This document shows positions 1-64,000 of a DNA stretch of 64,000 nucleotides, in pieces. Source of the DNA: Flectonema sp. DT1601. Its lineage: Eukaryota. Numbering within the stretch: position 1 is the first letter of the stretch; every line of letters begins with the position of its first letter. The translations under genes and the position numbers were made by a program. The notes under the pieces were generated by a model. The model worked only from the letters and a program-made list of their open reading frames with translations, was not told where the DNA came from and ran no database searches. The stretch is from the NCBI GenBank assembly GCA_964019425.1, contig OZ025801.1, positions 310,001 through 374,000 on the forward strand, written 5' to 3'.

Positions 1-11
1 ACACAAAACAG

Positions 12-1288
12 ATTATTGATAAAGCGCAACTCGCCAAAGAGCACATGGAGGAACAGCTAAAGAGAGAAATCGCAGTTATGAAGTTGTTGAAGCACGATAA
101 CATTGTACAGTTGAAGGAAGTGTTGCATACTCAAAAACACATATATTTGATATTGGAACTTATTACTGGAGGAGAGTTGTTTGACAAGATTGTCGAAGCG
201 AAGAAATTCGATGAAGCTACAGCGCGGAAGTACTTCCAGCAGCTGGTTCTCGGAATCTATTACTGTCATCAACAGGGAATTGCTCACAGAGATTTGAAGC
301 CAGAAAATCTTTTAGTTGACGGAAACGACAATTTAAAGATTAGTGATTTCGGTCTTTCCAACCTTCAAAGAGGTGGAGCTGGTGGAGGTGGAACTCTTCT
401 TCAGACAGTCTGTGGTACCCCAAACTACGTCGCCCCAGAAGTTCTAAAAGAAAAGGGATACAATGGAATTACTGCAGACATCTGGTCATGTGGTGTTATT
501 CTATTTGTTATGTTGGCTGGGTACTTACCTTTCGATGACCCAAACATGAACGCTCTTTTTAATAAGATTGAGAGAGGTGACTACCGAATGGCGCGTCACT
601 TCAGTGATCCTGTAAAGGATATTATCTCAAAGATGCTTGTCATTGAGCCTGAGAAGAGAGCTACCTTGGATGAACTTATTGATCATCCATGGTTTAAGAT
701 TGACTTCGACCCAGCACAGTTGGAACGTGCAAAGGGACACAAGGTCTCGATTACCGGAGCGCAAGTCCAGGGAGCGGTACGTGATGTTGGTGAGCAGACA
801 GGTTCAAACGACCCAAAACCTGCGGGTGGACTTGCCACCGGTCTTGACGCTTTCGACATCATTTCTCGCCTCACTGCTGGAAGTCTCAACCCGCTCACCA
901 CAGGTGCCAGTGCTTTAGTCAAGAAGGCAACCCGCTTTGCCATGAACCAGGAAGCCAATGAATGCCTCAAATCCCTTGTAAACGCTCTTTCTGGACTCAA
1001 GGGTAACCCAAAGAACAAGGAAGGTACTGCAGAAATTAAGGGATTTGTTAACGCCAGCAAGGGTCTTATGACCTACATCGTTGCCATCCTTCCAACCTGC
1101 TCAGCCGGTCTTACTATTGTTGAGGTTTGTATTATCGGGTTTTGTTTTTATTCGAAAAAAAATAAATAAAATAAAAATAAAAATAAAATAAACAGCTTCG
1201 TCGTGGTAGAGGTGACACACTCGATTTTATGGAATTCTACAGAACTGTGACTGACAGCTTAGCATCAAGCATTGTTAGTAAGTGTTAG
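12..1288 (+). CDS. CIPK/SnRK3-like Ser/Thr kinase (5' end lies upstream of the window; exons 12-1124 and 1196-1288)
   Basis: HRDLKPEN, DFG and TVCGTPNYVAPE motifs. C-terminal LDAFDII (NAF-like) and spliced VE|LRRGRGDTLDFMEFY (KA1-like) segments. Acceptor CAG ends at 11; intron GT 1125 to AG 1195. Confidence 0.9.
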
Positions 1289-2003
1289 TTGCCGTTGGAT
1301 ACCTTTCCCCCCTCTCCCCTTCTCTTCGGTATGAGAACCATGCTGAAGGTAAAGAGAATAAATCGTTTTTTTTTTTCCTGTGGATACACGTGATTGATTT
1401 AGCCTCAGCTGCTTGACAGGTAGGACACTCTACCGTGAATCCCTAGGGTATTAAGAAAAAAAAGAAAAAATTAAACAAAAAAAAAAAAGGAAAGAACCAA
1501 CTAAGTAAGGCAAAGTATATTGGCACAACGCAATAACACACTTAAAATTAAAAATAAATAAATAAACAAATGAACAGGAGTATTCCTGCTGTTTTTAGCA
1601 CATACTGACCTAAATCCTTATTATGTTTTTGCGTTCCCTAATTTTTCCAGTTTTTAACAACTGTTTTTCGGCAGGTCTCACGACATCCCTTAGTTTTTTA
1701 CTTTTTAAATTAGTGTTTTTTTTTCTTTTTTTTTTTCTCTCAGCTAGCTTGTGCACAATTAAGAACGTGGATGTTTGCTTTTTTTTTTTTATTTTTCACT
1801 CCCAATTTCTGTTTTTTTTCTTTTTTATCTCATTTCAATTTAAATTCTAATTTTAAAAAAAATAAAAATAAAAAAATGAAGGAAAGCCTACCGTTGGGGT
1901 CGGGGATTACACACGAGCACGGAAAGCGGACCTGTTGCTCATTCTCATGTGCACAATTGAAACTTTTCATGCGGAAAGGCCCGTGGCAAAAGTTTCAAGA
2001 GGG

Positions 2004-2037
<34 letters not shown>

Positions 2038-2782
2038 CAATAAGATTGTTACATCTTCCCCTTCCCATTTTTTTTCTTTCCTTTTCTTTTCCTTTTTTTT
2101 TGTTGCCACGAGAAGAAGATCAGATAATTTTCAAAAAGGAACCAATTAGCAGCACTCGGTGTTGAGTCACTCACTGTCGGTTTTGCTTTTTCTAGTTAGC
2201 CGACATGTTTTGTCCTCATACCTCAACAGGAACCCCTCCTCTTCTGAAGATTATTATCTTGTTTCTTTTGGCTTTTTTTTCTTCACGGTCCCCTCCTCTG
2301 TTTACACCCGTTCCCCACCGTTGCAATAAAGTGAAATACAAAAAAAAAAAAAAAAAAAAAAAACCGAGAGAAAAAGTAGGGGAAAAAAAAAAACTTTTTT
2401 TTTCTAAGTCGGGTCATTGAGGACAAAGAGGAAAATAGTGAAAAAAGGAAGATCCCTCCACCCCCCCTACTCTCTATAACACACGCGCGATAATTATTGA
2501 TAAGTGTCCTAGTTTTTAAAGTGTGCCCTCCTGGATCTTCTCACGCCGAGACATTCAGGAGAGAAGCCCGAAAAAGAAAAGGAAGAAGAAACGGGAAATA
2601 AATTAAAATAGAAAAGGTATTTGTCGTGCTCAAAAAAAAAAAAAATAATAATAATAATAATAGACAACTCCTTTGATGACTGTTTCTCTCGGCTTTCATT
2701 TTATCTTCATGATGTCATGGGATAGGAGAACCTCCTTCCTCGGCCCTTTCAATTAAAGGGGAAAAAAAGAAGGGGGAAAAAG

Positions 2783-2816
<34 letters not shown>

Positions 2817-3493
2817 AAGAGAGACTTTTTTGCTGTGGCAAAGTCAAGGCCTGTCATTCCAAGTAGTTCTGGCTACCATTTATTTTTTTTTTCTTTCGCT
2901 GTGCAAACTGCCTTATTTCTGATGAATAATAATAAACCGAGGAGGGGGTACAAACAAACTAAGCTATACTAGCCTGAAAAGGGTGTTTTTAGTGATTTGA
3001 ATATATAAACTTGAGCTGGCGCATGTATGTTGCGAAGCTCCTTCCCCCTTTCTTGCCCAGCCACGACAAGGGAAAATAAACAAACAAAAAAAAAAAAAAA
3101 AAAAGTAAACCCGCCCACCCCACATGTGTACATTAAATATTTTGGCAGTTTTTTTTTTTTTTTTTTTTTTTTTTTGAATTTCTTTTTCCCCTCTTTATTG
3201 TCTTCCTTCATAATTTTCATTTTCTACTCACCTTTTCATTCTCGTTGATTCTTTAGAGATTATAATAAAGAATGGGGCAGGTAATTAACTTTTATTCTTG
3301 ACACAGGTTAACACACGTTGGATAAACTGCCTTTGATCTTGTTCAGTACTTCCTGTTGATGGTGAAGCAATGAGAGGCTGGTCAAAAATAAGAAAAACGT
3401 ATTTTACGAATCCCATCTTAAATCTGTTTTGTATTTTCCCCAACTCCCTAACAGTTCCTTTGCAACTTATTCAACAAAAAAAAAACTAAGAAA

Positions 3494-4075
3494 ATGGGAT
3501 CCGACCTCTCTACGATGGTTATCACGTCCGATCAGAAGGCGTACTTTGATGCTCCTGCTTCCTGGGCATTTTCACAAATGAAGGATGCTAGAAATTGGTA
3601 TGCAGCCTTCTCAGAGCATGATGACAACCCGCACATGAGCTTACGTGGATCAAATATTGAAGTTGGGAGAGAGTTCGATGGTGTTAAGAAAGTACGAACT
3701 CAACAACAACAGACAAGTGGGAACTACAGAACAACTTGGATGGAGATGAGGGATGTTAATGTCAACCTGCGTGTCGAGGAGCTGACTCCAAACGAATACG
3801 TGAAATTCTGGGGAAGTGAGTCCTGGGCTGAAAACAATAAGTCTTGTGGTGATCCTTATTTCTTAGAGTTTCGTATTAATTCACTCTCTGCTAACTCTTG
3901 TGAAGTAGAAGTGACGATGACTTTCTCAAACTCCAACGCTTGTCTCTTACCATGTGTTCTTATGTGTGGTTCTTGTATTAGAAACGCTGGAAAAGGAAAA
4001 TTAAAAAGCGCCATGATCAAGCTTAAGACAAACCTAGACCGCGAACTCCACAGTGGAGTGAAAAAAATGCGCTAA
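3494..4075 (+). CDS. Hypothetical protein, possibly START/SRPBCC-like fold
   Basis: 193-aa ATG ORF after a pyrimidine-rich AG. Beta-rich pattern with a C-terminal helix; the fold is inferred. Confidence 0.6.
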   Translation: MGSDLSTMVITSDQKAYFDAPASWAFSQMKDARNWYAAFSEHDDNPHMSLRGSNIEVGREFDGVKKVRTQQQQTSGNYRTTWMEMRDVNVNLRVEELTPNEYVKFWGSESWAENNKSCGDPYFLEFRINSLSANSCEVEVTMTFSNSNACLLPCVLMCGSCIRNAGKGKLKSAMIKLKTNLDRELHSGVKKMR

Positions 4076-6633
4076 ATTGTTTTTCCCCGTTTTTATTTTT
4101 TTTTATGGTGTCCTTGATCTTATTTAGTTTATTTTTCGATTAATTAGCGTCGACGTTTTAAATCTACTGTAAGGCTGCTGGGAATCAAATTGACCAAAAC
4201 AGCGCCATAAAAAAACGATAGTTGAACTGCACTATTTTTTCTCCGTATTTTTCCTGTGTGAAAAGAGTAAAGAACATTGGTGGGATACCTCTCACCTCAC
4301 TGCCAACCAAAGACAAGTTATTCTTAACACCTTTTTTTTTTTTTTGTAAGCCAGCAACCGCAGTTAGCAGGGATGAAATAACTTACTAGGAATAGGTGAA
4401 TGATGCTTAGTTCACAGTTAGGTAAATATTCAGACCGGCAGCATTACGTCCCTGTCGGCAATGAGTCTTTTCCCACTTTTTTTCCCCCTTCTTTTTTTTT
4501 GCTTGTTTTCCCAAAACAGGATTCTCACGTAGTAATATTCTAGCCTTCAATATGCTGCAGAAAAACCTGGTCAGGTGTGTCGTACGTCTTCGCATTGGGC
4601 AATGTGTTGCGAACACTTGTTGCAAAAAAAAGAAAAAAAAGTATTCATTCAAAAGTACCGAACTATCTTAGAAATAATACTTTCAGTAATCTCTTTCTGA
4701 CAGATTCGGATACGGCTACGGATTGGGTCCTCTGTTGCTGTGAGTTACCTACTCATAATGTACAGCAAATTAGATTGCTGGTATTATTTTTTTTCTTTTT
4801 CTTCTTTTTTATCATCTAAATTGTTGATCAGTATCACAGTGGCCACAACAACATTATTTTTTTGGTTTAGTTGCTGCTGTTTTCCGAAAATACTGATTTC
4901 TTTTTTTATTCTCTCTCTTTTCTCTCTTTTTATTTTTTTTTGCATTCTCTCAACTAAAACAACAAGGCAATACTTGTTTTCTCTGAGGGGACTCTTGTTC
5001 ATCGGTGCTTACTTTTTGTCCTTCTTTGTTCATCCGTTTCTCGGTATTCCTGTCTTATGTCTCCAACAGCCATCAGTTTTCAAAAGGAAAGAGGAAACCT
5101 GATGTTAGCTGTTAAGAAGATGTAGTGTTGGTGGGAATTACTTGAAGAATGACGTGAGATGAGCGCTATCTTATTATTTTATCACTGTTTGAAGGGAGTC
5201 CTCTCTTCTCTTGTTTTCTCTCTTTTATCTGAATTATCGGAAAGGGAAAAAAAAAAAAAAAGAAAAAAAAAAAACGCGTGAAATTTTGTGTCTTTTTTTA
5301 CAAGGGAGGTTTCAGGCAGCAGCTGGCAAGCAAAAGAAAATAAAATAAACAGCAGTAGAATGCTTCGTCTTCCTTTTCTTTATATCGATATGCCAGTCAG
5401 CTTGTCTTGCTTTCCCTTTCACCAGATCACTTCTCATATTTATGAAGTGATTCATCTTTACCTTTTTTATTATAAAAACTTGCTTACTTACTTTATGATC
5501 GCCGCATGAATGCTCTCAGTTTGCTATTCCTTTTGTCTTCACAGCTGGGGTATAGTTTTTGTACGGGCAGGGTGGTCTTTATTGATTTTCTATTAGATTT
5601 AAACATAAACTAATATAAAGAAAATAGGCTGTAATCTTTTTAAGGCTCTCCTCACACGAGTGTCTTATTACAGCAACGAATTCACGAATTAACAGCCTGT
5701 AAGATGGGATAGGTTTACTGGTCAGCTGTTCTCTACAACAATAACAACAAACAGAAACATGTTCCTCCTTTTTTTTTATTTTTATTTGAGTACCAACGTA
5801 CTCGGGAATGTAAAAAATGATTAATATTTGCGACCTTTTCGATTCTTATCCTTTTTTTTGTTTATGCACTCATTTTTTTTTTTTTTTTTTTTTTTTTTTT
5901 GCACCTAAACAAGTATTGTTTGGCTCCTCTGTTGCTGTGAGTTACCTCCCTAAAGCACAACGTTGGATGTCTTGACTAACTTAAAAATTCCTATTTTAAA
6001 TAAACCTTTTCTATCTTTTGACAGCTGATTATCCAATTGGATTTTAGTCTTTTGTCGATATTGAAGAAGAGGTCAACTTGACCTTCTTATTGTGCTCAAA
6101 GTGACAAGGTATCTGATCAAGGTGTCTTTATATTGTGTGGGTCTCTCGCACTTTCCTTTAGCACTTTTTAACCCATCACTAGTTTTGTATTCTTTGGTTT
6201 AGAATCCAAGAAAAATAAAAAAATATAAAAAAAAAAAAAGTAATCACAATTTGCATCCTAACCTCTTCCGTTTGTCCTTGGTCAAAGAATAGGAGCACGT
6301 TCGTAGCTTCCGGTTCTTTTTCATTCTTGATTTTGTAGAGGGGGAAAAAAAAAAAAAAAAAAAAAGAATAAAAAAATTAAAAAAACTAAAGTCACGTAAT
6401 TAATTCATACACTCCGATGGGTGGTGGCGAGTGTTGTGTAATTTTCCCTTCCTTTTTATCGTTTCATGATTTTTTCTACCCCGGCTTATTATTATTTTTA
6501 TCATTCTCTTTCACAGGTTTTGTTTGATAGATCCAGTCCATATATTTATGTCTTTATAAATATGCTCAATCGATCTGTCATTCTGAAAATAAATAAATAA
6601 ATAACAATAATTATTTTCATAAAAAGGTCCAAC

Positions 6634-7957
6634 ATGTGGCGCAGGGGTGTTGCCCACACAGCCCGAAGGGTAGGACGGCGGTACTGCAGTAAGAAAGTCG
6701 CTGAGCCGCTTACTAGAGAAGTGAAAATCCGGCATTTTTTAGCATGTGCGGTACCCATGGTTGGGTTTGGGATGATGGACAACACGATAATGATCCACGC
6801 TGGTGATTTGATTGATAATTTCTTTGGACAATATCTGAAGTTCACACTCATTGCCGCAGCATTTGGACAACTATTCAGCGACGTTGCTGGTGTCCTCTTT
6901 GGAGGAACTGTTGAAGCCTTAGCTGCAAAGGTTGGATTACAATACCCATCAATGACAAGTGCTCAACGAAGTCTGAGATCCACAAAACTTTTAGGTACGT
7001 TAGGAGCTGCTATTGGTGTAATGATCGGATGTGGGTTGGGAATGATTAATTTATTGTTTCTCGACTTAGAGAAGGCTGACAGGATGAAGAGAGCTGAGAA
7101 AATGAGAACTCTCTTCGATGCTATTATGGCAGAAGGATGGGAACTAGTGAACTGTGATCGATGTACTTTGTATCTTTTAAATGATATCACAGCACCTGTT
7201 CAAGATCAACCACTCACTCCTGGAAGTAAACCTCCAGCCAGCCTATTCACAATGGTTCGCCATGGTGTCTATCCAACACAAGAGGAGTTAGCTGCTGCTT
7301 TTGTATATGCGACAGGAAAGGTATTTACTGATGTTTTTTTTCCTTTTTTTCAATAAATACCCTACACAAAAAAAACAAAAAACAAAAAAACAGACCCACG
7401 AAGCCACACCAACAGTAGAAACAGAACAGTTGGCAAAAGTTCTCATTCGAGTAGGATGGGAGCCAAAAAGAGTTGCGCAAATGTTACCAGAGAGTCTGAC
7501 TCTTTCTTTTAAAGAATACAGCGAATTCATGACTAGTCATGTTTCACAGGTTTGTTATTACTTATGGAATTACAATTATTTTTATCTAAACTTACCTGAC
7601 TAAACAACAAAATAGGATCAATGCACTGTCCCTCTCCATCCTGGCGGAACAAAATGGGAAGTTGTCACGACAGGTCAGAATCTTAATATCCCTGATGTGT
7701 ATGAGGATGAGAGGTTTAAGAGTAATCGACTTTCTGATAAGTACAGCGGGTATCAAAGCAGGTCGATATTAATCGTACCTGTGAAGGACAACGTTGGAAG
7801 GGTTATCGGTCTTATCGAACTTATTAATAAATTTGAACAGGAGATTCATGCAGATGGAGAATCCGGTCTCAAAGTGACAGCCTTTACAGCTCAAGATGAA
7901 CGACTATTACACCTAATGTGTGCCCATTGCAGTACATTCATTTCACACATGGGATGA
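6634..7957 (+). CDS. TMEM65-like membrane protein fused to a GAF domain (exons 6634-7320, 7394-7549, 7616-7957)
   Basis: AVPMVGFGMMDNTIMIHAGDLID...AAAFGQLFSD...GVMIGCGLGM matches TMEM65. CDRCTLYL...NIPDVYEDERF...SILIVPV...GLIELINK...FTAQDE matches GAF. Two phase-0 GT-AG introns keep the frame. Arg-rich N-terminus suggests mitochondrial targeting. Confidence 0.8.
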
Positions 7958-8826
7958 TTGAGTAGTCAGTTTTTAGAGTTCGGTGAATTCTATCTGAAGT
8001 AAGGTTCTCAGACCCTGTTGTTGTATTAAATATCTTCTTGAGAAGCTCATGATGGAGTTGAGGGAATTTTTTTTTTTTTTTTTTTTTGGACGATTTTCCC
8101 AATAAATGAAAAGTATTATTTTTTTAAAGTTAAATTATAGATTATGGATTGTTTGTTTCCCTGTTTTCCTTTTAAACGATCACTTTCCCACTCAAGAAAT
8201 AATGTTCGTATCGCATCCTTACCTGATGTCTTTCTCCTTGAGTTGGATTTGTGTTGTTGTTGTTTGTCGTTGTGAAGTCTGTTGAGTACGTTCCCCGTCT
8301 CCCAAAACTTGTCAATCGTTTTGTTTTGTTTTGTGAAATAGAATTGTCAGCTTGAAATTAACTTATTAAATATCACTCACTGTGGGAGGGGGAGAGGGGG
8401 GGGGAAACCTTTTATTTTAATGCATGTCATTCACTTGTTTGCGTCTTTCTCTTCGGAGTTCTAGTTGAGAAATTCGCAGGTTGGTATAGCTGCTAAAGAC
8501 CTCCATCGTTTTGTGGAAGGAAACCTTCAGAAGCAGTAGTAAGACGTTATGTCTACGAATATTCTCTTTTTTCATTCTGTTTTGGTGTTTTTTTTTTTTT
8601 TTCCTTTCTCACCCCCTTCTCCCTCACCGTAAAAACCTTGCATATTATTACAAAAAGATTTAACTGTTGTTTGTTAATGAGAAAAAAAAAAAAAAAAAGA
8701 AGAATGGTATCAGCAGTACCATATCGATGGCCTTAATTGAAAGTAAAAAAAGAGATGTTTGTAACTGTTAGATAAACTTCGTTTTCACAGTAAAAAAAAA
8801 AAAAAAAAGCAAAAACAAACTCAAAA

Positions 8827-9738
8827 ATGGGAAACAGTGGAAGCAGCAATGCCGATGAGGTACTCTCGAAGAAAATCGCAGAGGCGACAGCGAAATGCCA
8901 TCAAATGCAACCAGTGAGAGAGAAGTTACTCACAGACAAGGTATTCAGATCAAGACTATTAGAAGCTCTCGCCTTGACTTTCTCAGGAACAAAAGATTCA
9001 GAACCAGACTTGTTGTTGAATTGGATTATGGGATCAAAACTAGCAGATCGTGAAAAGTGTATGGCTGAGAGAAATAAACTTGCGTACCTCTTCATGTTTT
9101 TCCCTTTATCTACGTATTCTTTATTCCCTAAACTGGGTGAGGTTATGCATCTCGTTGATGAGAAGACTGGCGCCTTAGCGACTGTAAACACAACTAACAC
9201 CAACCTCCAGGATGATAAAATTTACCGCGACCCGAGTGGTTCACATAGTATTCCATCTGCGTTTGTTACTTTGAAGTACTACCCAAATGGATTCAATGGA
9301 AAGTCATTTACTGAGAGTTATTGGTGGGACGCCTGTGCATTCGTACAACAGAAGATGGCTTGTCCTTCAAAGAATGCCCCAGCCTGGAGTACTATTTTCG
9401 ATACTTTTGGCAGAGCTGATAAACTAACTCAACTACTTGACAGCGAACATAAAAGACTTTGTTCTGATGTTCCTCACATCTTTGTTGGATGTGTTTCAAT
9501 CTCTCCAGAATCTCAAGGGAAGGGAGCCTGTTCTAAACTCATGAGAGGTATTAATCAAATCGCTGATGAGTTGGGCTACGCTTGTTACCTCGAGGAAGGA
9601 GGTGAACGTCGTCTCGGAATCTACAGACGATTTGGATACGAAATTGCATCAGGTCCGCACACTATTGATGATAAGGAGGGTTCTTATGATGAATTACATT
9701 TGATGATGAGACCAGCAAAAACACCTGAAGTGAACTAA
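8827..9738 (+). CDS. GNAT-family N-acetyltransferase
   Basis: C-terminal VSISPESQGKGACSKLM...CYLE...YRRFGY acetyl-CoA-binding motifs. MGNSGS is a possible N-myristoylation signal. Confidence 0.8.
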   Translation: MGNSGSSNADEVLSKKIAEATAKCHQMQPVREKLLTDKVFRSRLLEALALTFSGTKDSEPDLLLNWIMGSKLADREKCMAERNKLAYLFMFFPLSTYSLFPKLGEVMHLVDEKTGALATVNTTNTNLQDDKIYRDPSGSHSIPSAFVTLKYYPNGFNGKSFTESYWWDACAFVQQKMACPSKNAPAWSTIFDTFGRADKLTQLLDSEHKRLCSDVPHIFVGCVSISPESQGKGACSKLMRGINQIADELGYACYLEEGGERRLGIYRRFGYEIASGPHTIDDKEGSYDELHLMMRPAKTPEVN

Positions 9739-10118
9739 TACAATACCAGTGTTGGTTTGAAGAGATCGCTCGCGTGTTAACTTTTTCTATATTTCTCCTC
9801 CTTCATAGTAGTCAACGTACTGTTGTCAAGACTATCACCTCCCCAGACTCGTTTGTTACTCTTCTAAGCCAGAACCCAGTCTAGAGACATACATGCTTTG
9901 CAGTGTTCCAATAGGTTTATCGGGCCAAGACTAGCTTCGGCGAGTGGCTTCAATCAAATTCACATCCAAATCTGGGATACTCAACCGGGTCTATACGAGT
10001 CCGAATTGACTGGCGAGCGTAACACTTCGAGGAGCCTTGTTGTTCCAAGGGTTAGAGCTTTATCTGTTGTTGTGAGTACTTCCTCAGAGGAATGACTTGA
10101 ATAATAAATTTATAATTC

Positions 10119-11788
10119 GTATTGTGATCAATTCTGATCAATCACTTCACTTCACGCATCTTATCTTTGATGTCCTACAATTTATTGATTGATCGTTTTG
10201 TTTATTTATTATTGTGATAACTTGCTAATACTAATAAAAAGTAGTACTCTTTTTTTTTTGAATCTTTTTTGATGACCGTTTATTCTATATAGGCCGCTCT
10301 GCATTCGCTTCAGATTTGTGTACTGTGGTGACCCATTGTAAACCAAAACTTGTACAAGTTTTTTTTCCAGCAGCGCTTTGGCTTAATCGTGTGTCTACAA
10401 TGAAGAAACTAAAACTGTTATGTAGTTTGCAGGGGGCAATAAATCGATCCCTCCCCCGACAATCATCTTTTTCATTTTCATCTTCTCCTGAAATAGCGTG
10501 GCTGCGTTGCGTCTACTGTAACTGGTACTGCTTCTTTCAGAAAACGTTTTTCTTTTTTTTTTAAAAAAAATTATTAAATTGTTGATTTCCCCCTCTTCTT
10601 ATTTGTCTGCCACAACCAATTCTGCATTTTTTTTTTTTTTTTCGAAAAAAAAATAAATAATGTTGTTCAGCAGAGAGCGTGAAAAAAATTGTAAAAGCGC
10701 GTGACTTTTTATTTGTTTTAAAATCCCCTCTTGTTTTATAAAGTCATAACAATTATCCATCATTACGAATGGATGGGGGAAAAAAAAGAAAATGCTGTTA
10801 AGCAGCCAGTGTGAATAACTTTGTTTAGGGCGCGTGACTTTGTCTTCGTTTTAATTTCCCCAAACAATTATCTGCCGCGCAACCGATATTGTTTTCTATC
10901 TTTTTTGCTACAAAAGGAGGAGGAATATTTTTTTTTTTTTTTTGTTCAACAGCCAACGTGAAGAATTGTTAGAGCGCGTGACTTGTCTTTGTTTCGTAGC
11001 TGGCAACTACTGTCTTCCAGCCTAACGATAAATGCTTGGAAATCAGGGAAGGCCAGGGAAATTTATTTTTTTTAATTTTCTTTCGTAGTATGGCGGCATT
11101 TGATACAAAGTAATTATTTTGAAGAAACGTTTTATTTTTTCGAACGGAAAAAATATATTTTATTTATTACTCTCATCTCCACTTCCCCAATTGATCATTT
11201 TTTCCCCCTTTTTTGTTTTCAACCTGTTAGTCTGGACAGGTGGGTAGTTGGGAATATCCTTCCGGCTATAAAAATACACTCTCTGTGGTTGAGTCCTCAA
11301 CTGGTGTGGGTTACCCAGACCCCCCGCAGTCATCAGTTCTCGACTTGCTCTAACCGCCAGCAGTAAGGAAAAGCGCCGAAAGACGATTATAGCAACTGAT
11401 GAAGGACATTGCGTGCATTTTATGAGAAGTAGTTGAAGAGATGCGTGCCCTACAATTTATTGATTGATCGATTATTTTATTTTATTATTGTGATGACTCG
11501 CTACTAGCTAATACTAACCACAACTGATTCTACTACTCTGGTCCGCTCACGGCGGTGATCTGATGGTTCTTTTTGGTTTTCGAAAATAACCAAAAACACT
11601 TTTTTTTTTTCTTTTTTTTTTTTTCACTGATTGACTTAAATCAAAAAAACTTATCGGGTGAAGGGAATTAACAGCGTCTCTTAAGCACTGCCCGCTGTGG
11701 GTCTGGGTAGTCACTTCTGGTTAACTTACGTCTCTTCTCACTTGTTGTGTTGAATTACTGTTACCAGGGGTTTTGACTTCCGACTTCG

Positions 11789-11819
<31 letters not shown>

Positions 11820-12130
11820 CCTAGCTACCATCGATCTTTACTCCCTTCCAGAGTGGCAACAGGTTCTCTCTTGTTGTCACGTACTTGCTTCTTAGTTAAG
11901 TGATTCACAAGAACATTGTTATTGTGATCAATTCTGATCTATCACTTCACTTCACTTCACTTCACTACTCACATTGAACTGTTGTAAAGCATCTTATCTT
12001 TGATGTCCTACAATTTATTGATTGATCGATTGTTTATTTATTATTGTGATAACTCGCAACTAGCTAATACTAACCACAACTGATCCTACTACTCTGGTCC
12101 GCTCACGGCGGTGATCTGAATGTTGTTCTT
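10119..12130. repeat. Dispersed non-coding repeat, 3 partial copies (~10119-10235, ~11447-11575, ~11917-12130)
   Basis: All three share CCTACAATTTATTGATTGATCG. Copies 1 and 3 share ATTGTGATCAATTCTGATC.ATCACTTCACTTCAC. Copies 2 and 3 share CTACTCTGGTCCGCTCACGGCGGTGATCTGA. Confidence 0.8.
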
Positions 12131-13444
12131 TTTTTTTTTTTTTTTTTTTTGCAATGCGACTTTTGGAAAATTTGAGGAGGAAAAAATAAGAGTGAAAATA
12201 AACCAAAAAAGTTTTTCTTCTTTTCTTAAAAATGTGCCTCGTGAATCCAAACAAGAGACAGCTTCCTGTTTCGTCGAGTAGTCGACTTGTTTACAATATT
12301 TAACCATTCATTCCACTGTCCCTCCCTTGACTCGAAGTGTTAAGGAGGTGGTCAGATGTCGGGTCTCAGATGTTTACAAAAGGTCTGACCTCTTGTGGAA
12401 TCTGGAGTTGTATTGTTTCCTGAAATCTGATAATAATAAAACTTTTTAATTCATTCCTTGACAAAGTAAAAGTCTTCTAATTATACTCAGAGGGTCCGCA
12501 TAGTTTACTGTGAGTTACCTTCTTGGAGCACTCATAATATACAGTAACGTTTGGATTAAATGACTAATTAGCAAACAAACAATGTAGATGCGAGTGGAGC
12601 TTCTTCTCCCTGCAACTATCCTTCTTTCATTTCGCTCATCAGACGCTTTATCCTTTTTTCTGTTTTTTAATATAATTTCTTGTTGCTGAAACCCTTTTGT
12701 GACTAAAAAATTATTTCTTTTTATCGTTGATTTCCCCCAGTGATTTCTTTTTTTTGGATTTATTTTTTCGTGTTCCCTTATGTGATGAAAAACTGAAAAA
12801 AAAAAAAAAAACTGTTTGTTCAGCAGACGTCGTGAATAAACTTGTTGGAGCGCGTGACTTGTGTTAGTTTTGTAGGCGACTACTCATTTGATTCTGTTCG
12901 TTACAGATTGATATGGTTATTCCTCCGCACCCTTAATTTAGTTTTAGCCAGTTTAAAGTTGCTTTGAATAGAGGTAAAGAGGGGCTGTGTAGACAACTCT
13001 CGAAAGGATAAGTTAATCGATCACCGCAGTTCACTTTATCCTTAGCAGATGTACGTTTTGAAAATTTTACAAAACGATCACCCCCCCTCCCTCTGATCCC
13101 GCTCAAACAGTTAACTAGTTTTAATTATGTGTTCCTCTCTCTTTTTTTGTTGTTTTCGGACAGCTGGGAAATGATCCTTCCAGCCGATCTCTATACTCTA
13201 CTGGTGGTGAGTTAGTAGCAACAGCTTTGTGTGTTGTTACTCACTTGTTTCGTAGTCCAGTAGTTCACGGGAATATATTTTGATCAAATCTTGATCAGTC
13301 ACTTTGCTCACATTTATCCAAACGAAAATATCAATTTGTTGGAGTGCTGCATTTTAGCTTCTTGTTGTTGCTGTCAATTTGATTTAAAAAAAAAAAATTC
13401 TTTTTTGAAAAAAAAAAAAAAAGGACGAATATAAAACAAACAAG

Positions 13445-14938
13445 ATGACGGAACCGAAAGAATGGGAATCAAGAAAATCCCTTCGAGACACAGCTCTGAG
13501 TGAAGTCTTAAAGAGCGTTGGAAACGATTCAATTTCTAAAAACGAACTGAAGAGAAGAGTTAAACAAGAACTGGCTATGAAGAAGATTAAAAGAATAAAA
13601 CCAGACGATGAATTACCAAAACCAGAACCAGCAGAACCAAACAAAGCACGTGTCCTTTACATCGGAGATGAACCAATTCCTGGTAAAGAAAAATACCTCG
13701 GAGGTGTCTTAGGACCTGATGGATGTGCCTACGGAGTTCCTGGACATGCTGAAACTATCTTAAAAATAGATCCAAAAACTGATAAAGTAACTCAGTTTGG
13801 AGGACCCTTCAAAGGACACTATAAATGGCTTCGTGGAAATTGTATTGTAAACGAAGAACAAAAGATATACTCTGTGTACTTTATGCCTTCACATTCTGAT
13901 AAGATTTTAAAACTGATTTTTGAAGGTACCGACTCAAATAAAGATCCGACGATTAAACTCTTAGACGGTTCTGATGATGAGACTAGAAAAACACTTCGAG
14001 AAGTTATATGGAAATGGCACGGAGGAGTCACCGACATCACTGGAAGATATATTTACGGAATTCCCTGCAATGCTCACTCTGTACTGAAAATAGATACTTT
14101 TACTGATGAGGTGACTAGTTTTGGGTCTGAGTACCTCCTCTCTCACATCCACCCGGATGCCCAAAAGAATAAATGGTATGGTGGGATACTTGATCCAGTC
14201 TGTGGCAGGATTTACGGATCTCCTCAAAATGCCGACTCCGTCTTAGAAATCATCCCTGGCCACACCCCTGAAATGCCTGACCAAGTTCGAGTCCTGGGAA
14301 AAGATATTCCGTATCTAAAAACCCCCGGTGGATGGAAGTGGCATGGAGGAATGTACTGTCCTAAAGATGGCTGTATTTATGGAATACCAAACCATGCGGA
14401 CACCGTTATCAGGATATGTCCCCCTCCTAAGGGTTGTGATGTCAATACGTCAGCAGTTGTGACGCTGCTGGACTGTCCTGAGATTCCAATGGCACACAGA
14501 GGAGATGGTAAATATAAATATCTCGGGTCTGTGTTAGGTGCTGATGGTAACCTTTATTGTGTTCCTGGAGACGCAGATAGGACACTCGTTATCAATCCTG
14601 TTAACAAGAGTGAGACTGCAATGCATCTCGTGGGTCCCAACTACTCTCACCTCGGAAAGTGTCAGAATAAATGGCAAAATGGCTACTGTGGCCGTGATGG
14701 TCAGGTTTATACAATTCCGCTAAAGGGAGAGTCTATACTCCAGATCGATTCCCGCCCTCAGAGCAATTCCAATACCTCCTTCGACGCCACTCAGACGCTT
14801 CTCATGCCAACCAACGGTACGATGGTTGGTAACAATAAATGGGAAAGTGGAGTAATAACAGACGACGGCAGCGCTATTTATTGCATGCCTTTGGTTTGTA
14901 AAAGGGTTTTGAAAATCGAGATTCCGGAAAGCAGTTGA
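13445..14938 (+). CDS. Beta-propeller-like repeat protein
   Basis: About 8 repeats of KW/Y-x-GG-V...G-x-IYG-I-P...VL-K-I in a 497-aa ORF. Confidence 0.75.
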   Translation: MTEPKEWESRKSLRDTALSEVLKSVGNDSISKNELKRRVKQELAMKKIKRIKPDDELPKPEPAEPNKARVLYIGDEPIPGKEKYLGGVLGPDGCAYGVPGHAETILKIDPKTDKVTQFGGPFKGHYKWLRGNCIVNEEQKIYSVYFMPSHSDKILKLIFEGTDSNKDPTIKLLDGSDDETRKTLREVIWKWHGGVTDITGRYIYGIPCNAHSVLKIDTFTDEVTSFGSEYLLSHIHPDAQKNKWYGGILDPVCGRIYGSPQNADSVLEIIPGHTPEMPDQVRVLGKDIPYLKTPGGWKWHGGMYCPKDGCIYGIPNHADTVIRICPPPKGCDVNTSAVVTLLDCPEIPMAHRGDGKYKYLGSVLGADGNLYCVPGDADRTLVINPVNKSETAMHLVGPNYSHLGKCQNKWQNGYCGRDGQVYTIPLKGESILQIDSRPQSNSNTSFDATQTLLMPTNGTMVGNNKWESGVITDDGSAIYCMPLVCKRVLKIEIPESS

Positions 14939-15079
14939 AAAAAAAAAAAAAAAAAAAAAAATGGACAATAACAAAAAGAAAATCATCAATCCTGCTCTAA
15001 CTAACCAACGGTATTATCGCATGGCTTTGAAATAAATAGACTGGTGTCTTTTATTTTCCCCTTTCACAACAGCAGTGAA

Positions 15080-16705
15080 ATGACATCACACGATGAAGAC
15101 GAGTTATACAATGGTAAGTTATGTTTTGAATGCCGTCGTTCAATCGAAAAGTACGACTACACAGATGCTATAAACAAAGATTGCAGCTTTTGCAATTCAA
15201 TCATCGCACTCACATTAAACAACACTAAGGAAGCAGAAATATTAATGAGAGACGCTATTATAAAAATACATCCAGAGAGAGTGGTGTCAGCTCATTCAGT
15301 TGTTCGGAATGTGTTGTGTAATTTACGACTTCATTCTGAGCTTCAGCCGATTGATGGAAAAGCAATTTATTCCAATACTTCTATTCAAATATTAACAGAG
15401 AACGATTTCTTCAAAACTTGGAAAAATTATATTTCCTTTAAATCGAATCAAAAAACTGCGGAATTAAAGAAGTTGTGGGACCTGATGGTGGACACTTCAA
15501 AGGCGATTAAAAAATTCGGTTCTGGAAAGGAATTGGAAGAAGCTTCAAAAAAAGCAACTCAGAGCGACGTAATGAACACGTACAATATTATAGTTACGAA
15601 AAGAAAGAGAGCGATGCATGGGAAATCTATAGTGCTGTCGCAGTCGGGTGGAAAGATTTCTTCGGAGGCTGCGGCTGCTATCTGTTTGAAGAAGGACGAG
15701 GAGATTGCTGAGGCCGATTCGGAACTGTCCCTTTTGATGGAAAGTAATGAATACAAATTACAGCAATCTCACATAACAGATTATAATAAATATCTCAAAG
15801 AAACGGGAATAGGTGAGCTCACAATTAAAAAAAATTGTATCAAAAAAACAGCACCTAGTCCTGGTATGGCTTTTGAAAAGGAAATCTTCGAAAAGGTACG
15901 CGAGAAGACACAATCATTATTTGAACAGGACTCCGAAAAGCATCCTGATTCCTGCTTTGAACTGTTGCATAATATTTCATTCGCTCAACTGAGAATGCCA
16001 GAAAGGGTGACGGGTGAGTTTGATATTTGTGCCGTCCAATACAAAGAATTGCTAGTTGACATCCCGCTTAGTAAGGCAAAGAAAAAACGACTGAAGGAAG
16101 GAGAAAGTTTCGGAGAACAAAAAGTTGTTCGAAAAGTTGAAAAGATTATTGCAATCTACGAAGTGAAGATGAACCCTGCAGACATCCTCCCAGCTATGAG
16201 GGGACATCGAAAATCGATCGAATTCTTGTCATCCGTTGAAGGAGTGTTTACGTTTTTAGATAAAAAAAATGATCACGAATACACTTTTACTGGAAACTTA
16301 TTTTCGGAGAAGGTTCTCGGAGAACATCCGACAACATTTGTAACCCTAAGTGGTTCTAATGCTGTTGTTCAGGGAAGACTAGTGCCGAGGAATATGTGTT
16401 TTCCGAATTGCTATGCGCAGCCACTCCTTCAGCATTTCCTCGACGTCTATCCGGACGATTATTCAGCGAAGGAATTATCGACTAATTTCGGATACCTTCC
16501 TCACTTTTATGAGAATCTGGGAGACTTTCTTAATTCAGAAGATTCGACTTCGATGAAGACTTCGTTAATCTCATCAATAAAAATATTAATGGATGCCGCT
16601 GACTGCGGGAAGATTCTCGTTGCTGCTGATCCATTTTCTGGATGCTATCCAAAACCTTTTGAGGCATCTCCACTTCCTTCTTCTCAAGTAGTGTCGGTAT
16701 GGTAA
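15080..16705 (+). CDS. Hypothetical protein with N-terminal CxxC...CxxC and a putative PD-(D/E)XK nuclease-like motif set
   Basis: ORF of ~540 aa from ATG 15080. GMAFE...GEFD...IYEVK is spaced like PD-(D/E)XK motifs I-III. Confidence 0.55.
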   Translation: MTSHDEDELYNGKLCFECRRSIEKYDYTDAINKDCSFCNSIIALTLNNTKEAEILMRDAIIKIHPERVVSAHSVVRNVLCNLRLHSELQPIDGKAIYSNTSIQILTENDFFKTWKNYISFKSNQKTAELKKLWDLMVDTSKAIKKFGSGKELEEASKKATQSDVMNTYNIIVTKRKRAMHGKSIVLSQSGGKISSEAAAAICLKKDEEIAEADSELSLLMESNEYKLQQSHITDYNKYLKETGIGELTIKKNCIKKTAPSPGMAFEKEIFEKVREKTQSLFEQDSEKHPDSCFELLHNISFAQLRMPERVTGEFDICAVQYKELLVDIPLSKAKKKRLKEGESFGEQKVVRKVEKIIAIYEVKMNPADILPAMRGHRKSIEFLSSVEGVFTFLDKKNDHEYTFTGNLFSEKVLGEHPTTFVTLSGSNAVVQGRLVPRNMCFPNCYAQPLLQHFLDVYPDDYSAKELSTNFGYLPHFYENLGDFLNSEDSTSMKTSLISSIKILMDAADCGKILVAADPFSGCYPKPFEASPLPSSQVVSVW

Positions 16706-16876
16706 TCCCCATCATGTGATGTGTATATTATTATTTAGTTATTTCAAACCTTGTCAATGTTCTTGTCTGATTGGTTTATTGCATTTGTGAATAATGTAAT
16801 TATCATAACAGTTTATACAAAAAATAAACAACGAATAAAAAAAAGTAGAGAGGGAGGGAGGCGTAATCTCTTCAGC

Positions 16877-17713
16877 ATGCACACGATCCAGATTTTCGCT
16901 GAATTTAACGAAGAGACTGAAGCTTTGGAATTCTCAAAAACAGACACATTGGAAACACTTAAGAATAATGTAGAAATATTATTTGGAATAGAGGAAGGAT
17001 TCTCTCTGTTCATCGAAGGAGTAGAACTTGTTGAGTTACCGCTACTGAATACCAATGATGTCTTACTGGTTGAGTATATCCAAACAATAAGAGGAAAGAG
17101 TTATGTCTGCGATGAGACTGGCGATGCGATTCACTTCTCAAGTTGCGATAACGAAAGATGTTTCAAAACAGAAAACACTATTGGTCATCCATCAGTCATT
17201 GAAGTGTTGAAGGACGTATCCTTTGAAAGGTTGCGGTACATCGGGTTCTATGACGGACGACCTGATAATAAAATAGTTTTTAATTCTAACGGAGGTTGCA
17301 CAACAGTAAAATCACTTGAAGGACAAGAATTTAATATTTGTCAGTCGTCTTCTACCATTTGGGGACTCTCATTCTTGCAAGCTGGTATAGTTGGTCTTGC
17401 CAGTTATCACTTCGAAGAAGGAGAACCTTATATCTCATATTCCGCTGCTCTGCCTAGCTGGAAGCTGGATGATGGGTCGCCTCTTCCTATAAAAAAATAT
17501 TTCAGTAATTTTTCCTTTGATGAGGACACTCGAGTATTTACGGGAACAATAAACTGGCCGATCCCTTTTACTGGAATGAAGGTGTGGCAATATGACATGA
17601 AATTTAACGAAACTATGATGCTCATCGAATCCGGTACAGTGAAGTGTGATAATGGTCATAATTGGGTGTTTGGAGTCACTCTTAAGTATTTGAGAAATCT
17701 TAAAATGAACTAA
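16877..17713 (+). CDS. Hypothetical protein with an N-terminal ubiquitin-like domain
   Basis: ATG follows CTCTTCAG. The first ~70 aa (IQIF...DTLETLKNNVE...LFIEGVEL) have a UBL-like pattern. Confidence 0.6.
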   Translation: MHTIQIFAEFNEETEALEFSKTDTLETLKNNVEILFGIEEGFSLFIEGVELVELPLLNTNDVLLVEYIQTIRGKSYVCDETGDAIHFSSCDNERCFKTENTIGHPSVIEVLKDVSFERLRYIGFYDGRPDNKIVFNSNGGCTTVKSLEGQEFNICQSSSTIWGLSFLQAGIVGLASYHFEEGEPYISYSAALPSWKLDDGSPLPIKKYFSNFSFDEDTRVFTGTINWPIPFTGMKVWQYDMKFNETMMLIESGTVKCDNGHNWVFGVTLKYLRNLKMN

Positions 17714-18670
17714 AAACGGGGAATTTTTTTTTTTTTTTTTTCTTCTTCAGTTTTTTGCTAAACACAAAACTAATTTGGTATTCTTTTCACACGACAGTAA
17801 TTACTTAAAATATCTCGGTTTCTGAATGGTTATGCTGCCCATTTAAAAAAAATGCTCTTTTTATTCTTTTAAAAGTGTCCAGTCACTGATGGTAGTAATC
17901 GAGACGGTTGTAGCGACACGAAGAGGAGATGGCAGTTCTTCTTATTGTCGGAGTGAATTGCGACGACAATCACGTTGTCCATCACATCCCTCTCTTCTAA
18001 CCTCTTCGGCTTCACAGGAGGTGACGCTGGGCACTCGCCCTCGCAATTGGATCTCCTCCATCAACGTCATCTCTCGTTTAGCCAATCTGTCGATCAGTTC
18101 TTTTGGTGTTGTTTGTTGTTTTCCTTTTTGCTTCATCTTCAGAGACTTTCCCCAGTCCATTTTGAAGTGTCCACAGACCGAGCACTGAGCTGTACACATG
18201 CCCTCTCCTTATCACCATGACCGACACAGCCTGTTGTTGAGGAATCGCAGTCTGTGGTGTAGCGCTTCCTTTTGTGCTCTTGGTTATCTGCGTATGTCGG
18301 GAAGCCGACCCTTCGTAAAAGAAAGCTGCGGTAGCCTACCATCTATGATGGAATAAATCACTATGCTGACTAGCTGCCTTCTCCTCTGGAAGAGAGTTAC
18401 GATGTAGAACTTGTTTGGATAACTTCTAGCCCCACTTCCGCGATCATTAGTTTATTACTGTCTTGTGCGGGAATAAGGGTCTCCAACTGTGACTTGAGAT
18501 GCAGAGAAGAAGCCAACAGTATTAACTGCTTACCTCTCGTTCAAAGCGGAGGCGAGTTGGGGCTGAGCCTCCCGACTAGCCTATCTCTTAGATAATATTA
18601 TGAAGTAGGTGTGAGGTTTACTTTTGTTCTTTCTTTTTATGATTTTGAACAGCAGTGTAATAACACAAAA

Positions 18671-19366
18671 ATGGGATTCTTTGACAGAATGGCAGAAGCT
18701 GTCTTCGCCGATCAGGAAGACGGGAGCACACTGTACTACCCGTGTGGTATGTTAGGTTATGGAAGAATAATTACTTGTGAAAAGAGAAAGAAGGAAGTGT
18801 TTAAAGCTCACCGCAAAAGTATTATTATCGGACTGTTTGTTGGATTCCTTCTCGGACTCTCACCTTTACTGCTAATCCAGTTGGGGTTCTCAGTAGTATT
18901 TGCGTATAGTGTAATAGCTGTTGCTTGTATTACAGTTTGTAGTATCCAGTTATATTTAAATAAAGCTAGAGTAGCTGATCTTCCAAAAACGGATGTAAAG
19001 TTGAATTTCGCAAGTGCACATGCGAAATCAGTTCGATCCCTTCCACTAATATTTTGGAAATTTTCCCTTGTTCTTGGACTGGGTTTGATACCATTATATG
19101 TTACGATTAGAGTATGTTTCCCAGATCATTTAGACTCTCATACAAAATCAACGAAATACGTGATTTTCCTAGTCGTGTTATCACTATTATTAACATGCCA
19201 GGGTTGGTACGGATTCCGATCGTACAAAATGGAAGAACCAACTCTGGTGTTCAGAGAAACGAACGAACTTGAAGACATAAATTGTGAAGGTGAAAAAGAA
19301 GAGATAGAAGAATTAATTATTAAAGAACAACAACCTGAACCATCAGATAAGTTGGATTCTGTTTAA
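18671..19366 (+). CDS. Hypothetical membrane protein (~4 TM segments)
   Basis: ATG ORF with four hydrophobic stretches and an acidic tail. Confidence 0.6.
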   Translation: MGFFDRMAEAVFADQEDGSTLYYPCGMLGYGRIITCEKRKKEVFKAHRKSIIIGLFVGFLLGLSPLLLIQLGFSVVFAYSVIAVACITVCSIQLYLNKARVADLPKTDVKLNFASAHAKSVRSLPLIFWKFSLVLGLGLIPLYVTIRVCFPDHLDSHTKSTKYVIFLVVLSLLLTCQGWYGFRSYKMEEPTLVFRETNELEDINCEGEKEEIEELIIKEQQPEPSDKLDSV

Positions 19367-19700
19367 AAGAAACTCCCAAAAAGATATTATTCAAAACACT
19401 AACTGCCCTTAATGAGATGATGCTATCCTAATCTTTTATTTCTGTTTTAGAACTTTTATTGAACTGTAAACGTTCATTCCACTTTTTCCACACTTGAAAG
19501 GTAGTCAGATAACTGATCTCAGAAGTTTATAACGCAAATGTCTACGACCTTGGGGTTATACTGTTTCCTGAATTCGGATAAAAACCAACATAAACAAAAA
19601 AAAGCTGCTGCCAACCTAGCGTTAATATTTAATGCTCTCCGAGTGCTTTAGTATATCAGGGTAATTGTTTTATCTTTTTTTAATTTTGTTGATTTTTATT

Positions 19701-19731
<31 letters not shown>

Positions 19732-20559
19732 TTAGTTCGATAGTTTAATAAGCTGCGGCGAGGCGGAAAGCTGGAGATTGGTATCCATTAATCTTTCGGT
19801 CGATGCTACTTCAACAATCTATGCTAAATCTTTGGATATGGCTAAGGATTGGGTTTTCTTGTCTGAGCTAAGCTAAGTCTCCTCCTCTGACTTGACTCAG
19901 TGCGACTCAAGACCCGTCCCTTTTGTTTTGATTACGAAAAAAAAAAAAAAAAAGGGAATTTACTTGTTATTTTAATAAAAAATAAATAAAAAGGTGATGA
20001 CATAATACAGTTTATCATTTTTTACCTTATTTATTTATTTATATTCAAACCTTACAAGCTACTTTAAACTAAACAACAATGCAAGTTTTTGTGACGTGTC
20101 CGGATTTTGGGTTCGACGCAGTTTCAGTTACGGCTGGTGTTGATTCCCTTGTGAGAGAAGTATTGACGGCGGCCGCTGGGGAGTGGGATGTCGATCCAGA
20201 GGAAATTGAACTCTCGTTCGCTGGTAACACGCTTTGTGAAAGTGATCGTTTAACAGATCATGGAGTGAGTACAGGCAGCGAGTTAGAGATATGGAAGAAG
20301 AGGTTTCGTATATTTAGTAAATGCTGGTTTGTTGATGATTCAAAACGGGAGAAGCTGCTTCGTTGGCTAAGAGAACACAATGAGGAATACTTATACCTAG
20401 ACACTCCTACATTCACAGGGGATGGTTGTCTCAGTCTTGAGGGTAGTTTACTGTCTTCAGATGCCGAACGGATTTCGTTCCGCAATTTTAATTCCGACAT
20501 CACAGTCTCACCAGTTACTATTGGGGATTGTTTCTTGTCTTCCTGTCCACAAATTACTT

Positions 20560-20632
20560 GGGTAACGAAACTCGGACAGCGCGCCTCCTCGTGGTGTTGC
20601 CTGGATGCACCTTGTGTGTAACTAGAGTGCTG
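20560..20632 (+). ncRNA. HDV-like self-cleaving ribozyme
   Basis: P1 GGGUAAC/GUUGCCU (G1-U wobble), P2 CAGCGC/GUGCUG, P3 GCC/GGU, L3 UCCUCGU, P1.1 CC/GG, P4 UGCAC/GUGUA, J4/2 CUAGA with candidate catalytic C20622. Confidence 0.85.
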
Positions 20633-21249
20633 ACGTATTGTTGTTGCTGTGTATTCTTTTACCCCCGTTTTATTTTCCGGTAGCCTAACCTTTAAAAAAA
20701 AGGACACCATAGCAGAAGGTCAGGTGATCCGGCCCGGGATACTCAGGCACCCAGAGCTCACAGGGGCCACCGGGTTTTTATTTTTTCCTTAGTGGCATGA
20801 TTTCCCTTTACCCCCATTTCCTTCGAACTTCCCCCGTTTAGTCTTTTCACGCATGGGGGGATTATAAGTTCAGGTCGCCTGAAATGTATTAACAGTATCA
20901 GCCCCGCGAGTTACTCGGGGAGCTCCCATGCAATGTGTGGAGAAAGAGGCCATCCCTCCCCCTACCTCTCTGCTTTACTACGTCGTTTTTTGTGTGTGGC
21001 ATTTCTTTTCTTATATTCTTTTCTTTTCAATCTTGTTCCTTCACACGCGGTTGTTCGAGCGGTTGTGAACCACCTTGGGTCTCTTACGGTCTCCAAGCTA
21101 CTGTTGTGCGAAGAAACAAATCTGTTGGTGCGGTGGCCTTCCGACGCCACCTGGACCGCAACTCGTTCACAGTGCCCTACCCGGTTCCCACCGGACCGCC
21201 TGAGCGACGGGATCCATGGGATTCAAAACCCTAAACACTGGTTAATTTT
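20560..21249 (+). mobile_element. 690-bp non-autonomous retroposon (SINE/SIDER-like) with a 20-bp TSD
   Basis: TTCCTGTCCACAAATTACTT is duplicated at 20540-20559 and 21250-21269. No credible ORF. HDV-like fold at the 5' end and a short T-rich 3' end. Confidence 0.85.
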
Positions 21250-21622
21250 TTCCTGTCCACAAATTACTTCTCTTGACCTTTCAAGTTTTAATAGTGTAGC
21301 TACAATTCAGGATTGTTTCTTGTCTTGTTGTTCAAAAATTACTTCTCTTGACCTTTCAGGTCTTAGTAGTGTAACTACAATTGGGGATTGTTTCTTGTCT
21401 TCCTGTCCGCAAATTAATTCTCTTGAGCTTTCGGGTCTTAGTAGTGTTGTCACCATTGGAGATGGCTTCTTATCGTTCTGTTCACAAATTACTTCTCTTG
21501 ACTTTTCGCGTCTTCGTAGTGTTGTCACTATTGGAGATGGCTTCTTATCATTCTGTTCACAAATAACAGCTCTTGACTTTTCGGGTCTAGGTAGTGTAGT
21601 CACTATTGGGGGTAGTTTCTTC

Positions 21623-22009
21623 GTCTGCTGGCTTCGTGCTTACCCAGGCAAGGGGGTAGGAACATTTCAAAACTAAAAGGCATTCAATCGCAGTTATCAA
21701 ACACCTGTTGAGACTGTGTGAGCGAACATGCATCTTCTTCCGAAAAGCACCACAAACTGTAGTGTTGCCAACCCAGATGGAAAGGTGGTCGGCCTTTGCA
21801 ATTCCTTTGAGTGTCTTCCCAAGAGCGTCCGCTTCAAGGATATTTATATGTCGGTCTTCACCAGCAGGCCATGCCGCACCAAGGTACTCCAACTCACCTG
21901 TTTCCCAAACAATGGCACCAAAACATCCCTGCAATGAGGCATCTACAAATCGGCAGTCCTCCCCTCTTTCTGCTCAGGCATTCTCCCCTTCTGCACAGCA
22001 CCGATCCAC
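21623..22009 (-). mobile_element. Inverted RNase H fragment of the YR retrotransposon
   Basis: Reverse complement matches ~28128-28530 and ~29745-30130 (HINILEADALGK). Carries the WVGN variant of copy C. Confidence 0.9.
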
Positions 22010-22020
22010 TCACAATTAGT

Positions 22021-22058
22021 ACCAACGATTCTAAAGCTACAGTTTCTGTACTTTATTG
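22021..22058 (+). other. Spliced-leader (SL) exon sequence fixed in the genome at the 5' end of retrotransposon copy A
   Basis: ACCAACGATTCTAAAGCTACAGTTTCTGTACTTTATTG: euglenozoan SL 3' core CAGTTTCTGTACTTTATTG with a Diplonema-like 5' part (comparison from memory). Joined directly to TTCTCACACCCC. Confidence 0.9.
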
Positions 22059-24138
22059 TTCTCACACCCCTGTCTTCATCACAAGAAAACTTATATTTAA
22101 ATTAAGTTAAAGAATGACTCGTGTAAATTTTGAGTTCCCTGAGTTCTTAATTGAGACTTGGAAGGCGCAGATGGGTGAGGAACCACCAAAGAAGCTCGAT
22201 AATATCAATCTGGACGAGCTGGTTGCAAGCATCCCCTTTAGCATCGACTTAAGTACATTGAGATCCGACAAGGAGACAAGAAGGTTGATCCAAGGCACAC
22301 TGGCCATGTGTCTCGGGATCTCCAATGATGCGGCCAAGACACTTTCAATGAATAAGTGTCTAGTAATACTTGGTGTGTTATCAAGGAGCCGCCTGCAGTT
22401 GGTCAACCAGAGCGCCGCCCGGATGAGCAAGCGGATATCTAAGGGGGGGTCGGGTAGGCTGGTGACGCACGACGAGGCGGAGGATGCGATGGGATCGCTG
22501 CAGCAGAGCACAGACACACTGAGAAGTGATACCAAGCAGGGGTTCGACTCGCTGAGAAACGCAGACGGCGTTTAGCCAGTATCAGAGGGAGAGCCAATCA
22601 GTGAGGAGAAGGGTTGGGGAGGCCACTGAAAAAGCCGAGAACATCGGAGGCATGTGGGAGGCCTTCAGAGAACAACAGACCCAACAACAACAAGCTAGCG
22701 TTACCCAGCAAATCACACAACAGCAGAGAGATCAGCAAAAGCAGAATGCAGAAGTGATCCAGAAAATCTTACAAGAAATAGCAGATCTGAAGACGGCTCA
22801 ACAAGTTCCAGTAGTCGGGGGGGCAGCACAGCAACTACCAGCACCGGGGTCGAACGAAGCGATGACACGGGAGGTGACTGATCCGTCTGCAGGCAGGGAT
22901 GTAACAAAGTGGGCATCCGTTATGAAGTCAGGAAAGGCCGAGGCACTGATCCATGGGATCAGGGAGCGATATGTGAACGGTCTGGAGTACAAGGTTGGTG
23001 GGGGCCAGCTACTTCAGGCAGTTGAAGAACTTCGTTCTCGGTTTGGAGTACGTTGAAGGGTGGGAGGAGAACCCGCACTTTGTGGAGTTGGGGAACGAGC
23101 TGTTGGAGCAACTGCGGATGCAGTATTACTTTTGCAAGGATGGTACGAAGAGATCAGAGTTGGAGATGATCTTAGAAGTTGCATCGGGGGACCCTCTGGA
23201 GAAAGCAAACGCAATAGCGAAGAGAAATAGAAATGCGAAGATGCAACAACCGAAACGGAAAGGGGGGAGATCGTTTGTCTCTACGTATCCATCGTCGGGA
23301 AACGGGAGAGGGTTCGCGAAGTGACCAGCCGACCGGACCCTGCAAGTAACAACAAAACCAACGTTCCTAAAACGAAGGTTAGACACGCAAGTATTGGAAA
23401 CATCCCCATTGCCAAAGTTAAAGTTGAGAAAGCCCGCAAGACTTATGCAGAAGCACTCAAGACAGGTGTTGAGGAGCAGCCGACTAAAAGCAAGGTTAGG
23501 AGGATCTGTAAGTTTAATCGTTCAAGACCCGGGCAACATTGTAAAATCCGCAGTCCGAGGATTCCCCAGCGGAAGGGAGATGAAAATAAGCTCAGTTGGA
23601 ACAGAAGAGATCGCAGATTCAAGGGAAACAATGCCCTCAGAAGGATTAGAAGGAAATGTGGTTGGGAAGATCCTGTTGGACATGATGGAGGGATGCCCAG
23701 AGGGGACGAAGAGGCGGCATGCCGAGGATTCCGTCACATACATGGAGGCGACAGAAAAGCTTCAAGAAACACTGGGGAAGATGTGGGCCTCAAAGACAAC
23801 AGCAAGCAGGCGGAATCTGTGGAGAAGATTTCGGGCCTGGGCAAGGGAAAAGGAGAAACCAGCAAACGCAAGCTCGGCTGTTCTGTTCGTGATGGCGACA
23901 GGTGTGGCAGTGCAAGGGCTTCTCTCTTATGCAAAGAGTCTGTCTGCAGTGATGGGGGCTGTTGAGCTTAGCTGCAGCACTGAGGGCGAACGGGGCGGCA
24001 ATACCGCTGGAACAGGCAACGCCAATGACAAGACCTGGTGGATTGGGCAAGGGGGCAAGACTTAAAGACCCACTTGGCAATGCTAGTGTGCTGGAAGACT
24101 GCATCAAGATGGGGCGAGACCGCAGCGCTCTCAAGGGA
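22059..24138 (+). mobile_element. YR retrotransposon copy A: SL-headed, frameshifted gag, 3'-truncated inside YR
   Basis: Homologous to 24349-26532. gag is split into ORFs 22114-22575, 22601-23056 and 22995-23324. Homology ends at TCAAGGGA. Confidence 0.9.
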
Positions 24139-24190
24139 TCAAAATTCCATTTAGGTAATTTGCCACCGAAACTGAGCACCAAACAAAAAC

Positions 24191-24263
24191 CGCCGTCAGC
24201 GGGTTTTGAACCCTCGACCGCCATTCTTGCAGACCGGCGTTCTATCAATTGAGCTATGTAGCC
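24191..24263 (-). promoter_or_regulatory. Degenerate tRNA(Cys, GCA)-like sequence with A box, B box and T5 terminator in the element's 5' leader
   Basis: 73 nt with canonical tRNA spacing: GGCTACA TA GCTC AATTGATA GAAC G CCGGT CTGCAAG AATGG CGGTC GAGGG TTCAAAA CCCGC TGACGGC G, then GTTTTT. Acceptor stem only 4/7 paired. Confidence 0.7.
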
Positions 24264-24329
24264 ACATAATCGACGTTTCTTTTATTTCTATAAGTCAATG
24301 TCTCTATTAGTTTTCTGACGATATCAAAT

Positions 24330-24348
24330 ATTTCTATCCCTTTATCAG
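24330..24348 (+). promoter_or_regulatory. SL trans-splice acceptor of the retrotransposon mRNA (second copy AG at 28994-28995)
   Basis: TTTCTATCCCTTTATCAG|TTCTCACACCCC. Copy A has the SL joined at exactly this position. Confidence 0.88.
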
Positions 24349-24403
24349 TTCTCACACCCCTGTCTTCATCACAAGAAAACTTATATTTAAATTAAGTTAA
24401 ATA

Positions 24404-25666
24404 ATGACTCGTGTAAATTTTGAGTTCCCTGAGTTCCTAGTGGAGATTTGGAAGGCACGAATGGGTGAGGAACCGCCAAAGAAGTTGGATAATATTAATT
24501 TGGATGAGCTGATTGCAAGCATCCCCTTTAGCATCGATTTAAGTACATTGAGATCGGACAAGGAGACGAGGAGGTTGATCCAAGGCACACTGGCTATGTG
24601 TCTTGGGATCTCAAGCGACGCAGCCAAGACACTTTCGATGAATAAGTGTCTAGTAATACTGGGGGTTCTATCAAGGAGCCGCTTGCAGTTGGTCAACCAG
24701 AGCGCCGCCCGGATGAGCGAGCGGATATCCAAGGGGGGGTCGGATAGGTTGGTGACACACGACGAGGCGGAGGATGCGATGGGATCGCTGCAGCAGGGCA
24801 CGGACACGCTCCGAAGCGACACCAAGCAAGGATTCGACTCGTTGAGAAACGAATGTCAGAAGGAATCCCAATCGGTGAGGAGAAGGGTTGGGGAGGCCGC
24901 CGAGAAAGCTGAGAACATCGGGGGCATGTGGGAAGCATTCAAAGAGCAACAGGTTCTACAACAGCAACAACAAGATAACATCATCCAGCAGCTCACACAG
25001 CAACAACAAGATCAGCAGGACCAGAATACTGCATTGTTCCAGAGCATCAGTCAACAACAACAGGTCCATCAGGAACAACAGGCAGCCGTGATACAAGGTA
25101 TCATGCAGGAATTAGCAGGTCTGAAGAAGAGGTCTACCACAACTCAGCAAGGGCCAGTAGCAGTACCTCAAGCACCAAAGACGGAAGAAGAAGAAGCAAC
25201 ACAGGAGGTGACCGACCCATCTGCAGCCAGAGATGTAAAAAGATGGGCAGCAGTAATGAGTTCGGGAAGGACCGAGGCTCTGGTACACGGGATCAGAGAG
25301 AGGTATGTTAACAGCCTCGAATACAAAGTTGGGGGAAGCCAACTTCTCAGTTATTTCAAGCAATTGAAAAACTTTATACTCGGGTTCGAATATGTAGTAG
25401 CGTGGGAAGAAAACCCCCACTTCGTAGAGCTAGGTAACGATTTGTTGGAGCAGCTGCGGATTCAGCATTACTTCTGCAAGGATGGGACGAAGAGATCCGA
25501 GCTGGAGATGATAATGAAAGTGGCATCGGAAGACCCGTTGGAGAAGGCAAACGCCATAGCTAAGAGGAACAAACATGTGAAGCTGCAGCAACCAAAATGG
25601 AAAGGAGGGAAGGCGTCTGTTTCCACATACCCAGCATCGGGAAACGGGAGAGGGTTCGCGAAGTGA
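24404..25666 (+). CDS. Gag-like ORF1 of the YR retrotransposon
   Basis: 420-aa first ORF after the splice acceptor, with a Q-rich coiled-coil. The Gag assignment is positional. Confidence 0.75.
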   Translation: MTRVNFEFPEFLVEIWKARMGEEPPKKLDNINLDELIASIPFSIDLSTLRSDKETRRLIQGTLAMCLGISSDAAKTLSMNKCLVILGVLSRSRLQLVNQSAARMSERISKGGSDRLVTHDEAEDAMGSLQQGTDTLRSDTKQGFDSLRNECQKESQSVRRRVGEAAEKAENIGGMWEAFKEQQVLQQQQQDNIIQQLTQQQQDQQDQNTALFQSISQQQQVHQEQQAAVIQGIMQELAGLKKRSTTTQQGPVAVPQAPKTEEEEATQEVTDPSAARDVKRWAAVMSSGRTEALVHGIRERYVNSLEYKVGGSQLLSYFKQLKNFILGFEYVVAWEENPHFVELGNDLLEQLRIQHYFCKDGTKRSELEMIMKVASEDPLEKANAIAKRNKHVKLQQPKWKGGKASVSTYPASGNGRGFAK

Positions 25667-28600
25667 CCAGCCGACCGGACCCTGCAAGTAACAACAGTAC
25701 TCCCAAGACGAAGGTTAGAGTACAGGAATATGCAAGTATTAGAAACACTCCCATTACCAAGGTTGAAGTATTTAAGGAAACCAGCAAGACTTATGCAGAA
25801 GCGCTCAAAACAGGTATTGAAGGACGGCCGACTACGAACAAGGTTAAGAAGATCCATAAGTTCGATCGTTCGAGGCCCGGACAACAATATAAAATCCGCA
25901 GTCCGAGGATCCCCCAGCGGAAGGGAGATGGAAGCAAATTCAGACAGAGAAACGGGAGAGATAAATTCCACACCAATCACAGTCACAACGGATACAATGC
26001 CCTCAGAAGAATTAGGAAAAAACATAGTTGGAAGAATTCTGCTGAACATGATGGAGGGATGCCCCGAGGGGGCAAAGAAGCGGCATGCGGAGGATTCCGT
26101 TACATACATAGAAGCGACGGAAAGACTTCAAGAAACACTAGAGAAGATGTGGGCCTCAAAGACAACAGCAAGCAGGCGGAATCTGTGGAGAAGATTTCGG
26201 GCCTGGGCAAGGGAAAAGGAGAAACCAGCAAACGCAAGCTCGGCTGTTCTGTTCGTGATGGCGACAGGTGTGGCAGTGCAGGGGCTTCTCTCTTATGCAA
26301 AGAGTCTATCTGCAGTGATGGGGAGAATCGGAATAGAAAACGGACCTCTGTTGAGCTTAGCTGCAGCACTGAGGGCGAACGGAGCGGCAATACCACTAGA
26401 ACAGGCAACGCCAATGACAAGTTTCGACCTGGTGGATTGGGCAAGGGGGCAAGACTTAAAGACCCACTTGGCAATGCTAGTGTGCTGGAAGACTGCATCA
26501 AGATGGGGCGAGACCGCAGCGCTCTCAAGGGACCAGTTCATCTCTGTAAGTCCGTCAGAGATCATTATCGATTGGTTCCGCACGCCGAAGGGAAGGAGGG
26601 CAAACCCTTACTCGCCAAGCAGATGGACGGTGATAAAGGGGAATCACACAGAAGAGATAAAGATCTTGCTGGATGCGATGGGGGAGTTCAAAAAACTACA
26701 CCCGTGGGACACGTCAAAATTAGTGAAAACGTTCCAGCAGGACGGCAGGATGAAAAGATACACCGCCCACTCAATAAAAAGGGGTGCGATAAGTCATCTG
26801 TTGGAAGTTCTGGCATCCGACCAAGAGCAGCAAGGACTCACAGAAGGGCTGATAAGCAGGCTGGCCAAGCATGCAGGAGTGTCGGCTCTTTCGGACACCA
26901 CGCTGAGGTACGGGGGGAACCCAATTGCAATGGCGAGGGCGTTAAAGACAGGGGATGTCACCTGTTTCCTGTAGTTGATAGATCAAAAAATGCGAGCGAA
27001 CGGGATGTGATGCGGAGCGTAGCAGCTCAGTTCACACACAGAACAAAGAGCACGCGCATTCCCATAACGAAGGAGGAGATATCTTCACCACTACATGTGG
27101 CCCCTACACCTAAGATGGATGTTTCAGCTGTGAGGGGGAGGATGCTGCCATCGGTCCTGAAGAGGTTTGATTATGTTTGGGACCTCACCTTCTTTCCTAA
27201 GGATTCTTCTGTCAATGCACGGCTCTCGAGGAGGGCAACTTCGAAGTTGGCAGGGAAACATGCAAGAGAATTGGTTGAGTGTGGTATTGCAGTGCCGAGT
27301 GATTCTGTACCGCTGTCTCGGAATGTACCATTTACAGTGTATGAGGAGAGGGAGACGGGGAACAGACAGCGGTTCATCCTCTGGACAAAAGAGCAGAACG
27401 AACTGATCTCGTCTGGGGGATATGAACCATTCGTTCCACTGCAGCACATTTCTTGTTACCTGGATGCTGTACATTCGGAGGTGGCATCCTGCAGGGACTT
27501 CAAGACTGGATTCTACCAGGTCTGCATACCTGAGGAGTCAACTTCACTCTTCAGTTTCTCTGATTCAGCTGGGAAGGTTTATTCTTTGACTCGACTTCCG
27601 ATGGGTCATGTGTGTGCCCCAGAACTGATGAACACCATCGCTGCAGTAGTTGCTGGTGACCCGCTGTTCGTTAAGAAAGAATTTGCGGAGGAGGAAGTTG
27701 GGATTCACTGGTGGATTGATAACATTAGGTTATTTGGTCCCAAGGAGAAGGTTAAATGCGCAGCTGAGAGGATGGACTCCTTTGCCAGAATGGCAAACAT
27801 CACATGGAAACCAAGTGATACTGTGGATCTCTCTCCGGAGTATGAGTTCTTGGGGGTCACCTTTGATCACCATACAGACAGGGTGAGCTTGGGGACCAAG
27901 ATTGGGAGAAAAATCAAGAACACCAACCTTGATTCATTGACTGCATCGGAGTTGGAGTCCTTAGGAGGTCGCCTGTTGCATGCCAGCTCCATTGTTGGAG
28001 TTCCACCTGGGAAGTACTGGTTTAGCTTGAAGTATCTTCGCAGAGTCACAAATTACCCGAACAAGGGAACCCTACAAGTACAGCAGGTACTAAAATTGCC
28101 CCGTTCAGTAAGGAGGGAATTAGAAATGTGGATCGGTGCTGTGCAGAAGGAGAGAATAATTATGCCTGAGCAGAAAGAGGGGAGGACTGCCGAAGTGTTT
28201 GTAGATGCCTCATTGCAGGGATGGGGAGGTGTCATTGTTTGGAAAACAGGTGAGTTGGAAATTCTTGGTGCGGCATGGCCTGCTGGTGAAGACCGACATA
28301 TAAATATCCTTGAAGCGGACGCTCTTGGGAAGACACTCAAAGGAATTGCAAAGGCCGACCACCTTTCCATCTGGGTTGACAACACTACAGTTTGTGGTGC
28401 TTTTCGGAAGAAGATGTGTGTTCGCTCACACAGTCTCAACAGGTGTTTGATAACTGCGATTGAATGCCTTTTAGTTTTGAAATGTTCCTACTCCCTTGCC
28501 TGGGTAAGCACGAAGCTAAACCCAGCAGACATTCCTTCTCGAGAGGAAGTCTCACACGGAACGAGAGCGAAGGTTGAACAAGCGTTGGGGTGGTTCTTTA

Positions 28601-28704
28601 ACTCGCGTGGTGGTGGTGGTGCCGGTGTCCCGTCGAATCGAAACGGCCCGGTACAACCCCTACGCAGAAGTAATCTGCACCACAGTGTAGATTCTTCTAA
28701 GTGA
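25597..28704 (+). CDS. Reverse transcriptase / RNase H ORF (probably entered by -1 frameshift from gag)
   Basis: RT motifs RDFKTGFYQ, RLPMG, WIDN, EFLG. DIRS-type RNase H motifs VFVDAS..GWG, HINILE, WVDNTT, NPADIPSR. Confidence 0.92.
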   Translation: MERREGVCFHIPSIGKRERVREVTSRPDPASNNSTPKTKVRVQEYASIRNTPITKVEVFKETSKTYAEALKTGIEGRPTTNKVKKIHKFDRSRPGQQYKIRSPRIPQRKGDGSKFRQRNGRDKFHTNHSHNGYNALRRIRKKHSWKNSAEHDGGMPRGGKEAACGGFRYIHRSDGKTSRNTREDVGLKDNSKQAESVEKISGLGKGKGETSKRKLGCSVRDGDRCGSAGASLLCKESICSDGENRNRKRTSVELSCSTEGERSGNTTRTGNANDKFRPGGLGKGARLKDPLGNASVLEDCIKMGRDRSALKGPVHLCKSVRDHYRLVPHAEGKEGKPLLAKQMDGDKGESHRRDKDLAGCDGGVQKTTPVGHVKISENVPAGRQDEKIHRPLNKKGCDKSSVGSSGIRPRAARTHRRADKQAGQACRSVGSFGHHAEVRGEPNCNGEGVKDRGCHLFPVVDRSKNASERDVMRSVAAQFTHRTKSTRIPITKEEISSPLHVAPTPKMDVSAVRGRMLPSVLKRFDYVWDLTFFPKDSSVNARLSRRATSKLAGKHARELVECGIAVPSDSVPLSRNVPFTVYEERETGNRQRFILWTKEQNELISSGGYEPFVPLQHISCYLDAVHSEVASCRDFKTGFYQVCIPEESTSLFSFSDSAGKVYSLTRLPMGHVCAPELMNTIAAVVAGDPLFVKKEFAEEEVGIHWWIDNIRLFGPKEKVKCAAERMDSFARMANITWKPSDTVDLSPEYEFLGVTFDHHTDRVSLGTKIGRKIKNTNLDSLTASELESLGGRLLHASSIVGVPPGKYWFSLKYLRRVTNYPNKGTLQVQQVLKLPRSVRRELEMWIGAVQKERIIMPEQKEGRTAEVFVDASLQGWGGVIVWKTGELEILGAAWPAGEDRHINILEADALGKTLKGIAKADHLSIWVDNTTVCGAFRKKMCVRSHSLNRCLITAIECLLVLKCSYSLAWVSTKLNPADIPSREEVSHGTRAKVEQALGWFFNSRGGGGAGVPSNRNGPVQPLRRSNLHHSVDSSK
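25639..25683 (+). promoter_or_regulatory. Putative -1 programmed ribosomal frameshift signal (G_GGA_AAC + stem-loop)
   Basis: Slippery heptamer correctly phased in gag (TCG GGA AAC). The -1 frame is the RT ORF. 5-nt spacer, then stem AGGGTTCG/CGGACCCT. Identical in copy A (23297-23341). Confidence 0.75.
25730..26974 (+). CDS. Tyrosine recombinase (YR), overlapping the RT ORF and in frame with gag
   Basis: WKTASRWGE (R), PKG (K), YTAHSIKRGA, LAKH and TTLRYG (Y) catalytic pattern. Confidence 0.9.
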   Translation: MQVLETLPLPRLKYLRKPARLMQKRSKQVLKDGRLRTRLRRSISSIVRGPDNNIKSAVRGSPSGREMEANSDRETGEINSTPITVTTDTMPSEELGKNIVGRILLNMMEGCPEGAKKRHAEDSVTYIEATERLQETLEKMWASKTTASRRNLWRRFRAWAREKEKPANASSAVLFVMATGVAVQGLLSYAKSLSAVMGRIGIENGPLLSLAAALRANGAAIPLEQATPMTSFDLVDWARGQDLKTHLAMLVCWKTASRWGETAALSRDQFISVSPSEIIIDWFRTPKGRRANPYSPSRWTVIKGNHTEEIKILLDAMGEFKKLHPWDTSKLVKTFQQDGRMKRYTAHSIKRGAISHLLEVLASDQEQQGLTEGLISRLAKHAGVSALSDTTLRYGGNPIAMARALKTGDVTCFL

Positions 28705-28785
28705 TCTCAGACTTGTTAACTGCATGTTCATTCAATTAAGTATACTTCTCTTTCCCAGGTGCATACAGTATAGGAAGGCTAATTA

Positions 28786-30350
28786 TCAAAATTCCATTTA
28801 GGTAATTTGCCACCGAAACTGAGCACCAAACAAAAACCGCCGTCAGCGGGTTTTGAACCCTCGACCGCCATTCTTGCAGACCGGTGTTCTATCAATTGAG
28901 CTATGTAGCCACATAATCGACGTTTCTTTTATTTCTATAAGTCAATGTCTCTATTAGTTTTCTGACGATATCAAATATTTCTATCCCTTTATCAGTTCTC
29001 ACACCCCTGTCTTCATCACAAGAAAACTTATATTTAAATTAAGTATGAACCATTCGTTCCACTGCAGCACATTTCTTGTTACCTGGATGCTGTGCATTCG
29101 GAGGTGGCATCCTGCAGGGACTTCAAGACTGGATTCTACCAGGTCTGCATACCTGAGGAGTCAACTTCACTCTTCAGTTTCTCTGATTCGGCTGGGAAGG
29201 TTTATTCTTTGACTCGACTTCCGATGGGTCATGTGTGTGCCCCAGAATTGATGAACACCATCGCTGCAGTAGTTGCTGGTGACCCGCTGTTCGTTAAGAA
29301 AGAATTTGCGGAGGAGGAAGTTGGGATTCACTGGTGGATCGATAACATTAGGTTATTTGGTCCCAAGGAGAAGGTTAAATGCGCAGCTGAGAGGATGGAC
29401 TCCTTTGCCAGAATGGCAAACATCACATGGAAACCTGTGGATCTCTCTCCGGAGTATGAGTTCTTGGGGGTCACCTTTGATCACCATACGGACAGGGTGG
29501 GCTTGGGGACCAAGATTGGGAGAAAAATCAAGAACACCAACCTTGATTCATTGACTGCATCGGAGTTGGGATCCTTAGGAGGTCGCCTGTTGCATGCCAG
29601 CTCCATTGTTGGAGTTCCACCTGGGAAGTACTGGTTTAGCTTGAAGTATCTTCGCAGGGTCACAAATTACTTGAACAAGGGGACCCTACAAGTACAGCAG
29701 GTACTAAAATTGCCCCGTCCAGTAAGGAGGGAATTAGAAATGTGGATCGGTGCTGTGCAGAAGGAGAGAATAATTATGCCTGAGCAGAAAGAGGGGAGGA
29801 CTGCCGAAGTGTTTGTAGATGCCTCATTGCAGGGATGGGGAGGTGTCATCGTTTGGAAAACAGGTGAGCTGGAAATTCTTGGTGCGGCATGGCCTGCTGG
29901 TGAAGACCGACATATAAATATCCTTGAAGCGGACGCTCTTGGGAAGACACTCAAAGGAATTGCAAAGGCCGACCACCTTTCCATCTGGGTTGGCAACACT
30001 ACAGTTTGTGGTGCTTTTAGGAAGAAGGTGTGTGTTCGCTCACACAGTCTCAACAGGTGTTTGATAACTGCGATTGAATGCCTTTTAGTTTTGAAATGTT
30101 CCTACCCCCTTGCCTGGGTAAGCACGAAGCTACATTCCTTCTCGAGAGGAAGTCTCACACGGAACGAGAGCGAAAGTTGAACAAGCGTTGGGGTCGTTCT
30201 TTAACTCGCGTGGTGGTGGTGGTGCCGGTGTCCCGTCGAATCGAAACGGCCCGGTACAACCCCTACGCAGAAGTAATCTGCACCACAGTGTAGATTCTTC
30301 CTTGTGATCAGACTTGTTAACTGGTGCATACAGTATAGGAAGGCTAATTA
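28786..30350 (+). mobile_element. YR retrotransposon copy C, internally deleted (~3.0 kb; lacks gag, YR and the RT N-terminus)
   Basis: Leader 28786-29044 is near-identical to 24139-24397 and is joined at a shared T to the 27421-equivalent position. The RNase H D-to-G change (WVGN) and a frameshifting deletion near 30131 suggest it is inactive. Confidence 0.9.
28838..28910 (-). promoter_or_regulatory. Second copy of the tRNA(Cys)-like A/B-box element
   Basis: One substitution relative to 24191-24263. Confidence 0.7.
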
Positions 30351-30381
30351 CCGTCTCCAACAGCTGGAATATTGCTGAGAC

Positions 30382-31150
30382 TTGATAAGTCTCTCGGGCT
30401 TCAGATACATAAGCAATGGTTCATATTTGGAGCCCAGAAAAGGACAACATGCCTGGTTACAGGCCTGGTTCACCTCACTGGCGGAACAAAACCCCGGTAC
30501 CCAGTGGGACATAAAAGAAGAGGGTGGAAGGTTTAAGTCCTTTTTCCTTGCTTTAGGGGCATCGCTGGAGGGTGTAGGTGCATGTCCGGGGGGATTTGGG
30601 GTTGTTGATGGGTGCTTCTTACGAGCACATTGCTTACATTTGTTGCAATGGACCCACTGGGAAGTCAATTCCCTGTGGGTTTCGCCTTGATAGGCAATGA
30701 AGACGCCGAAGGGTGGAAGTACTTCCTTGGGAAGCTGGGGTCGGCGGTGAAGGTTCCGGAGTTTTTGGGCGAGTGCAGAAGTGGCACTATGAGCGACGGC
30801 GTAGTGCGCACGATGCAGAGGGTGATGACGAGATGTGGGGTGGGTGGGGGAGATCGTGGAGACAGCTGCCGTTGAAGCAGCAGTGTTCACTGTTGAACCT
30901 GTGATGCACGAAGGCGAAGTGTTTGAAGGTATGGTATCTTTCTCGGGGCTTGTAGAATCATCTGCAGGGATAATAACAACAAACAGCGAACATTGTACAT
31001 GGACAGAGGCAGGAGTTGGTCAAGCTGGTGGGTAAGAAATGGCTTGCACCTGTTTGCTCCCAGAGCAGACTGCCTTGCCATGTGTTCATACCTGCGCGGC
31101 TATGGCCTGCTCATGTGTATCCAAGAACTTCTTTGTGTCATGCACCGATT
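30382..31150 (+). mobile_element. Degenerate Mutator (MULE) transposase relic
   Basis: Frameshifted pieces GRFKSFFLA...VVDGCFL and TLLTFVAMDPLGSQFPVGFALIGNEDAEGWKYFL...MSDG match the MULE domain. LPCH is a possible SWIM remnant. Confidence 0.7.
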
Positions 31151-31737
31151 GGTGATACCCTTGACATATGCCACTGCAAGATGTCGCATGCATTCTTCAA
31201 AGACATATCCACTAACTTTCTTCTCACGTTTTGCATCAAGTGCAATTCGTGTCGGTGAACAAATACGTTCCCCTGCGGGTTAACTGTTCGATTTTGTACG
31301 TAAAATACAAATGTATTACAAATTACTTGCTCAAACTGAAAAAAATAGAGCGTATTATAAGCTCAGTTTAAAACATGAGAAACTTGCGAAATCAATCACA
31401 TCCTCAACATCTCCCTCCGTACTATTTCCCACGTACTTCACATTACTGACATGTTATTCTGATACGAAAAAAAGAGAGAATGATCGCAAACAAACGAACA
31501 GAACAACAAGTTAATGACCAAAGTCAGCGGCACAAGTGTGAAATTTAAAACATGGTCCGTTATCCTCATCCTGCGAAAAATGTGTAATGAATTTGATTCA
31601 CAAAATAGGTTTCATTGGCGTGATTACGCAATGACAATGGGCAAGCCAAAAAGGCTGCGGCAATTGGACTTAAAACAAATGCTAGGCATACAGCACTTAG
31701 TGAAGTAATTATTACTTTATGAACGACGTCTCTAAAC

Positions 31738-32649
31738 CTACCCGTGCCTATTTTTCTGACGTTTGGGTTTTCCGTTCCAAGAGTGGATTAAAGATCTCTT
31801 TGGGTTGCCCTTCACTCTTGCTTGGCCAACCCATTTATGTCTCCATTTATGTTTTGGTAACACATCACGGGGATAAACAGCATGGTCCAATGCACGCGAT
31901 TTAGTTTTTGCGTAGTATTCCCTGGCACGATGCTCATCCTCCTCTACCTCGAACTGAGCTCGACCATGGCGTATTGACTTTCGAGGAGAAGGGACTGGAG
32001 AACCGATTTGATATGTTCCGTTCGCTCTATAAAGCATTCCCATTGTTTCTGGGGCAGCAGTTTCCGGGCGCGAAAAATAAGTAGTGCCACCCCAGAAAGA
32101 AGACTTCCTGTCGGAATCGTCAAGCCCCGATACCATTCCTTTCTCTTGAACAAAACACGTAACCCCCAATTGGTGCATACCGTGGTATAGCAACTCCACA
32201 AGGGTTTTCGTGGAAGCTGGGTAGTCGGCATGTGGCATTTTTTCCAACTCCAGGATAGGCGTTCCGGCACTAACGCAGAAAACGTCGAACGCGTGGTTCC
32301 CATTTTTACCAGAGTATCTCTGTCTGATCTCTGGTTTCAGTCGGGATAATATAGACATCTTGGACACTGGTTGCATCTCTCCTATGTTCCTTCTTTTTAG
32401 TCTGACAGGCAACCGATATTTATCAATCCTGTTTTCGATGATTTCCGTTGCGTTCTCAAGTTGCTTTGCAGATATCACTCCTGCTACTCGACTTACTAGC
32501 CCTAGGTCACCGATGACGAACTCATAATCATTTTTTAATCTCTCAGGCTTCCAGTCACTGTTAACAAAGGGATCTACCATGGATAGACCTGGAGCTTGAG
32601 GTCTCCAATGCGGACTCTGTAGCAGAAATACACAACATCGTCGCAACAT
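31738..32649 (-). CDS. Mitochondrial ribosomal protein uL16m-like
   Basis: MLRR presequence. GDLGLV...GVISAKQLE...PVSK...R...GKNG...VSAGTPILE follows the L16 pattern. Confidence 0.7.
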   Translation of the reverse strand: MLRRCCVFLLQSPHWRPQAPGLSMVDPFVNSDWKPERLKNDYEFVIGDLGLVSRVAGVISAKQLENATEIIENRIDKYRLPVRLKRRNIGEMQPVSKMSILSRLKPEIRQRYSGKNGNHAFDVFCVSAGTPILELEKMPHADYPASTKTLVELLYHGMHQLGVTCFVQEKGMVSGLDDSDRKSSFWGGTTYFSRPETAAPETMGMLYRANGTYQIGSPVPSPRKSIRHGRAQFEVEEDEHRAREYYAKTKSRALDHAVYPRDVLPKHKWRHKWVGQARVKGNPKRSLIHSWNGKPKRQKNRHG

Positions 32650-32996
32650 AGGGTTATGTACTGGGTTTTTTGAAATAAGGTTTACCATCTTAAGCACAGC
32701 ACACACACGTATTCATAAGTCACAAACACTACCCTACTATGGTGACTTACCTGAAAAGTAAATGACAAGTTTTACAAAAAAACCTGAACCACTTCAACTA
32801 ATAAAGATTGCGAAAAGGCATTAACGCTTAGCCCACATTATCATCGTGTAAATGATTTTCGCCTCAGAAGACTTCAAAAGAATTTGAAATAAATTAACAG
32901 ATTTAGTGAGGGAAAGGATGAAACATCACAAAGGAGAGAGAGTGAGTGGTTAGTTTATGAAACACGAAGTAGAAACTTCCCCAGGAACAATTTTTT

Positions 32997-33782
32997 TTAG
33001 CAACTACAATCCAAATCAAAGTCTTCAGGAGGTACGAGACTGCATCGAACATGAAATCTAATTGAACCACTCAACGACTCGATAAATTCCTCATCCACAC
33101 TAATAGTGTGAATTTGCTCATAATTAATCGCGATTGGTGTTGGTGAGGAATTATGTTCCATTGGAACCTCTCCCGTAGAAAACTCCTCTCCAGATAAGTG
33201 ATATTCAAATGAAATAGTTTTATATAAATTAGTATTTGAGATAACACAGGAATTTATACGGACTTTAAAGCCAATTGTTGTCCCAAGAAGCTCTGTTGTG
33301 TCCTCCACAAAGGGATCGTTTTCATCATCGTCGTCCCAGGGACCTTCTTTACCGTTAGCGTCAAGTGGTGAAAGCTGAGCGGATACTTTGCCTATTGCAT
33401 TGCCGTTAACTGACAAAACGGTACAGTCGGTCACATTTTCCATCATGTTTTCGAGGGATTGAAGCCAAAGATTCGTTTCTCCAATTAAAACGCATCCTCC
33501 CACACGAAAAGGATTCTCACCTTTCCTGTTGTTCTCTACAAAAACCTTCGCTTGGTCAACTCTTCGACAAAAGTCATCCCATTCCAACATAAAACACGTA
33601 TCCCTGTACTGAACCAACACTGACATTCTGTTATCACCGACAACTCTCGGTTGAAATACTAAATCAGATATTTCCTTTGCGATTACATTAGCCGTATTTA
33701 TCTTAGAAGTGGCTCCACTTAGTACAACCTGTTGGAGAGCCGCCAATCTTGCTCCTCGATTACCGTCATCCGCATCGCACAT
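32997..33782 (-). CDS. Protein resembling the non-motor C2-like region of kinesin-3 (KIF13/KIF28-type); may have upstream exons
   Basis: LIGETNLWLQSL...GNAIGKVSAQLSP...FVEDTTELLG...FKVRI pattern. No motor domain is visible. Confidence 0.5.
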   Translation of the reverse strand: MCDADDGNRGARLAALQQVVLSGATSKINTANVIAKEISDLVFQPRVVGDNRMSVLVQYRDTCFMLEWDDFCRRVDQAKVFVENNRKGENPFRVGGCVLIGETNLWLQSLENMMENVTDCTVLSVNGNAIGKVSAQLSPLDANGKEGPWDDDDENDPFVEDTTELLGTTIGFKVRINSCVISNTNLYKTISFEYHLSGEEFSTGEVPMEHNSSPTPIAINYEQIHTISVDEEFIESLSGSIRFHVRCSLVPPEDFDLDCSC

Positions 33783-34415
33783 GTTTCTTCTGTTGAATAA
33801 ACAAGAATCAATAGCTGCATTGTGAAGTCCTTAATTAAAACTTTTTGTGTAGGGAAGCCTCTCGTCATTTATGTTACCTCTGATTAAACAGACGAAATAT
33901 TTTTAACCAATACTTTTGCATAGAGAAGAAGATAAGAAAGTATACGCCTACTTCAGCACGCTATTGTTAGTTAACAACAGCATTTTTATTTTTATTATTT
34001 TTTTTAATGCTTTTTTTTTTTTTAAAATTCTGTATCAAACCAACGAGATCTTACCTTGTTCGAAAGCCCAAGGATAGGGAACAGAAATCACTGCAACGGA
34101 AAACAACAAGGCAAAGAAAAAAAAAAAAAAAAAGAGTACCAACGAAAGCTGTAAAATGAAAATATGTGTGTCGCGAACGTCATTCGGTGACCTTTGTTGT
34201 AACATTTATCTTTTTTTTCTATTTTTTATTTTTTATTGTTCCTTTTTTTTTTTTTTTTTTTAAAATCTTTTTCTTCAAACTCCTTTTCTTGACCTTTCGG
34301 TCCCTTATTTTTAAATTCAGTTTTTTTGTCCTTATTCAAAACCTTTGAAACAATATCAAGTTAGAGCTAGAGTAGTAAACCTTGATAGTAAATGTGTGCC
34401 TTCTTGTGTATTTAA

Positions 34416-35687
34416 TCATTGCGAGAATTTCACCAAAGAAATTTTGTCAGCTTTATAGGAAGCAATAAATTCCTTGATTTCAGAGGCTGAGATGTCAGTT
34501 TTTGGTGATTCATAATAACCACCTTTTTGAACATGTAATATGATCATGTGTGGGTTCTCAGCAGCCTTGTCAACACCCTTCTGCTTGACAAGCTCGGCAA
34601 CTTTACCAGAGGGTCCGTTCATCGATTTCGATATGAAGAAAAGGATTTCCGGTTCTCCAGGTTTCTTCATTTCCTTGGCGACACTGGTCAAGGCCTTTTC
34701 AATACTTTCTTGTTCATCGTCATCAGCTGCCGCACACCTGATCATGAGAGCTGGTCTGTCATTAATTGAACATCCTCTGTTCTCAACGTCTTCATCTAAA
34801 CATGAAATCAGTGGTGGTTCCCAACCAGTTGTAACAGCGTGTGATACACCAGCGCTTACAATAGATCTACCGTCCTTGTTAATTAATATTCCGTTTTCGA
34901 AGATTGCAAATGTTGGAATCCCGTCAGCATCGATAAGCGAAGACATTAGCGTCCTCTCTGGTGCATCGTAGTCGAAGGACAAGTAGTCACCGTGATGGGA
35001 TGTGAAGTACTCGTGAAAGTCTTCTTTTGTCTTGTCGCTGCTTACGAATACAATTTCGAAGTCAGATTTTTTTGATTTGTACTCGTCGTAGAAGTCCTTC
35101 AATTTTGGAGTAAACTGTCGACATGGTGGACACCAAGATGCACTGCAGTAGAATCCGACAGTCTTACCATCCAATGAGCTGCTTGGTACCTTAGATCCAT
35201 CTTTCTTAATGAGGTTTTCAGGCAAACAATCCGAGTACTGCGGGTCAGACCATCTAAGCTTCGATTTAAAAAGAGCTTCGGCATCTCCACCATACACCTT
35301 CGAAGTTCCATCTTTTGTTAGTAATTTCCCAGTTTTGTCGTAAACAGCAAGGCAAGGGATTCCACGAGTGTTCACGTGTGACTTCATCTTCTGACGTGAC
35401 TCTGAGTTGTATTCAAAGGACAAATAGTTACCGTGATGACCTTTGAAATATTCCAAGAAGGCCTGCTCATCTCTGTCTGAGCTGCAGAATATGATTTCAA
35501 AGTTCGGATCTAACTTTTTGTAATCCTCATAAAACTTCTGCAACATTGGCGTGAACTTACGGCATGGCGGGCACCACGACGCACTGCAGTACACAGCAAT
35601 CGTCTTTCCCGCAACGGCTTCTACACCCACAACGGTTTCATCTTTCTTGAGGAATTTATTTCCCAACAAAGCAGACCAGTCGGACAT
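34416..35687 (-). CDS. Nucleoredoxin/tryparedoxin-like multi-domain oxidoreductase
   Basis: Two SASWCPPC thioredoxin domains plus a third Trx-like domain lacking CxxC. Confidence 0.9.
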   Translation of the reverse strand: MSDWSALLGNKFLKKDETVVGVEAVAGKTIAVYCSASWCPPCRKFTPMLQKFYEDYKKLDPNFEIIFCSSDRDEQAFLEYFKGHHGNYLSFEYNSESRQKMKSHVNTRGIPCLAVYDKTGKLLTKDGTSKVYGGDAEALFKSKLRWSDPQYSDCLPENLIKKDGSKVPSSSLDGKTVGFYCSASWCPPCRQFTPKLKDFYDEYKSKKSDFEIVFVSSDKTKEDFHEYFTSHHGDYLSFDYDAPERTLMSSLIDADGIPTFAIFENGILINKDGRSIVSAGVSHAVTTGWEPPLISCLDEDVENRGCSINDRPALMIRCAAADDDEQESIEKALTSVAKEMKKPGEPEILFFISKSMNGPSGKVAELVKQKGVDKAAENPHMIILHVQKGGYYESPKTDISASEIKEFIASYKADKISLVKFSQ

Positions 35688-36124
35688 CTTTTAAAGTTAT
35701 TTGTGGTGCAAGTTGAACTGGAAAATAGTACGTAGTTTTGCAAAAACCTTTACCTTCTTCACCTCCTTTACCCTGCGGACATATTTAGCTGAAAAATAAT
35801 AATAGTACACATCAAAATATAAAATTAGTTGAATTGTCTGTTGGGTTTGCAGGTAACTTTGGGTTTCCGCTTTCCTTCTTTGTAAAAAAAGTCAATTTTT
35901 CAGTTGTTTTGTGTAATTTCGCTTACGGAAAAAGTCACTAAAGAGATGTTATATCAACTTAATAATAATAAAAGGCTAGGTTAGTGAAACCCAATTCGGT
36001 AAACTGTTTTATTTTGTTGAGAGAAATTGCGGTCGTGCAGGATCTGTATATAGCCGTCGGGCATAGTTTAAATGACGGAAGAATTTTTTTTTTTAAATAT
36101 TTTTTTGAGCTTTTGGGGTTCCTC

Positions 36125-36565
36125 CTACTCAGACCACTTTGAATTGAAGACACTCTCAGCTTTCTCATTACGGACTCTCGCAGTTCCATTTTTTGTTAGT
36201 AATTTCCCAGTTTTGTCGTAAACAGCAAGGCAAGGGATTCCACGAGTGTTCACGTGTGACTTCATCTTCTGACGTGACTCTGAGTTGTATTCAAAGGACA
36301 AATAGTTACCGTGATGACCTTTGAAATATTCCAAGAAGGCCTGCTCATCTCTGTCTGAGCTGCAGAATATGATTTCAAAGTTCGGATCTAACTTTTTGTA
36401 TTCATCATAAAACCTCACTAGCTGTGGTGTGAAGTTTCTGCAAGGTGGGCACCACGACGCACTGCAGTACACAGCAATCGTCTTTCCCGCAACTGCATCT
36501 GCACCCGCGGAGCTGCCATCTTTCTTGAGGAATTTATTTCCTAACAAAGCAGACCATTCGGACAT
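36125..36565 (-). CDS. Single-domain tryparedoxin-like protein
   Basis: 146 aa with WCPPC and GIPCL. Paralog of domain 1 of the neighbouring gene. Confidence 0.88.
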   Translation of the reverse strand: MSEWSALLGNKFLKKDGSSAGADAVAGKTIAVYCSASWCPPCRNFTPQLVRFYDEYKKLDPNFEIIFCSSDRDEQAFLEYFKGHHGNYLSFEYNSESRQKMKSHVNTRGIPCLAVYDKTGKLLTKNGTARVRNEKAESVFNSKWSE

Positions 36566-37203
36566 CTTTTAAAGTTATTTGTAGTGCGAAACTTTTGAAA
36601 TTAATTAAAAAGAATAATACAACAACTAAGACTCCCAGTAAGTTACATTACTTAACGAAACACTTTTTTTTTTTTTTTTTTTTTTTTTAAATACGGGTTT
36701 TTTTATGACATAATTTTTGTTTTGTAATAAAAAAAAACAGAAGAAGAGATATCATCCCACAGAGACAGAACAGAAACGTCAGACAGTACAACGACACAGA
36801 ATTCTGATTGTAATTTACCACAAAATAATATTAAGGACGACTAACAAAACGACGGTGAAACTAAAAAATATAAAATGAAAGTTTTAAAGGATAGAAACCA
36901 GACCGCGTACGAGATTGATAGAACCGTTTAAAACAGTCCCGAGATGGTGGAGAGAGGAAGACTGAAAACAACAACACATTGATACCAAAGTAATGAATTA
37001 CTTTCATTGAGGAACCAGAAAAAAAAAGGTTCAGAAGGTGCTAAAATATAAATTGTGTGGTTGGTTTATTAATTCGAGAATCGACTACAATTTAATTAAC
37101 AAAACAAAAGATGTAAATGAAAAAAAAAAAAAAAAAAAAAGAAAGAAATGACTATCAGATTTACTCCATTTTGTACAAAAAAGAAAATAATCGACAAAAA
37201 GAT

Positions 37204-40200
37204 TTAGTTTGAGGCTTTCATCCTATTCGCGTCTTCCATTTGACAAGAGACATCAGTTTGAGTTCCGACTGTTTGAAAGTCACAGTAAGAAATTCCCATC
37301 GACTTCTGAAGTCTTTGAAATCCTTCCAAAAGTAATGCACCCGACTGGGGCTTTGTTTGTTTGGTCTTCTGACTGTCGTCAACTTGTTCCTCATCACCAA
37401 CTTCACCAGCCTCAGATTGTATTGAGTCTGACGATAAACTAATAACATCTCCGTCAACATATTCAAAAATAGAATCAGGAAAGGTCCTCGCTTCAACAAT
37501 CGGTTCTGTTTCCAATGTCGGAACAGGAACACTATCATGAAAACCTGACTGACCAAATGAATTTCTCGCAAAATATCGTGTCGCACCTCCTCCCTGATAA
37601 GACTGTGGATAAAATGGTTGTCCCTTCGACCATTGTTGTCGGGTGTTGGGGTTGGTTTGTATGTTGTCATAATATGGCGTATTGTGATCCATATTCTGAG
37701 GAACAGTAAAGTAAACGGTCCCGTTTTGATTTCTCGTAGGCTGAACTTGCGGTGGAAAGTTGGGAACCGGTTCCGGATTTGGAAGTCCGACTGGTTTGGG
37801 ATGTTGAAGTGGTTGTGTCTGTGGTTGTGGTTGCGGCTGTTGTGATGAACTGACCTCCTCAGGTTGAACCACTTCTGATTCTGAACTCTGTAAAGTGTGA
37901 CCTGCCTTTGATAAAGCATCAGAAACATCTTCACACTTCTTTATGACAACTGATAATTCATGTTTACCTTTTAGAACTGTGAGTCCTTTTACCTTTCTTT
38001 TGTGTTCTGCTTCTGTCTGTTTATGTTGGGCAACAGCCAACTCATACTTTGCTGCAAGCTCTTGGCTGAGGACAGGTTCACTCGTTGCCTGTATTGCAAA
38101 TCTGATGTCACGAATTTCAGCTGCGGCGGTTTCTTCTCGCTGTCGTTGAATATCAACAAGTTCCTGATGCTTTTGATTAATGAGGTGATTGATTCCCAGC
38201 AGCTTCTTTTGAGCTTCATCTTCATGCTGCTGTCTGATGTTTTCTACTTCGCGTTGCTGCTTATCAACTTCGATTAGAAAGTTGTGTTGTTTTACTAAAG
38301 CAGACAGCTGTTGTTGTTTTCTGGGATTACCTTCTTCGAGTTCTTTCAGTGTCACTGTAGCAGCTGACCACGTTAACTTTTGTTGTCTTTGTGAGCTCTC
38401 AGCTTGTTGTTGTTTTTGTTGAAGTAAAGAAATGAGATCAAGTTTTTGTTTTACTTCAGACAAGTCATCTGTTTTGCGTTCCATTGCGATTGTAATTAAT
38501 TTGATGACTTCCTCTTCGATAGCATCCGACAGTTGCTTCTGAAGTGCTGCAGTTTTGGTTTTTAATTTGCTCTGCATCACTATTAACTCATCCTGCTGAG
38601 AAGGTGTTTGCTGCTGCAGCTTTTTACGTTGAACAAAAGCAGCCAAAGTAATTACTTCCTGTTGTTTTTCAAGAAGACCGTTTTGTTGTTGTTTCTTTTG
38701 AAGAAAAACAACGAATTCGTACTTCATTTTAAGAACTGCTACTTCCTGCTTTCTTTGAAGTGTATCAGGTTCGCTAAGTTTAGCTCCGATAGCCGCAAAC
38801 ATTAAAGGGAGTTCTAATTGGATTGCACTCGGTAGCTGTTGTTTTTGAATCAATCCCGCTAGTTTTTGATTTAAACTATTAATGTCTTGCATCTTTTGTG
38901 GCGTTTCTGGTTCCATTTGTTTCCTTTCAATGGCTGCAGCCAACATCATCGAGTCGCTTTGCCCGCCAGCTATTACAGCGATCCGTTGCTTCAGAGCAGT
39001 GATTTCCTGTTGTTTTTGAGGACCGTCAGGTTCCTGTTGTTTTGCTTTAATAGCCGCACTCAGTTCACTTAACTCGGATATCGCTGATGGCGGGTGTTGA
39101 AAAAAAGCTGATATTAATTCGTATCTATTCCTCAAAATGTTCAACTCCTGCTGTTGTTGTGGTGTGATTGGCTCTTGTTGTTTTTTTTGATAGGCAGCTG
39201 ACAAATCAGCCAATTCTTTTTGTTTTTGTGCAGCTGCTCCCATATGTTGAGGAGCAGCCAACTGTACTACCGGTGGTGTGACGGGTTGTGATAATGGTGT
39301 TGGGGTTTGTGGTGTGTCTTGCTGGTTGTTGACTGATAGAGACTCCTTATCCTGAGAGACGGTCGCAATACTCTCCTCACTCTCCTCTTCGTGCTGTGGA
39401 TCTCCTGTTTCATCTGACGATGACTGAGTTTGTGAAGACAGTTGTTGTTGTTTTCGTAATTTCGCTAAAGCTTTCTTCTGTACTCCATTCGCGTGAAGTA
39501 CATCGCTAAGTCTTTGACGAATAGTTTCCAGTTCTAGTCGATTTTGTTTTGTATTCTCATGCAGACGTTTCTTTCTCAGGGCTTCCCTCAAAGCGGGTAT
39601 TGCTAAAGTGTTGTACTCATCATTTAGAATTGCTAATTCCAGTTCCTGTTTTGCACTAGTTGGCTCCTCTTCCTTCTTCTTAATGGCAGCAACTGCAGCA
39701 GCCAATTGGTTATATGAGTTGTGAGGCGATTGTTCCTGTACAGGAGCAGGTATGGGATCAGGCTGTGGTAAAGCAGGAGCGGGCTGTGCAGGAATAGGCT
39801 GTTTAGCTGTGTCAGTCTGTACCGGAGCGGGCTGTGCAGGAATAGGCTGTTTAGCTGTGTCAGTCTGTACCGGAGCGGGCTGCACAGACTGCTCAGGTTG
39901 GGGCTGTTCGAGTGCAGAAACAGGCTGCTCGGAAACAGTCAGCTGTCCAGATGTGGGCCTTTCGAGTGCATCAGGAACAGGAGCAGGAGCAGGCTGTACT
40001 GAAGGAGCAGCTACTCGATGTGCACCAGTATCATGTTGGAAGAATGCTGATAGTAGTTCCTGTTTGTTCATCAAACTGGCTAACTCTTGCTGTTGTTGTA
40101 ATGATTCTGGTTCTTGTTGTTTCTGTTGAATAGCAGTAGTGACAGACGCTAATTCCTGCTGCTTTTGTTGGAGGTGGACGGCATCTTGTTTTTTTATAAA

Positions 40201-43200
40201 GTTATTGAGTAAGTCTAATTTTTGTGCTTGCAAGAGAAGCTGTTGGTGTCTTTGTGGTGTGTCAGGTTGCAGTTTAAGTTTTTTAATTGAAGACGTCACC
40301 GAAGATAATTCCTGCTGCAGATCTCCCTTTTTGTACAGAGCGCTGGCGACGAACTCAAATGACTTTTTCAAACCATTCAAGTGGAGTTGTCTTTGAGGTG
40401 TTTCGGGTTCTTGCATCTTCTTTAACATGGACCCTGATATGATACCCAATTCGTGTTGTAAACTTTCCGTTCCTTGCATTTGAAATAAGATTGCCAACTT
40501 CTGCTTCAGAGTACTTAACTCCTGCTGCCTTTGTGTCGATTCTGGTTCCTGTTGTTTCTTTTGAATTGCTGTTGCTACAGCTGCCAACTCTTTTTGTAAA
40601 ACTTCCGGACCATATTGTTGAATCTTTCTAATTAAATCTAATTGTAGTTCATATGATGTTAGCTCTTGTTGTTGTTGAGGTGTTTCGAGTTCTTGTTTCT
40701 TTTTATTAATCGAAGCTTCCAAGCTTTGTAACTCCCGACGTCTATGTAGTGAAGCTTTGACTGAGTCAAACTTCTTCTTAAGAGAAGTCAGTTCCGATAG
40801 TTTTTCAGCGCTTTCTGGTTCAAGTTTTTTCTTTTCGATTGCTTCCATCAAAGCGATGCTCACTGTAGAGTCGTGTTGATGTTGCAAATCATTAAGTTCT
40901 TGTTGCTTTATAGCACTTTCAGGTTCTTGCCTTTTAAACTGAATCGCTGCAGTCAAAGCAGCCAGTCGTTGGGTTTCTCCTGGTCCGTGTTGCTTGCGTG
41001 CAGCATCTTCTTGTTGTTTCTTTAGGTTTGACATTAGTTCTTCTTTTAGCTTTAGCGTTTCACTGTCTGGTTGATTTGATGATGCCAACAACTCTGCTTC
41101 CTGTTTCTGTCGAAGTATTGCCTGGTCTTGTTGTTGCTTTATGGATGCTTCGAATTCAAATTTCTGTTGGTCGTCTCGTTGTTTTAGTAATTCCATCTGT
41201 TGCTGTTGCGCTGCCATCAAAGCCGCCTTTTTGCTTTCCATCGGATCAGCTTTTGGTGGCATCACTGCTGCTCTAGCTGCAGCTAACGCTTTAGCTGCAA
41301 ACTCTTTTTGCTTTGCCAGCTCATTATTCATTTCAATTGTTCTCATTTGTGATTTCTGAAGTGTCAGATCCCGAGTCTGTTCCAGAGGATGGTCAGTAGT
41401 CGGATCGACAACACCACCGTAGGAGTTCTTCACAGCAACAATTTGACTTGAGAGTTCCAGTTGCTTATCGAGTTCCTGTTTTAACAAACTCTGAGTTTGG
41501 AGATATTGAGAGTGTTGCTGAGATTGTTGTTGGGCCTGTTGCAATACTTGCTGTTTCTGCTGAGCTGGTTGCAGTTGCTGGTTTTGTCCAGCCAGAAGTT
41601 GTTGCTGCTGGTTCAGCAGCTGTTGCTGTATTTGCTGCATCTGTTGTTCTGGGTTCAGAGGGTGTTGCTGAACCTGTTGCTGTTGTTGTTGCTGAGGGTG
41701 TTGTACAATAATTATTTGCTGCTTTTGTGGTTGCTGATGATGTTGCTGCATTTGTATTTTATCAGCCGGTTGCGGGCGCTGCTGCATAACTTGTAAACGA
41801 TGCACCGGTCCAACGACTTGTTGCTGTTGTGGCTGCAGTACAATTCGTTGTTGCTGTTGTTGTGGTCGTTGTTGCGGTTGTTGCAGTACAATTTGTTGTT
41901 GCTGTAGTTGTTGTTGTGGCTGCTGCAGTATAATTTGCTGTTGTTGTTGCTGTGGTTGCTGTTGTTGTGGTTGTTGCTGTGGTTGCTGTTGTTGTGGTTG
42001 TTGCTGTTGCTGTTGTTGTTGTTGTTGTTGTTGTGGTGGCTGCTGCAGTATAATTTGCTGTTGTTGTTGCTGTGGTTGCTGTTGTTGTGGTTGTTGCTGT
42101 GGTTGTTGTTGTGGCTGCTGCAGTATAATTTGCTGTTGTTGTTGCTGTGGTTGTGGTTGTTGTTGTTGTTGTTGTTGTGGCTGCTGCAGTATAATTTGCT
42201 GTTGTTGTTGCTGTGGTTGTGGTTGTTGTTGCTGTTGTTGTGGCTGCTGCAGTACAATTTGTTGTTGTTGTTGCTGTGTCTGCTGTAGTTGTTGTTGTTC
42301 AAGTTGCTGCTCTTCCTTTATCTGCTTAATGAGATGCTGTTGTTTTTGAATCATTTCTTGTATCTCATCTTGTTCAGTCTGTTGATCATGTTGGGCTAAC
42401 TGAGCCTTTAATTCTTTATTTCGATTCAACTCCTCGTTAATTAAATTTTGATATTCCTTCTGTTGTTCACTTGCTGGAACAGTTGGCACACTACCAGCCG
42501 TAATATTCGGTACCCTAGCGGAAGGATTGATTAAGACTGTTTGAGAGTTCACACCCGGAGGTTTCATCCACTCAGGGTAGCCGACACTTATTTGAGATGG
42601 CAGTGCTGTTGGATCAACGGGCTGTCCGGATGTTGATTGAGTGCCTGGTTGTATTTGTACTCCTTCTGGAGCTTGACCTCCTTGAGTTGGTATCGCCTGA
42701 ACTGTCATTACTGGAGTTGGTTGAGCTGACGCTCTATTTACTGCTGGGCCTACAATTTCAGGTGCCCTTCGGTATTGTGGATGGCGACCCTTTTTCAATC
42801 CATGCGGTGCTTTTGGAGCTGTGGCCCCCTCTGTTGTCCATCCCTCCCCATGGAATGCTAACATCAAAGACATGAAGAACGTCTGCTCTTCAGAAGCAGT
42901 TGTTGGTGGAGGCTTTCCTTCAGGTGAGGCAATCAGCTGAAAAGGAAAGTAAGAAACCGGAACGATAGTTTTCATATTGACTATAACATTATAACCACCG
43001 CGATCCATAAAGTGAAGAATGATATTTATTGAGTTTTGTTGAGAGATCTGAGTTTCCATAATTCGAGCGTAACGAAGATCTACCGGAGTCAGAGTGAGCT
43101 CCTTTAGTACCCCAGCTAAGAACTGATAGAAATCAAAGTCTGGATAATCATTCGTATTTAATGATATCATTATCTGTGGGATCGTTTGGTCAGCAGTCTT

Positions 43201-44106
43201 CACTTCTTTTGCAACTCGCGGTGGTTTCAGTTGAATTGCTACGTTTTTTGTTCGCTCAACTAACTTCACACACTGAGTTCCAATCCTCGCTACTTGATCT
43301 CTAAACTGAACATACAACTGACCTGTTTGACCAAATCTTTCGTAGCGAACTATCAAAGAGTTGAAGCAAACCTCAATTGCCTCAATTAGTTCACCGTCAC
43401 TCCAGTGGGATGGAATGTTTTCAAATATTGTGAGACAACAAAACCTTTTCACGCAGGATGAACAAACAGTTTTATTACATTTCGTACAAGTTTGAAACTC
43501 TGTTTCTCTCTTTTCTTGAACTTCTGGAGGATTCTTATTAACATCAACAATTAGCTGAGGACATGGGCAATGAACAGACCGTACTGTGTGTCCAACATGT
43601 CGGATGGCGCATTTTCTACAAAATCGTACTTTGCATTTGTGACAGAGCTGAACCGCCGGGTATTGGTTGCAGCATCCTTTTCGTTTAAAAGTTTCTAAAA
43701 TGTCGCATTTCAATGGAGCGTTTTCGTATCCGTCATCGTATTTCTTGAGATCTCTATTAACGACCATCGGAAATCCAGCACAACAATAGTCTCTGTGGTC
43801 AACTGATTCATTGACCTTTGCTTCAAGTACCCAATTTTCAAAAAATGAAATCCAATCTTCCTTTGTTTTGTTTTTGCTTTTGTTTGTTTCAATTAATTTT
43901 CCCAAATAAACAAACGGGTCATTGGGTGATTCAATTAGGCCTCTGATATCTGTAGCTACTAGAAGTAATAATGGATGGTGGAGACCTCCCTGGAGATACC
44001 TTCTAAGTACTTTAGCTCTCGGAGTCTTTAAATGTTTTATTAGAATTTCAAACATTGCCGAGTGAATCGCTGGTTCTATAATATTCCCAGCTGTTGATTC
44101 CGACAT
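37204..44106 (-). CDS. 2300-aa glutamine-rich protein with N-terminal Cys/His (B-box-like) zinc-binding region and many QQEPETPQxQQEL repeats
   Basis: Uninterrupted ORF with LCHKCKVRFCRKCAIRHVGH, a polyQ/QP tract at ~41800-42300 and a 48-nt tandem duplication near 39776-39880. Confidence 0.85.
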   Translation of the reverse strand: MSESTAGNIIEPAIHSAMFEILIKHLKTPRAKVLRRYLQGGLHHPLLLLVATDIRGLIESPNDPFVYLGKLIETNKSKNKTKEDWISFFENWVLEAKVNESVDHRDYCCAGFPMVVNRDLKKYDDGYENAPLKCDILETFKRKGCCNQYPAVQLCHKCKVRFCRKCAIRHVGHTVRSVHCPCPQLIVDVNKNPPEVQEKRETEFQTCTKCNKTVCSSCVKRFCCLTIFENIPSHWSDGELIEAIEVCFNSLIVRYERFGQTGQLYVQFRDQVARIGTQCVKLVERTKNVAIQLKPPRVAKEVKTADQTIPQIMISLNTNDYPDFDFYQFLAGVLKELTLTPVDLRYARIMETQISQQNSINIILHFMDRGGYNVIVNMKTIVPVSYFPFQLIASPEGKPPPTTASEEQTFFMSLMLAFHGEGWTTEGATAPKAPHGLKKGRHPQYRRAPEIVGPAVNRASAQPTPVMTVQAIPTQGGQAPEGVQIQPGTQSTSGQPVDPTALPSQISVGYPEWMKPPGVNSQTVLINPSARVPNITAGSVPTVPASEQQKEYQNLINEELNRNKELKAQLAQHDQQTEQDEIQEMIQKQQHLIKQIKEEQQLEQQQLQQTQQQQQQIVLQQPQQQQQQPQPQQQQQQIILQQPQQQQQQQPQPQQQQQQIILQQPQQQPQQQPQQQQPQQQQQQIILQQPPQQQQQQQQQQQQPQQQQPQQQPQQQQPQQQQQQIILQQPQQQLQQQQIVLQQPQQRPQQQQQRIVLQPQQQQVVGPVHRLQVMQQRPQPADKIQMQQHHQQPQKQQIIIVQHPQQQQQQQVQQHPLNPEQQMQQIQQQLLNQQQQLLAGQNQQLQPAQQKQQVLQQAQQQSQQHSQYLQTQSLLKQELDKQLELSSQIVAVKNSYGGVVDPTTDHPLEQTRDLTLQKSQMRTIEMNNELAKQKEFAAKALAAARAAVMPPKADPMESKKAALMAAQQQQMELLKQRDDQQKFEFEASIKQQQDQAILRQKQEAELLASSNQPDSETLKLKEELMSNLKKQQEDAARKQHGPGETQRLAALTAAIQFKRQEPESAIKQQELNDLQHQHDSTVSIALMEAIEKKKLEPESAEKLSELTSLKKKFDSVKASLHRRRELQSLEASINKKKQELETPQQQQELTSYELQLDLIRKIQQYGPEVLQKELAAVATAIQKKQQEPESTQRQQELSTLKQKLAILFQMQGTESLQHELGIISGSMLKKMQEPETPQRQLHLNGLKKSFEFVASALYKKGDLQQELSSVTSSIKKLKLQPDTPQRHQQLLLQAQKLDLLNNFIKKQDAVHLQQKQQELASVTTAIQQKQQEPESLQQQQELASLMNKQELLSAFFQHDTGAHRVAAPSVQPAPAPVPDALERPTSGQLTVSEQPVSALEQPQPEQSVQPAPVQTDTAKQPIPAQPAPVQTDTAKQPIPAQPAPALPQPDPIPAPVQEQSPHNSYNQLAAAVAAIKKKEEEPTSAKQELELAILNDEYNTLAIPALREALRKKRLHENTKQNRLELETIRQRLSDVLHANGVQKKALAKLRKQQQLSSQTQSSSDETGDPQHEEESEESIATVSQDKESLSVNNQQDTPQTPTPLSQPVTPPVVQLAAPQHMGAAAQKQKELADLSAAYQKKQQEPITPQQQQELNILRNRYELISAFFQHPPSAISELSELSAAIKAKQQEPDGPQKQQEITALKQRIAVIAGGQSDSMMLAAAIERKQMEPETPQKMQDINSLNQKLAGLIQKQQLPSAIQLELPLMFAAIGAKLSEPDTLQRKQEVAVLKMKYEFVVFLQKKQQQNGLLEKQQEVITLAAFVQRKKLQQQTPSQQDELIVMQSKLKTKTAALQKQLSDAIEEEVIKLITIAMERKTDDLSEVKQKLDLISLLQQKQQQAESSQRQQKLTWSAATVTLKELEEGNPRKQQQLSALVKQHNFLIEVDKQQREVENIRQQHEDEAQKKLLGINHLINQKHQELVDIQRQREETAAAEIRDIRFAIQATSEPVLSQELAAKYELAVAQHKQTEAEHKRKVKGLTVLKGKHELSVVIKKCEDVSDALSKAGHTLQSSESEVVQPEEVSSSQQPQPQPQTQPLQHPKPVGLPNPEPVPNFPPQVQPTRNQNGTVYFTVPQNMDHNTPYYDNIQTNPNTRQQWSKGQPFYPQSYQGGGATRYFARNSFGQSGFHDSVPVPTLETEPIVEARTFPDSIFEYVDGDVISLSSDSIQSEAGEVGDEEQVDDSQKTKQTKPQSGALLLEGFQRLQKSMGISYCDFQTVGTQTDVSCQMEDANRMKASN

Positions 44107-44427
44107 ATTTACTCTTTGCTAACCTAATCTGAACCTACTTTGAGAGAGAGAAAAGTAAAACATGAAAAAATAATCAAAAAACTCCTCCTATTCTGTTGGG
44201 ATCGTAGTTTTGCAAGAAGATAATAATACAGCTTGCTTCTGAATAGCTGCGGGTTGATCAAAATAATATCAATTCAGGGTAGAATATTACCTTGAATTTA
44301 ATTTAATAACAGCAAACAAAGAGAGTTAATTATCAGTCGAGTTGGATAGAATTAGATAGACTGAATAATAGCAAAGAGAGGAACACCAGAAAGTACTGGT
44401 GAGGTAGGTCTGTTTGGCGGACATATA

Positions 44428-45231
44428 TTATTTATTACTTTGCTTAGCGTTCTTAACAAGAGTTTTGTGAATATCTTTAGTGTCGGGTTCGCACATTCCG
44501 AATGGAGCAAATTCCAAAGTAGTTGTTACAGCTCTCCGCTTCATACTTCCGATTAGTATTCTTGAGATGTTACTCGCGTCATCTATTCCGCTGTGAGGTC
44601 TTCCTTCGAAGACGAGTCCCAAATCCAATAACATTTTCGTAACGTTTTTCTGACGAGGCAGTGAGAAAGTCCTTGCGTGAAGTTCTCTGATGTTTATCCA
44701 TCTTTTAAAATAATTATATTTCTCTGGTGAGACAGCTCGTTGTTCCTTCACACTGTGGTGCCAGTAGAAGTCTCTGAAATCCCAGGGGCCGTCAGTCGCA
44801 AAGGTGAAAGTGTCTGGCTTATCGAAACTATCTCCAAAGTAGTTGCGAAGCCACTCGTCGAGCAGTTTCATCGCCTCTGACAAGACTGGAGCCGCGTCAA
44901 CAACCTCCTGACTTATTCCTGTTAACTCCGTACAGAATTTAGTTAATTTCGGATTCTTAACAGGCTTTACGTATGTCTGCCATTTCTTTACAACTTTCAT
45001 CTCTGTCGAATCTACCACCACGACTGGCATTTCAATTATCTCATGAGGATAGTCGTTGTCGTCCTTCTCGCACGTTGCTTCGAAGTCTAAAACTAAATAA
45101 TACCTGTACGGCTGTTTAAGTACATTCGGTACCTTCTTCTCTTGCTTTTTCTTCTTATTTCTCTTGCTTGGGTTTGACACGAGAGTGTTGGAACCCGCTT
45201 GTAACTTTGTGTACATATTTGTGGCTGACAT
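44428..45231 (-). CDS. ERI1-family DEDDh 3'-5' exoribonuclease
   Basis: LVLDFEATCE, EIIEMP, LTKFCTELTGISQ, TDGPWD, GRPHSGIDD. Confidence 0.92.
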   Translation of the reverse strand: MSATNMYTKLQAGSNTLVSNPSKRNKKKKQEKKVPNVLKQPYRYYLVLDFEATCEKDDNDYPHEIIEMPVVVVDSTEMKVVKKWQTYVKPVKNPKLTKFCTELTGISQEVVDAAPVLSEAMKLLDEWLRNYFGDSFDKPDTFTFATDGPWDFRDFYWHHSVKEQRAVSPEKYNYFKRWINIRELHARTFSLPRQKNVTKMLLDLGLVFEGRPHSGIDDASNISRILIGSMKRRAVTTTLEFAPFGMCEPDTKDIHKTLVKNAKQSNK

Positions 45232-45507
45232 TATGTATCGTATTTTGTCTAAAGGAAATATTATTAAAATAAACATAAAAAAATTGCTGTCTGAAAACTA
45301 TTTTCTGCCAATAAAAGAAAATCAGGGGAGGAACGAAATCACTTGGGTAAAGCAAACAAAGGAGGGGATATGAAAACCTTTATTTCAAAGCAATGTAAGG
45401 AGCACACCATGCGGGGAAGCTTCTTATATATTTATATCTTCTGTTGTTGTTTATTGCCTGTGCATTTCAGTAGGGCAGAAGAAGTGCAGTTGCAAAAATT
45501 ACGTGTT

Positions 45508-45539
<32 letters not shown>

Positions 45540-47481
45540 GTAACTACTTGTCGCGACACCAGATTCCAGTCCCCAGTCTCCTCGGCAATGTCTTAAGTTG
45601 AAAGGAAAGAGCTACCAGGAAAAACCCGGCGTGTTTTTACACCGTTCTTGTAGACGGAAACAACAGAAAAATAAAAATAAAAAAAGAAAGAAAATAAAAA
45701 AAGGCGCCATTAGGAACAAGGGACCTAGTTGCGGTGATGCAACATACAGAGAGGCTTTTTAGCCTTTTGGATAGCAAACTCAAAGTAACATGTTCATGTT
45801 TGCTGAATCGGCCTTTTGTGACGTTTCGCGATGCTTTTTATAGACTTTTTTTTCCTCTTTTTTTCCTCTTTTTTTTTGAACACTAGCGGAGTACACTCAA
45901 AACAAGATTTTTAGTTACTTTTGAAATTTCTTGATATCAATTAGTGTCGGGGGGAGATTTACCTAGACAGAATAGCAATGCATGACTTATATTATTTATG
46001 CGTGTTGGATGCGTGTTGGATGCGTGTTGGTGTGTGCGAGGGTTGGTTGCGTCCATGAAGCACACAGCGATACCATTTCCAGTGTCGCTGTGTACACCGT
46101 AGACTCGGCTTGTCAAAATTGCCTTCTCTCTCCGGGATTGACTCCCTTAAAAAGAGTGCTTCTGAAAGCTTCTTTTTTTTTTTTCTTTTTTTTTTTTTTG
46201 CTTTTTTTTATTTTTTTTTTATAATTTCTTAAACTTACTTTCTGTGCCTAACAGATAATGCTCGCGATACTAGGGGAACTTAACAAGAAAAAAATAAGGG
46301 GAAAAAAAAAAAAAAAAAGGGGGGGAAATCGAATTAGCAAGCTGTGCCATGATACAGAACTTTTTCGGCTCAGGCACAAAACATTCGCATAACGCAAAAT
46401 GCGAAGATCAGGAGAGCTCATGGCCATTAGTACTCCCGCTTGTTGCTATTCGAAACATGCACAATAGAACGAAATGAAATAATAATGAAAAAAAAAAAAA
46501 GGGAAAGGAGCCAGCAATTGCAGGCAATTAGTTTTAATTTTTTTTTTGTCATTTTTCCCCATATGTTTTTTTCTCTTTTTTTTTTTTTTTTCTCTGTATT
46601 TTTTTTATGTTTTTTATTTTATATAAAAAAAAGTCTGGGAATCAATAGGGAAGGAGGATACATTTATTAGCACCGTACTTTTTATTTTATTTTTTTTATT
46701 CTTTTTTTTTTTTTTTGCTTTGATTTGTGTTATCATCGGAAGGGTTGATTACCAAAGTTAGTACGTAGCTTCATTCAATCAGTGTATGATTTTCAATTTC
46801 TTTCCGAGCTGTGTAGCTTTACCACGCTTCGGGAAATAAAAAGATTGATATTATGCTGCACCCCTTTCTTAAAAACGGAAAGTAGGGGGGTCGTGACAGC
46901 AATAATTCAATAAAAAAAATCGAAAAAGAAAAAAAACAAAATAAGGGAGAAGTAGCCCCTCTGTCATGCAGACGACTTCGACATAAAGTCGCACAAAGAT
47001 CTTACAGAAGCCTGAATCAAGTTCTGCTATGGGTCGGCATGTCAAAAAAAAATAGTACTTTGACCAGCCAGTTGGCAGAGGGGTGTCAACCTTCTTTCTT
47101 GTTAATCACATTTTTTACTGTTCTATTCTTCCATAACCGTAACAAGAACTTGTTGTGGGAATAAAAAAGAAGCACCTTGAATAACTAACTTACTAAAAGG
47201 TAGTAACAAAAATGTGAATTAACCAAGGAAAGTAGTAATATCGAGGGATGGGCCTGGGAGATAAAAGTGAAAAGCTGAACCAGAAGAACATATCGAGTAT
47301 AAGTGCAATGCGGGATACGCGGGTCACAAAAAACAAAGCGGTTCGACGAAGAGTTTCGACAGGAAGCAAATATTTAACCGTCATGTGTAAGGTTTAAAAA
47401 TTACATTCTAACCTTCCAAAGACTGAGCTATTTAAGATAGTCACATGAAGCGTCACTGGCACACGAAAAGGTTTTCGTTGT

Positions 47482-48470
47482 TTAGGATCTGTCAGCAAAG
47501 CTCAACGCAGACTTGTCAAATCCTGGAGCCACCCACTCATGGTTGATAACCTCCTCAAGTGTTATTCTCTCATTAGGGTCAACCTTCAACATACGAGTGA
47601 CCAAGTCCTTCACGCTGTCACTGAAGTGTCTCGCCATTCTGTAGTCACCTCTTTCGATCTGTTTTATTGTTTGTGAGAGTTTTGAATGGTACAAATCAAC
47701 AGCAAGTCTTAATTAACAGTGATAAAATAATAATAATAATACCTTGTTGAACAACTTGTTTAGGTTCTCATCCTCGAACGGCAAGTATCCAGCCAAGAAG
47801 ACAAAGAGAACAACACCGCATGACCAGATGTCAGCCTTGTGACCGTTGTAGCCTGCCTCACGAAGTACTTCTGGGGCAACGTAATTTGGCGTTCCGCATA
47901 CAGTTTGCATGCCTGTTTCTTCCTTCTTTTGCAGATTAGCAAGTCCAAAGTCAGTAATTTTAATGTTGTCCTGTTTGTTGTTTATTTTGAATTACTCATC
48001 TGAATAAGTTAGAAAGCGATGACTAAGTTGATGAATTTGCACACCTTTTCGTCAAGAAGAATGTTCTCTGGCTTCAAATCACGGTGAGCAATTCCTTTGC
48101 TCTGACAGTAAGCAACACCAGCAATAAGTTGTTGGAAGTATCTTCTTGCGCGATCTTCGTCGAACTTCTTCGCCTCAACGATTTTGTCGAAGATTTCACC
48201 ACCTGACACGAGTTCAAGTACCATATAAATGTGCTTCTTTGACTGCATTACATCAAACAACTTAACAACATTTGAGTGGTCGAGTACCTTCATAGTTGAG
48301 ATTTCTCTCATCAACTGTTCTTCCATGTGCTCTTGGTGCATGCGCTCCTTGTCGATGATCTTAATAGCGAACTTCTTGCTTGTCTCGGTGTCAATTCCGA
48401 GCTTTACTTTACTGAAAGCTCCAGTTCCGAGAGTTTTGTCCAACTGGTACTTTCCAACTTTTGATGGCAT
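47482..48470 (-). CDS. CIPK/SNF1-like kinase without C-terminal regulatory domain (exons 48470-48045, 47970-47743, 47658-47482)
   Basis: Complete kinase motifs after removing two phase-0 GT-AG introns. Confidence 0.9.
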
Positions 48471-50223
48471 TTTAGTGTGAGTTTGGTTTGTTGAAATTTA
48501 TAACTGAAAAAAAATGAAGATACCAATGCGTGATGTAGTGTTAGTTACAAAAGGCTGAGTCAGATCCCAGTTTCGCATTCCCGAATCCTGAAGCAAAAAA
48601 GAAAAGGTAACTAAATGTGACCCGTGTGAGTAGAAACTCATTCTTAAGGAACTCAGTGGGTAGACAAAAAAAGGGCGGAAAGCCGCACACGTGAACATTT
48701 TCAGAAAAAAAAAATTTTTTTTTTTGCTCTGGGGGAGTAAACCCGATAACGAAAATGTTTTTCCAAAGAAAGAAATTAAAAAAAAAAGGGGTCAGAAGGG
48801 TGAGAAAGAAATTCTTCAATCCTTCATTGTTTGATGAACCATCATTGTTGTCTTTGTCACAGTAATGCGTGCTTTCTTTAACCTTTCTCTGAGAAACGTC
48901 ACCCGAAACGAATAACACGTTTTCGTTTCTGAAAACAGTTTCGCAATTTTAAGGTTTTCTTTATTTGTTCTCTTTTCCCCCCCCTCGTTTTTTTTGTTTT
49001 GTTTTTCTTTTCTTACAACCTCCCCCATGGGGAAAGAAAACATTCGACAACGTGAATTACTCCGTAAAGAGACCAGACTTATTGTCAAAAACTTATTGAC
49101 AACCTAACTAATAGTTGATCGCCTTGTTTTGTTTTTAAAGTTCAGGAAGTCAACAGCTCATGAAGTAATTTCATTCGTTGTATTGAACCTTAACTTTGTT
49201 ATAAAGAGACCCAAATCTCGGAACTCATTGCAAGTGATGAAGAGTTGAGCTCACTAAACGCACTTCCCAATCCATTTCTGTTTTCCTAAAGGCCTGGAGA
49301 ATGTGGTAGAATCCACCATCAGAAGATATCACAGGCAGTGAGTTTAACAATAAAATCAAAAAAAAAAAAAAAAAAGAATTCAGAAGAGAATCAGACAAAA
49401 CAGGAAGCAAAAAAAAAAAAAAAAAAAGTGAACACAGTTACACAGAAAACAAGTCGAAGCAAAGGGGAGTGAAACTAACAGCTGCTCAAATTCGCACATC
49501 AATCGACAGGTCTCTGTCAGTTTGAGATGTTAAATATCTCTGAGTCACTTGGTCACATCGATGACAATCAACAGAAACAATTACCTTCATCTGTAGGTCA
49601 CTATAACGACAAGGAATCAGTCAAAGAAATGGAAAGAATGACTTCACTGACGGCAGTAACAACTCGCAACCAGGACTATCCACAAGCACAAGAATGGGGG
49701 AAAAAGACGGACTAACCAAATCAAGCACGCAAACAGTAACAAAAAGTTTCTCTCTCTCTGTTTTTTTAAAGAGCACTAAATTGAGTTGCATCTGGTGATG
49801 TGATGGGAATAGCTATCCCTCAAGTACTTCTGTTGAATCATTTTTATCAAACAAACCCGAGCATTGCAACTGCACATGTCTCGAAAGGAGGGTTCTCACC
49901 CTTTCAGTAGCGGCCACTCAACTCCTTTCCAGGAACTTCAAACTACTTAACATGGTATGAGAGTAATAAAGTAAAAGTATTTGAAAAAGTAACCACAACA
50001 CACACATGGATGCTGTGAAGCCGTACGTTATGACTGAAGGCACGATGTGCAAATTTGGGTACAAAAAAAACAAAACAACAAAAAAAAAAAAAAACGGCTT
50101 CATAGATAATAAAATATTTGTAAGAATTACAACATTAAAATATCTGCCCCCCCTTTTTTTTTTTTTTTTTTTTCTTTCTTTTTATTTGATATGAGGATAT
50201 TATAACAAGAATAAACGCCTAAC

Positions 50224-51242
50224 CTACTCAGAGGAACTTCCTCCATCAAGACTCTCTATATCAGTTGCTTTAGACCTGTCAAATCCAACTGAGAACCATT
50301 CATGTTCAAATATTTGTTCAATTCTTATTCTCTTCGAGGTATCCACGACTAACATTTTACTGATTAAGTCTTTTGTACCTTCACTGAAACGTCCTGACAT
50401 CTTGAATTCTCCGTTTTTAATCTGTAAATGTGTATTAGTAAAGTGTTAGTGTCAATAGGTATTTTCATTCCCGATGCGCACATCATAAAAAGTAATTCAT
50501 ACCTGACGCTGTAGTGCGGGTTTATCTGGGTTGTCAAATGGTAGTCTGCCTGCTAACATTACGAACAAAATAACTCCACAAGACCAAATATCAGCTGAGT
50601 GTCCGTTGTAGTTTCCCTCCATCACTTCAGGTGCCATGTAATTCGGAGTACCACAAACTGTGTGCAGTTGAGTTCCATCGTTGCCGTCTTCTGGTGGCGG
50701 TGCTCTTTGTAAGTTAGAGAGTCCAAAATCAGTGATTTTTAAGTTATCCTGTTTTTTTTGTTTATTTTGATTCCTCTCTGAGTGACTACAATATGACCAC
50801 AGTAAGGAGTACATACGTTACTGTCAAGAAGTAGGTTTTCAGGTTTTAAATCTCTGTGAGCAACACGTCTCTTATGGCAATAGTAGACTCCGACTATGAG
50901 CTGTTGGAAGTACTTTCTTCCGGTTTCTTCGTCAACGTTTCCGGTTACGATCTTATCGAACAACTCACCTCCAGGAACGAATTCTAAAATCAAATAAATT
51001 GTCCTCGCTGACTGTAGAACTTCGTACAACTTTACGACATTCTCGTGATCGAGTAACTTCATCAGTTTTACTTCTCTCTCAAGTTGTTCTTTCATGTTGT
51101 TTAGTTCAATCGCCTCTCTCTTGATTTGCTTTACAGCGTATTCTTTACCAGTTTCTGTATCCACGCCAAGCTTGACTTCGGCGTATCCACCTGTTCCGAG
51201 AACACGGCTCAGCATGTATTTTCCAACTTTCTTACCCGGCAT
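50224..51242 (-). CDS. CIPK/SNF1-like kinase, tandem paralog (exons 51242-50817, 50748-50503, 50421-50224)
   Basis: Kinase motifs; both introns sit at the same positions as in the neighbouring kinase. Confidence 0.9.
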
Positions 51243-51614
51243 CTTTGTGGATGGTATCTGTTAGAAGATATAGTTGTTTAGACTTACGGTATTAGATTGG
51301 TAACTTACAGAGCTCACGGGTTCCCTGTTTGTAAAATAAGTTTACTGAAAGTGTGTTCTCCGATCTGTTCAACAAATTGTTGGCCACCGCAGTGGGGCAA
51401 AAAATCGTTTCTAACGAATTTTTTTTTTTTTTTTTTTTCCATTTCTTCTGATTTATTGAAAGAACGCTAAGACACTCCGCGTGATGACTTATTACGCGGC
51501 ACACTACTAACCAACTGACTGCCCTCTCACGACACTACTTGATGATAAGTTAGTTCGAAAGGTAGGACACTCTGTCCTAGTTATTCACAATAGCAGTGAG
51601 TGCAGACATTGCGA

Positions 51615-54600
51615 TCACAGAATCTTATTTCTGATCTCTTCTAACTTTCTAGAAGTCTCATTCGGGTCCGAATTAAGTTCCTGAGATATGTGAACCTGCT
51701 TACCGTATGGAAGTGATGAAAACTGCTCAACGAAGTCACCGTCAATAACACATCTTTGAGGAGTGTAGTAGGATCTGAAAGCTAAGTGATCTCTTCCACA
51801 CAGTGGAGGAAGGTCTTGACGCAGATGCATTTCCAGCAGTTTTAAAACGTCCTGTTCCGAACTGTTTTTGTTTGTTTTCAAAAAATGAGATATAAAAAAC
51901 TATATACTCAAATAAGATAAAACATACCTGCTTGTAATCGGTAGAAGGCAACCAATGCTACCGCTGAGGGTAGAGTACAATATTACTTCTGCTCCTCCAG
52001 TAGTTAGAACCGCTCTGTTTGATTTAATGTATTGGTTGTCTCCTCTCTCAGAATTGAAATTAAATAATTGAAGTTCGAAACATACTTTTGAAGAGAAGTG
52101 ATTCCAGACCCAACAAAGAAGGAGCAGACGAGAGTAAGTCGCTGTGGTGCACCCCCAAGAAATCCTCTATCCCAAAGCCACTTTGAGGAACCTTCTGGAC
52201 AGTTCGGATCGTTATCGATGTCATCTGAGATATCTTCAGATACTCGAAGAACGTTTACGTTTCCAAGACGATCACCAATTGCTATTGTGTTGTGATCTAA
52301 AACTGCGATATCACCAGTCCATCTCTGAGTAGTGTCATCCGCAAACACCGCCAGTTGGTTCTCATTTCTTCTATACTTCAAACAATGAATGGAATCTGTT
52401 GTGTCCCCAACAAATATTCTATTACCTTCAGTCTTAATGCGAACTATCATATTTGGTACTTGTTTGTTTTCACACTTTCGAAGGAGCTTTACTCTTCCTA
52501 AGTCGTAGATACGAAGTTTGTTGTCAACGCCGACGAGTACACGTCCCTGTTTGAATGTAATTTGAAAGATTTGTTCCATAAAAAAAGATAAAAGAAACAG
52601 AGCAGCGTTCATACCTTGAATGGACAAATCGCCTTTGGAATGCCGTCTACAACAGTTTTGTGAAGTATTTCCAGTCTTTTCCCCTCATCTTTGAATCTAA
52701 ATGTTAACAGAAGACCGCTGGTATAGCAGTTTGGATTTGGAATAAAATCCTTTACTGTTCCTACTACGAGCATTACCTCACCTCCTCCGTTTGTGAATGT
52801 AACCGTGTCTAGTGACATTGCTGCTTGATTGTCGTCAAGTTCAATCAAATCAGTGTACTCTTTATTAACCATGTCCCAAACTCTAATGTAAGAAGCCCAC
52901 TTTCCTTCCATTGCACGGATTGCTCCATAGTCCCTGGATTGTTTATTTTTTTGATTATTATTATTATAATTTATCAATTGGTATTATAAAAACTAATCTC
53001 ACACCTCTCTGGAAGTGAATCATCAGCTGCCGTACTCGGATCTTCTAACATGTTCTTAAGTTTTTCACGAATCTCCTGCATTGGTTTGGTTTGGGTTGTT
53101 TTATTATTATTTATTGTCTGCAATACAAAAAAGACTTAGCTGTAGAAGTTACAAACCTTTTTCTCTTCATCAGTGTGAGCGCGATATTCTGACTCAGCAA
53201 TGATGAGGTACGGGTACTGTGGATGCTTAGCGAATGCTCTGGGAGTTGCTTTCAATTGAGATGAGGTCTGACTAAAAGTATCTCCCAGCCTTCCCAGGAC
53301 TGCAAACTTCAGAGACGTACCAGAAATAACAACAAATCCTTCTGGGCAATGTTCTGATGAGAATGGTGCTGCGTAGGTGCTGTTGTGGAGGTTCAGGGGG
53401 CTGAGTTGATATTTACTTTGATGAAAGTACGCCAACCATGAACGGGAAGAGATAGCGAGAACGCTATCTTTACCGCCTGCCTTTACTTTCACAACTCTGC
53501 AGGGACGAGTTCCACAAAAACGGGTTCTGGCATCAGAGAGTTGACCAGAGCTTCTGTCAAGAGTTGAGCGTAAGAGAACTCCATTTCGGAGTCCAACGTA
53601 AAGACAAAGAAGTTCCTCTCTGTCTGCTGCTTCTGATTGCATTCCGACAATCGCAAGACTTTCAAGTTCGAATGTACACGACTGACGAGCTAAAACCTGA
53701 AACAAGTCATCCGGGTCTAATGACAACACCATTACTCTTCTATCAGCAAATCCAACAGACAGGAATCTTGTTCTTAAGTTACCATCTGGAATTGGTCCTA
53801 AAGCCAGGCAGGTTATTTCCTTATCAAATTGTTTTTCATCTCCGTGTTGCTGCAGAGATTGAGATTGCTGATCGAGTTCGAAACAGATAATCTTTCCACC
53901 TGCTAATGCGAGAACGACTTGTTTTTGATTTGCTTCAGCATGGCGGATTCCACCAGGTGGGGCAGTCCAGTCGCGAACTACTTTTCGGTTGTCGCGGATG
54001 TGTCGAAGACCATTTTGATGAATCTGAATAATAGAATCATCTTGCATTGTTTGACATAATATCGTTGATACTTTTAAATTAAAACAACTATCCTCAACTT
54101 GCGTAATACCACTCGCACCAACACCCAATACTAAAGTTGTTGTTGGAAACGATAAAACGATGTAGTCATCAGTTTCGTTATTAAAATATTTCTTCAAAGT
54201 CCAAACACGTTCTGGTTTCCCAGTTGGTAATGTGTGACTTTGGGTTGATAATGTCAATCCGTGTTCTAGTGTTCGTACAGCTGATTGAGATCCTCTTCCA
54301 CACATTGCGTAGATACTTTTAGCTTCATTGGTTGTAAGAGAGTTATATACACCGAGACCAGTTATTGGAGAAAGGGATTCAATTTCTTCGAGTTGATTTA
54401 AATTCTTTAGTTGTCTTGGATTAAATAAAGGATGAATGTCACTCTCTCCTTCACCATCAGTGATTGATATTCCTCCAACGATTACATCTTCGTCATCATC
54501 ACCGAGTGCTAAAAACTGATACAGTCGGTGATTTGAAAACTCACAAGCAACAAATAAAAACCCTTGTCTAAATATTGTCAAACTAGTTGCTGGTGGAACA

Positions 54601-55595
54601 GTATCAAAATACTGAATTACAATACTGCGAACTAAGTCTTTCTCTGGCGAAGTTACGAAGGTAACTTTATACAGATCTCCATATTCAGATTGCAATAAAA
54701 AGAAATAAGAACCTCGACGTTTATGTAAAACACCACATGTGATCATTAAACCGTCTTGTGGAAGCATATCTTGTCGTCTCGGTAGAACTTCTTTTATAGT
54801 ATCTTGGTTAGGGTTCATATATAATATTGAATTGTCAACGCAAACAAGTACTCCTCCAGGTCCATCTTCGCCTCCAGGGACGGCAAATAGGTTTGAGGCT
54901 GATGAAGGTAATGGTTTGTCTGGCCAAGGACTCTTTCTTACAACATGATTTAATCCGAGATCTAGTTCATAATAAATGAGATATTTGTGAGCGAAATCAA
55001 CAGTCGCGTCTTCATCTAATTCTGAGTGGTCGAGTTCGATAGCAGCAAAGACTGGGTTTTCCCAACCAACGTCTAAACCAACAAGTGCAAATGTCATATT
55101 CGCCGATTTGTGCGCCTCCAGCGGACTTGAGATTGTTAATCTTGACTGACCATCTCTTCCTAAAATATAAACAAATTTCTGTTTTTCAATCGCTCCAATC
55201 ATGACTGTTCTCCCAATAGGATCAGTCGCTAGGTATTCTCCAGGTACTGCTCGTCTTATTCCTGTTTTGCCGTAGGTCTCTTGATGTATTTTCTTCCATT
55301 TGTTCTTTACTCCATCGAACTCCAAAACAATAATCCTTCCAGCATCACTAGTCATTACTAAGTAGTCTCTGTTAGTACCCGACAGTCTGAAGGCAGCTAT
55401 TCTTCTAATTAATCCGAAGACATTCTGCATTGCTACTGATATCATATTCCCCTGAGGTCCTACTCTCAACATTTCTAAATTCTGTCCTCTTGCTACTACT
55501 AATTCCTGGGCTTTAGGAGCTGAGAAGCTCCCGTAGCAGCTGCTTGATATCGACCCGCCATTTTCGAGTGTTAAGTTGTACAGAGACAACGACAT
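51615..55595 (-). CDS. SF3B3: Splicing factor 3B subunit 3 (SAP130/Rse1), ~6 exons
   Basis: LYNLTL, HQETYGKTGIRRAVPGEYLA.DP.GR, ISSPLEAHK, YELDLGLNHVVRK, LCGRDHLAFRSYY.P. Short GT-AG introns between 53156 and 51862. Confidence 0.95.
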
Positions 55596-56304
55596 TTGAT
55601 CTCCTGAATGAGTTAAATGGAAATAACCGACCTCGTGATCTTAATACGAAGTTACTTCAAACAAATCATTTTATGATATTCAAGTCACCTGTAGCAAATG
55701 TAGTGATTCTTGAGAACGTGTGTTTTCTCTCCCTTCATCAAAGTTCTAAGTAACAAATAATAAAAAAAGCTGACCAACAGCAGAGTATCCCAACACAGCA
55801 GACGCCGTTGTTTACAAAAAAAAAAAGAAATATAATACTTCGGCGATTGGCAGACAAAATCTAAAATAAAACTCTCTAGGGGGGAAGGAGACAAAACAAG
55901 AGTGCCTCGTGACAACAATAACTAATAAAATAATAATAATAATTTTGAAAAAAAAAAAAAAAGAATGAGAAGAACATATACTATACAGATATTCGTAATA
56001 TGACGTGTATTTTAATGTTTTGTTTTGTGCACGAAAACCGTAAAATGACTGAGAAAAGCTAAAGAAGGTTTTATGTGTACTGCCAAACATTCTTTTTAGA
56101 AAAACTTACAAAACTTGTTAAATGCAAATGCAAAAAAAAATAAATAAAAAACGATATTATGAAATAGAATGTTACAAAAAAGAAAAAAAAAGGGAATTGC
56201 GGATCAGATTAAAAGAAGGGGAGGAATACTTGCAGAGTACACCTTGTTTGATTATTTTATAAATACAATGATAAGGATCTCAGAGGTTCTCACAGTGTCC
56301 TTTA

Positions 56305-59300
56305 CTAGTAGTTTCGTTGTTCAACGTGATTCCAAGTGAAGGGACGTTGGTTACCTACGCGAACTCTAACAGGTGCCACTTCTGCTACGATGCCGTCTTT
56401 CCAATCTTCTGACACGTGATCCCTGACCCGAACCTTTGCGCCAATCTGAAATTTCTCAGGACTCTGCGCATTAGCGTGTTTTACAAAGCCCCACGTGAAA
56501 GCTAATTGTTGACCCAATATCTTTACCATTGGTTTGGTACCAGGTGTTTCTACTACTCCAGGTTTCCATTCTTCTGCAACGTTGTCTCTCACTAGAACAT
56601 CATCACCGACTCTGAAAGGTCTGGCAACTGTTACTTCATCATCACTTCCTGCAGTCTCCTTACGATAATGTTTCCAAGTAAATGAACGATCTGATCCAAC
56701 AGTCTTGACGGTCGGCTTACTTCCTGCAGCGCTCACAACGACTCCTGATTTCCAATCGTCTCTGTCGTTGTCTCGAACTTGAACTTTGTCTCCAACTCGA
56801 TATTGTAATATCGCAGAACTAGTTGACGGTAATTGAGTTCCAGTCACGGGTGGTGTTAGTGTCTCTCTCGGATCTAATTCACAAAAGTTCCAAGTGAATG
56901 ACTTCCCCCCAGCCATGTCAACCATCGGTTTGGCGCCAGCAGTTTTCACACTTCCGTATTTCCATTCTTCAGATGTCTTGTCTCGCACTCGTACTTGATC
57001 TCCGACTTTAAATCCGACAGCAGCAATCTTTTGTTCTTTTTCAATGAAATTCCAAGTTAGTGCTCTGGTCGATCTGTCTATCTTAACGAGAAACTCACCT
57101 CCTCTGATAGTTTCGACAACTCCTCCTCTCCATTCCTGTGATGTTGTGTCCCTGACTCGAACACGTTCTCCGACTTCAAAGTTGTCCTCATCTTTCTTTA
57201 CAAAATTCCAAGTGAAGGCACGTTTCTGGCCATCGACGCGGATCTGTGGTCGGCCGCTGTTGTCAACATTTTCAACTGTTCCCTTCTTCCAGTCGTCTCG
57301 TTCGGAATCTCTGACAGACACACGAGCTCCAATCCCAAACTGTTTATTAATTTTTATAATTAAAGTGTCAATCAAGAAATGATTGATTTGAGAATGGTGT
57401 AAATAACAATACCTGTCGTTGTTGGGCTGCTTTACCAGCTTCCTTCCCACCTGTGATTCCTTTGTTGGTATCTGCTTTCTTCATGTATCCCCAAGTGAAA
57501 GCTTTAGCTGCTCCTGCCATCTTAGCAGTCACAGTACCACCAGCTATTGACTCTACGGTGGCCTTTTTCCATTCTTCTGCTGCGCTGTCTCTGACAAGCA
57601 CGGCATCACCAATCATGAACTGTTTTAGTAATTAAAAATTAAGAGCATCTTCATTTACTGGGATGAGAAGTCGTAAAAACAGTAATAAGAAAGTAACAAA
57701 CCTCCTCATTCGCATTCAGGTGTTCCACCATAGCCCATGAAAGAGCACGATCGCCATTCTCAAGACAGATGAGAGGATTTGATCCAGAGAAGGATTCGAC
57801 AGTTCCTGTTTGATGTTGATGATGATGATAATAATTCTAACTTCAGTACTTTAATTACACATCACGTGAATGCATACCTTTCTTCCAAGGTTCTGAAGAA
57901 TTATCTCGCACACGTACTTTGTCACCGATTGAAAACTTGCTGCTGCTTGTGCTGGCACCTCCAGTGACAGACTCATCCTTTTCGTAGTAGATCCAAGTAA
58001 ACCCCCGAGCCTGACCGTGGATGGTAACAATCGGTTTTTTACTGCTACTCAGATCGGTGACTACTCCACGCTTCCATGGTTCTTTTTCAGAATCTCTTAC
58101 TTTAACAACATCACCTACTGCGTATACAGTACTACTTAGTGAACTTGTTTTTGTTGGGAGTAAACCTGATGACGATGAGGTAGAGATCTTCCTGTTGGAA
58201 GTATTCTTCTCCATCATCTTCCAGGTATAAGCAGTTGATTGTCCTTCTAGTTTTACCTTTACTCGTCCAGCATTAATAGAATCGATAGTACCTGGTCTCC
58301 AATCTTCACTTGTTGAGTCTCGTACTTTAACAGAATCACCAACACTGTAAGAAGTATCTTCTTTAAGAGGTTCCATCTGTGCCCACGTAAAAGCGATCAT
58401 CTGATCATCAACTCTGACTGTGACAGCTTTTCCATTTGCTGCTTCAACTGTTCCTCTTTTCCATTCCTCAGCATCAGAGTCTCTGACTCGAACTCGATCC
58501 CCAACTGTGTACCCACCGTCAGGAATCACAAACTCCCAAGTAAACGCGCGGTGTTGACCATCAACAGTCACTAATGGTTTTTGACCCCCACCAGCTGTAA
58601 CAATTCCCTTCTTCCATTCATCAACAGCGCGGTCTCTAACTTTCACACGGTCACCCATTTTAAATCTTACCGATGATGATGATGATGATGATGAGGTGGC
58701 TGCTAACTTCTCTTCAGGTCTCCGCTCTACGAAGTTCCATGTGAAGGCTCTCGATTGCCCATCAGCTCTAACGAGAACTTTATCATCGCTAATTGATTCA
58801 ATGCTTCCATTCTTCCAATCCTCAACTACAACATCTCTAACTCTAACTTTGTCTCCAACAGAGAACTTCGAATTACGCCCAGTGGCTTCCGATGATGACG
58901 AAGATGAAGATGTAGCAGTTGGAAGTTTTTCAACAAACGTCCACGAGAAGGCACGAACTTGACTGTCAATACGAACCATCGGTTTGTTATCAGTGATTGT
59001 TTGAACAACACCCTTCCTCCATTCTTCTTTCTCAGTATCACGAACTCTTACTCTATCTCCTACAGAGAATTCTGAAGCTGGAGGGTCACTGCTGGGCTCA
59101 ATTATGTGCCAATTACTGACCTGAACACATCCATCAAGTCGGACAGTTACGTGACTTCCGTTTACATTTGCGATTGTTCCCTTCCGCCATTCTTCGCGAG
59201 TGTTGTCTCTCACACGGCATCGATCACCGTTTTGAGGAAAGCTTCCGAAGGACACGTTGATCTTTTCAATAAAGTTCCATGTGAATGCCTGCTGCTGTCC

Positions 59301-61421
59301 TTCAACGCGCACAAGAGTTTTGTTGCCAGACACTGACTCAACAGTTCCCTTTCTCCATTCTGCTGTAGTGGTGTCCCTGACTCGTACCTTGCACCCAACT
59401 GTATAGGAACTCGCTTGATTATCTCTTTCAATATACTCCCAAGTGAAAGAAGCGTCTTGTCCGTCAACTCTTACTTTTGTCTTTCTGTCTGCTGTGGAAA
59501 CGACGGCTCCGTTTCTCCAGTTCTCCCGTTCAGAGTCTCTGACGCGGACTCTGTCGCCTAATTTAAAAACTTCTTTTATTGAATCCTTCGCTGCCTGTTC
59601 TTTAGCTGCGCGTTCCTTCTCTTTCTCCGCCTGCTCTTTGTCTGCTCGGTCTTTTGCAGAACGTTCCCTATCACGTTCTCTCTCTCTCTCTTTGTCTTTT
59701 TCCCATTCCGCCTCCTTTCGTTTTTCCTCCTCCCTGGCTTGTTCTTTGTCAGCAGCTTCCTTCATTGAACGCTCTTTTGCGCGAGCATTTTCTTCACGTT
59801 CCGCGTCTTCCTTGGCAGCCTGTTGTTTTGCAAGAGAAGACTTGCGATCGCGTTCTTCTTCTTCTCGACGACGTTCGTCTCTTTCCTTTTCCCATTGCAG
59901 TCTATCTTCTCGTTCACGTTTTTCCTTTGCGAGTTGCTCTTTTTGAGCTTCTAGTTCCTTCCTCTCAGAAAGATCTTTCTCCGCGAGTCGCTTTTCCTTT
60001 TCAGCAATTTCTTGTTCCTTCTTTTCGAATTCCTCCTTTTCAGCATTCTCTCGCTTATCCTTTTCCACTCTTTCTTCTTCTCTCTTTAGTTCGGCTTTCT
60101 TCCTCGCTTCCCGTTCGGCATCTTCCATGGCGCGTTCCTTTTCAGATTTGTCATCTCTGGGAGATGATTTCTTGTAATCTCTTTCGTCTTTGCTTTTTGC
60201 TTTCGCCTTTTCCTTTTCATCGTCTGAACGAGGTGGTGGTGGTGGTGGCGGTGGTGAACTATCTGAGTGGTATCTATCTCGAGACTTGTGTCGCGAAGAG
60301 TGACGATTTGGTGTTCGACGAGTTGGTGGAGGAGGAGCTCTGCCATGATGCTCAAAACAGTATTGATCAACAGCTGAAAGTATTCTATTAGTGTTGTGAG
60401 TCAGATCCATTATTGAGTTTAATTCTTGACGAAAGAAGTCTTGTTCATCTTCTGGATACGATCCAATCTTACCAAGTCGTGTGTCACCATCAACATAGTC
60501 TTCAACAAGTGTCATTAAAGTAGCAAGTTGAGCTAGTACTTCGTATCGAAGAAACTTCTTAACACTTTCCGATCCACGTGTTGATCTTTTTCTTCGTGGT
60601 TGTATTGACTGCTCACTGATAGAAGATTCAGTGTCGTCAACACGAATTGGTCTTCTCTTTTTCTTTTTCTTAGTTGGGTGTCCAGTTGATAAATTATTAA
60701 TCATACTCATATTATCGATTGTTCCTACTCCATGTCCCCACCGAGTAGCTTCTTCGAGAGCATTTCTGTTGGGCATCGGAATGAATTTTCCAGTGCTGTC
60801 TCTGTAGTACATTGGTTGTGGTGCTGTTTGTAATTGTTGAGAAGTACCAACGACAGCACCAGTTGGCTGCTGTCCTCTGAGGAGTCTTCCTCCAATTGGA
60901 GGACCAGATGACAGAGCTGCAGGTAGTGTTGAGTTTCCTAAACAAGTTAATCTAACGTCAACTGTCATGATTCCAATCTTGTTACCCAACACGTCAGAGA
61001 GAGTGAAGACACCTCTTTTAATACCGCAGCGTAGTTCCTCACCGTGTTCACCAATAACTAACGCGTGAGAACCAATTACTGTTCGATTATTCTCACTAAC
61101 TTCATCAACTAATATAATGTGAAGCGTAAGAGGGAGTGCTGGAGTCAACTCTTCTGGTCGTACTTGAAACAGACAAGACTTTCCAGCTTCAAAACATATT
61201 GAACGAAAACAACCATCACTTGCTTCAGTCCCTCGTCTGTGTCCTTCTCTATTAGCTAAGTCTGGTCTCACGAATAATGTCGGAAATCCCCATAATCTAA
61301 ATGCAATACATGGATTAGTTGTAGTTGATACTCCCACTAACTCTCTCAGACCGTGAACGTACACTTCGAGCCCATAAAGTTTATTACTAGCTGTGTTTCC
61401 AGATCCAACCTGAAGCGCCAT
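56305..61421 (-). CDS. Large protein: MAP10/HPHLAWLY-like N-terminal domain, charged coiled-coil, 17 Tudor/Agenet-like VRVRD-W repeats (3 introns at ~57.3-57.9 kb)
   Basis: PCIAFRLWGFPTLFV...FEAGKSCLF at the N-terminus. Repeats FxVGDRVRVRDxxxEEWKKG...AFTWxFVE continue across the ORF pieces. Confidence 0.8.
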
Positions 61422-64000
61422 ATTATTTCCTCAGGTAACGACCCCACCCCCCTTCTTAGAAAGTGATAATAATTTATTGACCAAATGATGGATAGGTTTT
61501 TAAAAACAGACAACGATTCTTACTTGTATTTTGTAATAATAAGTTGACAAATAAATTGAATCTTCCAAACCACACTCACGATCACAAATTTCTATGAGTT
61601 CTTACGAGTAGAAGAACACAAATCAGTCCACTCAAAAAAACTACCGCACAGCTATGGCTGAGGTGAAAGTTGTTATTCTTACTAACTCATTGCATGCATC
61701 AACAAGTTCTCAGCTGGAGACAATAAAAACAAAACAAAAGTAAAAGTACTCAAACTCACTCCCCTTATACATCAATCTTTATAATTATTTATTTATCCAC
61801 TCCTGCTACCGAGTATCAGTTTAGTGAACTAATAGAACCAACTAAGGGATCTCTATACTGCAGTAGTAGAGATCCTTACAAAAGGTACAGAACATGGCTA
61901 CAGAGCATTCTCTTTAAACAAAGAAAAAAGATACGAAATAATCGATGCGTGTGTTGCGTTACGAATGTGACAGAGCGGCTTTAGTAAAGTAATTGTTTCC
62001 CAAATTTGCCGATAGAAATAAAAAAAGAAAAAGAAAGCCATTCAGATGAACTTGCTATTTCATTGATTGCAGAGAAAACATAACATAATAAATAACAGAA
62101 AAAAATTTTTTTTCCCCCCTGACTTCGTCGGTGCAAAAAAACAAAAATAAGCATCAATACACGTGCCATACCTCTGGAGAAGCAGACGAGAAAAAGAAGT
62201 GCATTGAACGAATAAAAAAAGCAGTTATCCTTATGTCTGTGACGCAAAGTCACCTGCAGAGAACACATGATATTTATTTATTTACGAAACCTAGGAACCA
62301 AAAGCCAGGAAAAGCTCAATAGGGATAACAGTTATATCGCTACCAGCGACCACAAGACTCTCACAGACGATAAGAGACGTAGAATAACCTGGAACAAATG
62401 ACTACCTAAACCCACGCCCACGCGAGCACAGACAGTGTTAAAGACGGCTGATAACTCCAATTTTCGTTAAAAAGAGGGAGAACATGCCACATTAGATCAG
62501 AAAATAAGAAATAAAGTGATAAAAAAAAACTTGAATGGAACTGAGATAAAAATAATAAAATTTAATAAAAAAAGTGGTTCTAGAAATCCAATCGAAATCA
62601 GACTTGCGCTATTTCTTTTTTATTTTTTTTTCTGTTTATAAAACATAATCGGCATTAACGTGAACCAGAAGAGGATCAATCACGGAGATTGTGTTTATAG
62701 CTTCGGCCGGAAGGAATGACTAAAATCAAATGGGAGAGTCTGTTTTGGATCATAACTGCCTGATTAATTGTTAAGTGGAGAAAAAAAAATATGTATTTTA
62801 AACTTTTTTTTAAAAAAAAATACCTTCGAATTGTGATTGAAGCGGCCTACCCACCCGGAAGGTTGGAGTGGCTGCCTATCAATACTGAACAAACGGCGAA
62901 CGGGCTCTCCATTTACTTAGTATCATTAATTTTAGAACAGAAAAGTGAGAATTAGGTAGCAAGTCCAACTATCCACTGAGTACGACGCACCAAAGAGAAC
63001 CAGCAGATCTCCAATACCGCGGTAGTAGTTTGAAGCCATTCCCTGAAAAGGATTATTTTGATAGTTTCAGCACTGGGTATACTAATTTGTAACCACAATG
63101 CATCAACCTTGATAGACTTATCAAAAAAAAAGAAATTGAGAAAATAAAAAACCACCATAGTCAGTAAGTACTATGATAATTAATTGAACAAAATAATTTA
63201 AAAAAAAAAAAAAAAAAAAAGAAAGAAAACAACTTATTTAGTGAAGATTCCATTAGAACCTGCAGCCACCTTCTATGAAATAATAAAAAGAAGGTTTTTA
63301 CCATCTGATTCCAAAGAAATCTATTGAATTGAGGTGAGAGGAAGAAACACAAAACACATTCTTGCAAACTATGTAATAAAGTTTTTTTTTTTTTTGTAAG
63401 TGGGAAAACCGGTCTGACCAATCAGCAGGTTAACTTCATATAAAAAAAGATGATTTTATCGTTTTTAAGACTTCGGATGGTACAAAAACAATGACCTAAA
63501 TTCTCACATGTTTCGGAACCTCCTTCCGCAGTCAAAATAACAAAACAACTTTTTTCGAATAAAATTTTGCTCTTGAAATCAAACGAATTCTCCCTTTTTT
63601 TATTTTCTTTCTTTCTTTCTTTTCCTTTTTCGCACAAGTATTTTTGAGATCAAAAAATATCAACAAACGTTAGAGTAGTCACACTGTGAGAAGAGACGAC
63701 TACCAAGACGCACCTCATTCATGAAACAGGAATGAAGTGCGTCTATCAATTAACGGAATCTACTGACGATCTCAGAAATTATTTTTTGAAAAATTATTAT
63801 TAATCGGGTCTCTTTATCGTTTGTCAACGTGAATGACGTATCCCAACAGAGCACACTCTTCGGGTTTTTTTCTTTCTTTTCTTTTTCTCTAAAATCAAGC
63901 AGATGAACACACAGCTGTGAGCTGGCGTGTACTTAACACAAAAACAGAATTATCAGAATGGTGTCTGACAGGGTAGTTTGAGAGTCCAAAAAGCGTGGTG

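What the first reader, a model, noticed from the sequence alone, without database searches (positions are those of the whole stretch)
20540..21269. New ribozyme-headed short retroposon: HDV-like fold starting exactly at the TSD boundary
Seen: the first inserted base (G20560) is G1 of a complete HDV-type double pseudoknot whose P3/L3 (GCC UCCUCGU GGU) is nearly the same as genomic HDV. The TSD is a perfect 20-mer and excision restores the LRR frame, so the insertion is recent. Established: HDV-like ribozymes define the 5' ends of R2, RTE and L1Tc/ingi elements. Inference: a non-autonomous element that self-cleaves out of host transcripts. It does not resemble the CCCTGG-starting L1Tc/ingi signature and ends in a short T run rather than poly(A).
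Basis: partly seen in the sequence, partly recalled or inferred. Interest (0 to 1): 0.82.

Follow-up and report, generated by a model that had tools for sequence, protein, structure and literature searches.

The report
Ribozyme-headed retroposon targeting LRR gene repeats
A short mobile element that begins with a predicted self-cleaving RNA sits at one fixed position of the leucine-rich-repeat unit in many members of one protein family, so it is likely a site-specific retroposon that uses protein-coding repeats as its landing site.

Summary
A 690-bp insert (20560-21249) has an exact 20-bp target-site duplication, starts at G1 of a complete HDV-type fold (1 hit in the window, 0 in 40 shuffled windows) and interrupts a ubiquitin-like/LRR gene. 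Of 56 family proteins retrieved, 17 (the window's included) end in the element's first codons, all at the same codon of the 25-residue LRR unit. They span nine local contexts, repeat numbers 1 to about 9, 13 contigs and scattered branches of the family tree. A 5'-truncated copy (P0029) and a different insert compatible with a related ribozyme plus a long ORF (P0004) sit at the same site. Variants in other copies keep P1, P2 and P4 paired. Best reading: a non-autonomous non-LTR retroposon, released from LRR co-transcripts by its ribozyme and inserted by a site-specific partner reverse transcriptase. Cleavage was not tested, the partner was not found, and insertions outside this family could not be searched. 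Ribozyme-headed short retroposons and gene-family hot spots (RIME/ingi in RHS) are known; I found no report of targeting a coding LRR repeat.

The parts
20079..20559 (+). 5' part of host gene: ubiquitin-like domain, linker, first LRR unit up to the insertion site
   Evidence: ORF; paralogs; weak Rad60-SLD/ubiquitin Pfam hits in paralogs
20540..20559 (+). left target-site duplication (20 bp)
20560..21249 (+). 690-bp non-coding retroposon, one copy in the window
   Evidence: other copies
20560..20632 (+). HDV-like ribozyme fold: P1 20560-66/20596-602, P2 20577-82/20627-32, P3 20583-85/20593-95, L3 20586-92, P1.1 20587-88/20603-04, P4 about 20605-21, putative catalytic C20622
   Evidence: variants
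20985..21042 (+). pyrimidine-rich tract inside the element, role unknown
   Evidence: sequence
21150..21249 (+). 3' 100 nt, all that a 5'-truncated copy (P0029) retains; ends in a T run at 21246-21249
21250..21269 (+). right target-site duplication (20 bp)
21253..21626 (+). remaining host LRR array, 5 units of 75 bp (Pfam LRR_5)

Best explanation
The insert is a short non-coding element that sits at one fixed codon of the LRR repeat in many paralogous genes and is likely a site-specific, non-autonomous non-LTR retroposon whose 5' HDV-like fold is predicted to cut it free from host transcripts. Shown: the TSD, the fold, 17 of 56 family proteins broken at the same phase by the same head in sense orientation, and one 5'-truncated copy there. 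Inferred: (1) the LRR gene is transcribed through the element; (2) the ribozyme cleaves 5' of G20560 and so defines the element's 5' end; (3) a partner LINE protein binds the 3' end, nicks the bottom strand at the TSD start and primes reverse transcription, with the RNA's U run able to pair with the primer's terminal AA; (4) a second nick 20 nt downstream, after the first base of the codon that follows Thr in C-x-x-I-T, gives the 20-bp TSD; (5) each insertion truncates one LRR protein, which is tolerated because the family is large and each gene offers several sites. P0004, with a related predicted ribozyme and a long Gln-rich ORF at the same site, is the candidate partner or a sister family.
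For:: TSD and fold; 17 of 56 paralogs end in [W/G]VTKLG, all after C-x-x-[I/L/N]-T. There are 9 different five-residue contexts, one with a different base at -1 (P0050), and 0 in the two other frames or strands that could be detected; on the N-terminal-domain tree (44 rows, 14 carriers) the label needs 9 changes (bootstrap 8-10; at least 6 forced by starred branches). P0029 is shifted-frame LRR up to the site, then element from 21150, then LRR. G20599A turns P1 U.G into U-A (runs X1 and X2; also P0037's C-to-Y); C20577T keeps P2 as U.G and gives the stop that explains the 12 short tails; the X2 copy rebuilds P4 with +CT and T20615A and stays paired (pairing read by hand); the peptide after P0004's break can be back-translated into the fold with the same GCC-UCCUCG core (0 of 3000 shuffles; 1 of 5087 windows).
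Against: No cleavage data. In nested-only folding P1 is improbable even for the ribozyme alone (0.03), and 20 nt of upstream target lower P2 from 0.41 to 0.05 (pseudoknots are not modelled). The X1 contig lacks 11 nt that include C20622 (depth 2). J4/2 is one base longer than in HDV as I recall it. Other copies are known almost only as translated peptides, so their TSDs and lengths are unseen. No RT/endonuclease partner was found. The search was by host protein, so copies elsewhere are invisible. The AU one-clade test did not finish, and label clustering was near the shuffle range (20 of 500 shuffles as low). P0046 joins LRR to element-internal sequence at another phase.
Confidence: 0.75

Rival explanations
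1. The element is a dispersed retroposon of an ingi/RTE-like partner with only a loose sequence preference, and the LRR site is one hot spot among many genomic sites, as RHS genes are for ingi/RIME.
For: Only LRR-family proteins were searched. RHS genes show that such hot spots exist for Pr77-headed elements (PMC7563717). The ribozyme's P2 3' strand ends in the same five letters as the L1Tc +77 primer printed in PMC3185411 (by eye).
Against: No second copy in the 64-kb window. Both element junctions seen in run X1 lead into LRR sequence. No poly(A) tail. TSD is 20 bp against 9 nt described for L1Tc (PMC5814959).
Confidence: 0.15
2. One or a few old insertions were spread among paralogs by gene conversion and unequal crossing-over between LRR arrays, without repeated targeting.
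For: Tandem 75-bp repeats recombine readily; 8 of 17 share the context CSQIT; some carriers cluster on the tree.
Against: Residues right at the junction vary, including the base at -1. The window's TSD matches only its own repeat unit. A truncated copy and a different element share the site.
Confidence: 0.07
3. The 5' fold is a decayed or non-catalytic signature (for example a Pr77-like internal promoter), and the 5' end is set by transcription start.
For: Competing pairings; one copy lacks the catalytic C; Pr77 is also a promoter (PMC4035085).
Against: All helices and the L3 U/G, catalytic C and following A are present, and the variants seen keep pairing.
Confidence: 0.08

Closest known systems
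RIME/NARTc/SIDER (ingi/L1Tc clade) and their hot spot in trypanosome RHS genes
   Same: Short non-coding element with a 5' HDV-like ribozyme of similar size; euglenozoan-type host; repeated insertion at one site of a protein multigene family, leaving truncated proteins (PMC4035085, PMC7563717).
   Different: No Pr77 sequence beyond two 5-nt matches seen by eye; T run instead of poly(A); 20-bp TSD; the target is an internal coding repeat present several times per gene.
R2 SIDE and R2/R1 hybrid SIDE of Drosophila
   Same: 5' HDV-like ribozyme plus a partner's 3' end, site-specific, released from a co-transcript of the target gene (PMC3414825, abstract).
   Different: Target is 28S rDNA, TSD none (recalled, for R2) or 14 bp (hybrid); here a protein-coding repeat.
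CRE/SLACS/CZAR; Utopia
   Same: Site-specific non-LTR elements; CRE is euglenozoan; reptile Utopia makes 20-bp TSDs (PMC12278014, PMC4640811).
   Different: They target spliced-leader or U2 genes and are autonomous; no ribozyme was reported for them in the passages I read.
TcTREZO
   Same: Site-specific element found mostly in MASP pseudogenes (PMC5814959).
   Different: Composite of genomic fragments; no ribozyme head mentioned in the passage read.

Membership tests
HDV-like ribozyme | Nested double pseudoknot P1, P1.1, P2, P3, P4 | tested here: met
HDV-like ribozyme | G1.U at the cleavage site, U and G in L3, catalytic C with a downstream A in J4/2 | tested here: met
   G20560.U20602, U20586/G20591, C20622, A20624/A20626 (importance of these positions from PMC3774820 passages)
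HDV-like ribozyme | Match to a curated Rfam family | tested here: not met
HDV-like ribozyme | Mg2+-dependent self-cleavage | not testable with these tools
   needs an assay
non-autonomous non-LTR retroposon | TSD, no long ORF, no terminal repeats, multiple copies | tested here: met
non-autonomous non-LTR retroposon | 5'-truncated copies with intact 3' end | tested here: met
   one case, P0029
non-autonomous non-LTR retroposon | Autonomous partner sharing the 3' end | tested here: inconclusive
   no genome held; P0004 tail has no Pfam or Atlas hit
ingi/L1Tc clade | Pr77 hallmark | tested here: inconclusive
   compared by eye only, with L1Tc primers printed in PMC3185411: two 5-nt matches
ingi/L1Tc clade | poly(A) tail | tested here: not met
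   T run
CRE/SLACS or R2 clade | Insertion in spliced-leader or 28S genes | tested here: not met
   target is LRR coding sequence
CRE/SLACS or R2 clade | Partner with RT and restriction-like endonuclease | not testable with these tools
   partner DNA not available

The most novel reading that the evidence does not exclude
A dedicated retrotransposon lineage, with P0004's ribozyme-headed long-ORF element as master, has evolved strict specificity for a degenerate protein-coding repeat. It treats LRR units as other site-specific elements treat rRNA or snRNA genes, has truncated about a third of the family, and may be guided partly by LRR sequence read through at the RNA's 3' end.
Probability: 0.35. 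Interest if true: 0.85.

Novelty: new variant of a known kind. Interest (0 to 1): 0.68.

Why it matters
[quoted passage not shown] A family aimed at one codon of a variable LRR unit would add a coding-repeat target. It would give a natural test of how an endonuclease/RT recognises a degenerate site with a fixed 20-bp stagger, and would act as a recurrent knock-out force on a large LRR family. It also supplies new HDV-like ribozyme variants that Rfam misses.

Tried and rejected
Rfam: no HDV-like hit. No whole genome held. Exact-pattern scans of metagenome contigs and viral contigs: 0 matches. Earlier scan notes: nothing. The P0004 tail has no Pfam or Atlas hit, and the HMMER search of representatives never ran, so the partner's clade is open. 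The in-frame ORF 20933-21676 is a chance fusion: other copies differ by indels at 21187 and 21246. The element's 3' 210 nt fold no better than shuffles (z -0.64). P0016's break does not fit the ribozyme core. The test that P0029 has a perfect TSD is weak: its site repeat fits, but so does 1 of its 2 earlier repeats (0 of 5 window repeats). X2's short 36-nt matches at 21056-21091 run on into unrelated sequence and were set aside. The X2 RNA contig (20566-20873) shows presence only, not transcription or a start. The PDB search for a lineage marker gave nothing. P0033 and P0045 stop exactly at the site but were not counted as carriers.

Full report
Observation. The 20-mer at 20540-20559 recurs exactly at 21250-21269 and extends on neither side; the 690 bp between have no second copy in the window. 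Removing the insert and one copy opens a 295-codon frame of a ubiquitin-like domain followed by LRR_5 repeats. The gene's end is separately cut by an inverted piece of a tyrosine-recombinase element (21631-22009). The first 73 nt form all HDV helices. A descriptor written for this fold hits only G20560 in the window, with 0 hits in 40 shuffled windows and 0 of 2000 element shuffles. Rfam gives no HDV-like family.

Host. A 39-nt leader at 22020-22058 is joined exactly where two other copies of the neighbouring element have a pyrimidine tract and AG, which points to a retro-copied trans-spliced mRNA. I recall the leader as resembling the diplonemid spliced leader; a paper search for it found nothing. 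With a TATE/VIPER-like element and ORFs apparently broken by introns, the host is probably a diplonemid-like euglenozoan (inference).

Other copies. No genome was held, so I read copies off truncated paralogs. Two searches with the host N-terminal part (24 hits; 25 hits, query including the element-derived tail, which may favour carriers) and two cluster look-ups gave 56 distinct family proteins. Of these, 17, including the window's own, end in the element's first codons: 12 stop after VTKLG and 5 run on as in the window. All 17 break after the Thr of C-x-x-[I/L/N]-T. There are nine five-residue contexts; P0050 has Gly rather than Trp at the junction, so even the base at -1 differs. Breaks fall from the first repeat (P0031) to about the ninth (P0055), on 13 different contig lengths; that these come from one assembly is likely but not shown. 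No protein ends in the element's head in frame +1 or in the two detectable reverse frames; the frames that stop at once cannot be seen. With 25 codons per unit, 16 further copies at the same codon cannot be chance if they are independent. On a tree of the N-terminal domain (44 of the first 45 proteins; P0050 dropped; 14 carriers) the label needs 9 changes, at least 6 forced by starred branches; 20 of 500 label shuffles were as low, and the one-clade test did not finish.

Three more loci bear on mechanism. P0029 is shifted-frame LRR up to the site, then the element from 21150 on, then LRR again: a 5'-truncated copy, the mark of target-primed reverse transcription. P0004 breaks at the same site into different sequence whose first 30 residues can be back-translated into the fold with the same P3/L3 core, a 6-bp P1 and 5 of 6 P2 pairs; 0 of 3000 shuffles and no other of 5087 windows did so. 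A Gln-rich ORF of about 400 residues follows, with no Pfam or Atlas hit. P0033 and P0045 stop exactly at the site (not counted). Against uniformity, P0046 joins LRR to element-internal sequence at another phase.

DNA variants. Three runs hold parts of the stretch. In X1 one contig carries the element's head behind an internal LRR unit and another carries its tail into LRR sequence. G20599A (X1, X2, and P0037's Cys-to-Tyr) makes P1's U.G a U-A pair. C20577T (X1) keeps P2 as U.G and creates the stop of the 12 short tails. X2's P4 has +CT and T20615A and still pairs (read by hand). The same X1 contig lacks 11 nt including C20622, so it is a dead copy or an error at depth 2. Nested-only folding gives P1 low probability and shows upstream target sequence competing with P2 (0.41 to 0.05), so the window copy may cleave poorly.

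Mechanism. The parts fit a non-autonomous non-LTR element that is co-transcribed in sense with its LRR host, cut free at G1 by the ribozyme, and inserted by a partner RT/endonuclease with a 20-nt stagger at one phase of the repeat. The U run could pair with the AA at the primer end. Cleavage, the partner and strict specificity are inferred.

Comparison. Ribozyme-headed short elements are known: NARTc, RIME and SIDER (PMC4035085, part 1 of 7 read) and R2 SIDEs (PMC3414825, abstract). RHS genes are a hot spot for ingi/RIME (PMC7563717, passages), and TcTREZO inserts in MASP pseudogenes (PMC5814959, passages). Lists of known targets name RNA genes, transposons and simple repeats (PMC4640811, PMC8869645, passages). 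The D. papillatum genome paper notes SLACS, LINE-1, R2/jockey and TATE ORFs and has 0 occurrences of 'ribozyme' (PMC10161547, passages). Passages were also read in PMC12278014, PMC3774820, PMC6765202, PMC3185411 and PMC6681497. Searches showed no LRR-targeting or diplonemid ribozyme-headed element in their listings; the library lacks most subscription papers and I opened no supplements. I recall, without confirmation here, that the 2009 survey of HDV-like ribozymes included a Diplonema sequence, so the ribozyme's presence in this lineage may not be new.

Verdict. Real, and more interesting for its targeting than for its ribozyme: a new variant of a known kind, interest 0.68.

Noticed in passing
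window 22020-22058: 39-nt spliced-leader-like sequence fused to a TATE/VIPER-like unit exactly where sister copies (about 24347 and 28994) have a pyrimidine tract and AG: a retro-copied trans-spliced mRNA.
   Followed up: partly
window 22051-30350: Tandem, partly degenerate element with a Gag-like ORF and overlapping ORFs read as tyrosine-recombinase-like and RT/RNase H-like (only a weak RVT_1 hit in Pfam), TATE/VIPER-like; 260-bp and 28-bp split repeats.
   Followed up: partly
window 21631-22009: Inverted 389-bp fragment (93% identical) of that element truncates the same LRR gene.
   Followed up: partly
P0004: Second insert at the same LRR site, compatible with a related HDV-like fold, followed by a long Gln-rich ORF; candidate autonomous partner.
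   Followed up: partly
P0016, P0022, P0038, P0052, P0054: Further family members that break into unrelated sequence at various positions; other insertions or frameshifts.
   Followed up: no
window 10120-12884: Non-coding region with dispersed repeats: an 80-140 bp unit three times, and a motif ending GCGCGTGACT four times; no Rfam hit.
   Followed up: no
window 21056-21091: 36-nt stretch matched at about 89% by several unrelated marine metatranscriptome contigs; unexplained.
   Followed up: no

Follow-up and report, generated by a model that had tools for sequence, protein, structure and literature searches.

Retrotransposons of the VIPER/TATE type combine a gag-like open reading frame (ORF) with a tyrosine recombinase (YR) ORF that overlaps the ORF for reverse transcriptase (RT) and RNase H, and they carry split repeats with an end-to-leader junction near the 3' end (A1..B1-A2), cause no target duplication and are found nested (Ribeiro et al. 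2019, PMC6681497; PMC12278014). The VIPER YR has about 338 aa, the B repeats of published split-repeat elements measure 57–308 nt, restoration of the ends by annealing of the repeats has been proposed for these elements (section 12 of PMC6681497), and SIRE of T. cruzi corresponds to A2 plus B2 of VIPER. TATE-like ORFs have been mentioned for Diplonema papillatum (PMC10161547). The replication of VIPER and TATE has so far only been inferred by analogy. In the accessible parts of PMC6681497 the term "spliced leader" (SL) does not occur and no SL-defined 5' end is described, the accessible parts of PMC4006747, PMC7049700, PMC3783388 and PMC9210276 hold nothing on trans-splicing of such elements, and no mapped 5' end of a VIPER or TATE RNA was found in the literature searched.

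Several other systems bear on the question of how such an element might preserve its ends. The L1Tc/ingi LINEs of trypanosomes face the same problem of keeping a 5' end in a trans-splicing host with polycistronic transcription, and rely on an RNA that is not spliced, together with an internal promoter and a ribozyme that makes the 5' end (PMC3185411). DIRS-1 of Dictyostelium, an element with inverted repeats and an internal complementary region, transposes from a sub-genomic transcript with a promoter-set 5' end and without the greater part of the left repeat, which is restored by a required internal junction copy; incomplete cDNAs without the left repeat accumulate, and insertion into older copies is noted for DIRS-1 (PMC7192593), as it is for TATE. 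Elements of the CRE/SLACS/CZAR group encode a restriction-like endonuclease and insert in SL RNA genes, where SL sequence adjoins the retroelement (PMC12278014). Finally, SL-tagged retrogenes are common in dinoflagellates, where the genomic copy starts with the SL at the splice site and the upstream leader is gone (Song et al. 2017, PMC5585692; PMC3942190). SL-tagged retrocopies are therefore already known, and what is new at the locus described here, as far as found, is the SL head on a recombinase retrotransposon: no report of this was found in the VIPER/TATE, diplonemid and kinetoplastid retroelement literature covered, most subscription papers being outside that coverage.

The stretch of DNA analysed (the window) is 64,000 nt long and contains an element which is a VIPER-like tyrosine-recombinase retrotransposon. 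Its young copy has, on the plus strand, a gag-like ORF of 420 aa (24404..25666; 98.6–99.8% identical to other full-length members of its cluster), a YR ORF (25667..26974; 325 aa from a Met at 25997) and an RT/RNase H ORF open over 1046 codons (25564..28704), which encloses the YR ORF in another frame; this order, with the YR first, is the VIPER/TATE layout (PMC6681497). The first ORF is coiled-coil-like, has no Pfam match under E 0.01 and was designated gag by position and size, a positional definition as in PMC6681497, but differs from its VIPER/TATE counterparts in having no visible CH-box. The predicted YR model (pLDDT 90) matched Cre/Tre in Foldseek (E 1e-6), residues R169, K198, H258, R262, H292 and Y305 are invariant or nearly so in an alignment of 50 sequences, and the protein, close in length to the YR of VIPER, is 28% identical over 264 aa to a T. 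cruzi Dm28c protein. The RT ORF matched Pfam RVT_1 at E 3e-4, below the cut-off, and in profile searches solved RT/RNase H proteins, with the RNase H of Ty3 and of a caulimovirus-type polyprotein at E-values down to 3e-9.

The nearest named relatives of the element proteins come from D. papillatum (37–52%), and the host is probably a diplonemid, in contrast to those of VIPER and TATE; named kinetoplastid YR matches were limited to T. cruzi (P0132) and Novymonas (P0098). The family is multicopy: it has 20 + 3 RT proteins, and its gag proteins comprise 9 of the young type and 11 of the old, the latter being intact in some cases. No related elements were found in viral contigs, two occurred in prokaryote genome bins and are probably mis-binned, and one further relative (L056) shows the same ORF layout in a sequence that ends 16 nt past the RT stop, with the repeats beyond its reach.

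Upstream of this young copy, a 38-mer occupies positions 22021..22058 of the window (plus strand) and the 12-mer TTCTCACACCCC starts directly after it, at 22059. In metagenome contigs the exact 38-mer was found 45 times, at 43 loci. Because the base directly 5' is an A in all 45 matches whereas the window copy has a T there, the exon is read from these sequences as 39 nt long, the window holding bases 2–39 with base 1 absent. A GT follows directly in 31 of the 45 matches, with an intron start common to most of these, and 13 of the 20 GT-type loci scanned (29 exist) contain genes for U snRNA, 5S, 7SL, tRNA or rRNA. This combination of a 39-nt exon, a GT and a small-RNA gene context is that of a euglenozoan SL exon, as which the 38-mer is identified by comparison, and has a parallel in D. 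papillatum, whose 39-bp SL exon lies together with 5S and U2 genes in a repeat (PMC10161547). The original prediction that copy A, the older 5' half described below, opens with a 38-nt SL is thus confirmed. Essentially all Diplonema mRNAs carry an SL. The 3' 20-mer of the SL occurs once in the window at up to 3 mismatches, with a chance mean of 0.02 in 100 shuffles. Rfam matched no SL family in the window, and no published diplonemid SL sequence was found in the literature searched, including the text supplements of PMC10161547.

On the side of the element, the SL is joined exactly where the intact leaders carry a pyrimidine tract and AG. An 18-nt pyrimidine tract plus AG ends at 24348 and, in an identical second copy, at 28995; each runs directly into the same 12-mer, as had been stated for the copies then called B and C. 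The first of these (24331..24348, plus strand) lies 55 nt before the gag ATG and is the inferred trans-splice acceptor; among the 415 AGs of the young element only five have at least 18 pyrimidines in the preceding 25 nt, that at 24348 being one of them. The leader upstream of it, previously given as 210 nt, measures 211 nt (24138–24348) when one A shared with the flank is counted in, and contains both the left end of the element and a tRNA-like box, so trans-splicing would indeed delete both.

The tRNA-like box (24191..24277, minus strand; repeated in A2) is a degenerate sequence with A-box/B-box spacing followed by a T run. The A-box/B-box pattern is real and was found, on the minus strand, only in the two leaders, but ARAGORN reports the box only at 80–85% of its threshold and makes no call at default, the fold has z = -0.87, and Rfam gave only a sub-threshold tmRNA match. 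A functional tRNA in the leader was rejected on the basis of the default ARAGORN result, the fold and the degenerate box.

As in the SL-tagged retrocopies of dinoflagellates, the SL takes the place of the upstream leader, with the joint exactly at an acceptor-like AG. Because this joint is exact on both sides and the window holds no SL-gene intron, the likely origin is trans-splicing at the RNA level and then reverse transcription up to the cap, and we have good confidence that the SL-headed copy would be a retrocopy of an SL-trans-spliced element RNA. This central part of the original prediction stands, while the three-copy picture that accompanied it has to be revised.

In detail, the left flank (21239..21621, plus strand) consists of 75-nt BspA-type leucine-rich-repeat (LRR) units (LRR_5, E 3e-10) and is broken in the sixth unit. 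Self-comparison identified the adjoining piece (21623..22009, minus strand) as an inverted duplicate of the RT/RNase H region at 28128-28530 with 3 deletions. Between this piece and the SL lies an 11-nt filler (22010..22020) of uncertain origin, whose distance of 2 edits from an in-phase LRR unit is a weak hint of an LRR remnant, given 74 window matches within 2 edits on both strands. The SL is followed by copy A (22059..24137, plus strand), an old 5' half from a second subfamily with gag and the start of the YR and RT ORFs, which ends inside the YR ORF and contains 4 frameshifts when compared to intact relatives that are 97–99% identical outside the breaks. Then comes repeat A1 (24138..24397, plus strand), which comprises the 211-nt leader and 49 nt past the acceptor and forms the left end of the young element. 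Repeat A2 (28785..29044, plus strand), identical to A1 at 259 of 260 positions and containing the second acceptor, is fused directly to the right end of the element at the end-to-leader junction 28784/28785. The ends of the young element agree with two low-depth contigs of the X1 run, of which one has its start exactly at 24138 and the other breaks off at 28787. X1 was the one sequencing run listed for the window (share 0.09); no RNA source was among the listings, which has no bearing on expression. A decayed 3' part (29044..30350, plus strand) corresponds to 27421-28785 with 24 substitutions and 4 deletions, stops exactly at the element right end and has no poly(A). What had been taken for a plain third copy, copy C, is on this comparison the young A2 leader fused to an old 3' end; a clean short B2 as in VIPER and TATE is absent at the locus. 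The right flank (30609..30860, plus strand) holds a MULE transposase fragment (E 1.4e-4, below the curated cut-off) and continues neither copy A nor the LRR gene.

One old insertion, interrupted by the young copy and by a later deletion, probably comprises the SL with copy A as well as the inverted piece and the decayed 3' part; the evidence consists of an excess of decay, two minor RT alleles and the last RT residue. Deletions and frameshifts number 4 in copy A, 3 in the inverted piece and 4 in 29044-30350, compared to none in the young ORFs (p 2e-4), and in comparison with B1, which has 2 changes, 29044-30350 shows 7 derived amino-acid changes as well as its 4 deletions (p 0.02). The two minor alleles are common to the inverted piece and 29044-30350: D939G, an Asp-to-Gly change in RNase H at RT residue 939, occurs in none of the 11 family proteins covering the site, and S977P is also found in 2 of the 11 other proteins. 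The RT encoded by 29044-30350 ends in L, as do all 3 full proteins with a copy-A-type N-terminus, and that of the young copy ends in K, as does P0153; this marker is imperfect, as P0144 (L) pairs with a young-type gag and P0143 (K) with an old-type gag, both having been typed only via a gag on a contig of the same length. The stretch 29044-30350 is accordingly likely to be the 3' end of the SL-headed copy, the alternative being a long B2 repeat.

The two ends of this old insertion differ in character. The right end at 30350 coincides to the base with the end-to-leader junction, shares one A and lacks poly(A), and both the target of the young copy and the right flank at 30350 read ACC past the crossover (chance 1 in 16), so that judging from the sequence this end looks recombinase-made. 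The SL end is ragged, and no microhomology marks the fold-back joint. One A is shared at each end and there is no target-site duplication, which is a weak test as the flanks mismatch (LRR left, MULE right); the longest match between left and right flank is 7 nt and lies away from the joints. Because of this mismatch, an extra deletion or rearrangement is needed at what is a single locus.

On balance we favour an explanation in six steps, in which the locus would preserve the fossil 5' end of an SL-spliced mRNA after a failed template jump and later nesting. Its base is what is observed, namely the element type, the identity of the SL and the exact joint. In the second step, the host would very probably add the SL to the element RNA at a site 55 nt before gag, with loss of the 211-nt leader. 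Third, and with about an even chance of being right, the RT would normally jump to the internal end-to-leader junction, somewhere in the 49 nt or more that lie past the acceptor in both A repeats, and recopy the leader, a step that requires an RNA left uncut at the second acceptor. Fourth, it is fairly plausible that in the present case the RT copied up to the cap, leaving out the last base, and then changed over to its own first strand, giving rise to the inverted piece; from trypanosome work RT is known to halt at the first base of the cap, which is methylated. Fifth, the recombinase may have made the precise right end at 30350 while end-joining healed the SL end into the LRR gene, for which we see equal weight on either side. 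Sixth, a younger copy would probably have inserted in the old one later, and a deletion would have taken its right end and, from the old copy, about 0.9 kb. The SL-headed copy would then likely never have made the template jump that rebuilds the left end, and such a product would be expected from a fully processed mRNA, with the SL at the first acceptor and poly(A) before the second, which keeps the end-to-leader junction and loses the jump stretch. Twin priming was considered for the inverted piece and rejected, as the duplicated sequence lies downstream and twin priming does not yield a duplicate of a downstream region.

It had been argued that an RNA other than the SL-spliced one has to serve for full-length transposition. 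Read-through of the end-to-leader junction and of the second acceptor is indeed needed, but a 5'-unspliced template is not forced, because A2 supplies the whole leader, the acceptor and a further 49 nt or more, and because DIRS-1 uses a transcript from which the bulk of the left repeat is missing. With splicing at A1 and none at A2, an RNA could rebuild the left end of the element by a template jump. Use of the second acceptor is to be expected since it is identical to the first, and as splicing in trypanosomes is coupled to upstream polyadenylation, the coupled polyadenylation would strip the jump site from most RNAs. From this we tentatively propose, without rating it above its rivals, that VIPER-like elements may be promoterless passengers of polycistronic transcription: SL splicing would set the 5' end of the genomic RNA in repeat A, leaving an R-like jump site of about 50 nt, the end-to-leader junction would rebuild the leader in each cycle, and use or skipping of the second acceptor would decide between a translation-only mRNA and a transposition template. 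The present locus would be a failed product of this cycle, with the SL at the left, a fold-back at the cap and a recombinase-made right end.

The possibility that the SL-spliced RNA serves translation only and is a dead end, full-length copies being made from unspliced or tandem read-through RNA, is as tentative as this proposal and has about the same, less than even, chance. Splicing does remove the left end and the tRNA-like box, the sole SL-headed copy seen is dead, and L1Tc of T. cruzi, unlike the present element with its putative splice acceptor before gag, relies on unspliced RNA (PMC3185411). However, the fossil suggests that some RT does copy SL-spliced element RNA, the leader is available from the internal junction, and DIRS-1, although its shortened transcript is set by a promoter and not by the trans-splicing inferred here, transposes without most of the left repeat (PMC7192593).

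It is more doubtful that a LINE-type enzyme, and not the element's own RT, retroposed the SL-spliced mRNA in trans in the manner of a processed pseudogene. The SL-tagged retrogenes of dinoflagellates would be a precedent (PMC5585692), and D. papillatum has many LINE, SLACS and R2-like ORFs. The inverted piece beside the SL might also be seen in this light, 5' inversions being typical of LINE products. However, this piece duplicates a downstream region, unlike what twin priming yields, and the old 3' part ends at the crossover of the recombinase. Both poly(A) and a target duplication are absent, provided that 30350 is the 3' end of this copy, the 7-nt flank match mentioned above not being at the joints. 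When compared to the dinoflagellate cases, the copy described here thus differs in its euglenozoan 39-nt SL, in its derivation from the RNA of a YR retrotransposon itself, in the lack of poly(A), in the fold-back piece and in the apparently recombinase-made right end.

We regard it as unlikely that a single intact split-repeat element, with an A of 260 nt and a B of 1365 nt, spans 24138-30350 and has 29044-30350 as its natural B2, the SL-headed copy being a separate truncated retrocopy that served as its target. VIPER, TATE and Ngaro have exactly this order of repeats, A1..B1-A2-B2, and the substitutions between A1 and A2 (1/260) and between B1 and B2 (24/1307) do not differ significantly (Fisher p 0.10). 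One 410-kb contig of a sister family carries two RT C-terminal proteins that overlap, an arrangement that would also result from a long natural B2. The B2 in question would, however, be 1.3 kb long in its decayed state, corresponding to 1365 nt, and far exceed the published B repeats, its excess of derived changes and deletions over B1 runs counter to the near-identical repeats that the published model expects at insertion (PMC6681497), and it may belong to the older copy. In addition, a second C-terminal RT protein was found on none of 6 long-RT contigs among the members listed (15/20, 3/3 and 2/2, with contigs paired by their length only), and one X1 contig passes 24397 unbroken, at a weak depth of about 2.5.

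That cDNA contamination, an amplification chimera or a misassembly placed the SL and the inverted piece is improbable. An inversion adjoining the joint, as seen here, is typical of amplification chimeras, and no read support across the SL joint was seen: the low-depth X1 assembly over 19500-31500 gave 22 contigs and no joints, with none across the SL joint among the 8/25 pieces and 6/23 loose ends listed. The locus lies, however, inside a contig of 421,321 nt, copy A carries four frameshifts and is cut off precisely where an element ends, and lesions of its own mark the inverted piece, which is therefore no fresh copy of other sequence in the window. Capture at the DNA level, by insertion into or recombination with an SL RNA gene, is largely refuted and hardly credible although CRE-clade elements do target SL RNA genes (PMC12278014), as both the exon-intron boundary of the metagenome type and any SL-gene flank are absent from the whole window, the exon alone being present, the joint coincides with both the exon end and the acceptor, and the element encodes a recombinase; an insertion of the CRE/SLACS type inside an SL RNA gene was rejected on the same absence of intron and flank.

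If the SL-headed copy is indeed a retrocopy of an SL-spliced element RNA, it names one base, inside the terminal repeat, as the 5' end of the reverse-transcribed RNA, and makes the VIPER/TATE replication model testable. It would also point to a second solution, beside the promoter-ribozyme of L1Tc, for keeping element ends in a trans-splicing host. The weight of the fossil is that of a single dead copy, with SL-tagged retrocopies known elsewhere. Vazquez et al. reportedly described in 1994 that SIRE supplies trans-splice acceptors to host genes, which would match the acceptor inside the A repeat at this locus; no paper stating this was found in the literature search.

As a separate observation, 14 of the metagenome matches to the SL, all without GT, and 4 further copies on one IMG/VR contig of 237,777 nt lie before short UTRs and ORFs. 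An AAAA(A/T)TGA motif, which is absent upstream of the SL in the window, stands 18–19 nt upstream of the SL in 18 of 18 such copies, compared to 0 of 30 GT-type matches (one was dropped because its flank is too short), and resembles the mimivirus early promoter. One of the neighbouring genes encodes a VLTF3-like late transcription factor, and giant-virus contigs encode the same leader behind an early-promoter-like motif.

The exact matches to the leader 38-mer (22021-22058 in the window, bases 2-39 of the spliced-leader exon) differ in what precedes them. An AAAA(A/T)TGA motif lies 18-19 nt upstream of the leader in 18 of the 18 matches that are not followed by GT and in none of the 30 that are followed by GT, as in an SL gene. 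In the former, the 39-nt leader whose bases 2-39 stand in the window is DNA-encoded and placed before ORFs. Motif-headed copies of this kind are found in metagenome contigs (L004, L005, L009, L010, L016, L017, L021, L022, L023, L030, L033, L039, L041, L042), and leader copies also in IMG/VR (L044-L047, L050, L051).

A single 238-kb viral contig carries at least six leader copies, four exact and two worn, one of which precedes a putative capping-enzyme gene near a VLTF3-like gene. The former looks like a capping enzyme from a reading of one motif; Pfam returned a weak methyltransferase match and nothing else. These leader copies point to giant viruses that infect diplonemid-like hosts and hard-code the host leader, of which no report was found in a search of titles and abstract openings. 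A 110-kb viral contig (L054) bears a different leader variant of euglenozoan type with the same 3' core, and the exact AAAA(A/T)TGA motif is absent upstream of it.

SL-gene-like copies (L002, L007, L012, L014, L020, L024, L029, L034, L040) are embedded in tightly packed groups of tRNA, U1/U4/U5/U6, 7SL and 5S genes, an arrangement which differs from the SL-5S-U2 repeat described for D. papillatum (PMC10161547).

A VIPER-like element with the same ORF layout as that of the window occupies positions 1-5944 of L056, a contig of probably mis-binned eukaryote DNA within a freshwater bacterial genome bin. There too, an AG following a pyrimidine-rich tract lies a short distance upstream of gag.

Within the window, comparison of 22059-24137 with 24349-26535 gives an identity between the two subfamilies of 76-92% up to about 26150 and of 98% past that point, a step which suggests that the gag half was swapped by recombination. 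Each A repeat carries an antisense tRNA-like sequence (24191-24277 in A1 and 28838-28924 in A2, minus strand) that combines A and B boxes with a T run; it may serve as a Pol III element, as a boundary or as a primer site. The element cluster (about 21000-31700) is located where long ORFs switch from plus to minus, as at a convergent strand-switch region. Elsewhere in the window, large minus-strand ORFs (56305-61430) encode numerous short repeats of SH3-like type together with a MAP10-like domain at the N-terminus.

Follow-up and report, generated by a model that had tools for sequence, protein, structure and literature searches.

We propose that one mRNA of a VIPER-type tyrosine-recombinase (YR) retrotransposon, found here in a diplonemid-like host, yields Gag and likely also Gag-RT, through a -1 frameshift, and Gag-YR, through readthrough of the gag UGA, a reading to which we assign a probability of roughly 64% from comparison of related sequences. 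Taken separately, a frameshift origin of Gag-RT is very probable, and a readthrough origin of Gag-YR is probable. A preliminary description of this DNA had already put forward the three products, and the present results support that interpretation, very strongly for the frameshift arm through its conservation in relatives; readthrough, which had been ranked the least certain of the three, is still the weaker arm, with a stop-codon bias and an open linker in its support.

Organization of the element

The element studied (copy B) lies on the forward strand of the window, by which we mean the entire 64,000-nt stretch of DNA that was analyzed. Its first open reading frame, ORF1 (24404..25666; 420 aa, ending in TGA), is assigned as gag-like by position. 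The predicted -1 frameshift heptamer G_GGA_AAC (25639..25645) is in phase with gag as an X_XXY_YYZ site, and 18 nt past its end stands the gag stop TGA (25664-25666), which with the C that follows it (25664..25667) is the predicted readthrough codon and its context. The YR frame (25667..26974; 435 codons) continues in the gag frame, with a low-confidence linker preceding Cre-like core-binding and catalytic domains, while the RT/RNase H frame (25564..28704; 1046 codons, or 1019 counted from the shift site) is -1 to gag and open over the entire YR. All of these coordinates and frames were re-derived and agree with those first reported, including the placement of YR in the gag frame with only TGA-C in between; this shared frame is no independent evidence because RT is -1 to both. 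Contigs from two runs of two studies span the junction (25524-25753 and 25564-25714) with 0 differences from the window, the former possibly coming from the source sample itself.

Split direct repeats in the order A1 ... B1 A2 B2 are present around the element. A1 (24138..24397; 260 nt) includes a T-rich tract before the gag ATG that is a candidate spliced-leader acceptor; of the copy B ATGs, this alone is preceded by such a tract (13 T in 20 nt), the 20 nt before nine others containing 6-9 T and those before host genes 8-15. Downstream, B1 (about 28705-28785) and A2 (28785-29044; 99.6% identical to A1) together occupy 28705..29044, and a 5′-deleted RT/RH copy (29044..30350; 96% identical to 27421-28722) has displaced the B2-like repeat, in which it ends. 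The A repeat gave one weak Rfam match, and no tRNA was called in it at default settings. Upstream of the element is copy A (22051..24141), a broken paralogue with 79% identity and the same junction (heptamer 23297-23303, TGA 23322-23324). The block reported as identical between the two copies exists, with a length of 60 nt (25637..25696) rather than about 55 nt. On its own it is weak evidence because it is one of 8 identical A/B runs of at least 25 nt, the longest of 138 nt, and we downgraded it as proof of selection.

Protein content and family placement

ORF1 had no match in Pfam, whereas its C-terminal part matches Diplonema papillatum element proteins (E about 1e-13); its position and size fit gag, and its Atlas scores are all below 0.9. 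A CCHC knuckle occurs in 17 of the 37 type-I upstream ORFs of relatives and is absent from the window ORF1. For YR, the alignment shows catalytic residues R192, K221, H281 and Y328 to be invariant and R285 and H315 nearly so, and a search with the predicted fold gave Cre/Tre as top matches (E 3e-7). A sequence search of the PDB with the YR profile reached a best E of 0.035, the fold question being settled by the fold search. The R-K-HxxR-H-Y residues together with the Cre/integrase-type predicted fold therefore identify a tyrosine recombinase. In the RT frame there is an RVT_1 match (E 3.4e-4) that falls under the curated cut-off, and homologues of this frame bear RT and RNase H Pfam domains. 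The RT/RNase H ORF overlaps YR and lies 3′ of gag, the arrangement of a VIPER-like YR retrotransposon. In a quick tree built without a TATE or Ngaro outgroup, T. cruzi YR matches are placed in the same group of 15 rows (SH-aLRT 95), and many end branches of the tree are about 1 change per site. No named Leishmania protein was among the search matches, and none of 66 pattern matches in viral contigs was a relative.

Conservation of the junction in related elements

The layout seen in the window was found in 37 of 44 evaluable loci, corresponding to 26 clusters at 60% YR identity; L018 and L036, in which no long ORF lies upstream, were left out of the count and are potential counter-examples. 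In 19 of the 26 clusters the final 60 nt of gag include a strict in-phase slippery heptamer, compared with 2.1 expected given the protein (synonymous recoding null), and in each of the other phases the count is 0 of 26; the remaining 7 clusters have no strict heptamer. Across the YR core the -1 frame contains 0 stops against 189 expected, versus 314 against 294 in the +1 frame. The conserved in-phase X_XXY_YYZ heptamer and the open -1 frame are the reasons for which we treat the junction as a frameshift site. Conservation had been proposed for GGGAAAC itself, which varies (GGGAAAC, GGGTTTT, AAAAAAC, CCCAAAC); it is the pattern and phase that are kept, and the three commonest heptamers of the family are among the most shift-prone listed in PMC5009743.

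The stop codon shows a bias as well. TGA ends gag in 24 of 26 clusters, compared with 24 of 50 control YR and RT terminators, and TGA followed by C or A is found in 24 of 26 clusters versus 13 of 50 control stops. Conservation of TGA-C, as had been expected, thus holds for the TGA and not for C alone, since 9 of 26 clusters have TGA-A; three loci use TAG. Immediately beyond the stop, the YR frame is already open in 37 of 37 type-I loci, and between the stop and the first YR-frame ATG, which comes 0-136 codons later and in locus L041 sits within the folded domain, there are 0 stops against 12.5 (synonymous null) or 41 (composition null) expected, the third frame having 54 over the same stretch. 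We consider the stop a readthrough candidate because its identity and context are conserved and the frame behind it is open. Heptamer and TGA are accordingly both retained in relatives far above chance, with p-values that are optimistic because clusters share ancestry. Inspection by eye reveals these signals also in the portions covered here of VIPER copies published from Bodo, Crithidia and T. cruzi. Against the proposed reading, substitutions between copies A and B in the linker favor the third position of the RT frame (16/27/18), although pooled pairs, which are not independent, favor the YR frame (189/186/252).

RNA structure around the gag stop

An 8-bp stem is predicted at 25651..25683 (25651-25658 with 25676-25683, including two G-U pairs), with the gag stop inside its 17-nt loop. 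The stem was indeed present 5 nt past the heptamer, as had been described, but is no more stable than shuffled sequences (z +0.08 to -0.84). Its position corresponds to that of stem 1 in pseudoknots predicted around the stop in relatives, where the pseudoknot z is below -2 in only 5 of 24 tested clusters and, in one subfamily, 3 of the 5 pairs of stem 2 show compensatory changes; copy B forms no pseudoknot by the criteria applied. The fold of 25667-25760 did not qualify as a 3′ readthrough stimulator (z +0.48), and conservation in this interval is confined to the GCAAGT motif described below. In some relatives the stop region is base-paired, which could constrain the stop sequence without readthrough.

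Directly after the stem is a GCAAGT motif (25684..25689), of which a second copy (25732-25737) is kept in copy A too. Its generalized form C[AC][AC]GT, chosen after seeing the data, occurs in 17 of 26 clusters versus 4.9 expected. All three phases are occupied in relatives; it is therefore a nucleotide-level signal, and the possibility of a protein motif was rejected. As a GC-AG splice donor it was judged unlikely by eye.

Proposed mechanism and alternatives

Under the proposed mechanism, a single spliced-leader mRNA would be translated from ATG 24404, and most ribosomes would terminate at UGA to give Gag (420 aa). A fraction, held up at G_GGA_AAC by the structure that begins 5 nt further on, would shift -1 there, no longer meet the stop in frame and cross the YR overlap to produce the RT/RH fusion (1433 aa), while some unshifted ribosomes would decode UGA with a near-cognate tRNA and make Gag-YR (856 aa). 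Trp, Cys or Arg is the residue expected at a read-through UGA. In an element without a protease, YR and RT/RH would each remain attached to Gag and be packaged by it at fixed ratios. UGA as a sense codon of the host was rejected: the standard code leaves 15 host ORFs open (stops TAA 11, TGA 2, TAG 2), and TGA is absent from RT frames that run for about 1000 codons but is a frequent terminator of YR and RT.

We regard as unlikely a variant in which RT is reached by the -1 frameshift and YR is made free from its own ATG, through reinitiation or a second trans-spliced mRNA. TGA and ATG directly adjoin in 3 of 26 clusters (about 0.6 expected) and also in T. cruzi, which favors reinitiation in those elements, and the annotation given in part of PMC5146736 starts the T. 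cruzi YR at the base after ORF1. A free YR would also be consistent with the slight pyrimidine excess in the 150 nt past the stop in relatives (p 0.003; T-richness, p 0.09), with the AG in GCAAGT and GCCAGT as a potential acceptor, and with the 22 of 26 clusters in which an in-frame ATG precedes the conserved Trp by 16 codons or more, or which fall outside the list of late-ATG loci (L001, L015, L024 and L041 among the 37, L024 being no cluster representative). However, it leaves both the stop-free linker before the first ATG and the TGA-C/A bias unexplained, CACGT variants of the motif have no AG, copy B is without a T-rich tract before any YR ATG, and ATG 25730 is ACG in copy A, as was noted earlier and is seen in the A/B alignment. 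A scanning signature was suggested by the 19 of 26 clusters whose first ATG shares the YR frame but was rejected, as 18.3 are expected by background; out-of-frame ATGs before it are not depleted (9 versus 7-9 expected).

Fusion of YR to Gag by a different bypass of the stop (a -1 shift reversed by a +1 shift, hopping past the codon, or selenocysteine insertion) would give the same product and a partly open linker, and the sister clade seemingly shifts +1 at UGA, so that frame changes at stops may occur in such hosts. This seems improbable to us given that the YR frame is open from the very first post-stop codon throughout the type-I loci and that an unsystematic look revealed no second shift site; the loci with TAG argue against selenocysteine. 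We find it very improbable that recoding is absent altogether, with gag, YR and RT being separately spliced ORFs and RT starting from ATG 25597 or past YR. Euglenozoans do trans-splice monocistronic mRNAs, ATG 25597 is present in copy B and in P0002, and the T. cruzi RT ORF, in the same part of PMC5146736, is annotated from upstream of the gag stop with shorter alternative starts. Yet copy A also has ACG at the position of ATG 25597, only 7 of 37 loci offer an ATG in the RT frame no later than the gag stop, and neither the excess of in-phase heptamers nor the stop-free -1 frame would be explained.

Implications

The result is a precise, testable proposal for expression of VIPER YR and RT, with the site defined to the base. 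If true, frameshifting and readthrough would branch from one junction to two different enzymes, providing candidate programmed-recoding signals in kinetoplastid and diplonemid nuclear genomes, whose genes are assumed to have one trans-spliced mRNA each. It would then be necessary to correct VIPER gene models in which YR and RT are free proteins with internal ATG starts, and T. cruzi ribosome-profiling and proteomic data are open to re-examination at the junction. More tentatively, and at somewhat less than even odds, VIPERs of T. cruzi, Crithidia, Bodo and diplonemids may share this three-way switch at the gag end, with a stop-enclosing pseudoknot ending in C[AC][AC]GU that would drive the -1 shift and then, once unwound, promote UGA readthrough; a sister clade would have been rewired so that ribosomes at a single UGA terminate, read through into RT or shift +1 into YR.

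Comparison with known systems

In the parts of PMC6681497, PMC5146736 and PMC12278014 considered here, kinetoplastid VIPER resembles the window element in its gag, YR, RT/RH order, its YR/RT overlap and its split direct repeats, the host here being diplonemid-like instead. The T. cruzi consensus (ORF1 169-1509, YR 1510-2517, RT 1386-4214; PMC5146736, in part) has the same frame geometry, and the YR proteins are homologous. Those parts of the three papers present the three VIPER ORFs as genes in their own right, and neither a slippery site nor programmed frameshifting or readthrough is mentioned there for VIPER; in the portions of the literature examined, the expression of overlapping YR and RT in YR retrotransposons is not addressed. 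The preliminary description knew of no such report for VIPER/TATE-type elements, and our literature search, of incomplete coverage, found none.

The frameshift arm is similar to the gag-pol -1 frameshift of retroviruses and LTR retrotransposons (PMC5009743), in which an X_XXY_YYZ site near the gag end and a structure a few bases downstream lead to Gag-Pol. It differs in that the shifted ribosome would cross 435 codons of overlapping YR, the gag stop is enclosed by the putative stimulator, and the one junction would also give rise to a second fusion. For the readthrough arm, murine leukemia virus (PMC5009743) and the gag-UGA-pol of Candida Tca2 (PMC2194720), whose junction failed in yeast reporters (PMC2194720), likewise have one in-frame stop between gag and the enzyme gene. 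In these two elements readthrough replaces frameshifting, unlike the combination of both proposed here. Three products per retroelement mRNA are obtained by double -1 frameshifts in MMTV and HTLV and by envelope readthrough in SIRE1, through successive events at separate sites that produce nested polyproteins, whereas here two alternative fusions would branch within about 30 nt. Finally, the sister clade swaps the logic of the junction, with YR in the +1 frame relative to gag, and its gag ends (TCC, TCT or ACC followed by TGA) recall the UCC_UGA site of the antizyme +1 frameshift (PMC5009743). That likeness is limited to these relatives and does not extend to the window copy, and in contrast to antizyme, readthrough of the sister-clade UGA would give access to RT as well.

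Junction in copies A and B

In copy B, the VIPER-type element under study, gag (24404-25666) terminates in TGA followed by C, and the first base of the tyrosine recombinase (YR) frame is the base directly after this stop. The heptamer GGGAAAC (25639-25645) is in phase with gag, and a -1 shift there would lead into the RT frame of 1046 codons at 25564-28704. The preliminary description of the gag end, heptamer phase, RT frame and YR frame held throughout on recheck, and the 8-bp stem that it placed 5 nt past the heptamer is present with the gag stop within its loop, but is no more stable than shuffled sequences. The junction is kept in copy A, the broken paralogue at 22051..24141, which has ACG at the position of ATG 25730, as previously noted, and also at that of ATG 25597. 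The block identical between the two copies, earlier put at about 55 nt, measures 60 nt and is weak evidence by itself because it is one of eight identical runs of at least 25 nt, the longest being 138 nt. Contigs from two runs in two studies, one possibly the source sample, cover the junction with no differences. GCAAGT is present twice (25684-25689 and 25732-25737) in both copies, as well as twice in relatives L003, L005 and L030.

Comparative set

From a starting set of 61 (59 loci plus copies A and B), we excluded 5 without the YR N-terminus, 9 with an open 5′ end and a further 3 with less than 60 nt upstream, leaving 44 evaluable. The type I layout, in which an in-frame ORF runs up to one stop immediately ahead of YR, was found in 37 of these, representing 26 clusters at 60% YR identity; the contig ends fewer than 100 codons upstream in five clusters, with a CCHC knuckle still visible in two of those. 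Such a knuckle, 15-46 residues before the stop, marks the upstream ORF as gag in 17 of the 37 loci. The other seven comprise four loci of a swapped sister clade, L014 (apparently an L009-type copy with a 1-nt indel) and two loci, L018 and L036, that have no long upstream ORF and are possible counter-examples to readthrough because type I is defined by the absence of an extra stop. Frames, signals and conservation are read directly from sequence, and the junction is a real and family-general feature.

Long ORFs also lie beside some matched elements, including an upstream RT end indicating tandem elements (L039:1-1110) and two uncharacterised frames (L021:3685-7065 and L027:3541-4878). Three elements of this euglenozoan family (L058, L059 and P0110) sit in metagenome-assembled genomes of bacteria, and their contigs are most likely eukaryotic ones that were binned wrongly.

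Probable frameshifting into RT

Relatives were compared for the heptamer and TGA-C, as the preliminary description had proposed: 19 of 26 clusters carry a strict in-phase heptamer within the final 60 nt of gag, none has one in either other phase (0/26), and 24 of 26 have TGA plus C or A. From the frequency of such heptamers in the remainder of gag, 2.7% of loci would be expected to have one, and synonymous recoding of the same residues predicts 2.1 clusters against the 19 observed. Heptamer identity varies over the tree (GGGAAAC, GGGTTTT, AAAAAAC, CCCAAAC), the first three being listed among the most shift-prone in PMC5009743. Across the YR core the -1 frame has 0 stops against 189 expected, and the +1 frame 314 against 294; from 16 nt before the gag stop through the YR end, 33 of 37 loci have no stop in the -1 frame, whereas copy A, L029, L031 and L051 do. 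The strict heptamer is absent in seven clusters, some of which have relaxed or G-run candidates. Taken as sequence evidence, this makes it very likely that Gag-RT is produced by -1 frameshifting.

A search for crossed helices beginning a few bases past the heptamer, scored in 24 of the 26 clusters, gave a mean z of -1.18 (5 clusters below -2, 14 below -1) and found no pseudoknot in copy B; most solutions place the gag stop inside predicted structure. Within an 8-sequence subfamily every cell of stem 2 is paired, with both sides changed in 3 of 5 pairs, a compensatory count biased in its favour since the structure was derived from the same sequences. The motif C[AC][AC]GT, chosen after viewing the data, follows in 17 of 26 clusters versus 4.9 expected, in all three phases.

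Proposed readthrough into YR

The common frame of Gag and YR is not counted as evidence, because it is an automatic consequence of RT lying at -1 to each of them. Gag terminates with TGA in 24 of 26 clusters, compared with 24 of 50 YR and RT terminators in the same elements (p 1e-4, optimistic, as are all p-values here, because clusters share ancestry). TGA plus C or A occurs in 13 of 50 control terminators against the 24 of 26 gag stops, and TGA-C in 7 of 50 against 15 of 26. The two non-TGA clusters have TAG-CAA and TAG-G, the contexts of tobamoviruses and murine leukemia virus. In the YR frame, 0 further stops separate the gag stop from the first ATG, which lies 0 to 136 codons on with no depletion of out-of-frame ATGs ahead; two null models predict 12.5 to 41, and the third frame has 54. 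A T-rich tract precedes only the gag ATG in copy B. Against readthrough, TGA is directly followed by ATG in T. cruzi and in 3 of 26 clusters, the sequence 3′ of the gag stop is mildly enriched in pyrimidines, and folding copy B gave no structure downstream of that stop. Linker substitutions between A and B also favour the RT frame, while pooled pairs, by contrast, favour the YR frame, and there is the precedent of Tca2, whose gag-UGA-pol junction failed in yeast reporters (PMC2194720). On balance, synthesis of Gag-YR by UGA readthrough appears rather likely.

In the swapped clade (L035, L042, L046, L047, L053 and L055, one cluster), with junctions at L035:990-1090, L042:60-160, L046:1840-1940, L047:925-1020, L053:185-280 and L055:850-950, RT lies in frame past the gag TGA as an open stretch of 768-1077 codons whose first Met comes 178-342 codons in, and YR occupies the +1 frame. 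TCC, TCT or ACC immediately precedes the stop, and in the four loci that were folded a long stem starts 2-14 nt past that stop; antizyme genes usually make their +1 shift at UCC_UGA (PMC5009743). As a lead confined to this one clade, a single UGA may here serve for termination, for readthrough and for a +1 shift.

Element and host

Among YR and RT homologues, Diplonema papillatum proteins and near-identical copies rank highest and T. cruzi matches lower, a ranking from which the host is probably a diplonemid. Host genes use the standard code, with mostly TAA terminators (11/15). The YR catalytic residues are conserved, and the structure model (pLDDT 84, residues 1-51 mostly low-confidence) matches Cre/Tre recombinases. 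A quick YR tree of 59 rows, which omitted A, L031, L036, L051 and five loci without the YR N-terminus and had no TATE or Ngaro outgroup, clusters copy B with five D. papillatum proteins (SH-aLRT 95) within a 15-row group holding the T. cruzi pair. Eight D. papillatum proteins (P0073-P0077, P0080, P0083 and P0089) carry gag-like and RT parts in one annotated chain, and may be gene-model artefacts across a recoding junction or natural fusions.

A 260-nt repeat precedes gag and recurs after RT, and together with B-like repeats it gives the order A1, B1, A2, truncated RT, B2, a layout that fits the VIPER/TATE plan of PMC6681497. The 260-nt A repeat contains a degenerate tRNA-like stretch (24190-24265 and about 28837-28912, minus strand, directed away from gag) with no ARAGORN call at default, an ambiguous one at low threshold, and a weak Rfam T-arm match. 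Adjoining copy A is an inverted 389-nt RNase H fragment (21631-22009, minus strand; 93-94% identity to 28128-28516), which comes after a 75-nt tandem repeat (about 21239-21626) belonging to a leucine-rich-repeat gene. Elsewhere in the window, a 2304-codon host ORF (37204-44118, minus strand) has Thr/Ala-rich and Gln-rich repeats and no Pfam match.

Predicted products and comparison with known systems

The predicted products would be Gag (420 aa), Gag-RT (1433 aa) and Gag-YR (856 aa); we infer the translation events, their rates and the residue inserted at the stop. Since YR retrotransposons are described as lacking a protease (PMC3783388), both enzymes would remain tethered to Gag. For the whole model, Gag with Gag-RT by frameshift and Gag-YR by readthrough, we estimate a probability of roughly 0.64.

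Published T. cruzi VIPER coordinates give the same geometry (PMC5146736), and in one C. fasciculata copy the frame could be followed as far as identifiable YR sequence. Two TATE copies (PMC6681497, additional file 11), read by eye, have A_AAA_AAC with TAA immediately after it at the apparent gag end, a reading that suggests that TATE may also frameshift, in a different arrangement. Full-text literature, in the parts covered of PMC6681497 with additional files 10 and 11, PMC5146736, PMC12278014, PMC3783388, PMC9210276, PMC8547959, PMC8226300, PMC8310308, PMC2194720, PMC5009743 and bioRxiv 2022.06.16.496473, contained no account of recoding in elements of the VIPER, TATE or DIRS-order groups; PMC5009743, within the first 300,000 of its 449,034 characters, had 0 matches for DIRS, VIPER or tyrosine recombinase. 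In an arrangement without a description in the literature so covered, the junction would combine two known recoding mechanisms.
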